Source of the DNA: Squalus acanthias
Taxonomy: Eukaryota
Reading direction: 5' to 3'
NCBI GenBank assembly: GCA_030390025.1
Contig: CM059436.1
Span: forward strand, 92,132,001-92,196,000
DNA length: 64,000 nucleotides
Shown here: positions 1-64,000 of the stretch, in pieces
Layout: each line of letters opens with the position of its first letter
Numbering within the stretch: the stretch's first letter is position 1
Translations under genes and position numbers: made by a program
The notes under the pieces: generated by a model
The model's input: the letters and a program-made list of their open reading frames with translations, nothing else
Databases searched by the model: none
Told to the model about the DNA's origin: nothing

Positions 1-124
1 GATTCCAAAAATAAAAATTGGATAAGACTCTGGAATCTAAATCAACTGCTACAGTTCTTCACGTGATATGTTCCCAATCTGAGCTAATGAGGAATCATCT
101 TATCTCTAATTAGTAGAAAAGGAA

Positions 125-950
125 CAACAATGAAACAAACAGCTTGCATTTATGTAGCACCTTACACATAGAAAACAAAATCCCAATGCGGTTCAGATGC
201 TTAAGGAAAATGAATGTCAGACAAGCAGTCTGGCAGCACAGACGGAGTGGAGGGATTGAGAAAGGTTGTGGAAAGGTACATCTGGGTGCCATCAGTGTAC
301 ATGTAGAAAGCGGATACCATGTCTGCGGATGATGGCACCAAGGGGCAGAAGGTAGATGAGAAAGAGGAGCAGACCAAAGCTAGATCCTTGGAGGATTCCA
401 GAGATGACAGTGTGGGGGACGCGGGGCAGGAGAAGAGGAGTGGCCATTGCTAGAGATGTTCTGGCATTGATCATATAAGTGAGGGCAGTCCCACCAAGCT
501 GGACAACAGAGAGGAGGCAAATTATACTGAAGACTGCAGAGAAGTCAAGGAGAACGAGGAGGGATATTGCACCATGATCAGAGAATGTCATTCATGACAT
601 TAAAGGCCATTCCGGTGCTGTGGAGCAGCAGAAACCTGATTGGAGGGATTCAAACAGGGAATTGCAGCAGTGATGGACATGGATTCAGGAGGCGATAACA
701 TATTCAAGAACTTTGCAGAGGAAAGGGAGGATGTAGATGATGCGGTAGTTTGTCAGGACAGAGGCGCTGAGGGTTTTTTGAGGGGCCGGGTGGAAAGAGA
801 GAGCTATGACTGGCTTTGAAAGGGAGGGGAACAGTGCTTGAGGAGAGGGAGCCATCTACAATGTCAACTAGCACTGGGGCCATGCGTTTAGTGGGAATGG
901 GGTAGAGGTGTGCCTCACGGGCGAGATGAGAGAGAAACTAGGGAAAGAAA
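125..950 (-). mobile_element. L2 LINE fragments (degenerate)
   Basis: GAISLLVLLDFSAVF and GILQGSSFGLLLFLIYLLPLGAII are L2 RT motifs; an L2-type 3' tail lies near 125-170. Confidence 0.7.
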
Positions 951-954
951 GGAA

Positions 955-1413
955 GAAAGAACAACTTCCATTTCTATAGCGCCTTTCACAACCTCAGGAT
1001 GTCCCAGAGCGCTTTACAGCCAATGAAGTACTTTTGAAGTGTAGTCACTGTTGTAATGTAGGAAACCCGGCAGCCAATTTGCGCACAACAAAATCCCACA
1101 AACAGCAATGAGATAATGACCAGATAATCTGTTTTAGTGATGTCGGTTAAGGGATAATTACTGACTAGGACACCAGGGAGAACTCCCCTGATCTTCAAAT
1201 AGTCCCATGGGATCTTTTGCATCCACCTGAGAAAGCAGACGGGGCATTTGTTTAACAGTTCCTCCAAAAAACGGCACCTCCGACAGTGCAGCACTCCCTC
1301 AGTACTGCACTGGGAGTGTCAGTCTAGATTTTGTGCTCAAGTCTTTGGAGTGGGACTTGAATTCACAATCTTCTGACTCAGAGGCAAGAGTGGTACCACT
1401 GAGCCACGACTGA
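955..1413 (-). mobile_element. DeuSINE (SacSINE1/AmnSINE1-like)
   Basis: tRNA-like head, Deu domain (…GATCCCATGG…CATTGCTGTTTGTGGGA…AAATTGGCTGCC…) and L2-like tail. Confidence 0.85.
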
Positions 1414-1981
1414 CAGTAGAGACAAGCAACTTAAAATTAGAGGGCAAGTCAACCATCACCAGTTTCACTCCTCTCCCAGTAGCCCAGGTTAAGAGTATTA
1501 GTGGCAAAAAACTGAACACAGGTCCTCTGCTCAACCTCTCAGTGAGGGAATGATGCACAGCGTAATGGAAACAGAAAATGGGGAGGAAAAATAACAAAAA
1601 TCAAAGTTTCTCTCTTACGATACATTTTACACAACCTAGCCTGCAAACATACATACCTATTCTACCCCTGTTATTATTTATTTCATTGACACTGAGGGTA
1701 GATATTCTGGCCTCTTATCCAGATATTCTTCCTGGACTTGATTTCTGCTTGGATCTCCTGACTGTGCTGTACTGATTGTCAGTAAAACAGTGGTTGTGGG
1801 AAGGTCGCAAGTTTAGAGAGTTTTCTAAATCAAAATTAAATAGAAAATGGAAGACACAAGAACTGACTATAACATCTGCTGTACAGCCAATAACTGTCAT
1901 TAGTTTTAAATTAAGTTAAATATTCAGTTCAAATGAAAACAGATAAAATTGTGTAAACAGAAAATAGTAACAGAAGACTAT

Positions 1982-2735
1982 GGCCCAGAAATTGATCCGG
2001 CTGCGCGAGAGTACGCACAGTGTACACTCGCGCAGCCAGACTTCAATTGCCGGTTTTCAGCATGCACTGCGCATGCACTGAAAACCGGCAATTGATGGAA
2101 GTGAAAGGGGGCGGGTCCTCAGTGCACCGCGTGCGCGCTACAGGCTGCGCGCACGCAGTGCACTTCATCGCTTGCGCACGCAGGTAAGTATTGAAGATTC
2201 TGGAAAAGTAAAAAGCAGGCGCAGGAGCCTCTTTTAACCAGGTAAGTACATAATTAAGTAGTATTTAGAATTTTTTTTTACAGGTAAATCTTTAGTAGCG
2301 ACTTTAAAGACAGGTAAGTTTATTTTTATAACATTTTAAAAGATTTAAAATTTTTTCAAAAATTTATTTTTTTGTTTAAAAAGGTTAATTTATTTAATTA
2401 CACTTATTTTAATAATGTGATGGGTTTTTTTTTTAATTTAATGGAGGTTTAGCTCTTCTTTTGGGGGCTTGTTGTATTCCTAGTTTTCACAGCAGTTCAA
2501 TGGCCGCTGTGAATTCTATGAATGAGAGCTTGGTGTGCTGCCATTGGCTGTAACTCAGTCACGTGATCCCACAGTGCACTCGAACTAACTCCGCACTGTG
2601 GAATCACGATGCACTCGCAGCTGATGGCTGGGACATGAAGTTCCAGCGAGCTGGGACTGAAAAAGCCAAGGCGCAGTGAGACATCGCGGGAAGGGCTTAC
2701 CCTCGCACGAACCCTCACACTGCAATTTCTGGGCC
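1982..2735. mobile_element. PIF/Harbinger-like non-autonomous element
   Basis: 13-bp TIR GGCCCAGAAATTG/CAATTTCTGGGCC, 3-bp TSD TAT and internal palindromes around TGCGCATGCA. Confidence 0.7.
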
Positions 2736-3012
2736 TATACTTATATCTATTTAAAACTATAGATGTTGGAGATTAGTCTGTCACAATTGCTGCAATTTTA
2801 ACAATTTACAAAATTTATGTCTACTGTAGCCACAACTATTATTCTGTTTGCTGAAAAATTCTCATTTTAAAGAAGACTCAAAATTTTTTTTTAAACTGCA
2901 CAACTTATTTTCATTGAAATGTTATGCTTGGGTTCGGATTACCACATAATGAGGGAAAATGTGATACTAGGTTCTAATTCCTGCATCAGATTATTTTGGA
3001 ATTAGCTACACA

Positions 3013-3380
3013 TTTTTTTAAAAATTCTCGGGATGCGGCCTCACTGGCAAGGCCAGCATTTATTGCCCATCCCCAGTTGCCCCGAGAAGGTGGAGGTGGG
3101 CCTTCTTTTTGAACCACTGGTAGTGGTTTGATACAACTGAGTGGCTTGCTGGGCCACTTCAAAGAGCAATTAAGAGTCAACCACGTTGGTGTGGAACTGG
3201 AATCACATTTAGGGCAGACCGGGTAAGGACGGCAGGTTTCCTTCCCTACAGGGACATTAGTGAACCAGTTGGGTTTTTACGCCAATCCAACAGCTTCATG
3301 GTCATGTTGATGTGGTGCTTGTCTCCGCTATACAGCAGACTGGGTAAAGACGGCTGGTTTCCTTCCCTAAAGAACATTTA
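3013..3380 (-). mobile_element. Bipartite SINE-like derivative (partial)
   Basis: Same head and tail sequences as 5437-5930, in reverse orientation. Confidence 0.75.
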
Positions 3381-3987
3381 TCGAAAGTTTACTGTGCTTT
3401 CAATGTTAAAGGAAATTAAAAGCATTTTATCATCGAATCATAAAGGATTTTTCTATTAACAGTCAGAAGCATGTCATTTAACAGCTCCAGTGCTTGGGTG
3501 AGAATAGTCTGCTTTCAACCGTCTGCTTGATCGTGCCACTAATGGATATATCTCATTAGCAATGCAAGACTAGTTGCTATATAAAGTTGTATTTATTGTA
3601 GCAATAAATACAAGGGGAGGAACAATTCAATCTAAATTCTTTAATAAAAGTAAATCATAAAAGCTTAGAATGGTGGTTTTACAACAGGAAAAGGCTCCTG
3701 GGGATTTTCTGGACAGTTTGCTAAAGCTGTTGGCTCAGTGTTCAGTGGCAGTTAGGAAGGCAAGCGGAATGTTGAGATATATGGCTAGGAGTGTAACCTA
3801 TAACTTGAGAAGTAATTCTAAAATTACACCGAGTCTTGGTGAGACCACATCCAGAGTACTGCATGCAGTTTTGATCCCAACTTTAAAAAGCTGCTAGCTT
3901 CATTTCCAGAACTAAGGCAACAGAGCTATGAGGACAGGTTAGCTATCTTGGGACATTTCTCTCTTCCAAGAAGATCTATTTTTTCCA

Positions 3988-5372
3988 GTAAGCACATAAC
4001 ATAAGAAATAGGAGCAGGAGTAGGCCATTTGGCCCCTCGAGCTTGCTCCGCCATTCGATAAGATCATGGCTGATCTGGTCTTGGCCTCAACTCCACTTCC
4101 CTGCCGCGCCGCATAACCCTCGACTCCTTTATCGTTCAAAAATCTGTCTATCTCCACCTTAAATATATTCAATGACCCAGTCTCCACAGCTCTCTGGGGT
4201 AGAGAATTCCAAAGATTCACGACCCTCAGAAGAAATTCCTCCTCATCTCTGTTTTAAATGGGCGACCCCTTATTCTGAAACTATGCCCCCTAGTTCTAGA
4301 TTCCCCCATGAGAGGAAACATCCTCTCTGCATCTACCCTTTCAAGCCCCCTCCTCAGAATCTTATATGTTTCAATAAGATCACCTCTCATTCTTCTAAAC
4401 TCCAATTAGTATAGGCCCAACCTGCTCAACTTTTCTTCATAAGACAACCCCTTCATCTCAGGAATTAACCTAGTGAACCTTCTCTGAACTGCCTCCAATG
4501 CAAATATATCCCTCCTTAAATAAGGAGACCAAAACTGTACGCAGTACTCCAGGTGTGGTCTCACCAACGCCCTGTACAGTTGTTGTAAGACTTCCCTACT
4601 TTTATACTCCATCCCCCTTACAGTAAAGGCCAACATTCCATTTGCCTTCCTAATTACTTGCTGTACCTGCATGCTAACTTTTTGTGTTTCATGCACAAGG
4701 ACCCCCAGATCCCTCTGTGCCACAGCATTTTGTAGTCTGCCTCCATTTAAATAATAATTTGCTTTTTTATTTTTCCTACCAAAGTGGATAACCTCACATT
4801 TTCCCACATTATACTCCATCTGCCAAATTTTTGCCCACTCACTTAACCTATCTATATCCCTTTGCAGATTCTTTGTGTCCTCTTCACAACTTGCTTTCCC
4901 ACCTATCTTTGTATCATCAGCAAATTTGGCTACATTACACTTGGCCCCTTCATCCAAGTCATTAATATAGATTGTAAACAGCTGAGGCCCCAGCACGGAT
5001 CCCTGTTACAGTTTGCCAACCTGAAAATGACCCATTTATCCCGACTCTCTGTTTCCTGTTAGTTAACCAATCCGCTATCCATGCTAATATATTACCCCCA
5101 ACCCCATGAGCTCTTATCTTCTGCAGTAACCTATTATGTGGCACCTTATCGAATGCCTTCTGGAAATCCAAATACACTACATCTACTGGTTCCCCTTTAT
5201 CCACCCTGCTCGTTACATCCTCAAAGAACTCTAGCAAATTTGTCAAACAGGATTTCCCTTTCATAAAACCATGCTGACTCTGCTTGACTGTATTATGATT
5301 TCCTAAATGTCCTGCTACTACTTCCTTAATAATGGACTCTAGCATTTTCCCAATGACAGATGTTAGGCTAGC
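3988..5372 (-). mobile_element. CR1 LINE 3' portion (RT)
   Basis: SQHGFMKGKSCLTNLLEFFE…DFQKAFDKV…LGPQLFTIYINDLD…KFADDTK…RPHLEYCVQFWSP plus the CR1 3' tail. Confidence 0.92.
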
Positions 5373-5436
5373 CAGCAAGAGGATAGTCCGTCGTACATGT
5401 TTATCAGTAAGGGTCGTGGAACAAGAAACTATATTT

Positions 5437-5930
5437 GGGAACGGTAGCATAGTGGTTATGTTACTGGACTAGCAATCCAGAGGCCTGGTAGTAATAATCC
5501 AGAGATGTGAGTTCAAATCCCACCATGGCAGCTTGAGGGATTTAAATTCAATTCAATAAAAAATCTGGTTTTAAAGTGTTAGTATCAGTAATGGTGACCA
5601 TGAAACTACCGGATCGTCGTAAAAACCCATCTGGTTCACTAATGTCCTTTAGGGAAGGAAATCTGCCGTCCTTACCTGGTCTGGCCTATATGTGACTCCA
5701 GACCCACAGCAATGTGGTTGACTCTTAACTGCCCTCTGAAATGGCCCAGCAAGCCACTCTGTAATGTACCAAACTGCTGCGACAAAGTCAGCACTGTGGG
5801 AATACCTTCATCACACGGACTGCAGCGGTTCAAGAAGGCAACTCACCACCACCTTCTCAAGGGCAATTAGGGATGGGCAATAAATGCCAGCCTTGCCAGC
5901 GACACCCACATCCCAGGAACGAATAAAAAA
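5437..5930 (+). mobile_element. tRNA-headed bipartite SINE-like derivative of the 14855-18772 LINE family
   Basis: A-box TAGCATAGTGG (5445-5455) and B-box GTTCAAATCC (5511-5520). The body matches the LINE 5' region and the tail matches the LINE 3' end. Confidence 0.85.
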
Positions 5931-7289
5931 TTCAGAAAGGGGCTAAACAGGCTCCTGTTAGCAAATGGGATTCAGGGCTTTTAGACTTAGAATTGCATCA
6001 TCAACAACAACTTGCATTTATATAGTGCCTTTAATGTAGTAAAATGTCCCGAGGCACTTCGCAAGAGCATGATCAGACAAAAATTGACATCGATAATCAA
6101 GATAATCTCATGAGAGTTTAAAATGGGTAGACTAGATGGAGCAGTGGTCTACTGTTGTCTGAAAATTTCTACTAGGTAAAAGTGTTTTTAATGTATTTTT
6201 AAGAGATTATGAAAGTTAATTATTTCAGATTCAATAGAAAAATAATCAATTTACTGTAAATAGCAAAATAAAAAATAGTTGCAAGTGAGAACAGAGAATG
6301 CAGAATAGAAAAAAAACAGGGGTCAGCCAATCTAAAATCTTCAAAATGTAATACTTAAATTATTGTGTGTTTATCTCTGTAGTTTAAATATTACAATAAT
6401 ATAGCTACCTTTAATACTGGAGTTGCTTTATTACTGTAATATTAGTCAAGGAAATGGGGCTGAGGTACAGATCAGCCATGATCCATTCGAATGGCAGAGC
6501 AGGCTCGAGGGGCTGAACGGCCTACTCCTGTTCCTGTGCTCCACTGAAATTTAACGAGTCGGACTTTCTTTTTTAATATAGAAGGGCAGCAGATTAGGAG
6601 ATCTGTTTTTAACGGAGTCTTGCTGGGGCAAGGAAACGTGCTGACCTAGCAGCAGCAAAGCATTTACTGGCAGTGGAACCACAACCTCCTCACGCAATTT
6701 CCAGTGGTTAGGTCGTGACGTCAATTTTCATTGGCATGGTGCCAGTTCTTCAGGCATTCACGCCGGCCAAACTGTCATGGCCACTCTGCGCCTGCACGAA
6801 ACAGCAAGACTCACGGGTACAGCTTGTCTCCAAGCAAATCAGCTGCGTCATCCACAAGTAAAAATGGGAAAGAGGTGCACTTGGACTACTCTCCCAAGAT
6901 CGAGGCTTGCAATGTAAAAGCAGCTTTAGAAGAAACAAAATCAGCCAGTGAACGCCATTAAAAAAAAATCATTCTCGGGATATGGGCATCGCTGGCAAGG
7001 CCAGCATTTATTGCCCATCCCTAGTTGCCCTCGAGAAAGGTGGTGGTGAGCTGCCTTCTTGAACCACTGCAGTCCGTGTGGTGAAGGTACTCCCGCTGTG
7101 CTGTTAGGGAGGGAGTTACAGGATTTTGACCCAGCAACAATGAAGGAACCGCAATATATGTCCAACTCGGAGGTGATGGTGTTCCCTTGTGCATGATGCC
7201 CTGGTCCTTCTAGGTGGTGGAGGTTGCTGGTTTGGGAGGTACTTCTGTAAATAAGAATTGTATCGTCTAGCAATAGCCACAGTAGGCAC

Positions 7290-7455
7290 TAACGTTCCCT
7301 CTAAGCTGTGCGGTTGCGCAGCTGTCTCCTGGTCCTGCATAGCCCGGGACCGGGTTTTCCCAATGTGAAATGTTGCACATGTGCAAAACTTTGAATGGGC
7401 CATGCAGCCTGTTAAAGGGACCACGCACCCAAAGTTTAAATTAGGGGGAACATTG
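7290..7455. mobile_element. hAT-type MITE (TIR CAAYGTTCCC), 8-bp TSD
   Basis: TSD GTAGGCAC/GTGGGCAC. Confidence 0.75.
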
Positions 7456-10029
7456 GTGGGCACCATGATTCCAGATAATAGAAACCCTGCTGGTTTTCAT
7501 GGGAAAAGGCACTCAAGTCATTTATGCAATCTCTCAGACTGTATAACAAAGTTCAAGCTCGAGGAAGGAGAAAAAAAAATGATGTATTTTGATTACATAA
7601 TCTAAGGTAGAAATAAAAACCTTAAAAGTAAACCAGTAGCCTCGTAGTGATGACTCTGGCTTTCAAGCCAAACAGAGATCTTTGACTCAGAGAAGGCTGC
7701 ATTAAAATCTAGTTGGTAAAATGGGGCTAAATAGTCAGCTCTCTGCCAGACACAATGCCTCAAAATATCAGAGCATTCACAGAGAAGGTTCAAGAAACAG
7801 GGTGACCATTTCATTCTAGCCAGGCCTCTTCTTGACGGATCACAAGAGCTGCAAGCATGCTCCACAGCCTGGGCAAGTCAGTCCTTCCACCTGAAGGCGT
7901 TCACATTGCAGCAAAAGTCTTTTTAAATGAAAAATAAATGCAAGAAAGTGGCACAAAAACACTTTGCTACTGTGAATAGCATCAAACTATTATACAGAAA
8001 GAACAGGTTGTGTTGGGGACTGAACTACGTACATCTGTGCACTCTGGTCCAAGTATCCCCTGCCCTCTAACCTCACTTCACCTGAACACTGCACTTGGTC
8101 TCGACTCCCTTTGTGGAATGACACAGGAGATCCACAATGTATTAAAAAAAAACATTCTAGATACAAAAAATGCACGGCAAAAGTTTGCTTCTATTATCCT
8201 CCGCATGGCAAATGCTGACCTTAGCCATGCTGGAGAGCCAACACTACCCCAAAGGAAGGGGGATATCAGAGGCTGTAACTCAATGGTGCTATTATGTATT
8301 TGATAATAGCCAACATAGGCAGCATTACTGGAGGCATTGGAGGATCTCACCAGCTCTCTCCTTCAACTGAGGAATTATGTGTGGCCTAAGGAGACCTGGG
8401 GCAGGGGAAACAATTCATTAAAAGAATGAGGTAAAGGAAAAATATTTCAAAACAGATCTAACTAAAATCAGATTTTTATTTACCTGAAAGTAAACAGCTT
8501 AAAAGTTTACACTTTAAAAAAAGATAAAGATAATAGAAAGCAATGAAATATGTAACAGTTAATGAGTCTTTTAAAAGGCATCGCACAATTGAGGGGTGCT
8601 AATGACACAGAATCATACAGCACAGAAGGAGGCCATTCGACCCATCGTGCCTGTGCCGGCTCTTTGAAAGAGCGGTCCAATTAGACCCACTTCCCCTGTT
8701 CTTTCCCCATAGGCATGCAATTTTTGTTTCCTTTTCAAGTATATATCCAATGCCCTTTGAAAATTACTATTGAATCTGCTTCCACCACGCTTTCAGGCAG
8801 TGCATTCCAGATCATATCATCTTCAATCATTACGGCAAAGTCCAAGTGTTAAGTTATCAGCACCCTGTTACTGCGTGCAACTCAGTCCAGGGCAATTAGG
8901 TACCACATGACCAGAATGTCAATGTAGTAGCTCTGCATGGGTTTGTGACAAGTGAAGTCCTGCAGGAATCCATGTTGGAACCACTGCTCTTCACCTTCTT
9001 CATAAATGATACGGATGCAGGAACAATTTTCAAGCTTGTTGAGGCGAGAACTGGGGGCATCAGTATAAAATACAAAAGCAAAACACTAGGTTGAATGCCA
9101 AGAGGCATTTCATTTCACAGTCATCAACCTGTGCAGCCAATTAGCGAAGTGTGAGGTAAGTATCAGTTCCTTCAGACCTTCAAAAGGGGAACTGGACCTG
9201 TGCATACCTCGAGTTATAGAAGGTAGGTTGCAGGTTAGCTGGGATTAGGGATATTCAGTGAGTTACTGCGGTCTCCTGGAGCTTTGCTTGATTGACTTTG
9301 GGGGTCGGAGAGGAAATTCCCAAAATTGACCTCAGTTTTGGCGCACGCCCCCCCCCCCCAGCTCGAGTTTTTGCCTCTTCCAAGAGATTGAGAGACTATG
9401 AAAGGCAGGGGGAAGGGCTGATGGGGCACATGGACTCTGACATGTCCAAATGGGTGGGCCTGATGGACCAGATGGTCTATTCCTGTCCTTTTTTTGAATG
9501 GGTGTGTATTCAATGAAGAGTTGGTTTTGAGGGCACATCTTCCAAATTTTCTTTTTTTTTTAAAAATAAGTTTCCTACTTTTCAACCAGTGTAAGGGTTA
9601 TGCGCTGACTAAGTATTTATTTCGGACTGTTGCTGCTATGGAACTCACACAAGATGCTATTCAGGTTTTACTTCTATAAAGAAAGTTTTTAAAAGGTCTT
9701 GTGGTTTGACATCAGTTTCTACAAAGCAGTCATCACACGTTGGGATGCAAGCTCCTTCCTTAATCTTTTTTGCTGATGTTTCATGACAGGAAACAAATAC
9801 AGTTTCCACAGACGTAATGATGGACAAACTGACTAGGTCCCTTTCTTAAAAGGAAGAAAACAAGGTGTCTCTTAATTAACTATTCAACAAAAAAAAATCA
9901 ATATAACAAAGATTACAAGTCAAAAGAAATATTTCTTCTCTTCCTAACACCATCAGTGCACTACAATAATTGACATATTAACACCATTAAGTATCTATAC
10001 CAATGGTCTGAGGGAGGGAGGGAGGAAGG

Positions 10030-10465
10030 AAAGAAAGACTTGCATTTATATAGCGCCTTTCACAACCTCAGGACGTCCCAAACAGCCAATGAAGTACTTC
10101 AAGTGTAGTCACTGTTGTAATGTAGGAAACGCTGCGACCAATTTGTGCACAGCAAGCTCCCACAAACAGCAATGTGATAATGACCAGATCATCTGTTTTA
10201 GTGATGTTGGTTGAGGGATAAATATTGGCCAGGACACCGGGGAGAACACCTGCTGCTCGTCTTTGAAATAGTGCCACGGGATCTTTTACGTCCTCCTCAG
10301 TTTAATGTCTCATCTGAAAGACGGCACCTCCAACATTGCAGCACTCCCTCAGTACTGCACTGGAGTGTCAGCCTAGATTTTGTGCTGCAGTCCATGGAGT
10401 GGGACTTGAACCCACAACCTTCTGACTCAGAGTTGAGTATGCTACCAACTGAGCCAAGGCCGACA
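10030..10465 (-). mobile_element. DeuSINE
   Basis: Colinear with 955-1413. Confidence 0.85.
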
Positions 10466-10583
10466 CTGCAACAAAAACGGAAATCACAAGAAACCCACAG
10501 CAGGTCAGTCAGCATCTGTGGAATCAAGACAAATTTCCAGCATCTGCAGTATTTTTTTTCTACAAGTCTCTTTGCTCACTTAC

Positions 10584-10689
10584 CAAGCACCAATAGTAAT
10601 CGTCTCTTCAGGCTTAAGATAGAAATTGCATGTGTGGTTCAACCCTTGGTCCTGTGGCCTCTTCAAGTCAATGAAATACGGTAGCCGCA
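10584..10689 (-). CDS. ABHD12: ABHD12 coding exon 3
   Basis: (V)[34 protein letters not shown](W) is near-identical to human [36 protein letters not shown]. 106 bp, with a catag acceptor and TG|GTAAGT donor. Exon 4 was not found in the window. Confidence 0.95.
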
Positions 10690-12257
10690 CTATGAAGGAA
10701 AGAGACAGAAATAAAAACTTAGGAGTTTTAGGACAATAATGACACCGTCAAAGTAATTGCATGTAATTAAATTTAAATCTGCAATGATTTTATTTTGTCT
10801 ACATTTAAAAGCTGCATTTCCTTAACAAATCTAAATCTTTAGAAATGTGCTCGGTGCAGAAGAGACCTAATCAATTTACTGACATCACACATTTTTTACA
10901 AAAGTTATAGCAAATACTAATTTGTACATTTTCTAATATTTAACTATCAAAACTATACTCCACTAGAAACTGAGATTTGTAAAGAATCAATATTTTGCTG
11001 TCAAAATCTAAACATTCCTGCTCTCGTCATAAAAGCTTTTTCACAGTGAACTTTGGATGATATTTTCTTGTTTTCTGTAGTCCCAAATAAGCCTGTGGTT
11101 TAGAAACCCGCCAAACATTCCCCAAATTATGATTATCTTAAGTACTATTTTGTCCTCTTCCTCTCCTTGGGCTTTGATACTCTAACTGGGATATGAACCT
11201 TGACAGTGAGTGCCAACTGGTTATTCAGTTATGGGAGGGGGCATTGCAGCAAAACCAGTCCTGAAAACCCCACAAAGCGCACTTCCAGTAGAGCTGTTAT
11301 ATAACAATCAGGAGTAGAAACTCTGACTGGTTTTCTGTTCATTAACCCTGGGGAGTTGTCGTCAGCTGCTGCTTCAGCTGATGTCAGTTAATTCAGCACA
11401 GAGCACAGACAAGATCTGGGGCCTTCCTGGCCTGTATGGCTCAGGGGCCTTGACTTTAGCTCAGAACTAATGGGGAAGCCCCTCAAATAATACTTCAAAT
11501 ACAAAACGAACATTTTAAATAATCCATATAAGCAACAGTGTTGTAAGTGGGAAGAACACAGCTGTAGTGTTTTTGTACTGAAGAACAAAAAAATGGAAGT
11601 ACTTCACTTACTGTATAATTCCAGGGAATGGGACAGAGTAATATAAGCACAACTACGCTGTTTATTAAGGCAGATCTACAGGATAGCACCTGGATGCATT
11701 TCTGCATTTTTACAGAGACGTGTTTAGGTTATAGTGAGTGACACTTGAAGCTTCCATCTACCGTGCATTAAAGTTCGTGAGTTTTCGATCAGTGGAATAT
11801 GACTATTTAATTTGAGGGTGGAAGAGACTAAATAGCAACATTTGCTTAAAAGTACAGTGACATTGACCACAGGATCCGCCTAAATTATATGTGGCTGTTA
11901 AACCACCAGCTATTTTAATGGCAAATACACAGTGTCTCAAACTCTTAGAGCTACACCAAGACCTACACTGGTACGTCTCATGTAATATTCTGGTTCAGAG
12001 CTAGAGCAAAGACCGCAGATGATGGGAAGAATGGAGGAAACAAGTCACTTTTCCATCTTGGGGTATTTTTTAACATACAGAACTGCAGCTTTGACCAAAA
12101 ACGTACTTCATTAGATTTAGAAATACTGTATGTGGAAATTAGCAGCTGTAAAAGGGAGGAGTAGAAGGAAAAAAAACACAGATATAGAAGGATTTAAAAA
12201 AAGCACAAGAGCAAGTTCACAAGGGGAAAAGGTTCAAAGCTCAACAACAGCTTTTAT

Positions 12258-13172
12258 TAAAAATAAAAAACAGAAAATGCTGGAAATACTCAGCAGGTCA
12301 GACAGCATCTGTGGAGAGAGTTAACGTTTCAGGTCGATGACCTTTCGTCAGAACTAGAAAAAGTTGGAGATGTAACAGATTTTTAAGCAAGAGTAGGGGC
12401 AGGGAAAGGGGGGAGGGGAGGAAAGAACAAAAGGGAAGGTCTGTGATAGGATGGAAGGCAGGAGAGATTAAGAGACAAAAGGGATGATGGTGCAAGGCAA
12501 AAGGAGATGGTAATGGAACAAGTTAAGAAACAAAAGATGACTCTAGATGAAGTGTAAATGGAATGGCAGAATGATCAACAGCTGCCATGTGAAAGAGAAA
12601 AAAACAATAGGGGCAGAGGTTATGGTCTGAAATTGTTGAACTCGATGTTGAGTCCAGAAGGCTGTAAAGTGCCTAATCGAAAGATGAGGTGCTGTTCCTC
12701 GAGCTTACATTGAGCTTCATTGGAACAGTGTAAGAGGCCAAGGACGGAGAGGTCTGAGTGGGCGTGGAGCGGAGAATTAAAGTGACAGGCGACCAGAAGC
12801 TCAGGGTCACCCTTACGGACTGAACGGAGGTGTTCCGCAAAGTGGTCACCCAATCTGCATTCGGTCTCCCTAATGTAGAGGAGACCACATCGTGAGCAGC
12901 GAATACAGTGTACTAAGTTGCAAGAAGTACAAGTAAATCGCTGTTTCACCTGGAAGGGGTGTTTGGGGCCCTGGGCAGTGGGAAGGGAGGAGGTAAAAGG
13001 GCAGGTGTTGCATCTCCTGCGCTTGCATGGGAAGGTGCCGGGAGAAGGGGAAGGGGTGTTGGGGGTGATAGAGGAGTGGACCAGGGTGTCGCGGAGGGAG
13101 CGGTCCCTTCGGAATGCTGAAAGGGGAGTTGAGGGGAAGATGTGTTTGGTGGTGGGATCACGCTGGAGGTGG
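12258..13172 (-). mobile_element. Penelope-like element 3' fragment with GIY-YIG endonuclease and pLTR
   Basis: ORF 12620-12949 (FTCTSCNLVHCIRCSRCGLLYIRETECRLGDHFAEH…CHFN…EQHLIFRLGTLQPSGLN) is a PLE GIY-YIG domain with the CCHH pattern; a hammerhead motif lies downstream. Confidence 0.88.
12319..12356 (-). ncRNA. Minimal type-I hammerhead ribozyme motif
   Basis: AGUU-CUGACGA-A-AGGUC(auc)GACCU-GAAA-CGUU-AACU: helix I AGUU/AACU and palindromic ACGU helix III. Confidence 0.7.
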
Positions 13173-13550
13173 CAAATAAACTTTTATTTATTTGGTAGGA
13201 AAACGTCACAAGGCTCTTCACAGGAGTGTAATGGTCTAATTGAATGGCGGAACAGGCGTGAGGGTCCGAATGGCCTGCTCTTGTTCCTATGTAAGCAGAC
13301 AAAGTTGGTCACCGGGCGAAAGGAGACTTTAGGAGGGTGTCCAAAAGCTTGGTCCAGGAGGTAGGTTTTAAGAAGGGTCTTAAAGGAGGAGACACAGGTG
13401 GTGAGGCAGAGGGATTTAGGGAGAGAATTCTACAGCTTGCGGCCTAGACGGCTGAAGGCACCCCACCAATGGCTGCTGAGGAACGTTGAAAGGTATAAAG
13501 TGATAGAATTCACCGAATTACTACTCGGTGGCACATTGTACTATACTCAC

Positions 13551-13675
13551 CAAAATTTAAGAAGACCAGCTTGGCTTGAATGGCTGGACACAGCTTTACT
13601 ACGAAAGGAATGCATATGTACACTGCTAACAGCCACACAGCTAGCTTCTTGATTCTGTACAACAACCGAGAACGT
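13551..13675 (-). CDS. ABHD12: ABHD12 coding exon 2 (transmembrane segment)
   Basis: RSRLLYRIKKLAVWLLAVYICIPFVVKLCPAIQAKLVFLNF matches ABHD12 (…[23 protein letters not shown]). 125 bp, with a tttag acceptor and G|GTGAGT donor. Confidence 0.95.
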
Positions 13676-14854
13676 CTAAAACTAGGAAGAAAAAGAAAAA
13701 AGGTCACTCTACAAACAGGCTAAGCATTGTAATCATTAATTCTAATTTATTATATATTGTGAATAAAACAAAAATCCTCTTCCTGTAATCATATTTAATT
13801 CCTTAATTCTAATCAACTGCAACATAATCGTCAATAAAAATGAAGCAAAAATAAATGGATACCAGGGCAATGTATTGTTTTAAAATCTCATCATAGAATC
13901 CGACATAAAAGCTCCAGGAAAAAGGAATACTGCAACTTTCTAAGTGACCTTTCCTCAAAGAAAAACTACAGTCAGCATGAACTTGTTTATCTTACATACT
14001 GAATTCCAGCCAAATACAACAGAAGATCTCCAATTATAGTTAAATTATGCATTTCTGCAAATGAAACAAGTCGGCAATGTGCTCACAAAAGTAATTAATC
14101 AGACAAATGGGACGTTTATGTTCAAACGTCCGTTACTTGCAGCATTAGCTTTCCCAACACATCATCCCCAAAAATGTAGCATAAACACAGCAATGCCCCA
14201 CCTGTCGTGGTGCCCAACCATGGAGGCCTCAGCTTCAATCCTAGATTTGTGCGAGGACAACAACTGGGGCACAATCAGCTCAGTATCCCTGAGATAGACA
14301 CGGGGGTGGTGCAGTTGGAGATAGTCACAGCCCTCACTTTTGACTCATTGTTAGAAACTATACATGTGGACTGTGGGTGAGGGTAGTATTGGGCTTGGAA
14401 CCATACTCAGCACCTGCCTTGATTACTGGAAAAAAGTGTTGAGGGAGAGAGGGGGAAGAGAGACCCAGAGCAGTGCTTTAGGATGTGTACAAGATAGTGA
14501 AGATTTTGCATATTACAGGAGTTGTTATTATCTGAACAAGCCAGCAACCAATAGATGCTGGATTCATTATACTAATAAACTAATCAGTGTTTCTGCTATG
14601 CAAGGCTTTTTTAAAAACACACAAGCAAAACTCTTACTCTTCCTGGGCAAACACAACTTTCGCACTATTATCACATTGAATAGTATGTGTGGTGTTTTAA
14701 GAGTTAAGGGTTACACTACAAGGGAGGTAAATGATTTTGGCGTTTTAGAACAGTTTTAGCTAGAGTATCTTTAGTTAGAATATCGCTGCAGAAAAATATG
14801 AGGCCACAATGCCAACACACTACTTCACGCCCTCGAGCCCATTGAAACAGAAGG

Positions 14855-17800
14855 TTTTTTTTAATTAATTCCTGGGATGTGGGCATCGCTGGCAAGGCCA
14901 GCATTATTGCCCATCCCTAATTGCCCTTGAGAAGGTGGTGGTGAGCCGCCTTCTTGAACCGCTGCAGTCTGTGTGGTGAAGGTACTCCCACAGTGCTGTT
15001 AGGTAGGGAGTTCCAGGATTTTGACCCAGCGACAATGAAGGAACAGCGATCTATTTCCAAGTCAGGATGGTGTGTAACATGATGGGGAACTTGCAGGTGG
15101 TGGTGTTCACATGCGCCTGCTGCCCTTGTCCTAGTCCTTCTAGGTGATAGAGGTCACGGGTTTGGGAGGTGCTGTTGAAGAAGACTTGGCGAGTTGCTGC
15201 AGTGCATCTTGTAGATGGTACACACTGCAGCCACGGTGCGCCGGTGGTGGAGGGAGTGAATGTTTAAGGTGGTGGATGGGGTGCCAATCAAGTGGGCTGC
15301 TTTGTCCTGGATGGTGTCGAGCTTCTTGAGTGTTGTTGGAGCTGCACTCATCTAGGCAAGTGAAGAGTATTCCATCACACTCCTTACTGGGTCTTTTAGA
15401 TGGTGGAAAGGTTTTGGGGAATCAGGAGGTGAGACATTCGCCGCAGAATACCCAACCTCTGACCTGCTCTTGTGGCTGGTCCAGTTAGGTTTCTGGTCAA
15501 TGGTGACCCCCAGGATGTTGATGGTGGGGGATTCGGCGATGGTAATACCGTTGAATGTCAAGGGGCGGTGGTTAGACTCTCGCTTGTTGGAGATAGTCAT
15601 TGCCTGGCACTTGTGTGGCACAAATGTCACTTGCCACTTATCAGCCCAAGCCTGAATGTCATCCAGGTCTTGCTGCATGCGGGCATGGGTTGCTTCATCA
15701 TCTGGGGAGTTGTGGATGGAACTGAACACTGTGCAGTCATCAGTGAACATCCCTACTTCTGACCTTATGATGGAGGGAAGGTCATTGATGAAGCAGCTGA
15801 AGATGGTTGGGCCTAGGACACTGCCCTGAGGAACTCCTGCAGTGATGTCCTGGGGCTGAGATGACGGAGCTCCAACAACCACAACCATCTTCCTTTGTGC
15901 TAGGTATGACTTCAGCCAGTGGAGAGTTTTCCCCGATTCCCATGGACTTCAATTTTACTAGGGCTCCTTGATGCCACACTCGGTCAAATGCTGTCTTGAT
16001 GTCAAGGGCAGTCACTCTCACCTCACCTCTGGAATTCAGCTCCTTTGTCCATGTTTGGACCAAGGCTGTAATGAGGTATAGCGCCGAGTGGTCCTGGCGG
16101 AACCCAAAATGAGCATCGGTGAGCAGGTTATCGGTAAGTGCCGCTTGATAGCACTGTCGACGACACCTTCCATCACCTTGCTGATGATTGAGGGTAGACT
16201 GATGGGGCGGTAATTGGCCAGATTGGATTGGTCCTGCTTTTTTGTGGACAGGTCATACCTAGGCAGTTTTCCACATTGTCGGGTGGATGCCAGTGTTGTA
16301 GCTGTACTGGATAGCCTGGCTAGAGGCGCAACTAGTTTTGGAGCACAAGTCTTCAGCACGACAGTTGGGATGTTGTCAGGGCCCATAGCCTTTGCTGTAT
16401 CCAGTGCACTCAGCCGTTTCTTGATATCACATGGAGTGAATCAAATTGTCTGAAGACTAGGTTTCTGTGATGGTGGGGACCTCAGAAGGCGGCCGAGATG
16501 GATCATCCACTCGGCACTTCTGGCTGAAGATGGTTGTAAATCCTTCATCCTTGTCTTTTGCACTCGCAAGCTGGGCTCCACCATCATTGAGGATGGGGAT
16601 ATTCATGGAGCCTCCTCCTCCCCCCCATTAGTTGTATAATTGTCCACCACCATTCACGACTGGATGTGGGAGGACTGCAGAGTTTTGATCTGATCCGTTG
16701 TATGTGGGATCGCTTAGCCCTGTCTATAGCATGCTGCTTCCACTGTTTAGCATGCATGTAGTCCTGTGTTGCAGCTTCCCCAGGTTGGTACCTCATTTTT
16801 AGGTACGCCTGGTGCTGCTCCGGGCATGCTTTTCTACACTCCTCATTAAGAACATAAGAGCAGGAGTAGGCCATACGGCCCCTCGAGCCTGCTCCGCCAT
16901 TCAATAAGATCATGGCTGATCATCGACCTCAACTCCACTTTCCTGCCCGATCTGCATATCCCTTGATTCCCCTAGAGTCCAAAAATCTATCTATCTCAGC
17001 CTTGAATATACTCAAAGACTCAGCATTCACAGCCCTCTGGGGCAGAGATTTCCAAAGATTCACAACCCTCTGAGTGAAGAAATTCTTCCTCATCTCAGTC
17101 TTAAATAGCCTACCCCTTATCCTGAGACTATGCCCCCTAGTTCTAGAATCTCCAGCCAGGGGACACAACCTCTCAGCATCTACCCTGTCAATCCCCTTCA
17201 GAATCTTGTATGTTTCAATGAGATCACCTCTCATTCTTCTAAACTCCAGAGAGTATAGGCCCATTCTACACAATCTCTCATCATAGCCCTCACATCCCAG
17301 GAATCAATCTAGTGAACCGCCTCCAAGGCAAGTATATCCTTCCTTAGATAAGGAGACCAAAACTGTGCACAGTACTCCAGGTGTGGTCTCACCAAGGCCC
17401 TGTACAATTGTAGCAAGACTTCCTTACTCTTATACTCCAACCCCCTTGCAATAAAGGCCAACATGCCATTTGCCTTCCTTATTGCTTGCTGTACCTGCAT
17501 GCTAGCTTTCTGTGTTTCTTGCACGAGGACACCCAAATCTCTCTGAACACCTGGCTTGATGGTAATGATAGAGTGAGGGATATGCCGGGCCATGAGGTTA
17601 AAGATTGTGGTGGAATACAATTCTAATGATGCTGATGGCCCACAGCGCCTCATGGATGCCCAGTTTTGTGCTGCTAGATCTGTTCTGAATCTATCCCATT
17701 TAGCACGGTGGTAGTGTCACACAACACGATGGAGAGTGTCCTCAGTGTGAAGATGGGACTTCGTCTCCACAAGCATTGTGCGGTAGTCACTGCTACCAAT

Positions 17801-18772
17801 GCTGTCATGGACAGATGCATCTGCGACAGGTAGATTGATGAGGACGAGGTCAAGCAGGTTTTTCCTCGTGTTGGTTCACTCAGCACCTGCCGCAGGCCCA
17901 GTCTGGCAGCTATGAGCCTTAGGACTCGGCCAGCTCGGTCAGTAGTGGTGCTACTGAGCCACTCTTGGTGATGGACATTGAAGTCCCCCACCCAGAGTAT
18001 ATTCTGTGCCATTGCTGCTCTCAGTGCTTCTTCCAAGTGGTGTTCAATATGGAGGAGTATTGATTCATCAGCTGAGGCAGGGCAGTAGGTGGTAATTAGC
18101 AGGAGGTTTCCTTGCCCTTGCTTGACCTGAAGCCATGAGACTTCATGTGGTCCAGCGTCAATGTTGAGGATTTCCAGGACCACTCCCTCCCGACTGTATA
18201 CCACTGTGCCGCCAGCTCTGGTGAATCTGTTCTGCCGGTGGGACAGGACATACCCAGGGATGGTGATTGAAGAGTCTGGGACATTGGATGAAAGGTATGA
18301 TTGTGAGTATGACTATGTCAGGCTGTTGCTTGACTAGTCTGTGGGACAGCTCTCCCAATTTTGGCACAAGTCCCCAGATGTTAGTGAGGAAGACTTTGCA
18401 GGGCCGACTGGGCTGGGTGCGCCACTTTCGTGTCCGAACCCGGTGCCGAGGTCGATGCCCGGTGGGCTGTCCGGTTTTATTCTTATTATTGCTTTTCGCA
18501 GTGGTTTGTGACAACTGAGTGACTTGCTAGGTCGTTTCAGAGGGCAGTTAAGAGTCAACCACATTGCTGTGGGTCTGGAGTCACATATAGGCCAGACCGG
18601 GTAAGGACGGCAGATTTCCTTCCCTAAAGGACATTAGTGAACCAGATGGGTTTTTACGACAATCCGATAGTTTCATGGTCGCCATTACTGATACTAGCTT
18701 TAATTAACTGAATTGAAATTCCTCAGCTGCCGTGGTGGGATTTGAACTCACGCCTCTGGATCATTAGTCCAC
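14855..18772 (-). mobile_element. Near full-length single-ORF LINE (APE endonuclease + RT; CR1-group, possibly Zenon-like) with tRNA-type head
   Basis: EN motifs (TNIWGL, PDIVILT, WVGDFNVH) and RT motifs (NYRPISL, ALDIKTAFDRVWH, GVPQGSVLGP, FTDD) across frameshifted ORFs. The 3' tail is …GCCAGCGATGCCCACATCCC+A-tail and the 5' head has a B-box at 18738-18749. A CR1 fragment interrupts it. Confidence 0.88.
16848..17550 (-). mobile_element. CR1 LINE 3' fragment nested in the larger LINE
   Basis: VQRDLGVLV…RPHLEYCAQFWSPY…RRMRGDLIETYKIL…FFTQRVVNLW plus the CR1 3' tail. Confidence 0.9.
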
Positions 18773-18845
18773 GGTCACACACTTCCTAACAGCTGGTTAA
18801 ATTGGTAGGCCCCTGAGAGCAGCTTGTCTGCCCATCCACATGTTC

Positions 18846-19280
18846 TTTTTATTTATATTCAGTCATGGGATGTGGGCGTTGCTGACAAGGCCAGCATTTA
18901 TTGCCCATCCCCAATTACTCGAGAAGGTGGTGGTGAACCGCCTTCTTGAACCGCTGCAGTCCATGTGGTGAAGGTACTCCCACAGTGCTGTTACGAAGGG
19001 AGTTCCAGAATTTTAACCCAGCGACGATGAAGGAACGGCGATATATTACTAAGTTAGGATGGTGTGTGACTTGGAGGGGAACTTGCAGGTGGTGGTGTTC
19101 CCATGCGTCTACTGCCCTTGTCCTTCTAGGTGGAAGAGGTCATGGGTTTGGGAGGTGCTGTTGAAGAAACCTTGGCGAGTTGCTGCAGTGCATCTTGTAG
19201 ATGGTACACACTGCAGCTACGGTGTGCTGGTGGTGGAGGGAGTGAATGTTTAAGGTTGTGGATGGGGTGCCAATCAAGTG
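18846..19280 (-). mobile_element. 5'-truncated 3' fragment of the same LINE family
   Basis: Colinear with 14870-15295; a similar shorter fragment lies at about 6958-7250. Confidence 0.8.
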
Positions 19281-20451
19281 TTCTATGAATGGTACGTTGT
19301 AAAGGGAGACCTTAGAAAAGCGATAACAGAAATCTCTCTTTAAAACAAAAAAAGGAGCTGCTTAACTTATCAAAAGCGACAGCAGTATCTACAACTCAAC
19401 AGATAAGATCACAATTATTTTACATATTGCTCTCAAGCACCCATACGAAGTTGGCATTGTTTAAGATTTTCAACTAAAGTCTTATTGAAATTATGAGAGA
19501 TGTACATTATGTGGTTGTGCTGGATAGGGCAAAGTGAGAATGTCCCGCATGTCAGGAATTTCTCATTTCCAAGCCAGAATTTCTGGTTTGGAGATGAGAA
19601 ATTCCTGACAATGACACTAATCGTGTTGTCTCAGCCTGGTTTTACATAGAATTTACAGCACAGAAACAGGTCATTTGGCCCAAGAAGTTTTTCTGTTACA
19701 TCTTTTGAGTAAAGATTCCAATATCGAACCTACCACCGACATTAAGCTAACGTTGCCTGGATTTGTTCCATTTCCTTTTTTAAATTTAGTTGGTAGTTTT
19801 CTCATATCTTGAGCCAGATAGTGAGACTTGAAGGTCCACTGCAGGAACACATATTTTATGCTAACACTCCAGTGCATTTTCATAGATGCTGGCCTTTAGA
19901 TGAGACATTAAAACCAAAGGCCTCTCTGCCTGTCGTGATGGTTCATGTGGGCCTTAAAGATCCCATGGTACCATTCAAAGTTTGAGAGTGTCAAAAGCCT
20001 ACTTTCAACTCATGGCACAGTTTGAAAATCCCATCTTTAAGAAGTTCTAAAGACATATATAAACTTTAAAAGTATAACAGAAATATCAGTAAATCTCATC
20101 CGTGACTCAGTGGTCGCATACATTCCCACTAAGCTGCATAGCTGTCTGCCGGTCCCGCGCAGCCCGGGTCCAGCTTTTCAAATGTGAAATTATGCACATG
20201 GGCAAAACTTTGAATGGGCCACGCAGCTCGTTAAAGGGGGAACATTGGTCGTAGCACTCTCGTCTCGGAGTCAGAATTTGTCGGTTCAAGCCCCACTCCA
20301 GAGACTTGAGTGCATAAGTCAGGCTGACACTCCACTGCAGTACTGAGGGAGTGCTGCACTGTCGGAGGGGCCGTCTTTCGGATGAGACTTTAAACCGAGT
20401 CTGTCTGCCCTCTCAAGTGAACATAAAGGGTCCCATGGGACTATTTTGAAG

Positions 20452-20818
20452 TTGAGAGGTCGCACAACACCAGGTTATAGTCCAACAGTTTTATTTGAAA
20501 TCACAAGCTTTCGGAGCTATCGATCGCCCCTTCCTCAGGTGAAGTAAAGAAATACAGACTCGACAAAGCATATATAGATAGAGAACAATGCATGTGTACC
20601 TTACAATTGCAGACAACTGCAATTGTAAGGTACACATGCATTGTTCTCTATCTATATATGCTTTGTCGAGTCTGTATTTCTTTACTTCACCTGAGGAAGG
20701 GGCGATCGATAGCTCCGAAAGCTTGTGATTTCAAATAAAACTGTTGGACTATAACCTGGTGTTGTGCGACCTCTCAATTTTGTCCACCCCAGTCCAACAC
20801 CGGCATCTCCGCATCATG
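20452..20818 (+). mobile_element. Penelope-like element terminus with inverted pLTR (161-bp perfect palindrome) and hammerhead
   Basis: Arms 20452-20612 and 20617-20777 are exact reverse complements around a 4-nt spacer, followed by a ~41-nt unpaired tail. TSD GACTATTT(T)GAAG; inserted inside a DeuSINE. Confidence 0.85.
20687..20728 (+). ncRNA. Minimal type-I hammerhead ribozyme motif
   Basis: UCAC-CUGAGGA-A-GGGGC(gaucgaua)GCUCC-GAAA-GCUU-GUGA: conserved core, helix I UCAC/GUGA and palindromic AGCU helix III. A mirror copy lies on the minus strand in the left arm. Confidence 0.7.
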
Positions 20819-21881
20819 ACTATTTGAAGAGCAGGGGAGTTATCCCCAGTGCCCTATCCAATATTTAACCCTCAACCAAAATCACTAAAATAAAAATTCT
20901 GATCATTATCACATTGCTGTTTGTGGGAGCTTGCTGTACGCAATTTGACTGCCGTGTTTCCTACATTACAACAGTGAGTACACTTCAAAAGTACATCATT
21001 GGCTGTGAAGCGCTTTGGGGCGGCCTGAGGTTGTGAAAGGTGCTATATAAATGAAAGTCTTTCTTTATATCAAGCTATGTGATATGTTAATCTGAAGATA
21101 CTGAAAGTGGTCAGACCCAGGCTCAGATTCACAATTTCAAACCTGGTAAAATCCCAGTGCTACCAGGGGAAGGACTGAGTAGGAGCCGGCCACTTCCCTC
21201 CAAGGAAGGAGGGAAACCTGGAAGATTAATCACCCCAATCTACACCCACACCATTCCTTGGCAGCTGGCTTATGACCTGCATTGAGCAAGGTCTAGGCAT
21301 AGTTTGGATTTGTGAGTCAGAGAGTAGTATGTGGCACAAGACAAAAATAAGAAAAAGGGGGAAAAAAATTAAATTTTAATGTTTACATTCGGATACTTAC
21401 AACACTGTGCAGATAATACACTGTACACCTGGTGACTTAAAGCTGCCAAAAAATAATGCTGAATTATCCAGAAATTCAAATTAAGCAACTGTCTTGAAAT
21501 GGCACAGTTGCCCTTCTACATGCAAGCCAAATTTGAATAATCCAGTAATTCGAATTAAGTGACTTTCAAATCAACAAGAGACTGAATTAACAGTGGGCTG
21601 TATAGCAACAGACTAAAACCGCACTCTCTTTCCCTACCATGCAATACTTGAATGGCATGAACATAGCAACAAGGGGTCAAATGACAAAAACCATGAAGAC
21701 ATATAAATCCAGGACATAAGGGGTTGAAATTCAACTTGGGTGGGGGGCGCAAAGCAGACGACAGCGGATTGGCCGCCCATTAAAGTCACTGGAAAGGAAA
21801 AATCGGGCGGGGTGTATAACAGGCAGCCGAACCAACAGCACCAGCTTCATACCCCCTCCCAAGCTGAATTTTACCCCCAAG

Positions 21882-22047
21882 CAACGTTCCCTCTAATCTT
21901 TTTTTGGGCTGCGCGGCCCCCTTTAACGGGCTGCACGGCCCATTCAAACTTCCGCGCACACACGTTTTTTTGCATTGTGAAGCCAGCAAGCGGCCTGCAC
22001 AGAACCTCGAGACCGCTGTGCGGCCGCGCAGTTTAAAGGGAACATGG
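21882..22047. mobile_element. hAT-type MITE, same family
   Basis: Perfect 8-bp TSD CCCCCAAG (21874-21881 and 22048-22055); inserted at the end of a Harbinger-like MITE (~21720-21878). Confidence 0.8.
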
Positions 22048-23451
22048 CCCCCAAGGTGTTATTACATAGAACTTACATCACAGACACAGTTAATTCAGCC
22101 CATGCTGGTGTTAATGCTCCACAAGAGCCTCCTCCCACCCTACTTCACCTCACCCTCTCAGTATATCCTTCTGTCCCTTTCTCCCTCATGTACTTATCTA
22201 GCTTCCCCGTAAATGCATCTGTGCTCTTCGCCTCAACTACTTCCTGTGGTAGGGAGTTCCACATTCTCACCACTCTCTGGGTAAAGAAGTTTCTCCTGAA
22301 TTCCTTATTGGATTTATTAGTTATATTTTAGAAAACATCTTAACTGGATACATCTGCCAAAAAAAAATCAAACGGAAGTGTAATCCCTGTGGTTTATAAC
22401 ATAATATACAATGGACACAGACATTTGCAACTACAGACTTCCCATGAAACGTGCCTAAGAGCTTATCATTTTATTGTCTGAAAGTCATCACCCAAGGGCA
22501 AGGAAAGTACCACAAACAGCTCTGCAATAACAGGTGTCAGTACAAAAACTGACTAAGAGCATAATCAAAGTCCACCTGAAATTATTAGAATAGTTTTGAA
22601 ATGATATCTAATCTGCAGGGGGTTCAGATAAAAGGGACAAAAACAGCCTGAACTTTACTCTTACAGTTCACGATGCCGTCTGAGCCCTTTAATCACATTA
22701 GTGTCAAGGTTTAAATAAGAAATTATGGAGTTTGGCTCAATTGCCTTTTGCAGGAAATCAGTTAGAAATGTTCCAGAACTTTTCCTCCAGACATTAAATA
22801 AAGTGGAGTTTTGTCAATGATGGGATGGATTTTAGAAATCCAGAAAAAAAGGTTGATACACGTGAAACAAGACTACCAGCAACGGTTGCAGTTCAAAAAG
22901 GAACTAGACAGGATCCCATCAACAAATATAGGATTTAACTTTAGATTGAGGAATAAAGCAAGGAAATCTTGGAGGACGTTCAGTGGGTAAGCTGGACGGA
23001 TCAATGGTCTACTCCTACCTGAAATTATTACCACAGCAGCAATTTCAAGGTTGTCAGCTAATCTCTCACTCATGTTATTTACGATACCACCTGAATTCCC
23101 TTGACGGAATTACTGCACAGTAATCCCTCCTGGGTATCCATTATCTCCATGTAATACAATCCAAGCCAGCTATTATTCCATTTGTGTATGCTAAACAACA
23201 CAACTTGGTGCCATGCCAAAGGTGCAATATATGTTTAGAAGCACTGTTATGAGGCTGTTAAATCGTATTAATCTTTCTCAAAGTCTAACAGATTTGAATA
23301 AAGAACTTTTTAATGCTTAACTGTACAAGAGTTATTGATGAATTAATATTTCACACTACATTCATTCTTTACGGTAATTATGTGTTTGCAAACATTTAAA
23401 ATGGGAACAGGATTTTATAATTGCTTACAAATTTTAACATTAAAACCTTAG

Positions 23452-23758
23452 GGGGGAAAAATTCAGTTGGTTGCGCCTCCCGTTAGCGCCCAGGCGCAGC
23501 GATGTTTGCGCCGCTCGCGGAATTAGCTAGCCATTTTGCGGCGAAACAGTACCGCCACGATCTCCTGCGCCGGCAGATTGTGACATCAGTCGAGTGCGCA
23601 ACGCCCCGGTAGCGCCCCGGAGCGGATATTGAGTGGCGCCCCCTGCCTTACCGCCTGCAACGACAGGTTGAAGGGAGCGTTTTGCAGTCAGGAAGGGAGC
23701 GCTATTTAAAGGCGACCGCTTCCTGCCTTTTTTTGTTGGCGACATTTTTGAACCACGC

Positions 23759-23804
<46 letters not shown>

Positions 23805-24314
23805 ACTGACTTCTGGAGAGATTCAACGCTGTGTGAAGGAGTTTTGGGTACTGAGCAGCACTTTGCAGGTTCATTTTGATTTGCCCTTCCTTGTATCGAT
23901 TTAGAAGAGACTGTGGGGGCTGCACTCTGAGCTCTTTCCCTGGGTCTCTCCATTGTTCTTTCCAGCAGATTTGATGTACAGGTCTCTCCAGGCCGAGATT
24001 CAAGGCTGCAATGAGCAGGATGTGGATGGAAAGCAAGATCAACCCTCCCCTTTAAGAACTGGCCGGAGCCATTGTGTCTGTGTTCCATTGCTGACTGACA
24101 TCACATGAGCTTCGCCAGTGCTCTGAGTTAGTGCCTCGCTCCTCGGCCTTTGCGCCTTAAGACAGATGTGTAGCGCCTGATTTAGTGCTCCAATCACCTC
24201 CAGGGGCGATAAAAGTCAAGTTTGCAGTCGGAGGCGATAATTAGCGCCAGGCGCTAATCTTTGCGCCCGGCCGATAATTGCGCCCCAAACGGGGCGATAC
24301 TGAATTTTTCCCCC
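23452..24314. mobile_element. PIF/Harbinger-like non-autonomous element
   Basis: 16-bp TIR GGGGGAAAAATTCAGT/ACTGAATTTTTCCCCC, 3-bp TSD TAG and GGCGC-rich subtermini. Confidence 0.75.
23762..23801 (+). repeat. (GA)n microsatellite
   Basis: About 20 GA units. Confidence 0.95.
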
Positions 24315-25360
24315 TAGGTCTCTAGAGTGGGACTGGAACCCACGACCTTCTGACTCAGATGTGAGTGCGCTACCACTTCCCTCTCAGGTGGATGTTAAAT
24401 AAAGAAAGCAAAATAGTAATTTAACATGTTGACAGGTCAAATATTCTAGAAACTGCATTTCAGGCCATTACAACTTTCATCTGATTAAGATGCTCTACTT
24501 TGCACGTACAGAAATTGAATCAGATTTAGATGGGTACAGCCCATTCTGGTTTCCGTTAGGTCACTAGGTAAATATCTGGTTTCTACTAGGCTGGCCATAG
24601 AGAACTAAATACAACATGCAATCAACTTAATAATTAAGATAATTACCTCAAAATACAAGGTCAGATTGGAACTTCCCAACTATGAAGGAGCTGAGCATAT
24701 AGAAGTACAGAGAGAACAAAAAGGAAAATAAAAAAAGTCCATAAAACTAAAAAAAAGTCTAAAGATTGTAAACCAACTTTTTTTTTTTAGCACTGTGCAC
24801 CAGATGTTTAGAGGTACATACCATTTGGGATTATTACTACAGAAGACCATTTTTAAATCTGCAACATTATGCATAATCAGTGACACATTAGATTAGAAAT
24901 GGAAAAATGCTGGAATATGCACTGACAAATGTATTTTCTGAGTAAATTTACCTCTTTTGAGTACTTACAAAGAAACACTATTAACAAAAATCAATTCTTC
25001 TCGTATATTCAGCTGAAATTTTTCTTGCTGAGGCTGGCTTCCTTGGGGGAAAGAGCTGACGTGTCCTTTCCCTCTAGACTGGAAAATTTGTTGAGAGCGA
25101 AATAAGTCACGGAAGAAATTTGTCTCGAAACATTACTCAATCTCTGAAAGCGCAGTTAGTTCTGTTTCAAGGACTCGAGTGAAACTTGGGAACTAAATGC
25201 TTTCTAGACAGACGACAACATATGTTTAGGCTTCAGGTGCGTGGTTACTCTTGATTCATACTCAGATTCTAAAAAGGAGTGCACATGTCCTCGGTTAATT
25301 TAAAAAGGATATATGCAATTGGCTCACTGGCTAGCACTTGTGCTTCGGAGTTAGGTATCA

Positions 25361-25795
25361 ACCGTGACTCAGTGGTAGCGCACTCACATCTGAGTCAGAA
25401 GGTCGTGGGTTCCAGTCCCACTCTAGAGACCTCAGCACATAACCTAGGCTGACACTCCAGTGCAATACTGAGGGAGTGCTGCACTGCCAGAGGTGCCGTC
25501 TTTCAGATGAAATGTTAAACGAGACCCCATCTTCCCTCTCAGGTGGATGTAAAAGATCCCATGGCACAATTTCTAAGAAGAGCGGGGGAGTTCTACCTAG
25601 TGTCCTGACCAATATTTATCCCTCAACCAACACCACTAAAACAGGTTATCTAGTCATTATCACATTGCTGTTTGTGGGACCTTGCTGTGCGCAAATTGGC
25701 TGCCGCGTTTCCTACAACAGTGACTATTAATTGCCTGTAAAGCGCTTTGGGATGTCCCAAGGTCGTGAAAGGCGCTTTATAAGTGCAAGTTTTTT
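25361..25795 (+). mobile_element. DeuSINE
   Basis: Full head-Deu-tail structure; further copies lie at ~39622-39940 and ~45375-45745 (minus). Confidence 0.85.
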
Positions 25796-26482
25796 CTTCA
25801 AGAGATCAGGGTTTCAAGGCCCATTCCTAGTTTTGGGTACATAATCTAGGCTGACAGTTTGGTACAGTACTGAGGAGGTGAGACTCCTCAGGTTTAGTTT
25901 ACCTGTACAGGTGGACTATAAAGATACTATGGAACTGTCGAAAAGAAGAGCAGGGAATTCTCCCAGTATCCTGACAAATACTCATTCGTCAACCACACCA
26001 TTCTTAAACTAGTCATACATTTCATTGCTGTTGGGGAGATCTTGCCATTTGCAAAATGGTTGCTCTGTTTGCCTGCACGAGTCATTGCACTTGAAAGTAA
26101 TAAAAGCACTTTGGAAAATTTGAGAGACATGATAAGATGTTATAGTCCTTTTTTTACATACTGGTGACAGGCAAGCGCACATAATGTTCCAACATCTCTT
26201 AAGGGCATGCCTCAAGGTGAATTTCTTGATTAAAAATGATCAAATTGGCTTTGCCAATTTGTACTATCCCAACCCTTTCATAAAACGAGTCCTTCCTTTT
26301 GGAAAGACAGGGTCACGAGAAGGTTTTCTCGATGGCGCAAGGATTGACTTTAAATTGAATTATTCAAAACAGGAATTTAAAAAAAAAATTTTTTTTTTTT
26401 TTTAAATTGGTATGGGTTGTGGGAACTTGCGAGCCAGAGAAGCATTCCATGAGTAGTACTCCCACCAATTTCCAATCTCCTT

Positions 26483-26975
26483 GTGGACTAATGATCCAGA
26501 GACGTGAGTTCAAATCCACGGCAGCTGGGGAATTTAAATTCAGTTAATTAAATAAATCTGGAATAAAAAGCTAGTATCAGTAATGGTGACCATGAAACTA
26601 TCGGATTGTCGTAAAAACCCATCTGGTTCACTAATGTCCTTTAGGGAAGGAAATCTGCCGTCCTTACCCGGTCTGGCCTATATGTGACTCCAGACCCACA
26701 GCAATGTGGTTGACTCTTAACTGCCCTCTGAAATGGCCTAGCAAGCCACTCAGTTGTAACAAACCGCTACGAAACAAAATAATAAGACGGACTGCAGCGG
26801 TTCAAGGCGGCAGCTCACCACCACCTTCTCAAGGGCAATTAGGGATGGGCAATAAATGCTGGCCTGCATGAAGTGTAGCCACTTGTACAAGGTAATAGAG
26901 GTCATCCAGTGTACATTGAACGTTATCTCGCAACGAGTCAGTGCTTTCAGCGACGCCCACATACGAATAAAAAAA
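26483..26975 (+). mobile_element. Bipartite SINE-like derivative of the same LINE (with an 85-bp templated insert)
   Basis: Begins at the same base as the LINE copy (GTGGACTAATGATCCAGAG) and joins 5' sequence …AATAATAAGA directly to 3' sequence CGGACTGCAGCGG…. Confidence 0.85.
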
Positions 26976-28079
26976 GTGCAGCAGGTTCTCAATTAAAATG
27001 AACAGTCGTGAATTCAAATAGTTTTCTCATGGATTCTCGCTGCACATACCTACAAAAAATTGGGAGCAAATGGAACTTTGTGGAGGAACAACTCAAACCA
27101 AATAAAAATGACAATGCACGCACATTTCCAAGCAAGTGCTGGCTAAAAGTTTCACGTGCTGGAATTGGATTAAAAGCTGTGCTAAAATTACAAGAACTCT
27201 TTGTTCCCACAGATTTAACAGAGCAGTTGACTGGTAACAGCGTAGTCCTGGCATTCTTTTGTTTATGCAATTATGTAACATCTGTATCTCCATGCCGATT
27301 GGAGTTTGAAGAATCATATGCAAACATCACGTTCTCTTTCTTTTGTGCACTTCCACCATTTTCTGTAAGGCAACCCTCAGCCTGTTTTTTTTTAAACCTG
27401 ATTTCTATGTCTTGCACAGTTCCTTTTGATTGGGTCCAGCTTTTCCCGTGATCAAACAGGAGCGAATTAGGAGAGACACATGGAAGCAAATATATATTTA
27501 CATTAATAATCTCACATTTTATGTAAATATCTTTTTAATGCTAATTCACGACATAACTATTTCATTGCCAATTTCTCCCCTACCCTCCCGAAAGCACTGA
27601 CTCGTTGCGAGATAACGTTCAATGTACACTGGATGACCTCTATTACCTTGTACAAGTGGGTACACTTCATGCAGAAGACTAAACAGCGAGTGACAGCAGG
27701 CTATTCAGTCATGGAGGGCCTCATGGCCTAATTAGATTCCAAGCTCACTCAACATTCACACTTTCCATCAGAGGATCAGTGGACATCAATCAAATCCCCC
27801 CCCCCGCAGGCTCTGGAGCACTGAGGCCAATTGGAGCACACCAACTGCTATCCAGGCTGAAATCAGTTAACTCTGCAGAATCAAGGAGGCTAACCTGCAA
27901 TTCTCTGGTCCATGCGGTTTAGTGACTTTACCCACTAGGCCATGAGGGGAGCCAAACAATGTTTTCTGGGGTGGTGGGAGGTGGCGCAGAGACCGGGGAT
28001 TAATCTAAATATGGATCAAAGAAGGAGCTGAAGCACCGATTATTAACCAGATAGAAATAATGGAATAAGAGTGCAATAG

Positions 28080-29250
28080 ATCTGCTGTGCAGTAATAAGA
28101 AATAACTACTTAGGTTTAAACTACATAATAGACTACTGAATAAGGTCAGAGCATGCGGAGTCGGGGGGAAAAGTAGCAGAATGGAAAGCTAGCTGGCTGC
28201 AAGACAGAAAGCAGAGAGATGGGGTAAAGGGTAGCTATTCACAGGGACAGCAGGTGAAAAGTGGGGTCCCACAAGGATCAGTGCTAGGTGCACTGTTGTT
28301 CACAATTTAGATTATCGATTTAGACTTTGGAATCAAAAACACAATTTCTAAATTTGCAGACGACACCAAATTGGGAGGATAGTCAACACTGAGGAGGACT
28401 GATACAAATTACTAGACATTAATAAACTTGCAGAATGGCCATATAATTGGCAAATGAATTTCAACATAGTAAGTGTGAGGTATTACTTTTTGGTAAGAAA
28501 AATAAGGAGGTCACATATTACTTGGAAAATAAGAATCTAAATGGGGTAGAGGAGCAAAGGGATCTGGGAGTACAAATACACAAATCATTAAAATTTGTGA
28601 CGCAGGTCAATAAGGCCATAACGAAAGCAAACCAAGCACTAGGGTTTATTTCTAGAGGGATAGAATTGAAAAGTAGAGAGTGATGCTAAATTTGCATTGA
28701 GCCTTGGTTAGACCACACTGTGTACAGTTCTGGTCGCCATATTATAACACGGATATAGATGTACTGGAGAGGGTGCAAAAAGATTTACAAGGATGATACC
28801 AGAACTGCGAGGTTATACCTATCAGAATGGATGAACAGGCTGGGTCGCTTAAAGCTGAGGGGTGACCTAAGAGAGGTCTTTAAAATTATGAAAGGTTTTG
28901 ATAGAGCAGACACAGAGAGAGTTTCCATTTGTGGGGAAGAGCAAAACTAGAGGCCATCAATATAAGATAGTCACCAAGAAATCCAATAGGGAATTCAGAA
29001 GAAACTTCTTTACCCAGAGAGTGGTGAGAATGTGGAACTCGCTACCACAGGGAGTAGTTGAGGCGAATAGTATAGATGCATTTAAGGGGAGGCTAGACAA
29101 GCATATGAGGGAGAAGGGAATAGAGGGTTCCACTGATAGAGTTAGCTGAGGAAGGATGGGAGGAGACTCGAGTGGAGCATAAACACCAGCATGGACTGGT
29201 TGGGCCGAATGGCCTGTTTCTGCGCTGTATATTCTATGTAATTCTATGTA
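28080..29250 (+). mobile_element. CR1 LINE 3' portion (degenerate)
   Basis: GVPQGSVLG, KFADDTK, EQRDLGV and FFTQRVVRMWNSLP motifs, ending in an (ATTCTATGT)n tail. Confidence 0.9.
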
Positions 29251-31142
29251 AACTCAATAAAATATCTTTGGCCATTTCCTCAGTCTCAAAACAGACACTG
29301 GATGGTATGGAAAATGAAAAGTTCACACTGGTGCAGTAGTCGGTGCAGTTCTGGGCCTAAGGCACACAGTTGGAGCAAAGCAAAGTTTTAATCTCCAGCT
29401 GTCTGTGCTATACCTGACCTTGGAGTGCTCAATGCTAGCACTGGATGAAAAAAAAATGTTTCACACTCCCCAGCATGGATATCTTTCACCTTGATGAGCA
29501 CAGAACCTTCTCCCCACCTCTGTAACCTACCTATTTTCTCAAGTAACAGCACTCAACAAAAATAAGTGACTGCACAGTCATAAGTTAAATCTGGTTCGTG
29601 TGTTGAACTAAAATATATATATCTGCCAAATGGCATTTAAAGTGATTGCTTTTGATCAGCATGCTGCACCTGCTTCAGCTTGCTAATCATGGCATCACTG
29701 CACTGTAGGTTAAGGGAAAGTCCCAGCTAATATCTATCTGTAATGAGACTAAATAGCTATAGGGACAATTTTATTTTGTGAAACACCAAATACAGTACTG
29801 CAAATGATTTTATTCTATGATTCTATGAATGCTTTCAACCATTTGAATGCCTTTTTTTCAATGTTTAATGATCTTAATAGAGAGACACTGGCCTCCAACA
29901 AAATACTGACAAAACACAAATGGTATAGTGCAGGCTTCCTCTTCCCTCCCCTGCAATTATGCAAATCACAGAAAAGCAAATTAGAGGATACGTAGATTCT
30001 GTGAGATAGTATAAAACAGTTAACAAAAGAAATGTTAGCGGTGAATAAGAACTCTGCGAAAAGTAACAAGCACATAATGTAGAATAAATATAGAATGTAA
30101 TCTATCAGCACAAGACCTATCAGCTCTTTGCATAAGACTAATCCAATGGTTTGAGTATTAAATCTTCTAAAGCTATTTTAAGAGGTTCCATTAACGCAGG
30201 GCAGCAACCTAATAGCACCAAGCTTGGCAAGGTATGCTGTATTTAGTATGCACTTTGCATTAGAGCCGCAGCGTTAAGGAGCTCCAACCCTTAAGCCTCA
30301 TTTGAAATTTTAAATAAAAATTGAAGATTTTTTTCAGAAAATAACATTTTGGGACACAGTATAGGAGAAATTTGAGACATGACATGTGGTAAGTGTAGCG
30401 TGCTTGGGAAGAAAAGGGCAGCTTTAGACCGATGGTTCCCAAAGCTCTCCGCACTGGGAATTTCCCAGTGTCATGTCTGGGTCTTTTGTAGACTAATTAA
30501 TGGAGATTGACTGCTATGATTAGTCAACAACTCCATTATCGTTGTATCATGCGATTACCGGGATGGTAGAAGGCAAACTAGATGGACCTCGGGCATTTAT
30601 CGTCGAGCTATTCTTATATTCCTAGTATTTCTCAACTATTTATCAACTTCCCTCTTAAATGTCATTACTGACTTAACTTTCATAGCCATTTACGGCAAAG
30701 CAATCTATATCCATACTCTCAAGTTTTAAAACTTGTCTTCTAACCTCCCACTTCCTGCTTCCAGTACGAGCCCTAAATTTATCTTATCCCCCAACAAGAA
30801 ATTTTCCTGATGTCCTGGTGACAATTCTCCCTCATCCAACACCACCAACACAAAAGCAGATTAACTGATCATTCATCTTGTTGCTGTCATGGGTAAATTG
30901 TTGTGTATAAAATGGCTGCCGTGTTTATCAACATAACTTTAACAGCACTTTAATAAGAAGATTGCATGTGAAACCAAGAAATCCATTTGCTATTTTATTT
31001 TATTTTTCCACATGTAATCTTGCTTTTAAAGATCTGTGTATCTGGCATTCTTGGAACTCTGTTCCTCCATTGCATTGACTTTTTTGAATCTGCCTACAGC
31101 ATATTTTACTGTAAAAGGTGGGGAGAGGAGAGGAAACGGGGG

Positions 31143-31642
31143 NNNNNNNNNNNNNNNNNNNNNNNNNNNNNNNNNNNNNNNNNNNNNNNNNNNNNNNNNN
31201 NNNNNNNNNNNNNNNNNNNNNNNNNNNNNNNNNNNNNNNNNNNNNNNNNNNNNNNNNNNNNNNNNNNNNNNNNNNNNNNNNNNNNNNNNNNNNNNNNNNN
31301 NNNNNNNNNNNNNNNNNNNNNNNNNNNNNNNNNNNNNNNNNNNNNNNNNNNNNNNNNNNNNNNNNNNNNNNNNNNNNNNNNNNNNNNNNNNNNNNNNNNN
31401 NNNNNNNNNNNNNNNNNNNNNNNNNNNNNNNNNNNNNNNNNNNNNNNNNNNNNNNNNNNNNNNNNNNNNNNNNNNNNNNNNNNNNNNNNNNNNNNNNNNN
31501 NNNNNNNNNNNNNNNNNNNNNNNNNNNNNNNNNNNNNNNNNNNNNNNNNNNNNNNNNNNNNNNNNNNNNNNNNNNNNNNNNNNNNNNNNNNNNNNNNNNN
31601 NNNNNNNNNNNNNNNNNNNNNNNNNNNNNNNNNNNNNNNNNN
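31143..31642. other. Assembly gap (500 N) flanked by purine-rich GGAGAGGAAACGGG-like repeats
   Basis: N run with G/A-rich repeat units on both sides. Confidence 0.98.
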
Positions 31643-32471
31643 AAAACGGGGAGGGGAGAGAGGGGAAACGGGGAGGTCGGGAGAGAGGAAACAGGAAAAG
31701 GACAAACTAATCCATGTCACTCTCAGAATCCATAAAGACAGTTTGAGTGGCATTAGCTTCAGGACCAAAAGAGGCGATGAGAACAATTTAAATTGAATAT
31801 GGAGGAGGGTATGAGGCCTTTTAAACCTTCAAATTGAAACTTTTAGAATTTCAGTTTACTCCGCCTACACAGATAGTAGCTGAATGATTATAGAGTTGAT
31901 ATAAATATAAAGTATACAAACATTTATTAAAATAAATATAGCTACCTGAAGGTTAACTGGGAACTGTAACACAACCTATACTATAAAGGACAATGCCACT
32001 GCACTAAACAAGATTTGGATATTTATAGTCTGTGACCCATTGAATCATCTTTCTCAATGATAAGTGGTTGAATTCTTGTGAAATTAACCAAGTTATCCTT
32101 TAATACGCAGTTGAATTATTTACACAATTGTTAAATTATATTCTGGCAATTTCCTTGTCTGAAAAAAAATTTAAGTTTTTCATTTTTCAAATGACCTCTT
32201 CCGTCTTTGCGGAAAGCGGACTCAACGTTCAAATGCAAGTGAAACCTACGGCCAGGTCTGTTTCAGTTATCAAAGGCTACATTTAATGCTGTTGTAGTGC
32301 AACACTTCAAACTCGAAAAAAACGAGCGTTTAGATGTAGGAAATTGATCCTTTAATGTTTCACCTGATTTGACCAGACAGATTTGGAACTCGTTATTACG
32401 ACGACTGATTACCCTGGTGCTCTATCTTTTGTACTACAGTACTAGCCCACGCAGAGAAGGACTGGTCTTAC

Positions 32472-32650
32472 CTCCGACAACCAGTTCTCATTCCTGTCTT
32501 CGCATCTGTGCCGAGGTCGTTGTCCCTTCCTTTGCTGGCTGCTGCCTTGTGGCGGTGCTTCAATCTCGGTGCAGACTGTGCCGAGTCCTTTTGCAGGGTC
32601 GTGACGGTCGTGTCATGTTCTACTGTCAGGGAATTATTCCTCCTTTGCAT
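32472..32650 (-). CDS. ABHD12: ABHD12 (lyso-PS lipase) coding exon 1
   Basis: ATG at 32650 gives MQRRNNSLTVEHDTTVTTLQ...DAKTGMRTGCR(R), resembling human MRKRTEPVALEHE...DAGMKRALGR. It ends at the AG|GTAAGA donor in phase 2 and joins exon 2 in frame. GC-rich sequence lies upstream. Confidence 0.85.
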
Positions 32651-33000
32651 TACTAGAAAAACAAAACGCCAAGAGCCACCTTTATTTAGGGGAGGGAGGG
32701 AGAGAGGGAAAAATAGAAGAGCTGAAGGCAGAGGGGTGGGGGGAGTTAAAGGAACCGGTGGGGGATGAGCCGTGCTAAAGCAGACCGTCCGGACTTCAGT
32801 CTCCCAGTGTTTTGGTTTTTCTAAGGGCGCCCAGTTCGCTACATTGTTTGCAGCGACTCCCACCGCTTCGCATCAGCTGATCAGCCACCACCTCCGACCT
32901 CTCACCCGTTTGGAGCGCACACGCCTCCCACATTTTAAGAGTCAAAGTGTTGAATTCGGCAACCATTTTTCAGACAGGCAGGCAGGAAAAAAAAGTCACG
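32651..33000 (-). promoter_or_regulatory. ABHD12 5'UTR/proximal promoter
   Basis: Repeat-free, CpG-enriched sequence immediately upstream of the ABHD12 ATG. Confidence 0.5.
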
Positions 33001-33194
33001 AAATAATTGGGCTTGTAACATTACACTTTTAAGAAAACATCTCCCAGCTGAATTATAAATATATACAACCAGGTTTTTTGTGCGAATGTCACAAATGTAA
33101 TGCATGAGCTGTCTGGCAGTAAGTTGTAAGTCAGTAATTCAACTGAGTGTACTCTTTTGTATGGACCATAAACAAATAAACTGTAACTAATTAA

Positions 33195-33485
33195 ACATTA
33201 AATGAAACCTAACAACTTAAATTAAAATTTGGTTGGCCAGAGTGATGATGCACTCCAGTCCCTGCGGTGCCCACCGGTCGCGGAAGGCCTCGAGCTTGCC
33301 GGCGGACACCACGTGCTCCATCTCCAGGGCCACCCGGGCGCGAACATGGCCGCGGAAGAGAGGCAGACATTCGGGCCGAATGACCCCCCTCGATCGCCCA
33401 CTGCCTGGACCAGTTGATGGCCACTTTGGCCAGGCCCAGGAGCAGTCCTACGAGGAGGTCCCCCGATCTGCCCGCTTTCAACTGA
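33195..33485 (-). mobile_element. Tx1/L1-clade LINE 3' fragment
   Basis: GC-rich segment translating to DLLVGLLLGLAKVAINWSRQ…LFRGHVRARVALEMEH…EAFRDRWAPQG, typical of the Tx1-like ORF2 C-terminus. Confidence 0.6.
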
Positions 33486-34023
33486 GTGTAGCACAAGTGT
33501 TTAATAAAAAAATTGTGCAGCACAGAATTAATTACTCCTGTCTACTTCCACTGGCAGGAGGGTCAGTAAGCAGAGGATGCAGATTTAAGGTAATTGGCAA
33601 AAGAACCAGAGGGAAGATGAGGAGCATTTTTCTACACAAGTTGTTATGATCTGGAATGCACTGCCTGACGGGGGGGGTGGAAGCAGATTCAATAGTAACT
33701 TTCAAAAGGAAATTGGATATATACTTCAAAAGAAAAAAATTGCAAGGCTATGGGGAAAGAGCATATGTCTTTACTTGGATATATTATTTGCAGTCACACG
33801 ATTTCCTTGACTTCGGTTAAGTGGAAGAATAATCACTCTCAGATAGTAATTTAGACCAGAGGTTCTCAACCGGGGGTCAGCGAGAAGATTTCAGGGGGTC
33901 CGCCAGTTGGTTTGTCCCTTCAATATACAGGGGAGGCTATTGATGTTGGTGGCATAAACATCAGTAGTCTCCCCTGTATATTGAGACGAGTGGAATATTC
34001 TCAGCTATTCAAAGACTGTGCAC

Positions 34024-34161
34024 CAATGTTCCCCCAATTGTTTTTTTGGGTGCGTGCGTGGCCCATTCAAAGTTTCACACACGTGCAAATTTTCACATTG
34101 GAAAAGCCGGTCCCGGGCTGCGCAGGACCAGCAGAGCGGCCGCAGCTTAGAGGGAACGTTG
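34024..34161. mobile_element. hAT-type MITE, same family
   Basis: TIRs CAATGTTCCC/GGGAACGTTG and perfect TSD CTGTGCAC (34016-34023 and 34162-34169). Confidence 0.82.
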
Positions 34162-34301
34162 CTGTGCACGAGCAGTTAATTCAGGTTCTTACTGTTGGAC
34201 ACGATTTGAACGCTTAGACAAGTCCCTTGGTGTGTAACTGACTTTTACAGCAGTATTGATCGCGGTAAGTTTTTTTTTGTTCCAGCCCATATCGCTTCCA
34301 T

Positions 34302-34523
34302 TGTTGAGGCTACCGCGAAACACGAATTAAGGCTGAATCCATTTGTGTTAAACAAGAGACTTTTTAATCACAGCATGGCACAAAATGGCAGACTGAAAAG
34401 CTCCCAGAATTCTCTGGGTAAAACCTGAGGCCCCGCCCCCTTCTGCCTTAAAGGTAAGGTGCCGGAAATTTGTCCACAGACGGAAGAGTGGATTATGCCC
34501 GTTTTAGGTGGCGATCCGCCACA
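34302..34523 (-). repeat. 3' LTR (222 bp)
   Basis: Direct repeat of 38367-38604; preceded on the minus strand by the polypurine tract. Confidence 0.95.
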
Positions 34524-34543
34524 CAGCTCCCCCCAGAATCCGC

Positions 34544-37373
34544 TTAGGAGGTGTGGACGAGACGGTGCGGCGGTCTGATGGGCCGGCCGGAGCGGCTCTT
34601 GTAGGACGCCGGTGGACGTGGAACGGCCAGGCGTGGAGCAACCGGGTGAACCGGCTTGAGGGCAGGTCGGCCGCGTGGAGGTGGACGAGCTACAGGGCCC
34701 TGCTCACCGGGCTCCGAGTGTGCTGGCTTGAGTCGGTCCACCGACACTTTTTCGGTCCTGTCGCCCACTTGCAGGGTGAAAAATTTGTCCCCAGCCTGTA
34801 GCACCTTGTAGGGCCCGTCGTACGGGGGTTGAAGGGGTCCGCAGTGGGCGTCGTGCCGAACGAAAACAAACCGTGCCTGGTGCAGGCTTAGTGAGACGTG
34901 TGAGGTGGATTCGCCGTGCCGGGCAATGGGCACCGGGGTGAACTGCAGCGCCGGTGAGGCGAAGTCGTGGCGTTGCTGGTCAGCTGACCAGGGTGTCGTG
35001 GCGGTGGGCAGGAACTCGCCGGGTACGCGCAGCGGCTGACCGTACACGAGCTCTGCTGCCGATGCGTGGAGGTCTTCTTTAACCGCGGTGTGCAGGCCGA
35101 GGAGGACCCACGGAAGTCGGTCGGTCCAGGTGCCGTCTTGGAGGCTGGCTCGAAGAGATGCCTTCAAGGATCTGTGGAACCGCTCACACAGTCCGTTGGC
35201 TTGGGAGTGGTACGCTGTGGTGCGGTGAATGGTCACCCCGAGATTGCGTGCGACGGCGGTCCAGAGTTCAGAGGTAAATTGCGGACCTCTGTCCGACGTC
35301 ATGTCGGAGGGGACGCCAAACCGTGCAACCCAGGTGCTGACAAAGGCTCTGGCGATGTCGGCGGTGGTGGTAGAGGTCAGTGGAATTGCCTCAGGCCAGC
35401 GTGTGGTGCGGTCAACGATTGTCAGCAAGTGCATGTGGCCTTGCGACGGCGGCAGGGGCCCGACGATGTCCACGTGGATGTGGTCGAATCTCCGCGAGGG
35501 GACGGTAAACTCCTCGAGGGGTGCTTTCGTGTGTTGCTGTACCTTGGCCCGTTGACAGGCTAGGCAGGCGTTGGCCCAAGTACGCACATCCTTGCGAAGG
35601 CCGCGCCAGACAAAGCGGTTGGCTATCAATTTGATGGATGCGCGGGCGCCGGGGTGGGAGAGGTTGTGGAGAATGTCGAATACCCGGCGGCGCCAGGACG
35701 CTGGGACGACGGGCCGAGGTTGACATAGGGATATGTCGCACTTGACCGTGACTGCGGTCGGGCCACAGGCGACGTCGGCCAGGCATAGCCCTGGTAGGTT
35801 GGTGGGTGCGGAGAGCAGATCAGGGTTGGTGATCTGGTCTGCTGCGAGTTGAGCGTAGTCGACTGCTAGGTGTGCGGCGTGGATGGCGAGGCGGGAGAGG
35901 CAGTCGGCTACCACATTGTCTCGGCCGGAGACGTGTTGGATGTCCGTGGTGAACTCGGACACTGCCGCGAGCTGGCGCTGCTGCCTGGCGGACCAGGGGT
36001 CGGTTGTCTTTGCCATTGCGAATGTCAGGGGCTTGTGGTCGACAAACGCAGTGAAGGGGTGGCCCTCAAGCAAAAACCGGAAATGGCGGACCGCCAGGAA
36101 CAGCGCGAGGAGCTCGCGGTCGAAGGTGCTGTACTTGACCTCCGGGGGGCGTAGTTGGCGGCTGAAGAAGGCAAGTGGTTGCCAGGCGCCGTTGACCCAC
36201 TGCTCATACACGGCGCCGACCGCATGGTCGGAGGCGTCCGTGGTGAGCGCTACCCTGGCATTGGGCCGTGGGTGCGCGAGCAGGGTGGCGTTGGCGAGCG
36301 CGGTCTTGGTGGAATCCAAGGCGGTGGACGCGTCTGCCGTCCATTCGACCGCCATCTTGCCGCTCCTGCCCCGGAGGGCTTCATACAGGGGCCTCATGAG
36401 GGACGCCGCTTTGGGGATGAAGCGGTTATAGAAATTCACCATCCCGAGGAACTCCTGGAGGCCTTTGATGGTGGTGGGGCGGGGAAATTGTTGGACGGCC
36501 TGCACCTTGGTGGGCAGGGGAATGGCCCCAGCATGGGTGATGTGGTGGCCGAGGAAGTCGATCTTGTCCAGGCCGAACTGGCATTTGGCTGGGCTGAGGA
36601 TGAGCCCGTGGTTGCTGAGGCGCCCGAACAGGATGCGAAGGTGTTCGAGGTGTTCCTGCTTGGAGGAACTGGCTACCAGGATGTCGTCCAGGTAGACGAA
36701 CAGGAACTTCAGGTCCCGAAGGACCGAGTCCATGAGCCGTTGGAATGTCTGGGCCGCGTTTTTGAGGCCGAAGGGCATCCGCAGGAACTCGAACAGGCCG
36801 AAGGGGGTGATTACGGCCGTCTTGGGGACGTCCGCGGGGTGGACGGGGACTTGGTGGTAGCCGCGCACCAGGTCGACCTTGGAAAAGACTGAATGTGCGG
36901 CACGGGGTACCGATCAGGGGTGGTGGCGTCATTGAGGCGGCGGTAATCCCCGCAGGGGCACCAACCTCCGCCTGGTTTGGGGGCGATGTGGAGTGGGGAG
37001 GCCCAGGGACTGTTGGAGCGGCGGATGATGCCGAGCTGTTCCATAGTGGCAAACTCGGTCCGCGCGATCTCCAGTTTGGCCGGGTCCAGCCTGCGGGCGT
37101 GGGCGTACACTGGGGGGCCTGTGGTGGGGATGAAGTGTTCCACCCCGTGTTTGGCGGCCTCCGCGGAGAAGGTCGGATTGGTAAGGGCCGGGAATTCGGC
37201 CAGGAGTGCCGAGTAGTCATCCGTGGCCCGGGCGTGGCACTGTGACGCCATGTCGGCGGGTTGACGGGGGGCCATGGCGCCCAGGATGGGGGACATGGTG
37301 TTCATGTCCACGAGGCGGTGACGAGGGATGTCTACCAGTAGGCCGTGGGCGCACAGGAAATCTGCGCCGATGA
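34544..37373 (-). pseudogene. Gypsy pol (RT, RNase H, integrase) with a small deletion in RT
   Basis: SNSPWASPLH, GDYRRLN and YPVPHIQ, then a frame-breaking deletion near 36890 before FSKVDLVRGYHQ. After that come YLDD, TTDASD (RH), HxxxH/CxxC, the D-D-E triad (HVDIVG, SDRGPQF, CERFH) and a GPY motif, all in a 774-aa open frame. Confidence 0.92.
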
Positions 37374-38326
37374 GGGGGGGAGAGCACCTTGGCAGTGATG
37401 AACTCCCATCGGTAGCGGTGACCAGCGAGGTCGAGGGTGACTGTCCGGGTGCCATACGTCCGGATTTCCGAGCCGTTAGCAGCAGCCAGCGCCGGTCCTC
37501 GTTCGCCCTTTTGGATGTCGAGGGAGGAGGCCGGGATGATGCTGTGCTGAGCCCCAGTGTCGCACAGGAACCGGCGGCCGGTTTTGTCATCCGTGACGAA
37601 CAACAGGGAGCCCGCGTGGCCCACGGCCATCGCGGGGGCTGGAACGAGGGCGGACTTGAAAGAGCAGGGAGGTGTGCACCGTTGTGCCCTGGCGCCGAAC
37701 CGTGCGTGGTAGTAACAGTGGCCCGGGTTAGTGGGGCGTGAAGGCCCCGTGGGCCTGGTGACAGGCCCTTGTGGCCACGTGCTGGATGGTGAGGGGCGCG
37801 CCCAGGCATTGGCTGCCAGGTCCGGAGTGACGTCGCGGCTGGAGTGAGCGGACAGCAGCTTGTCGGCCTCATCGGCCAGGGCTTCCAGGTTCGTGAGGCC
37901 GGACGCCACGATCGCTGGGCGGATGCTGAGAGGGAGCTGGCGGATGAACAGCGTGCGGAAGAGGGATCCGGGTGGGCTCTCGTCTGTGAGGGAGAGCATG
38001 TGGGAGAGGAGGTCTGACAGTGAGGCATCACCGAGGCCTGGAAGGTCGAGGAGGTGGCAGTTTCGCTGATATGCCGAGGCCGTAAATTTTTTAAGGAGTG
38101 CTGTCCTGAGATGTGCGTGCTTGCCTTCCTCTGGTGGGTTCTGCAGCGTTGTCCAAACCTTGGAAACTGCGGCGCTACCGAGTGATGTGACGAGATAGTC
38201 GTACTTCGTCCCATCTGTGGTGATATTTTGCAGCCGGAAGCGAGATTCAGCTTGGAGAAACCAGGCTTCGGGCTGGTTTTCCCAAAACTCCGGCAGTTTC
38301 ACAGAAACTGCGTTCGTGTCCGCCAT
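37374..38326 (-). pseudogene. Gypsy gag + aspartic protease (frameshifted at a C7 run)
   Basis: KLPEFWENQPEAWFLQAESRF N-terminus, CHCC motif CYYH-x9-CTPPC and protease FLCDTGAQHS. The frame shifts at the G7 run 37374-37380 (+ strand) into …PLIGADFL. Confidence 0.85.
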
Positions 38327-38366
38327 TGCAGTGCTCGGAATACGTTCTGAGCGTCGGGGTCACCAA

Positions 38367-38604
38367 TGTTGAGGCTGCCGCGAAACACGAATTAAGGCTG
38401 AATCCATTTGTGTTAAACAAGAGACTTTTTAATCACAGCATGGCACAAAATGGCAGACTGAAAAGCTCCCAGAATTCTCTGGGTAAAACCTGAGGCCCCG
38501 CCCCCTTCTGCCTTAAAGGTAAGGTGCCTTAAAGGGAAGGTGCTGGAAATTTGTCCACAGACGGAAGAGTGGATTATGCCCGTTTTAGGTGGCGATCCGC
38601 CACA
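38367..38604 (-). repeat. 5' LTR (238 bp)
   Basis: Direct repeat of 34302-34523, differing by a 16-bp internal duplication (ccttaaaggg/taaggtg unit) and about 2 substitutions. Confidence 0.95.
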
Positions 38605-40360
38605 CCATGTTCATTAACCACTCGCCGCTTTTAACTATTAAACAAAATAGTGGAAGTCATAACTTCTCTTCCAGGGATATTATAACCGGAGTTGGGGGTG
38701 GGGAAATCCACGAGTTAGTCCGGCATTGCGTGGGCTGAGGTACTGTGAGCTTTCCTTTCAATCCTTTTCTTTCCCCTTGTGCGGAGCCACCCTGTGTCGG
38801 TTGGAAGCCGCTCGCGCATTTGAAAAGAATGTGGTCAATGGGGAGAATGCGCAAAAGGTTTGGGGAGGAAGAAAGAGGGGGGGGCTGCCTATGTTACTAA
38901 AGGATTTATGGCGATGAGGAAGGTGGGAAAAGTCGCTCAATGCCCTGTTTATTTCTCCATTTCTCTCATGTGCCATCCGCCTCCACCATTACTGGTGCTG
39001 TTAATTCAAGTCACTGGCTTTCATCACCGTATTGGGGTTTGGTATCAAAGTAAGAGGGAAGGTCTGCTTCCGAAATGGAGGACGTGGACCTGGACTTTTA
39101 GTTCAGTCCGACCGAGTGTGCACAAAATGAGCCTGTAGTGAGCACTGCGCTTGTTGCTCCTGGTTCATTTCCTGTTAAGCAAATGGTTGATGGGGTGAAG
39201 CAGACCTTGGGCAGCAAATGGGCACATAATGTAAATTTAGGATAAAAACAGGTCGTCAGACACGAAATGTTAATTGTTTCTCTGTCTCCGCAGATGCTGG
39301 CCTGACCTGCTGAGCATTTCCAGCATTTTTTGCCTTTATTTCAGATTTCCAGCATCCGCAGTATTTTGCTTATGTAAATTTAGGACTTAATAAATACTTC
39401 TTTACGTAAGGTAGAGTTATTAATAACTAATAGTTATACAGTAAAAATACTTGTGTGACGGGGTGTCCGTGGAATTTTTATAACACAGGAGGGGGACCTC
39501 GGAAGCAAAGAACACCTGACTTAGACTATAACTACTAGACAGACCTATTGATCAGTAAGCGATTTAACAGTATTAAATACAAACAGTAGATTTACAGTAA
39601 TTGCACACTTTGCTATTTGAACAAACTTGCATTTAAATAGCACCTTTCACGACCTCAGGATGTCCCAAAGCACTTTACATCCAATGAAGTACTTTTTGAA
39701 GTGTAATCACTGTTGTAATATTGGAAATATGCAGCCAATTTGTGCACAGCAAGGTCCCACAAACAGCAATGAAATAAATAAATGATCAGATCATCTGTTT
39801 TATGTTTTAGTTGAGAGATAAACATGGCCAGGGCACTGAGAGAACTCCCCTGCTCTTCTTTGAATAGTGCCATAGGATGTTTTACATCGACCTGAGAGGG
39901 CAGACAAAGCCTCGGTTTGATGTCTCATCCGAAAGACGGATTTTCCTTGGATTATTGAAAACAAAGCTGCATTAACACTCAATATAAACCTGACCCTTGT
40001 ATCCCAGTTTATGTATTATGTGGCTGTTTGCTACCAGGTAGTCTCTGGCCTGCTATGTCACTGTCAGCAACTGAATGAGAGCTGACTGGGGAAAAGCTAA
40101 GCTCAGATATATCATTCAAAATCCTTTTTAAAGATATACTGAAACAAAAGAATTTACAAAATGTACCTCTCTTAACTATATTATCTGATCAGCTATTTAC
40201 AGGATTCAAAATTGTGATTTCCCACACAATTAAGGTGTCACTTACAATAGGATTGAAAGAGATGTGTCAGGCAGTCTGTTTCTGCCCAAGTGTCAAGCTG
40301 ATCAAATTTAATACAGTGACACCTAAGCAGATAAGTGTCAAGAAATGCTTCTTAGAAATA

Positions 40361-40510
40361 ATGCGGAGATGCCGGTGTTGGACTGGGGTGGACAAAAATG
40401 AGAAGTCGCACAACACCAGGTTATAGTCCAACAGTTTTATTTGAAATCACAAGCTTTCGGATTTCAAATAAAACTGTTGGACTATAACCTGGTGTTGTGC
40501 GACTTCTCAT
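40361..40510 (-). mobile_element. Short Penelope-like terminus, same family (50-bp inverted arms)
   Basis: Arms 40398-40447 and 40461-40510, with the same tail in reverse; TSD CTTAGAAATA(ATG) at 40351 and 40511. Confidence 0.85.
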
Positions 40511-42079
40511 CTTAGAAATAATGTCTTTGAAGTGTCCTTTTACATACCAGACTGTAATGTATATTCTCATCAGATTGAGGAAGCACGTAGCAGTATCTAA
40601 CACATAAAGTGACTGCCAAACCCCTGTGCAAAGATATTAAAATACATAGAGACTTTCTTATTAGAAATGTGACCAAAACTTCCTATTCATCACAGCTTGT
40701 CTGAAACCATCCTGTTGAGCACGCCCCCCGCCCACCTCACTCCCCCACCAACCAGAAACGTCACGCATTAGATTTCATCTCCTTTTCCTGCTGTTTACTC
40801 AGCTTGAGCTTGATGGTGCACAATCTCAGAGTCTGGTTTGATTGAGTTAAGTTTCAAACTGCACGTCGAATTAATCATCAAAAGTGCCTATTTCTACCTC
40901 TGCGACATCACTGCCACCGAAACCCTCATCCATGCTTTTGTTACGTTCAGTCTTGACCTCCTAAACTCTCGTTGCAGGTTTCCACCCAAGGCAAACTCCA
41001 ACTCATCCTATCTTGTTCTAAGTCCTGCAAGACCTTTCATCCACGGTCCTTGCCAACCTCCACTGGCTTCCCATCCTAGACACTGACTGCAGATCCTCAA
41101 CCTTGTTTACAAATACGTCAAAGGCCTTACTCCATCCTACCTCTTAGCAGGCGTTGAGGTTGAATGCCTGGAAGTTTTACTTTTCCCGCAGGGTGATCTA
41201 CCCTGTGGAACTGGATTCTGGAGGCGGTGATGGAGACTGAATATCATCGAGATGGGTTAGATAGATTTCTTGGAAACAAGGTGATCACAACATATGGAGG
41301 GCATATTATTTCTGGATAGTAACTTGTGCCCTAGGGGCCTGATGGGACCTACCTGCTTGCCTAGGAGAGGACGGAGAGCACTTCTGATTGGTTCAAGGTT
41401 TCCCAGGAGGTGTGAGGGGAGGGGGGGGGGGGGGGGGAGGGGAGATGTTTGGTGAATAGAGATCAAATCAGTTGATGGATAGAGGTGAGCATGTGTGGGC
41501 CTGAAGGCCTTTTTTCATCCTAGATACGCAAGTGTAAACCTCTGGAACCTCCTCCAGTCCTATGTTCTAGCTTGCAACTTCTGGTCTTCTATCAATGATG
41601 CTAAATGCATTCCTTCCCCCCCTCCCAATCCACCCCACATCGTTCAACATCAATTGGTCATGGTTTGCGTCATCATGACGCTAAGCACTAGATTTCCTCC
41701 CTCAATCATTCTGTCTTGTCACATCATTCCCCAAATTCAAAAGCTTTGTCAATACTTGCCTCCTCGTCCATACTTTAGTTACCTCCCCAATCCTCCTCCC
41801 AAACTGTATCCAATCCCTCCTTTGTAAAGCACCATGAGAAGTTTCACTATTTAAAGGCACCATGTAACTGCAAGCAGTTGTTTTCTATTTTTCTTAGCCA
41901 TTATTGAGGCCACAATCAGAATGTTTGAGATTGTGCGTCACACTACTAAATATGAAAATAAATGACATTATGTGGCTGGGGAAGTAGATTACCTGGAAAT
42001 ACACCATATTTTATTGACAACAATGCAAAATATTACACTTGTTCAGGGCATAAAGCAGGTAAGAGACCATAAAGCTTTC

Positions 42080-42335
42080 AGTTCAGTAATGTCCTTTAGG
42101 GAAGGAAACCTGCCATCCTTACCTGGTCTGCTTCATAAGTGATTCAAGTCCCACACTGATGTAGTTGACTCTTAACTGCCCTCTGAAGTGGCCTCACAAG
42201 CCACACAGTTGTATAAACCCACTACAAAGAGCGCAGTTCAAGAAGAACACCCACTACCACCGCAGGGAAACTAGGGATGGACAATAAATGCCGGCCTTGC
42301 CAGTGACACCCACATCCAGAGACTGAATTTAAAAA
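42080..42335 (+). mobile_element. Bipartite SINE-like derivative (partial, older)
   Basis: gtcctttagggaaggaaa…ctcttaactgccctctgaa…aataaatgccggccttgccag, same family. Confidence 0.7.
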
Positions 42336-43620
42336 TCTGTGGCACCTTAAAACACGTAAAAAGTTAATCAACTTGGTCGTACAGAGGCTGTCAAACACTC
42401 AAGTAACATTAGCCGCAGACTACTCATGTATTTGTATTGACTTAGTAGTATTGGTATCCTCCTTCTTCTAATCATAATAGCCAGCCATTAAAACCTTTGC
42501 ACCAGTTGACATCAGCTAAATCACCTTCAATTCCTAAATTCAGGCCCCCATATGAAATGAAATGCTGTGCACAAATCAACACCATTCCCATCATTTAAGA
42601 TGATTTAAACAAGATTAAAGTGCAGTGGATGAAAGTCAATTAGCACACTGTCATTTAATTTCTGGCTCAACTAGCATCATAGTATGGATGTTTCTTCTCT
42701 CCATTGGCTGCCTCAACCAGTTCCTGATCAGAGAGAGTTCACAGCACAGAACTCCTCAGAGTTTACCAATATCACCCAGTGAAGCCGGACAACAAAAAAA
42801 AGGCTGATGTGGGAAATAAATACTTTAGACTGGTACAGGAGCACTTCCGAGGTTGGAGCAAAGCACAGCAAGCATTTACTTTGCATCTCACCTGTGCTGT
42901 TCCCAACTTGGCAATGTCTGATACTGATGCTACATAGTCAAAGTCAAAAAGTCTTCCATTCTCCCTCACAAGGCTAAGCACAAAGATTCACCATCAAGAA
43001 TTTTGTTAAAAACACACAAGGGGAAAGTGCTTTGCATTATAAACATTTATCCATACTGCATCATTTCCCTTTAAAAGGCGACAGGTCATGATCTAATCTT
43101 AAATCAACCTAACTCTGCAGATCTATAATTTAGAATCTGGGATGTTCTCAAATGGCATATAGTTGTTAGTTTTAACCACTGAAATGCACAAGACTTGAAT
43201 TTCCCCCATCTACAGAAATGCCCAAGGATCAGACTAAGAAATTACAATGAAAATTAAGCTTCAAAATACAACGGGCTTAATTTAATTATAAAAACCTCCT
43301 TATTAAAAAAACCCTAAAGTTCAGCCCAAAATACAGTAGGGGTAAAAGCTATTACACCATTAACTCCTAGCTCATAAATCAGTCGCACGCCAAGATGTCC
43401 AGCGACAAGATGGCATGTTGTGACACTCGGGGCCTTCCGCAGCCGGTGGGCATGACAGGGCATAGTGGGTCCAATTGTCATAAATAATATTATGATTTAG
43501 CATCACGTTCTTTTAAGTTTAATTAGACCTTTTGTTTAAATTATATTAGTGCTGCCTCTTCAGACGAGCGTGGCACTTGTAGTGCTGGTTTTCTGTTAGT
43601 GACACTGGGGCAAACCTAAT

Positions 43621-44339
43621 GGCCCGTAATTTGTGGTCAGTGGTGAAGCAAAGGCGCTCGCTGCGGACCTCGAAGAAAGCCGCCCACAGATATCTCGCCA
43701 TCTCTGTGACAAAAACTTGAAGATTCTCAACGTGCAATTGATTGAACGCCGTGAATAGGGGATCCCAGTGCGATGTAGCGATGACATCATCAAGCTATCT
43801 AAGCAGCCAATCACATTGAGAATTCTCACAGACAGCAAACCAGGAAATCAAAAGCAGCTTTTATCCTCACTTTTTAAAAATGTTAGAGAGTGAAATAAAG
43901 ATTGGGAGTTTCACATGGTGATAAGGTAGAAGCTGAAATATCATGAACAACTTTAAAATTAATATTTTTAAAAATGAATTGTAATTTTTATCATAATGGA
44001 AAAATTTGACATTCTACAAATATAAAAATTAGTTTTTCAGGGTTGTTTAGCAGTCAATACACTATTAAACCCCAGTTACACCTATTCCAACAAACGGGGT
44101 ATTTAACAGCAATATTAGCACAGAAAAAGCTCGTTTTCATCAGTTCCACTGATTGCCGGCTATGGGGGCGGGGGTCCACAGCGCAACCTCTGTTGCAGCG
44201 GCGAATAACTGACCACAACTTCAGGATCTCCACGTTTAGATGCGCATGCACCAAGTCCTGAAGTTGCGCTCAGTTTCAGAGGGGCAATGATGGTGAACTC
44301 TGACAGTTCGCCGTCATGACCCACCGCAAAATCCAGGCC
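43621..44339. mobile_element. PIF/Harbinger-like non-autonomous element (older)
   Basis: Imperfect GGCC… TIRs, TSD AAT and an internal hairpin around TGCGCATGCA. Confidence 0.55.
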
Positions 44340-44489
44340 AATGGCACCCTCATTGGTTTAGTAGAAGTAGGCATATTCTGCAATCCCCCCTCTCCTCTGC
44401 CCTCAGGAGGTGCTGGTCAGCCCAGACCACTGACCAGGGACCCTTCCCAGTGCACAGACCTCGTTGACTTCCACCAAATCCGGGTTGGG

Positions 44490-44936
44490 GGAAATAGGAA
44501 AGGTGTCAGCGCGCAGGCGCACTCCTCCACCTCACCGGTTGGGCTCGCGGCGAGGGAGGCCGTTTGAAAGGAGGGGTGGGCATCAGCTCGAGCCAGAGGG
44601 GAAAGAAAATCAAACCGTGAATCTGGAGAGGAGGTGGGGAAAGGGAGAAGCAACAAGCATTAATTACACATTCAAATAAAAAGTAAATCACACAACCACA
44701 TGTACCTCTTCTGGGAACACTGGAGAGACATTGCTCGTTGTTTATATATTACAGTGACGCCGCCCTCCGGGGGAAGTGACATCGCCGCGCTCGCCTTCCC
44801 GGCGTCCTGATTGGTCCAAAGCGGAGGACGCCGCGGCTCCTAATTGGTGGGTTTTGGCGGGCCCTTTGGGCGTCCGTTTAATGGTGGCCGGCAGCCGATT
44901 AAAGGCCGTTTGTTTGTGGTGTTACTGTTGGCCGTA
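44490..44936 (+). promoter_or_regulatory. GINS1 CpG-island cell-cycle promoter (2x inverted CCAAT, E2F site)
   Basis: CpG-rich. ATTGG at 44810-44814 and 44843-44847 (33-bp spacing, typical of NF-Y cell-cycle promoters), E2F-like TTTTGGCGGG at 44852-44861, NRF1-like GCGCAGGCGC near 44511 and ETS-like GGAAGTG near 44772. Confidence 0.7.
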
Positions 44937-45011
44937 ATGTTTTGTGAAAAAGCCATAGAGCTGATCCGGGAGCTGCAGAGAGCTGCGGACGGACAGTTGC
45001 CCGCTTTTAAT
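44937..45011 (+). CDS. GINS1: GINS complex subunit 1 (PSF1) coding exon 1
   Basis: [25 protein letters not shown] followed by a GTGAGT donor; matches the GINS1 N-terminus (75 bp). Confidence 0.97.
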
Positions 45012-46574
45012 GTGAGTACCGCAGTATGTTCGAGATAGTTTTGCTAACAGGCGCTCAATCTTATTGTTTAGGTACAATGGCAACAAAAAGGACGCGGCCA
45101 GTGACCACGTGTTGTGAATAAGAACAAGGTTTCTAATCCTAATTACCCCACCCGCTAAACCCTAATGCTAAATGGCGCGATGTCAGCACTTTGTGAAATT
45201 ATCGTTGTACTCCCCCCGCCTTGGTTGCAATCAGTCTCATTGGTATCAGCACGGCGTTAGCACCTGACATCTTGGACAACAATGCACAGCTGTTCGGCTC
45301 ACCTTCCCATCATTGCTACCACAACTTAGGATTCTTTGGAGAAGTTTGGAGGCTGATCCGCAGGTGGCCATGATAAGAAAGACTTGCATTTTTACAACGC
45401 TTTTCATTACCTCAGGACGCCCCAAAGTGCTTCACAGCCAATGAAGTACTTTTTGAAGTGTAGTCACTGTTGTCATGTAGGAAATGCGGCACAACAAGCT
45501 CCCACAAATAGTATTGTGATAATTACCAGGTAATCTGTGGGATAAATGTTGGCTAGGACACCAGGGAGAAATCACCAGCTGTTTGAAATAGTGCCGTGGG
45601 ATCTTTTACATCCACCTGAGAGCAGACCTGGGCCTCAGTTTAACGTCTCCACCGAAAGACTGCACCTCCCACAGTGCAGCACTGCACTGGAGTGTCAGCC
45701 TAGATTTTTGTGTTCAAGTGTCTGGAGTGGGACTTGAACCCACAAGTGAAGGTGCTTTTACACAGCTGGTTTTCCACAGTACCTGTCAGGGGAAACAATG
45801 TCCCACTTTCTTTCAGTTAGGTGCTGGTCTTACTGGGGTATCTCTTCCCAGATATCTGCACACTTTGTAGTATGGAGTGTAGCTGATGGCGGGAGATCTG
45901 TATATCCATTTGGCTGCACTCGTGGGCTATGTTTTGTAGATGGTACCAAATTAGCAGAGGCATTTGATTGTGAGGAGGAAGCTTGGGAAATGTAAGTGTA
46001 AAGTCATGGATAGAGCTGCTATCGGTATCATTTTGTATTAATTTTGATTTGAAAAAACAAAATTCAGTGTATTCAGAACAGTGGATCTCACATTGGAGTA
46101 ATGGGATTGAGAGTGAAATGACTGGGTTTCTGACACCATCAGATTGCACCAATAATCTAAGGGGGGAGTCCAGGGCCGGCAGAGCAATGCTTTCTCACCA
46201 AGGAAGGGAACATTCAGCCTCGGTCTAACGTTTCATCCAGAAAACAGCACTCCCGAAATGCAGAGCTCCCTCAATACTGCACTGCACACAATATAAGATA
46301 GTCACTAATAAATCCAAAAGGGAATTCAGGAGAAACTTCTTTATCCAGAGTGGTTAGAATGTGGAACTCGCTACCACAGGGAGTAGTTGAGGCGAATAGC
46401 ATAGATGCACTCGAGGGGAAGCTGGATAAGCACGTGAGGGAGAAGGGAATAGATGGATATATTGATGGGGTAAGATGACGAGGGTGGGAGGAGGCTCGTG
46501 TGGAGCATAAACACCAGCATGGACCTGTTGGGCAGAATGGCCTGTTTCTGTGCTGTTAATACTTTATACTATCT

Positions 46575-47990
46575 TCAAATCTGTGGGAACCGTTAAGAAT
46601 CTATGGAATTTGGAAGATGACAACCAATGCATCCATTATCTCTATAGCCACCTCTTTTTTAAAACCCTAGGATGTAAGGCCATCAGGCCCTGGGGATTTA
46701 TTGGCTTTCAGTCCCATTAATTTCTCCAGTACTATTTCCTTACTAATACTAATTTCTTTCAGTTCCTCATTCTCACTAGACCCTTGATTCTCCACTATTT
46801 CCGGAATGTTTTTGTGTCTTCCGTGAAGACCGACAGACACGAAGTATTTGTTTAATTTCTCTGCTATTTCCTTATCCCCATTATAATTTCTCCTGTCTCA
46901 GCCTGTAAGGGACCCATGTTTACTTTCGCTAATCTTTTCCTTTTTACCATGATTACTGTATTACCCCTGTTACATGCATCTCTAATTTCCTGATTTATAC
47001 TCTGCCTGACACTACAACTACTGTTAGGGGGCCTATAAACTACTCCCACTAGTGTTTTCTGCTCTTTGTTGTTTTTACGCTCCACCTCAACTGATTCTAC
47101 ATTTTGTTTTTCTGAGCCAAGATCCTTTCTCTCTCCTGTCTTTATCCCATCCTTTATTATCAGGGCAACCCCCCTCACCCCCTCCTTTTCCATTCTGCCT
47201 GTCTCTCTTCTAAAAGTCAAATATCCTGGAATATTTAGTTCCCAACCTTGGTCACTCTTAAACCACGTCTCTGTAATGGCTATTAAATCAAACCCATTTA
47301 TTTCTATCTGTGCTATTAATTCATCTATTTTGTTGCGACTGCTTCATGCATTCAGATATACTACCATTAGCTTTAACTTTTTTCAAATTTTTCGTGATGT
47401 TACTTTAGTCACTGGTGCCCTATTACCTTTATCAATCTCTCTGTCCCTTCCTGACCCATTCTGCTTATCTTTACCCAGATCACTACTCTGCGCTACAGCC
47501 TTGACATTTGTCTTACTGCTTTTGAATTTACCCTTTTCTGAATCCAATCCTCCCCCCACTTCATTAGTTTAAAGCCCTATCTACCACCCTAGTTATTCGA
47601 TTCGCCAGGACACTGGTCCCAGCCTGGTTTAAGTGGAGCCCGTCCCAACTGAACAACTTTCCCCAGTACTGATGCCAGTGTCCCATGAATCGAAACCCCT
47701 TCCTCCCGCCACTCTTTGAGCCATGCATTTAACTCTCTGATCTGTCTGGCCCTATTCCAATTTGCACGTGGCTCAGGTAACAATCCAGAGATTATTAACT
47801 TTGAGGTTCTGCTTTTTAATTTGGCCCCGAGCTGCTCAAACTCCCTCAGCAGAACCTCATTCCTAGTTCTACCTATGTCGTTGGTTCCTACATGGACCAT
47901 GACCACTGGATCCTCCCACTCCAACTTTTTCTCCAGCCGTGACGAGATATCCTTAACCCTGGCACCGGCAGGCAACACAACCTTCGGAAC
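46575..47990 (-). mobile_element. CR1 5' fragments: ORF1 SGNH-esterase and ORF2 endonuclease
   Basis: LPAGARVKDI…VHVGTNDIG…IISGLLPEP (esterase) and GVALIIKD…VGVVYRPPNS (EN). A plus-strand CR1 3' tail lies at ~46290-46560. Confidence 0.85.
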
Positions 47991-50879
47991 TCCCGATTGC
48001 AGCTCCCGACCGCCTGCATCTTAGCTTGGAGCTCTGATACATCAGTGCTGGGCGTACACCTTGCAGTCTCTTGTTTAAAACTTGACTGCCCCCCAAACCT
48101 GGTTTTATTTTCTTGCTGTTTGTAAATTCTGATGCCTAAAAGTAGAAGGGGAAAAGGAGCAGGCGTCCACATGAATAGAATCTTCCTCACCACATTGGAT
48201 GTGAATAATTGTTGGCCGCTTGAGACAGGATAACCAATTGCTTAACTTACCATTGATCCTGGCTGATAGGCTTGGGATCAGACAATAGACCCTCATTGTA
48301 GCAACTTGAAAAAGATTTAGCTGTGACATCCCACAAACTAGCTTGTCTTGCTTTAATGTACCTCTTCAATGCCTGCAGTCTTCTGCCTTTTTAAAATAAA
48401 AAATCATTTGCAAATTCACTGTTTTAAAACACGATGCTTCAATTTCCATGATGGGGAAAAAAATTACAAAAATTCTGAAACATAAAACAAAGAAAGTCAT
48501 GCTCAAACTGTATTGTGCTTTGCTCAGACCACAGCTTAAATACTGTGTCCAGCTGTTGTCACCTAGATGCAAGGGACACATTGAAGTATGGGAGAAATTT
48601 CTGAGAAGAGCCTCAAGGTTGTACCCTAGTATCAAAGGACTGACGTATGAGGAAAGACAGGAGAAATTTGGGCTTTTCAGCCTTGAAGAGAAGTAACCTT
48701 TCAGAAATATCTATCTGCGTATCTTACTTAATATTTTGCATCTTTGCACAGTCACTGTCTACAAAACTTTACTTCCTGTTGTCAGGTTTTTGCCATTTTT
48801 GTTAACTTTTTTTCCATTATAAATTTCTATGTTCACAGTTATAATGGAAACTGCTGACATAAACGTGTCTTTCTAATTACAACCTTCCGCCAGTGGTGAC
48901 GCTGTGGCGCCGCAGATTTGGATCTCTCCGCTCCTCCGCCTGTACTGCAGAGAAACTCCTATCGTCCAACCAGTTCTACCAGTTCTATTTCTCTGCTTCC
49001 CAAACTTCCCTAAGTTTTGGCCTTGACTCCAGGTGTGCAGTGCCACAGGAGATTGATTAGTAAGATAGTAAATGGTATGGCAAAGGTAGATCCATAAAAT
49101 TACTTCTAACTAAATTGAGACAGTAGAACAAGAGTACACATTCAAACTAGTTAAAGGTATACTTTGGACTGATGTTGGGAAGTTAGTCACACAGCGATTC
49201 ATATGATCAGTACTGACGAGGAGGGCCATTTGGCATATTTTAGTTTATTCAGACAGAAAGATGAAGTCACCCCCACTGCAATATTCAACAGTTTGTTAAA
49301 TGATTCCAGGGTTTTTACCTCTAATACTATATCTGGAAGTCCATTCCATGTATTGATCACTCTGAGAAGAACTTCCTGATATCAGTCCTAAATTTGCCAT
49401 TTACTAGTTTGAACTTGTTTTGCCTTTTCCTACTCTTGCAAATTAATTTTAAGTAACATTCTGGTCTTGCCTTTTAAAAACTAGTATGTATCTTGGGTAT
49501 ATACCGCCTATAAAATATCTCTTGGATGCCTACTCTGAAAGGCACTCTGGAAATTTTTTTTTAATCTCCAGTCATTCCTCATAGCTCAGAACACTTCCTC
49601 ATAGCTCAGAACCCTAACGGTGATAATCAGCCTTGTGACTCATTGCTGCACTCCAGCACTTGGAATGTCTCTCTTGTGCCTGTGACCAAAAGTGGACATA
49701 GTACTCAAAGTACGGTGTAATCGGTACTATACAGTTTGATCGTGACTTCCTCTGAAAAGAGTAGAATAATGTCAATGTTTTATTAGCTTTATTCATTGTT
49801 GTGCTGCACTGGCTGGATGTGTTGAGTCAGCAATCCGTGTTGAGTCAGCAATCCATGTTGAGTCATCGAGGCGTGGAATGGGCTTCCAATTAGAGTAGTT
49901 GAGGTGAAAACCATAGAATTATTTTAAAAACAATTGGATGCCACAGTGGTCTTTCTGGATGGATGAACTAACATGGGCTGAACGGTCCTTTTTCCTTCAA
50001 TAATTATCATGTGACTATAAAAGTGCCTGAAAGCATCACCTAGATACTGCACGGTATCGCATCTGCGGCGCCAAGTATTTTCATCCCATCAATATAGGCT
50101 AAATTTGAATCAGATTTGAGCTGAAAAGATTCTAACTCACTGTATTTTTCAATCACCCAAAATTAATCTCCTAACTATTAACCTGTTGGACAAGAATGAA
50201 AAAACCACTTGGCCCAGTGAAGCCTGTAGAGCTTTGATCTATTGAAATGTAAAGATAAAATGTTAGCTTTGAAGCTCTCCTTCCTCTGAAGAGTTATGAT
50301 CTCATTGCCATTTCTTGTATCAAAGTTTTAAATCTCTATCCAACCAATATTTTGATTAACACTTTGAAGTTTCAATGATTTATCAAAACTTGTTTGATAA
50401 AAATAATCATTCTAATTGGTCTGTTCAAGGTGTCCCACTCTCTTGAAGTCCACTCTCTCTATCATTTTATATTATTCACTGCTCACAATCTACCTGTTTT
50501 TAAGACTTCTTGCACTGAGGCAGAAACAGTGGGTTGAAAAAGCTATAAAACAAAATTTGAGCCCTAGGCTCTGGAATAAGGGCTTTTGAGATCCCTTAAA
50601 TCTGAGAACCATGCAATACAAGTTTAATTAACTCTAATAGATAATATCACTCTTGAAAGACAATTGATAATTTAATAAAAGTAGTTAATTACAAAGTAAA
50701 TGATGAAGGCCCATGGTGATTGAATTTTTCAGCTGCAGGATTGGGATTTTGGGATGTTCTAGCATTATGACCTTGGCGTTTATATTGGAACCTTTTCTGG
50801 TCTATTATTTTGTTTTATTCGGTATTTTTCTACAAAATGGACTGCTCTTGTGCTGAAGATTCTTCTTTTTTTTTAAAAA

Positions 50880-51085
50880 GCAAAAAAACTCCATCTGCTG
50901 GACATCTGAAACAGAAAAATGCTGGAAACATTCACCAGGGCATTCATCTGTGTAGATAACAGACAAGTTAACATTTTCTTCATTGGACTAGTTCTGATGA
51001 AGGGTCTACATCTGAAATGTTAACTTGTCTGTTCTCTTCGCAGATGAATGCCCTGATGAATGTTTCCAGCATTTACTGTTTTTGT
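50880..51085 (+). mobile_element. Older Penelope pLTR palindrome (family of 12258-13172)
   Basis: Imperfect ~68-bp inverted arms (~50909-50976 and ~51015-51081) around CTGATGA…GAAA; related fragments lie at ~39255-39372 and ~10495-10555. Confidence 0.7.
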
Positions 51086-51109
51086 ATTTAGTTTTTATGT
51101 TGCACTCTC

Positions 51110-51568
51110 TGTAAACTTGAGCTCATCCAAAACTCTGCTGCCCATATGCTAATTTGCACCAAGTCCCGTTCACCCATCACCCCTGTGCTTGCTGACCTAC
51201 ATTGGCTCCCAGTAAGGGAATGCCTCGATTTTAAAATTCTAATCCTTGTTTTCATATCCCTCCATGGCCTTGCCCCTCCCTATCTCTAACTTCCTCCAGC
51301 CCTACAACCCTCCGAGATCTCTTGCGCATCCCTGATTTTCATCATGCCTGGGCCCTAAGCTCTGGAATTCCCTCTCTAAACCTCTCGACCTCTCTACCCC
51401 TCTCTCTCCTCCTTAAAACCTACTTCTTTGACCAAGCTTTTGGTCACCTATCCTAATATCTCTTTATGTGGCTCATCAAATTTTGTTTGATAACATTCCT
51501 GTGAAGTGTCTTGGGACATTTTACTACATTAAGGGCACTCTATAAATGCAAGTTGTTGTTGTTGTTGT
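51110..51568 (+). mobile_element. L2 LINE 3' end with (GTT)n tail
   Basis: …cacccatcacccctgtgcttgctgacctacattggctccc…tataaatgcaagttgttgttg. Related L2 pieces lie at ~13300-13470, ~59520-59830 and ~60860-61770 (minus). Confidence 0.8.
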
Positions 51569-52625
51569 GACATATCAATGGTTTGGTGAGTTTATCCACA
51601 ATACAGCTGTGCCATGCTGACGAGAGATCCCTGGTATGTGTCGAGTTACCTGATCAGTCAAAGGTGGCAGCAGGGAGGCTAAAATTGCCCTCGGCATCCC
51701 TGGGTTAGGGAATGCAAAATCAGCCAGGATACTGAATCAGAATCTAGTGACCTCTGCTGGAAATGTGCTTGTGGATTTAGGACGCAGGCAGAATTGGGCT
51801 TGGTTGTGAGTGTCTTTGCAAACACCCTCTGTTGAGGAGCTGACATTAATAATGGTCGCTTGGGTGAATTATGAGAGTCGCTTAATGCCTGTAAAGCTCT
51901 ACTCAGTAAGGATTCACCACTTGGAAAAGAGATGGGGAGAAAACTATTGTACTTCAAGACAAATTGAAGTAAGTGAACTCTTTCCCCACTGTATAGTCAT
52001 CTAGAACATAGTGCTTTTCACTCTATGGGGTGAAATCAGTCTTGGGTAGTAGCTTAAAACAGGCGATAGCGAATTGGCAGCCTGTTCTACACCCTGCCCG
52101 ATTTTTTTTTTTCATTGAGGGTGGGGGGGAGGCAGGAGAATTGTAAAACAGGTTGACTATTCACTGTTGATGTGAAATAACACACTGGCTTTCCACGACT
52201 TCCATACATGAAGAAATAGTACTGAAATATGTTGAGGAAAGGGTACAGGGAGAGGTTAATGAGCAGCTGTAATATTAGGATTACAGTATGGTCATGTTAC
52301 TGGACTAGTAATTCAGAGAACGTGAGTTCAATTCCAACCTTGGCAATTTGAGAATTTTAAGTTATGCATTTAAAGGGAAAGCTCGATAAGCACATGAGGG
52401 AGAAAGGAATAGAAAGATGTGCTGAAAGAGTTAGGTGAAGTAGGGAGGGTGGAGTAAAAACAAGGCACGGACCAGTTTGGCCGAATGGCCTGTTTCTGTG
52501 CTATAAATTCTATGTATATCATGTCCTTGTCAGATTATGTGGCATCTGGTTAACGTATGTAAAATGTACTGTAACTAGCCTTGTAGAAACCTCTGGTTTA
52601 TTTGAATCAAATCTATTTCTTGTAG

Positions 52626-52690
52626 GAGGATGGTATCAGACAAGTCCTTGAAGAGATGAAAGCCCTGTATGAACAGAACCAAACTGATGT
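52626..52690 (+). CDS. GINS1: GINS1 coding exon 2
   Basis: ttgtag|EDGIRQVLEEMKALYEQNQTD(V)|gtaagt, 65 bp. Confidence 0.97.
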
Positions 52691-54865
52691 GTAAGTTTAT
52701 TTTGTGTGTTTTTTCATGTGCTGGCGAGCGGATTAACTTTCTGAATATAACACCAAAGTTAATCCATGAAAATGATTGTGCAACTGGTTTTCAACAATAG
52801 CTTCATGTCCCCTACGAACTAGAACCTATACCATTTCAGAAATCTGCCCCAGCAGAGTTTGCGTGGCCTGAAAGGTTACCAATTACCCATAGATTCAGTA
52901 ATCTGCTTACTGGATTGATGCATTTCACACTATAAAACCACTCTTCAAATTGGTCGAATGTAAACCTAGACCAGAGTTTCCTTTGCAAGCGAAAGGAACG
53001 GAAATAGCTAAAGTTGCATTGAGAATTAAATTTGGTAATGCTGTCAAGTTCAAATATTAAAAGTCAATGTAATGAGCAATGCTTATAAGGGGTTAATAAT
53101 CCTTTCACCATCTGAAGAAATAAAATCATGTCAATTTTGTTAAGTCCTTAATAATACACAGCAACTGTGGTCTCCTTTCTATTTCTCCAGCACATGCGTT
53201 CCATCATTGAGAACTTATCCCAATCAGCATGAACTGTTTGAATCTCCAGAACTCTTCAGAGTCCTGGTTTAACCCATTAAAATTCGTTTTTAAGTTAATC
53301 AGACAACAGACGATTAAAATTCATAGTACCAAAAGGATCCATTCAGTGATTTGATGCATATGTAATTGTTAGCTTAACAGAAGTTCACCTGAACAGGAAC
53401 CGATTGGATTCCGTAAGAGGCAAAATCCACACTGTAAAAATATCCATTTCTGATTCTTTTCTTATACAAATATCTAAACATACAAAATTATTAGCTAGAG
53501 GTGACAACGTTTTACAATGAACAACGGGTGCTAATTTTACAGAATGCGGTAAACTTATGCCTTAAAATCCACAGTATCACCTTGGTTCTCAGCACCAGCA
53601 AGCACTTTCATTTTGAGGTTTTTTTAAACTTAAGTCTCAGCTTATAAACCTACCACAAATGCTATCTCTGTACTCATGAGCCACACAAACTGGAATCGTT
53701 CTGAAAGACAGTGCAGCGAAACAATGTTATTGCTATAATGTAACATCGGATGCTGTGTTTACATTGAAATTAGTACTAAGTCTCAATGTATCTGGTCTGA
53801 TATTTAATTAAAATTTGCTCCCAAACTGTTCACTGGCCAGGTTGATTTATGATGATGAATACTTGGTTTCTAATTGTGCCTTTGTGGTTTATGTGCATAG
53901 GTCGAACAGTTTATTTTTCAGGCAAGGTCAAAATATTCTGGTCACGAGACAGCATGTAGCTGCTCAGCATCTACTTTCTCAATAATTTGTGTTACTGGGG
54001 GCAGTAAATGAGTATTGTGACTGTTCCAGCAGACTCTGGGAATAGCTTTTTTTAAGCTAAAGGTCTACAATTTACTTTATTGCCAAGGCAACTAATGTTT
54101 TCATCAAAAACTGGATGGATTTGTAGGATTTGATCCCCAATACTATTGGTGAAAATCCTGGAACCTGCCCTGCTGTAATAAAAACAGAATTTGAAATGTT
54201 CAGCCAGTAGTCCTTGCTTATTAGCTCCTTACTATAGTTTGACAGAATTTTTATATCTGATATTTTCTTCAATTTTTACTCTGTAAAGTCATTCTGACCA
54301 TCTCTTAATTAGTTGAATCTCATTATGTATTTTGAGGGGCTAGCTCTGAAATTAATTCCATTAGTTATAATGCTCAGTCCGAATGCAATGCTTAATCCAG
54401 ACAGTGTGAAGCTCCACTGTTGGGGGCAAGTGAAACACTTGGCTTTGCTCCACATTAGCTGAGGAGCAGTCACTACGGTAAGTGACATTGCCATTCTCCA
54501 CAGATTTAACTGCAGCCAAGGGATGCGCTGAGCTGAGACTGTGGCGGGAATATATTTCACTTTGACCTTCATCTGCCACTGTCACTGAGGGACCTTGCTG
54601 GAACAATTATACCCGAGACAAGACAAGAGTATAACTCGGGCAGCGTTTTAATTTGGTAAAGACTCTTGAGCACTTGAAACACATTACTGAACTGTACACA
54701 TGCTTCTGATAACAGTTCAAAGCATTCTACGTTGAAAATTATTTTTACTTGTGGATTTCCCATAGTGCTGCACTGGATAAACATTTAAAAAGAAGGAATA
54801 ACCATTAATACATAAATCTGTGTCTTTTACCCACTCCAGTTACCTACATAAATACAGTAATACAT

Positions 54866-55740
54866 AGAATTACATGGGATATACGGCACAGAATCCAGCC
54901 ATTTGGCTCAACCAGTCCATGCCGGCGTTTATGCTCCACTCGAGCCTCCTCCCATCTTTCCTCATCTAATTCTGTCAGCATAACCCTCTATTCCCTTCTC
55001 CCTCATATGCTTATCTAACCTCCCCTTAAATGCATCTATACTATTTGCTTCAACCACTCCCTGTGGTAGCGAGTTCCACATTCTCACCACTCTTTGGGTA
55101 AAGAAGTTTCTTCTGAATTCCCTATTGGATTTCTTGGTGACTATCTTATATTGATGGCCTCTAGTTATGCTCTTCCCCACAAGTGGATCTACTCTTATCA
55201 AATCCTTTCATAATTTTAAAGATCTCTATTAGGTCACCCCTCATCCTTCTCTTTTCAAGAGAAGGGAGACCCAGCCTGTTCAGCATTTCCTGATAGGTAT
55301 ACCCTCGCATTTCTGGTATCATCCTTGTAAATCTTCTCTGCACCCTCTCCAGTGCCTTCCTATCCTTTTAATAATATGGTGACCAGAATTGTACACCGTA
55401 ATCCAAGTGTGGCCTAACCAAGGTTCGATACAAGTTTAGCATAACAGTAGAGTCGTGATGTCTCTAATGGTCATAAATACAAGATAGTCACTAATAAATC
55501 CAATAAAGAATTCAGGAGAAACTTCTTTACTGAGAATGGTTAGAATGTGGAAATTGCTGTCACATGGAGTGGCTGAGGTGAATAGTATAGATGCATTTAA
55601 AGGGAAGCTAGATAAGTACATGAGGGAGAAAGGAATAGAAGGCTATGCTGATAGGGTGGGAGGCGGCTCGTCTGGAACATAGACCATTTGGGCCAAATGA
55701 TTTGTTTCTGTGCTGTAAATTCTATATAATTCTATGATGT
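54866..55740. mobile_element. Two divergently oriented CR1 3' fragments
   Basis: A minus copy at ~54866-55450 (QRRFTRMIP…RGDLIEIFKI…FFTQRVVRMW) and a plus copy at ~55480-55740. Confidence 0.85.
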
Positions 55741-56304
55741 ATGGAATAGATCAATTATAGCCCTGGTATCAATCCCTAGCATTAAATTATACTGTATTTT
55801 ACTTTAGTATATCAAAGTAAAGCCTTGATATACGTGAGCAACTTTGGCGTGGTCCAGTTTGCGTGCAACATCCAGCTCTGTCAATGGAGATAGAAATCGG
55901 ATGATGAGTTTCCACTGGCTGGCATAGTAGGAGATGGTGAGAGTGCCCATGGTGGCATTACCAGTGGTTGGAAGCATAGGCACATGGACAGGGTGGTGGT
56001 GGGGTGGCCGGGAGCCTACAAGTTAAGAACATTTTTAATGAGCATAACCGGTGATTACTGAGAGACTTTAGGTGTTGCAGTTTGACACCAGATCACTGTC
56101 TTGCTCTGCTGGCTGAAATTGCTTGGAGATCTAAAAGTTCTGTGCTGCCTATTATGTTCAAAATTCCCATTTGAAGTAAGCTTGTCTCGTACTATTCTGG
56201 AGTACAAAAGGGTGAAAATGTTTAATTGCCGAATGGAAAAGTAGGCTGCAAACGAGGATTGGAGTGAACAAGTCAATAAAATATTTATTTCATTTTCTTT
56301 GCAG

Positions 56305-56403
56305 AAATGAGGCTAAATCTGATGGAAGGACAGACTTAATCCCAACAATCAAGTTTCGTCACTGCTGTTTGCTGAGGAATAAGCGCTGCATTTTAGCATA
56401 CCT
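56305..56403 (+). CDS. GINS1: GINS1 coding exon 3
   Basis: ttgcag|[32 protein letters not shown](L)|gtatgt, 99 bp. Confidence 0.97.
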
Positions 56404-57287
56404 GTATGTCGCAGTGTGTTACTTATACTGTGGGGGTGGGGGGTGGTCCTGTGGTTTGTCGTCCTATGCTTAGTCTTGGCATCAGATTGGTTTTTTAATC
56501 TTCAGTTCTCCGATGTAAATATCTGTAGTCATGAGAAAATCACCTTGGCACAACTTGCTGCTTTATTTCCAGATATAAAGGCACCACAAAACATCTGCCA
56601 CTGTCCAAACACTTTCCATTTTGACTTTATTCATGTTGTACACCATTAATGGCAAACATGTTTAAATGTTATCTTATTCCTTCTGCAGTTTGGTTAGATT
56701 AGTGACTGTTAGTGTGGCATTATGAGCCGATGGAACATGACCTGCGACTAAGGGACCATCCTCCAACAGATTATTTTAAAATCTCTTCTCTTTCCCCCTG
56801 CCCCCCCTTTTTTAGGAAGTGGATTTTGCTAAGGTACAGTTCCACAGGTGTTGGGCATTCTCTGGTACCTTGTCCTAATAGCAATATTCCATGTGTAAGC
56901 CTAGACTGACAAATTACCTTTATATAGCAGTCCCTCTTATAAAAGGAATGTGTTAAGTATTTTTGAGAGATAAACACTGAGCAGGAAAAAAGGAGATTTT
57001 GCGGGGTATACTGAAGACCTGGTCAGAGATGGATTTTTACGAGACTTGAAAGCGGAGAGAAGCAGTAACGAGGTAGAGTGGATTTAGGAGAGAATTAGAG
57101 ATTAGTGACTGCAAGATCAGTCTCCAACATTGGAGCAGGGAACGAACCCTAATAGTGAGTCGGAGGAGTGTAAGGTATGGACTGCAGGAGACCATTGATG
57201 TGGTGTGAAGCAATGAAGGGATCCTGACATTGATTCAGTGGGATACAGGGAGCCAATAGAACATGGCAAGCATGGGGCGTGTGGTAG

Positions 57288-58742
57288 AGTCATAACGGCA
57301 CAGAAGGAGGCCATTCGGCCCATCGTGTCTGTGCCAGCTCTCTGTAGAGCAATCCAGTCAGTCCCATTCCCCTGCTCTATCTCTGTAGTCCTGCAAGTTT
57401 ATTTCCCTCAAGTGCCTATCCAGTCTCCCCTTGAAAACATTGAGTGTCGCTGCTTCCACCACTTCTGTCGGCAGCGAATTCCAGGTTATCACCACTCGCT
57501 GCCTAAAAAATTTTTTCCTCACATCCCGCCTTTATCTCTTGCCCAGAACCTTAAATTTGTGTCCCCTAGTCCTTGTACCATCAACTAATGGGAACAGCCT
57601 TTCCCCGTCTAGCCTATCCAAACCAGTCATAATCTTGTACACCTCTATCAAATCACCCCTCAACCTCCTTTGCTCTAATGAAAACAAATCCAGCATCTCC
57701 GACCTGTCCTTGTAGCTAAGATCCCCCATCCCCGGAACCATTCTGGTAAATCTCCTCTGCACCCTCTCAAGGGCCTTCACATCCTTCCTAAAGTGTGGTG
57801 ACCAGAACTGGACGCAATACTCCAGTTGTGGCCTAACCAGCGCTTTATAAAGATTCAGCATAACTTCTCTACTTTTGTACTCAATACCTCTATTTATGAA
57901 GCCGAAGATCCCATATGCTTTGTTAACCACTCTCTCAATATGTCCTGCCACCTTCAGGGACCTATGCACATTAACTCCCAGGTCCCTCTGTCCCTGCACA
58001 CTCTTTAAAACTGTGCCATGAAGTGTATATTGCCTCTCCCTGTTCCTTCTGCCAAAATGCATCACCTCACACTTCTCTGTATTAAATTCCATCTGCCACT
58101 TGTCTGCCCATTCTGCTAGCCTTTCTATGCCCTGTTGCAGTCTATTGGTATCATCAATGTTTGCCACACCCCCAAGTTTGGTGTCATCAGCAAATTTAGA
58201 AATTCTACTGTATTCCAATATCCAGGTCATTTCAAAAGAAGCAGTGGCCCCAGCACTGACCCTTGGGGAACACCACTGTCTACCATCCTCCAGTCTGGAA
58301 AAACAGCCATTTACCACAACATGCTGTTTTCTGTCCTTAAGCCATTTCCTTATCCAAGCTGCCACTGACCCACCTATTCCATGAGCCTCAATTTTGTTAA
58401 CCAGCCTTCTATGTGGTGCTTTGTCAAACGCCTTCTGAAATCCATGTAGACAACATCCATTGCATTCCCTTCATCAATCCTCCCTGTTACTTCATCAAAA
58501 AATTCAGTTAGTTTAGTCAAACATGATCTGCCTTTTACAAATCCGTGTTGGCTCTCCTTAATTAGCTTAAACCTCTCCAAGTGCCTGTTTTAATTTTTTC
58601 CTTGATTATTGTTTCTAAAACTTTACCCACCACTGATGTTAAACTGACCAGCCTGTAGTTACTAGGATTGTCCTTGCACCCTTTCTTGAACAATGGTGTC
58701 ACATTTGCCACTTTCCAATCCTCAGGCACCTCCCCCACATCT
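57288..58742 (-). mobile_element. CR1 LINE 3' portion (RT)
   Basis: EDWKVANVTPLFKKG…SQHGFVKGRSCLT…KFADDTKLGG…RPQLEYCVQFWSP. Confidence 0.92.
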
Positions 58743-60172
58743 GTATTGGATATTGTACAGGAGAAGATATGGGCCACAGACTTCTGGATTAACTGCTGCA
58801 AATGAAGGCCAGTGAGAGCCTTTGAGAAATCAATCTTTGCGCCAATGAAAGCATGGATTAGAGTTTCAGCAATGATGGGCAGTATATCATGAGGGTATCC
58901 TCGCACAATATCCACACTCAGTGTACAGTAAGGCTATGGGGAAAGAAGAGGAGTGGGGCTAATTGGATAGCTCTTTCAAAGAGCTGGCACAGGCTCGATG
59001 GGTTGAATGGCCTCTTTCAGTGCTGTATGATTCTAGTAGTGAGGGTGGAAACCTTTTCTGATTGGTGTTTTTTTTTTTTTCCCCCTCCTTCAGTTTAGGG
59101 GACACAGACTACCTGCAGCTGATATCAGTGAATTCAGCATAGACAAAACAATTAATTGTGGGACATTCAAAGCTTCCACGGCTCTGTTCTGCCAGGGAAA
59201 CCATAGATTTATTTTTCATCCAAATTTCCTTGGCATCCGGTAGCTGGGTTCCTGTCTACATCAGGACGAGGGGCTCATTATCTTCCCCGTCCCGAGATAT
59301 ATTAAACTGTCTCTATCAAAAATACAATGAGTAACAAAGAGTCAGTCTTTACAAGTACCTATTGCTAAGTAATGTTCATTCGAAGGACGTAGGTGAAGAT
59401 ACAAAGCCAACCTAATCTGTATGCTGTTTTCAGGTTTCATTGTTGAATGAAAGCCTTTTCAAAAGTTTGTACGTGTCATTGTTTTTACCTTTGTAAAATC
59501 TGGACAAGAGAATCCAACGGCAACAACTTGTGTTTTTATAGTGCCTTTTAACATAGTAAAATGTCCCAAGGTGCTTCACAGGCGCGTAATTGGACAGAAA
59601 TTGACACCAAACCAAAGAAGGAGGCATTGGGACAGGTGATGTAGGTTTTAAGGAGCATCTTAAAGGAGGGGAGAGAGAGGTGGAGAAGTTTAGGGAGGGA
59701 ATTCCAAAGCTTAGGGCCTAGGCAGCTGAAGGTACGGTTGCCAATGGTGGGGCAAAGGAAGTAGGGGATTCCCAAGAGGCCAGAGTTGGAGGAACGCAGA
59801 GTTGTAGGGCTGGATAAAGTCACAGGGATGGGGAGGAGTGTCCAGACTTCAAGACGGCAGTGAGGTGCTTCAGTTGGCATCAATATTTCTGGGAAAGGGA
59901 GGGGGAGAATCAGCCAGGATATCCACTCCTGATTACCATCCACTGACTGCCCTGGGGGTATTTGTGTGCTGATGTCAGGCAAGCAAAGGATCAGGTCCCA
60001 CAGTTAAATAGCCTACCAACATCCACTGCCGATGAATGAGCGAGATAATGAGCGGCCTCTGTCTGTGGGGAGCTGGTATGAATAGTGCCTTCAGAAGAGA
60101 AGTAAAGGGGGGAAAAAAATAGAGGAAAGAGATCGAGCTTAAAAAAAAATTAACATGTTTTCTCCTCAACAG

Positions 60173-60263
60173 GTACGACCGTTTATTGCGGATTCGATCG
60201 TTGAGGTGGGAATATGGAAGTGTTCTACCATCAGGAATCCGGTTCCATTTTGCTGCTGAGGAG
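60173..60263 (+). CDS. GINS1: GINS1 coding exon 4
   Basis: caacag|[30 protein letters not shown]|gtaagg, 91 bp; later exons lie beyond the window. Confidence 0.97.
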
Positions 60264-62497
60264 GTAAGGCTGCTTTAAAACAGATTGTCAAGAACCTAAA
60301 AATGTGGGAATGAGGAAAGGCCATTCGGCCCATCCAACTCTCTGTCCTCCGAGGCCCTTTTAGTGTAGCCCTGGCTCATTTAAGTTTGCTTTTTCATAGA
60401 ACCATGGAAATTTCAGCATAGAAGGTGGCCATTTGTAACTGTGCCTGTGCTAACTCCACGTCATAGCTACTTACTCTAGTTCCATTTCCCTGTTCTTATC
60501 CTGGGACCTTTTAATATTTTTCCTCTGAAGTGTTCCCTTTTAACTGCTGTGATTGACTCTCCTCCAATAGCTGCTCACGACAACATGTTCCATATTCTGA
60601 TCAACCTTTGTGTGAAAATGTGTCTTATGTCCCCTTCATGCTTTATCGTGCTAATTCATGCCCTCACTGACCAGTAGAAATAATCTTTCACTATTTACCT
60701 TCTTAAACCCTTTCAAAACTTTGAACACTCCTTTTGTAATTTACCCCTCCCCCTCAGTCTAGTAATTACAGTCCCAGCTTTTCAATTCTTTCATCACTGG
60801 TGTCATACTAGTAACTCCACATTGCACCTTTTCCATGGCTCCAATATCCTTTCCTCAACGACTTGTATTTACATTGCACCATTAACTTAGAAGAGCATCT
60901 CACGATGCCGGGGGAAATGCCGAGCCATATAAGGAGATATTAGGACAGGTGACCAAAAGCTTAGTCGAAGAGGTAGGATTCAAGGAGCGTCTTAAAGGAG
61001 GAGGGAGAGGTTTAGGGAGGGAATTCCAGAGAGTGGGATCTGGGCAGCTGAACGTATGGCCTCCAAAGAGGAGGGAAAATACACATGAGGCCGGAGTCAG
61101 AGGGGAGAGTTGTGGGGCTGGAGGAGGTTACAGAGCTAGGGAGGGATGTAAACGCAAGGATGAGAATTTTAAATTTGGGCCACTGGGCGACCAGGAGCCA
61201 GTCAGAAATGATGGGCAACTGGGACTTGAAATGGGATAGGATACAGGCAGCAGAGTTTTGGATGCGGTAAAGTTTATGGGCGGTGGAGGTTGGAAAACCA
61301 GCCTGGAGAGCATTGGAATAGTCAAGTCTGGAGGTGATAATGGCATGGGAGAGGATTTCAGCTGGCGCGGGGCTGAGCTGGGAACAGGGGCTAGCGATGA
61401 TGTGTAGTGGATGGTGAGGATATGGGGTCGAGCACTCGGGTTGGGGTCAAACTGAACACCAAAGTTGGGAACCGTCTGGTTCAAGCTGAGACAATGGCAA
61501 GGGTGCAGATTTTGTGACGGGCTGAAGGTGATAGCTTCGATCTTCCCCACGTGTAGCTGGAAGACGTTGCGACTCATCTGAGACTGGATGTTCGATGAGC
61601 AGCTTGTCAGACAAGAGGTGGTGGAGGAGTTGAGAGGTGGCGCTGGGTGTCGGCATCATGCATGTGGAAGCTGACCCTACTGTCTGCGGATGATGTCGCC
61701 TAGGAGCAGCGTGTATATGAGGCAGAGGAGGGGCCAAAGATGGATCCTTTGGGAACTCCATAGAGAGTGAAAGTTGGCAGTATTGCCAACACATGTTTTC
61801 CCATAATCTTGCTTCTTTCTGATGAGCTTTGTGATGTTTGGTTCTGTGTGCCTCTTTGACCTACACCTCTGGTGAGCTCAGTGTTTTTTCTCTCCAGTAC
61901 TCCCTCAAAAAGATTTGTAACCTATGTAAGTAAAATTACAAAATAGCATTTAAAAAGTACATCATTAAAGAATAAGTGAATAAACTACAACAGTAACAGT
62001 TAATATTGAATTTCCCCCCCAGAAATTAAACTGTTAATGAGTCAGATTTCCTGTTTGCTGCAATAGCAGCAGATCTTCAGCAGAGTGGGATTCCCATCTG
62101 CCTTTTGCCTGTGCCTAAGGTTGGATTGATTTACAAGATTAGGGCAGGCCCCCGGGCCACTTACAATGTTGCTGTGGTGCCTGCCTCATATTGTGAGGGA
62201 AATGGTTGCAGTGCCTTGCCACAGCGAAGCAGGTCTGGCAGTGCTAGCTAATGGGAGGAGCGGGAGCGGGGATGCTGCAAGTTTTTTAAATTCCCACTTT
62301 GACTAAGGCTCTGCGATTGATTGAGTTCATCAAAGGGGCCATCTAACTTTTTTTTTGAACTCTACCCATAGACACACTGGTTATGCCATGTCATTGTGCC
62401 TCTTCTTCCCCCCCCCCCCCCACCCCCCAAGTATGTCCAAGGCACAAATGGCAGGAAATACTCGGATATTGTCTTGACTTTTATGCCCTATTATATT

Positions 62498-62724
62498 ATG
62501 AGAAGTCGCACAACACCAGGTTATAGTCCAACAGATTTATTTAATTTTACAAGCTTTCGGAGCTGTCGCTCCTTCGTCAGGTAAGTTAGCAATGAGTTAC
62601 CTGACGAAGGAGCGACAGCTCCGAAAGCTTGTAAAATTAAATAAATCTGTTGGACTATAACCTGGTGTTGTGCGACTTCTCATTTTTGTCCACCCCAGTC
62701 CAACGCCGGCATCTCCACATCATG
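62498..62724 (+). mobile_element. Penelope-like terminus, same family (87-bp inverted arms)
   Basis: Arms 62498-62584 and 62597-62683 with the same tail; TSD CTATTATATTATG (62488-62500 and 62729-62741). Confidence 0.85.
62597..62634 (+). ncRNA. Minimal type-I hammerhead ribozyme motif
   Basis: UUAC-CUGACGA-A-GGAGC(gaca)GCUCC-GAAA-GCUU-GUAA; helix I covaries relative to the 20.7-kb copy. Confidence 0.72.
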
Positions 62725-63279
62725 ACCTCTATTATATTATGTTCACCCATATCTGGGCAGACGTATTATACACCCAATGCCTCATCCAGCGGAAAATCCC
62801 AGAAGTAGTATTAAAAGGAATGGTCCTCGCCCACCCAGGTCACTCTTGTTTACCAGCGTAACATCAGTGGGAAAATGGGAGGTAGCTCTCTTTCTCTTTC
62901 TTCCCCCCACCCCTTCCCATCTCTCCTAATTTTCACCAGGTTTAAATCTTTTAAAATAAAAACTGGGAAATTTAAAGAAAGAACCCGATTCCTAATCATC
63001 ACTGACTAGACAGCAAGGATCAACATTCAAGTAGGATGAGTAGATGTGGCTGTCGGAAGTCTTTCCCCCCTGATGCACCCCACAGTGCTCTGTTGTGACC
63101 AGGGAAGAACTAGTAAAATCTGCTGAATGAGTGCATGCAAGTGAAGGTTTATGTTGCCATTTCATGTTTTGGTTCTTCTGGGTGGGAGTCCAGTACTGTG
63201 GGTGCTGCCTTGGCTCTTTGGGCAGTGGTTTAAACAATTCCTATATATTACACTGCAAGTGTCACACTGTTTAAAAAGC

Positions 63280-64000
63280 CTGACAAACTAGTGAGGCTGA
63301 ACCAGACTGTTTGCAACATTGACGTTCTATTTGACCCCGAGTTCCTAACCCCATGTCCTCTCCACCATCCATCACCAAGACTGCCTACTTTCACCTCTAA
63401 CATTGCCCATCTCTGCCCCTGCCACCGCTCATCTGCTGCTGGAACCCTCATCCGTGCTGTTGTTACCACAAGACTCAACTATTCCAACGCTTCCACCTTG
63501 CACACTTCGTAAACTTGAGCTAATCCAAAACTCTGCTGCCTGTATCCTAACTCATCAAATCCCATTCACCCATCACCCCTGTGCTCGCTGACCTACATTG
63601 GCTCCCGGTCTGGCAACGCCTTTAATTTAAAATTCTCATCCTTGTTTTCAAATCCCTCCATGGCCTCGCCCCTTCCTATCTCTGTAACCTCCTCCAGCCC
63701 TACAACCCTCCGAGAGCTCTGCATTCCTCCAATTCTGTCCTCTTGAGCATCCCTGATTTTCTTCGCTCCACCATTGGCCGTGCCTTCAGCTGGCCAGGCC
63801 CTAAGCTCTGGAATTCCCTCCCTAAACCTCTCTGCCTCTCTACCTCTCGCTCCTCCTTTAAAATGCTCCTTAAAACCCACCACTTCACCTATCCTATTAT
63901 CTCCTTATGTCAATCGGTGTCAAATTTGGTTTGATAATCGTTCCTGTGAAGTACCTTGGGACTTTTTACTGTGTTAAAGGTGCTATATAAATGGTGGTTG
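63280..64000 (+). mobile_element. L2 LINE 3' end
   Basis: TLIRAVVTTRLNYSNA…KLELIQNSAACILT…AFSWPGPKLWNSLP, with the 3' tail at the window end. Confidence 0.85.

Follow-up and report, generated by a model that had tools for sequence, protein, structure and literature searches.

The R2 element has a single ORF, is not a Pol II transcript and starts translation in a non-canonical way; it uses Pol I in the rDNA and comprises a restriction-like endonuclease and a ribozyme. PMC5786205 describes R2 in terms of an rRNA co-transcript and a ribozyme. In general, LINEs are taken as Pol II and SINEs as Pol III products, a split that would be broken by a natural, long-lived and protein-coding Pol III retrotransposon. 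Among elasmobranch LINEs, SquAca_Zenon-1, SquAca_Zenon-2, SquAca_Zenon-3, CarCar_Zenon-1, RhiTyp_Zenon-1, ScyCan_Zenon-1 and HypSab_Zenon-1 (PMC13343379) share with the family described here a length of about 3.3 kb, the lack of an ORF1, APE and RT domains and a poly-A tail. Zenon elements in general have no ORF1, as the same paper reports; we therefore do not take its absence as a sign of Pol III transcription. The DeuSINEs SacSINE1 and LmeSINE1 (PMC5499810, PMC4824008) occur in sharks and combine a tRNA head, a conserved body and a LINE-type tail; L2-2_CM has been published as the donor of the tail, on the basis of the CmiSINE tail (78.6% alike). Here, we describe a Zenon-type LINE whose sequence suggests, with reasonable probability, an autonomous LINE that is transcribed by Pol III and translated from a non-AUG start.

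The window, i.e., the whole stretch of 64,000 nt of Squalus acanthias DNA that was analysed, holds a decayed and dead copy of this LINE on the minus strand (14855..18771), about 6-7% away from the family majority. The family is abundant, with thousands of 3.3-kb elements dispersed over many contigs. The extent of the copy and the CR1 3' fragment nested in it (16848..17549, minus strand) agree with the initial annotation. The copy is 5'-truncated (element positions 50-3314), having lost 49 nt and with them the A box, while the B box of the tRNA-like head was correctly placed at 18738..18749 (minus strand). Head and body together comprise 329 nt in the full element. Head and ORF are separated by a conserved, putatively Deu-domain-like non-coding body (18536..18737, minus strand), which by eye is the same in the consensuses of five elasmobranchs. 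It is followed by a two-codon uORF (18527..18535), the APE-endonuclease and RT frame (14917..18508), and the 3' UTR with an A-rich tail (14855..14916), all on the minus strand. As had been claimed, there is no room for an ORF1: the 329 nt non-coding leader precedes a single frame of 973 codons in the majority; in the window copy, this frame is broken up by stops and frameshifts as well as by the CR1 insert. The Pfam models Exo_endo_phos and RVT_1 match natural copies.

Directly upstream of the LINE copy, and separate from it, lies a further 3' fragment of the family (18848..19278, minus strand, element 2882-3314), and an older one is located at 6969..7243 (minus strand). In the short SINE-like derivative at 5437..5930 (plus strand), the A box reported for this sister copy is indeed present (5445-5455), together with a B box (5509-5520), the body and the ORF start, which passes into the LINE tail at the junction 346->3170. 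A second derivative (26484..26865, plus strand) has a different junction, 357->3196; others lie at 3013..3378 (minus strand, 340->3204, with a tail of T5 followed by an A-run) and, in an older copy, at 42081..42335 (plus strand, 343->3206). Since the short copies retain the first codons of the LINE ORF, they are internal deletions of this LINE. They may correspond to SacSINE1. A match of at least 7 bp indicative of a TSD was found at only one of 31 complete 3' ends, so that TSDs are unusable for delimiting the unit. No relative was found in viral contigs.

By eye, the first 400 letters of SquAca_Zenon-1 are those of our family majority, head included, and both are 3,314 long (PMC13343379). Over the stretch compared, we see no sequence difference between the elasmobranch Zenon LINEs of that paper and the window family, which is already catalogued. 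In a quick RT tree that includes no named Zenon reference, the family stands next to a clade containing a Scylla crab protein (SH-aLRT 82) and apart from the same-genome CR1; PMC13343379 reports the same placement. The terms 'tRNA' and 'polymerase III' have no occurrence in the main text of PMC13343379, and thus we did not find the head, the lack of T-runs or the missing AUG remarked there. Likewise, the openly accessible literature that was searched yielded no account of a LINE with a tRNA head or with Pol III transcription.

The A/B-box head is the genuine 5' end of this family. Out of 29 copies chosen by EN DNA alone, 20 extend into head or body, and eight start at most 9 nt from +1; among copies chosen via a foreign protein, 13 of 20 reach head or body, four of them at +1/+2. 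The consensuses of white shark, whale shark, catshark, stingray and dogfish keep the A and B boxes with a varied spacer (first 400 letters, by eye). The boxes at the element 5' end are of tRNA type, as in SINEs, while only the short derivatives are short, non-coding and non-autonomous; the full element codes. On the truncated head, Rfam scores a weak tRNA match of 18.2 bits (18727-18791), under the gathering score of 29, and ARAGORN detects no tRNA in the sequence. An A and B box pair occurs in none of 66 relatives with upstream DNA, and PMC6740152 describes butterfly Zenon-derived elements without a Pol III promoter.

The head might owe its position to chance adjacency, or to recurrent SINE-LINE chimeras without function, for which U6-L1-type chimeras, arising through template switching, are a precedent. 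The initial annotation had itself called for a check against a chance adjacent SINE, and this is ruled out by head attachment in independently chosen copies: dozens of them, as well as five published consensuses. One colinear head-to-tail structure is common to these copies and five species, and this shared junction already refutes the chimera explanation, to which we give practically no credence.

The T-run counts of the initial annotation hold almost throughout. Exactly one TTTT occurs in 3,215 nt of sense strand (16106..16109, minus strand), and it represents a private mutation within the QFGF codons, given that the family majority reads CAG TTT GGG (QFG). TTT is rare and AAAA common, with 10 and 19 runs, respectively (about 17 had been estimated for AAAA). 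Two other CR1 copies carry four (1,385 nt) and seven (1,171 nt) TTTT; 'several' was overstated only for the nested 703 nt, which have two. The family majority has no TTTT, seven TTT and no 6-nt window with five T, the equivalent A windows numbering 28; decayed copies carry 0-3 TTTT each, at scattered sites. The majority is thus free of internal runs of at least four T, as a Pol III unit should be, with a significance that varies with the null: p = 0.014 under base shuffle, 0.025 with the protein kept at its own composition, 0.097 with protein and codon usage kept, 0.15 under the codon order null and 0.18 under dinucleotide shuffle. On its own, zero TTTT is weak evidence.

Against the matched nulls that had been proposed, TTTT is borderline, while TTT (5 observed, 11.3 expected, p = 0.003) and TT (75 observed, 91 expected, protein and codon usage kept) fall below expectation, which is not seen in most relatives. 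None of 22 codons preceding a TT-codon ends in T, compared with 23% overall, and codon-junction TT has an observed/expected ratio of 0.36 versus 0.69-1.06 in 17 hand-picked relatives. In the suggested Phe check, TTT:TTC of 3:15 is no significant reduction relative to other NNY codons (p = 0.12). Changes to T create a TTT in 1 of 52 shared cases, which reflect the source lineages, and in 110 of 965 private cases (p = 0.016); the difference is not significant for TTTT (0/52 versus 21/965, p = 0.33), nor for TTT at synonymous sites alone (p = 0.16). T-runs are depleted in the source sequence of this family. Human Pol III terminates at T4 with 75% efficiency and reads through TT and TTT (PMC5725217); the significant signal lies in the latter two, which counts against the Pol III reading.

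After removal of relatives with less than 1,500 nt of match (124 of 160 loci retained; 65 of 80 in another set), none of 124 related LINE stretches is free of TTTT, and their lowest TTT observed/expected ratio is 0.50 versus about 0.3 in the family described here. The same-genome CR1 frame has three TTTT (3.2 expected) and 16 TTT (14.3 expected); its majority was split into two frames, of which only the 584-codon frame was tested, and one locus (L165) was left out for N. L251, the closest relative for which there is DNA, possesses an ATG in frame, and its 5' end is missing. It is T-poor as well (T 0.20; TTTT 1 versus 3.9 expected; junction TT 13 versus 25.6 expected), and thus part of the T bias may be inherited.

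This bears on a rather unlikely alternative, namely a Pol II LINE that captured the front end of a SINE and uses head and body as its internal Pol II promoter and 5' UTR. T-poverty would then be an inherited clade trait, as L251 suggests, or the avoidance of splice, polyadenylation or U-rich decay signals; the depletion of TA in the family (0.64) and the weakness of the TTTT nulls are in line with this. So are the poly-A tail, which comes after an AATAAA-like end, and the statement in PMC5786205 that LINEs are normally Pol II products. However, TTT is depleted in the family (p <= 0.003) and not in L251 (p = 0.12). The survival of the A and B boxes would have to be put down either to the short derivatives, as Pol III SINEs, or to a benefit from TFIIIC binding, and yet the boxes are retained in the LINE consensuses of five species.

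The putative RNA start, too, would speak against a Pol II LINE, since it lies at a tRNA-type distance from the A box and has no extra G. As an indirect indication of this start, insert 5' ends cluster 7-8 nt ahead of the A box, and 42 of 61 A-box heads begin with GGG or GG at one fixed distance. An extra 5' G marks capped L1 and SVA RNA, as stated in PMC4859970. The base preceding GGG is G in 5 of 36 cases, the background being 18%, and hence there is no excess of a cap-type extra G; the first G of GGG itself could be cap-derived. Tails are A-rich in the 35 ends listed, some with a T-run before or instead, and a run of T4 or longer occurs in just five of them. Contigs from four runs (RNA type guessed) cover 30 of 30 bins, although such contigs do not show strand, start or polymerase.

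The ORF is under purifying selection in head-bearing source lineages: N/S is 0.80 for variants in at least 4 of 60 copies and 2.90 for private ones (p = 1.5e-12), and each of the 160 shared variants is present in one or more of the head-bearing copies. Its start is the point where the initial annotation, right on element, boxes and T-run count, went astray. The ACG/ATG at 18535 is in frame with EN, as stated, but cannot serve as start codon because a TAG follows two codons later, both in the window copy and in 25 of the 27 family copies that span this position. The site is part of the two-codon uORF, in frame with the long ORF, which reads ATG GCC TAG in the family and ACG ACC TAG here. The CAG of the copy with ATG at 5741 is a minority variant (2 of 11 copies among those listed), and most family copies have a TAA six codons beyond the TAG. 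A conserved AUG 49 nt past the uORF is not taken as start either, since it is out of frame with EN and missing in 16 of 29 rows. The first in-frame Met of the majority frame is codon 287. With ten AUGs upstream, a stop that ends the uORF and no early in-frame AUG, the majority sequence fits cap-dependent scanning by a Pol II LINE poorly; the loss of the proposed start codon makes translation stranger, not simpler. The head folds no better than its shuffles (z -0.06 to +0.9), and thus folding energy supports no structured IRES.

The missing start codon would be explained by two transcripts, with Pol III making the uncapped full-length RNA that is copied, and other copies supplying the protein in trans via Pol II read-through or spliced host transcripts. 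This covers head and T avoidance as well, without a new translation mechanism, and the many short derivatives (15 of 29 head-selected loci) show that trans-mobilisation works. In contrast, strong purifying selection on the ORF of the source lineage is easier to understand if the copied RNA also makes the protein, and we consider two transcripts improbable.

The reading of a Pol III LINE is hence partly supported, by head attachment and TTT/TT depletion and not by the start codon. An ancestral Zenon would have acquired SINE head and body, probably via template switching, before the shark-ray split; an already T-poor ORF may have allowed Pol III read-through, with later selection excluding terminators. 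TFIIIC and TFIIIB would begin transcription about 8 nt ahead of the A box, source elements would likely be transcribed end to end by Pol III, and the RNA would end at a T-run of tail or flank. PMC2666806 reports that Pol III-made RNAs retrotranspose without ORF1p. Translation is predicted to be cap-independent and non-AUG. In the weakest step, ribosomes would start in a short zone past the uORF, either at codon 4, an ACG in frame, or by reinitiating once Met-Ala-stop has been read. Quite tentatively, the sequences suggest that an autonomous LINE ran on Pol III throughout shark and ray history, with a 3.3-kb uncapped, terminator-free RNA, AUG-less translation, the SINE body (possibly a Deu domain) as translation-entry element, and the local SINEs as deletion products. 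If true, this would be a vertebrate case of a long mRNA that is made by Pol III and translated by a route of its own, and the usual story of SINE origin would be reversed. The conserved SINE body directly ahead of a reading frame makes the role of such domains, a question raised in PMC4824008, testable, and compact single-ORF gene-insertion tools could be informed by the element.

Compared with its relatives, the family is like the invertebrate, hagfish and coelacanth Zenon elements in its single ORF and A tail, whereas those of hagfish and coelacanth have no tRNA head and carry T4+ runs in the first 400 letters (by eye). The short copies match the layout of SacSINE1 and LmeSINE1 at about 490 nt; these DeuSINEs are non-coding, whereas the full Zenon element codes. 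With bipartite non-autonomous LINEs or SIDEs, as described in PMC6740152 (Persaeus, from Zenon) and PMC5786205, the short copies share their small size and the LINE 5' and 3' ends. In those elements, however, the 5' end of the LINE has no tRNA origin and the head is thought to be added later, whereas here the autonomous LINE already has the head. The likeness to R2 lies in the single ORF and, as far as predicted here, in a non-Pol II transcript and a non-canonical start. The restriction-like endonuclease and rDNA targeting of R2 are absent from the Zenon element, which differs in having an APE domain, being dispersed and, on the reading favoured here, bringing its own Pol III promoter.

The LINE copy at 14855-18771 (minus strand), a decayed member of an elasmobranch Zenon-type family, is interrupted by a CR1 fragment at 16848-17549. 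It starts at element position 50 and thus lacks the A box. The B box lies at 18738-18749, where the initial annotation had located it, and the A box described there for the short, SINE-like sister copy is indeed present (5437-5930). Within 3,215 nt the copy contains the one TTTT that had been counted by eye (16106-16109), ten runs of at least three T and 19 runs of at least four A, close to the earlier figure of about 17 AAAA. Several TTTT had also been claimed for each nearby CR1 copy; the counts in three CR1 stretches are 2 (the nested fragment), 4 and 7, and "several" is too much for the first. An ARAGORN scan gave no tRNA, and the Rfam tRNA match on the window stayed below threshold.

Elsewhere in the window, a GC-rich (60-65%) coding region of the LTR-retrotransposon type (34544-38359, minus strand) contains an RT/RNase H/integrase frame open over 789 codons, together with a gag-like DUF7041 frame, and looks young relative to its surroundings. 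A CR1 5' region (46864-48020, minus strand) carries an esterase (GDSL-like) ORF1 remnant, just under the Pfam cut-off, followed by the endonuclease start. The frame with CxxC motifs at 12620-13308 (minus strand), without Pfam match, presumably resembles a Penelope-type GIY-YIG endonuclease. A run of N at about 31140-31640, an assembly gap, adjoins purine-rich simple sequence.

In the host genome of 3.7 Gb, DNA queries returned 4,406 and 5,350 first-look candidates of the family. An alignment of 29 near-full copies, selected as colinear among 40 fetched, yielded a majority sequence of about 3,314 nt, from which copies diverge by 3-7%. It opens with a tRNA-type head, in which the A box sits at +9 and the B box 63 nt further on; then come a conserved, putatively Deu-like body, a two-codon uORF (ATG GCC TAG at +303), TAA, a single open frame of 973 codons starting at +330, and finally the 3' UTR, which is short, with the A tail behind it. 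Pfam matches on natural copies are APE endonuclease and RVT_1. The search yielded no fully intact member of the family; at most 819 codons were open without a break, and all 47 protein matches contain at least one stop. The head shows an anticodon-arm-like hairpin in two tandem copies (+35 to +70); by eye, AGT (Thr) stands in the loop of the first, whereas the second varies among species. The family's 3' ends, those at window 6969 and 3013 among them, range from A only to T3-T9 followed by A, with four or more T in 5 of 35 ends, and these T-runs could be terminator remnants or tail mutations.

Judged by the structure of its copies, the head belongs to the LINE. Its attachment in full-length copies, a point raised by the initial annotation, is borne out by two samples. 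Among copies picked with endonuclease DNA alone, 20 of 29 extend to head or body, eight starting at most 9 nt from +1, and nine terminate within the ORF. With an unrelated protein as query (20 of 47 matches fetched), 13 of 20 reach head or body and four start at +1 or +2. Flanking DNA differs from copy to copy, and clear TSDs are generally absent (1 of 31 copies). The 29 loci picked with the head, whose shares are biased by the use of the short copy itself as query, comprise 11 that continue as LINE, two that do so after internal deletion, 15 that join directly to the tail and one not classifiable; the exact 346->3170 junction, which retains the first ORF codons, occurs in six of the 15. Among heads bearing an A box (n = 61), the start is GGG in 36 and GG in 6, at a fixed distance; a G stands directly before 5 of the 36 GGG starts, against a background of 18%. 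Since an untemplated G has been taken as cap signature for L1 and SVA (PMC4859970), the lack of an excess is weak evidence against capped RNA.

Non-CpG variants in 60 copies point to selection: private ones give an N/S of 2.90 with 81 stops, those common to at least four copies 0.80 with one stop (p = 1.5e-12). By this measure the family ORF was used. The head is present in 35 of the 60 copies, and each of the 160 shared variants is found in one or more of these. A model in which Pol III makes the RNA while the protein comes in trans from other transcripts is harder to square with such selection and appears improbable. The ATG start claimed after the head does not hold, as a stop closes the uORF in 25 of the 27 copies covering the site; no in-frame Met occurs before codon 287. 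Ten AUGs lie upstream. ACG at codon 4, the only near-cognate codon noted ahead of the endonuclease, reads ACA in 16 and ATG in 5 of 49 copies, a decay as for CpG. Leader folding is no better than in shuffles. An out-of-frame AUG at about +352 (window ~18483) overlaps the endonuclease start; each of the five elasmobranchs has it in its main published consensus, but it is lost in one large dogfish subfamily, window copy included.

The majority has no TTTT, seven TTT and no 6-base window with five T. With protein and codon usage fixed, the proposed depletion is confirmed for TTT (5 against 11.3 expected, p = 0.003) and TT (75 against 91); for TTTT it depends on the null (p = 0.014 to 0.18). A final T occurs in 0 of 22 codons preceding a TT-codon, and junction TT reaches 0.36 of the expected number, where 17 relatives range over 0.69-1.06. 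Every one of 124 related stretches contains TTTT, and an A+B pair is absent from all 66 relatives whose upstream DNA could be scanned. A CR1 frame of the same genome lies at base-composition expectation for T-runs. Shared changes to T adjoin another T less often than private ones (13 of 52 against 397 of 965, p = 0.013) and rarely create TTT (1 of 52, compared with 110 of 965; p = 0.016); TTTT-only and synonymous-only versions of this test were not significant. In human cells, T1-T3 are read through and T4 terminates 75% (PMC5725217).

An autonomous LINE transcribed by Pol III is the reading that we regard as rather probable, since it accounts together for the conserved A/B-box head at the exact 5' end, the selection on the ORF, the avoidance of terminators and the SINE-like products of deletion. 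The T-poverty of L251, the nearest relative with DNA, counts against it: T is 0.20, TTTT 1 against 3.9 expected and junction TT 13 against 25.6, although TTT is not depleted there (p = 0.12) and the 5' end is missing. The small share of tails with T4 or longer (5 of 35) also counts against it. The main rival, a Pol II LINE that took the captured head for its 5' end, seems rather unlikely; it agrees with PMC5786205, where LINEs are treated as Pol II products. That source regards heads as attached afterwards to short derivatives. L251:1-3099 is filed in a bacterial MAG and has 953 intact codons, a T-poor sequence, poly-C followed by an in-frame ATG, and a poly-A tail; many of the 80 genome contig matches resemble animal LINEs binned in bacterial genomes. 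The related proteins P0012, P0014, P0015 and P0016, from single-ORF contigs of 3.4-3.6 kb, contain 1.6-1.8% Phe (median 3.3%; family 1.8%) and are candidates for a separate T-poor lineage.

For the predicted Pol III LINE, head and LINE were probably fused in the common ancestor of sharks and rays, when the template was switched to a SINE, and an already T-poor ORF may have helped. In the L1 system, Pol III RNAs need no ORF1p (PMC2666806), which would fit a Pol III LINE, but Zenon elements lack ORF1 in general. Should transcription by Pol III and translation without AUG be demonstrated, the family would represent a new kind of LINE expression. What SINE central domains do has been called unknown (PMC4824008).

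The family is already catalogued. Zenon elements without ORF1 and with a poly-A tail were described from five elasmobranchs with more than 84% identity, grouping with crustacean elements (PMC13343379), and the first 400 letters of SquAca_Zenon-1 in its supplement agree by eye with our majority. A quick RT tree, built with no named Zenon reference, places the family beside a clade containing a Scylla crab protein (support 82), apart from CR1. The nearest non-shark proteins share ~40% identity and come mostly from contigs of 3.2-5 kb. The Heptranchias perlo protein P0049, annotated as aldo-keto reductase, has a stretch 78% identical to the family ORF and is probably a gene model that absorbed the repeat. 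Descriptions of the head, the lack of T-runs or the missing AUG were not found in the literature searched, outside Repbase, Dfam and subscription papers, and the main text of PMC13343379 contains neither "tRNA" nor "polymerase III". The shark tRNA-headed Deu SINE SacSINE1 has its tail assigned to L2-2_CM (PMC5499810), CR1-Zenon is named as Deu SINE partner in bivalves (PMC11481361), and a Zenon derivative was reported without Pol III promoter (PMC6740152). The white shark, whale shark, catshark and stingray consensuses of PMC13343379 open with A box and B box, followed by the same body and ATG GCC TAG; the canonical GGTTCGAATCC is found in three of them, the stingray being one base short. By eye, the first 400 letters of the hagfish and coelacanth consensuses of that source contain T-runs and show no such tRNA-type head, whereas those of the four elasmobranch consensuses carry the head and no TTTT.
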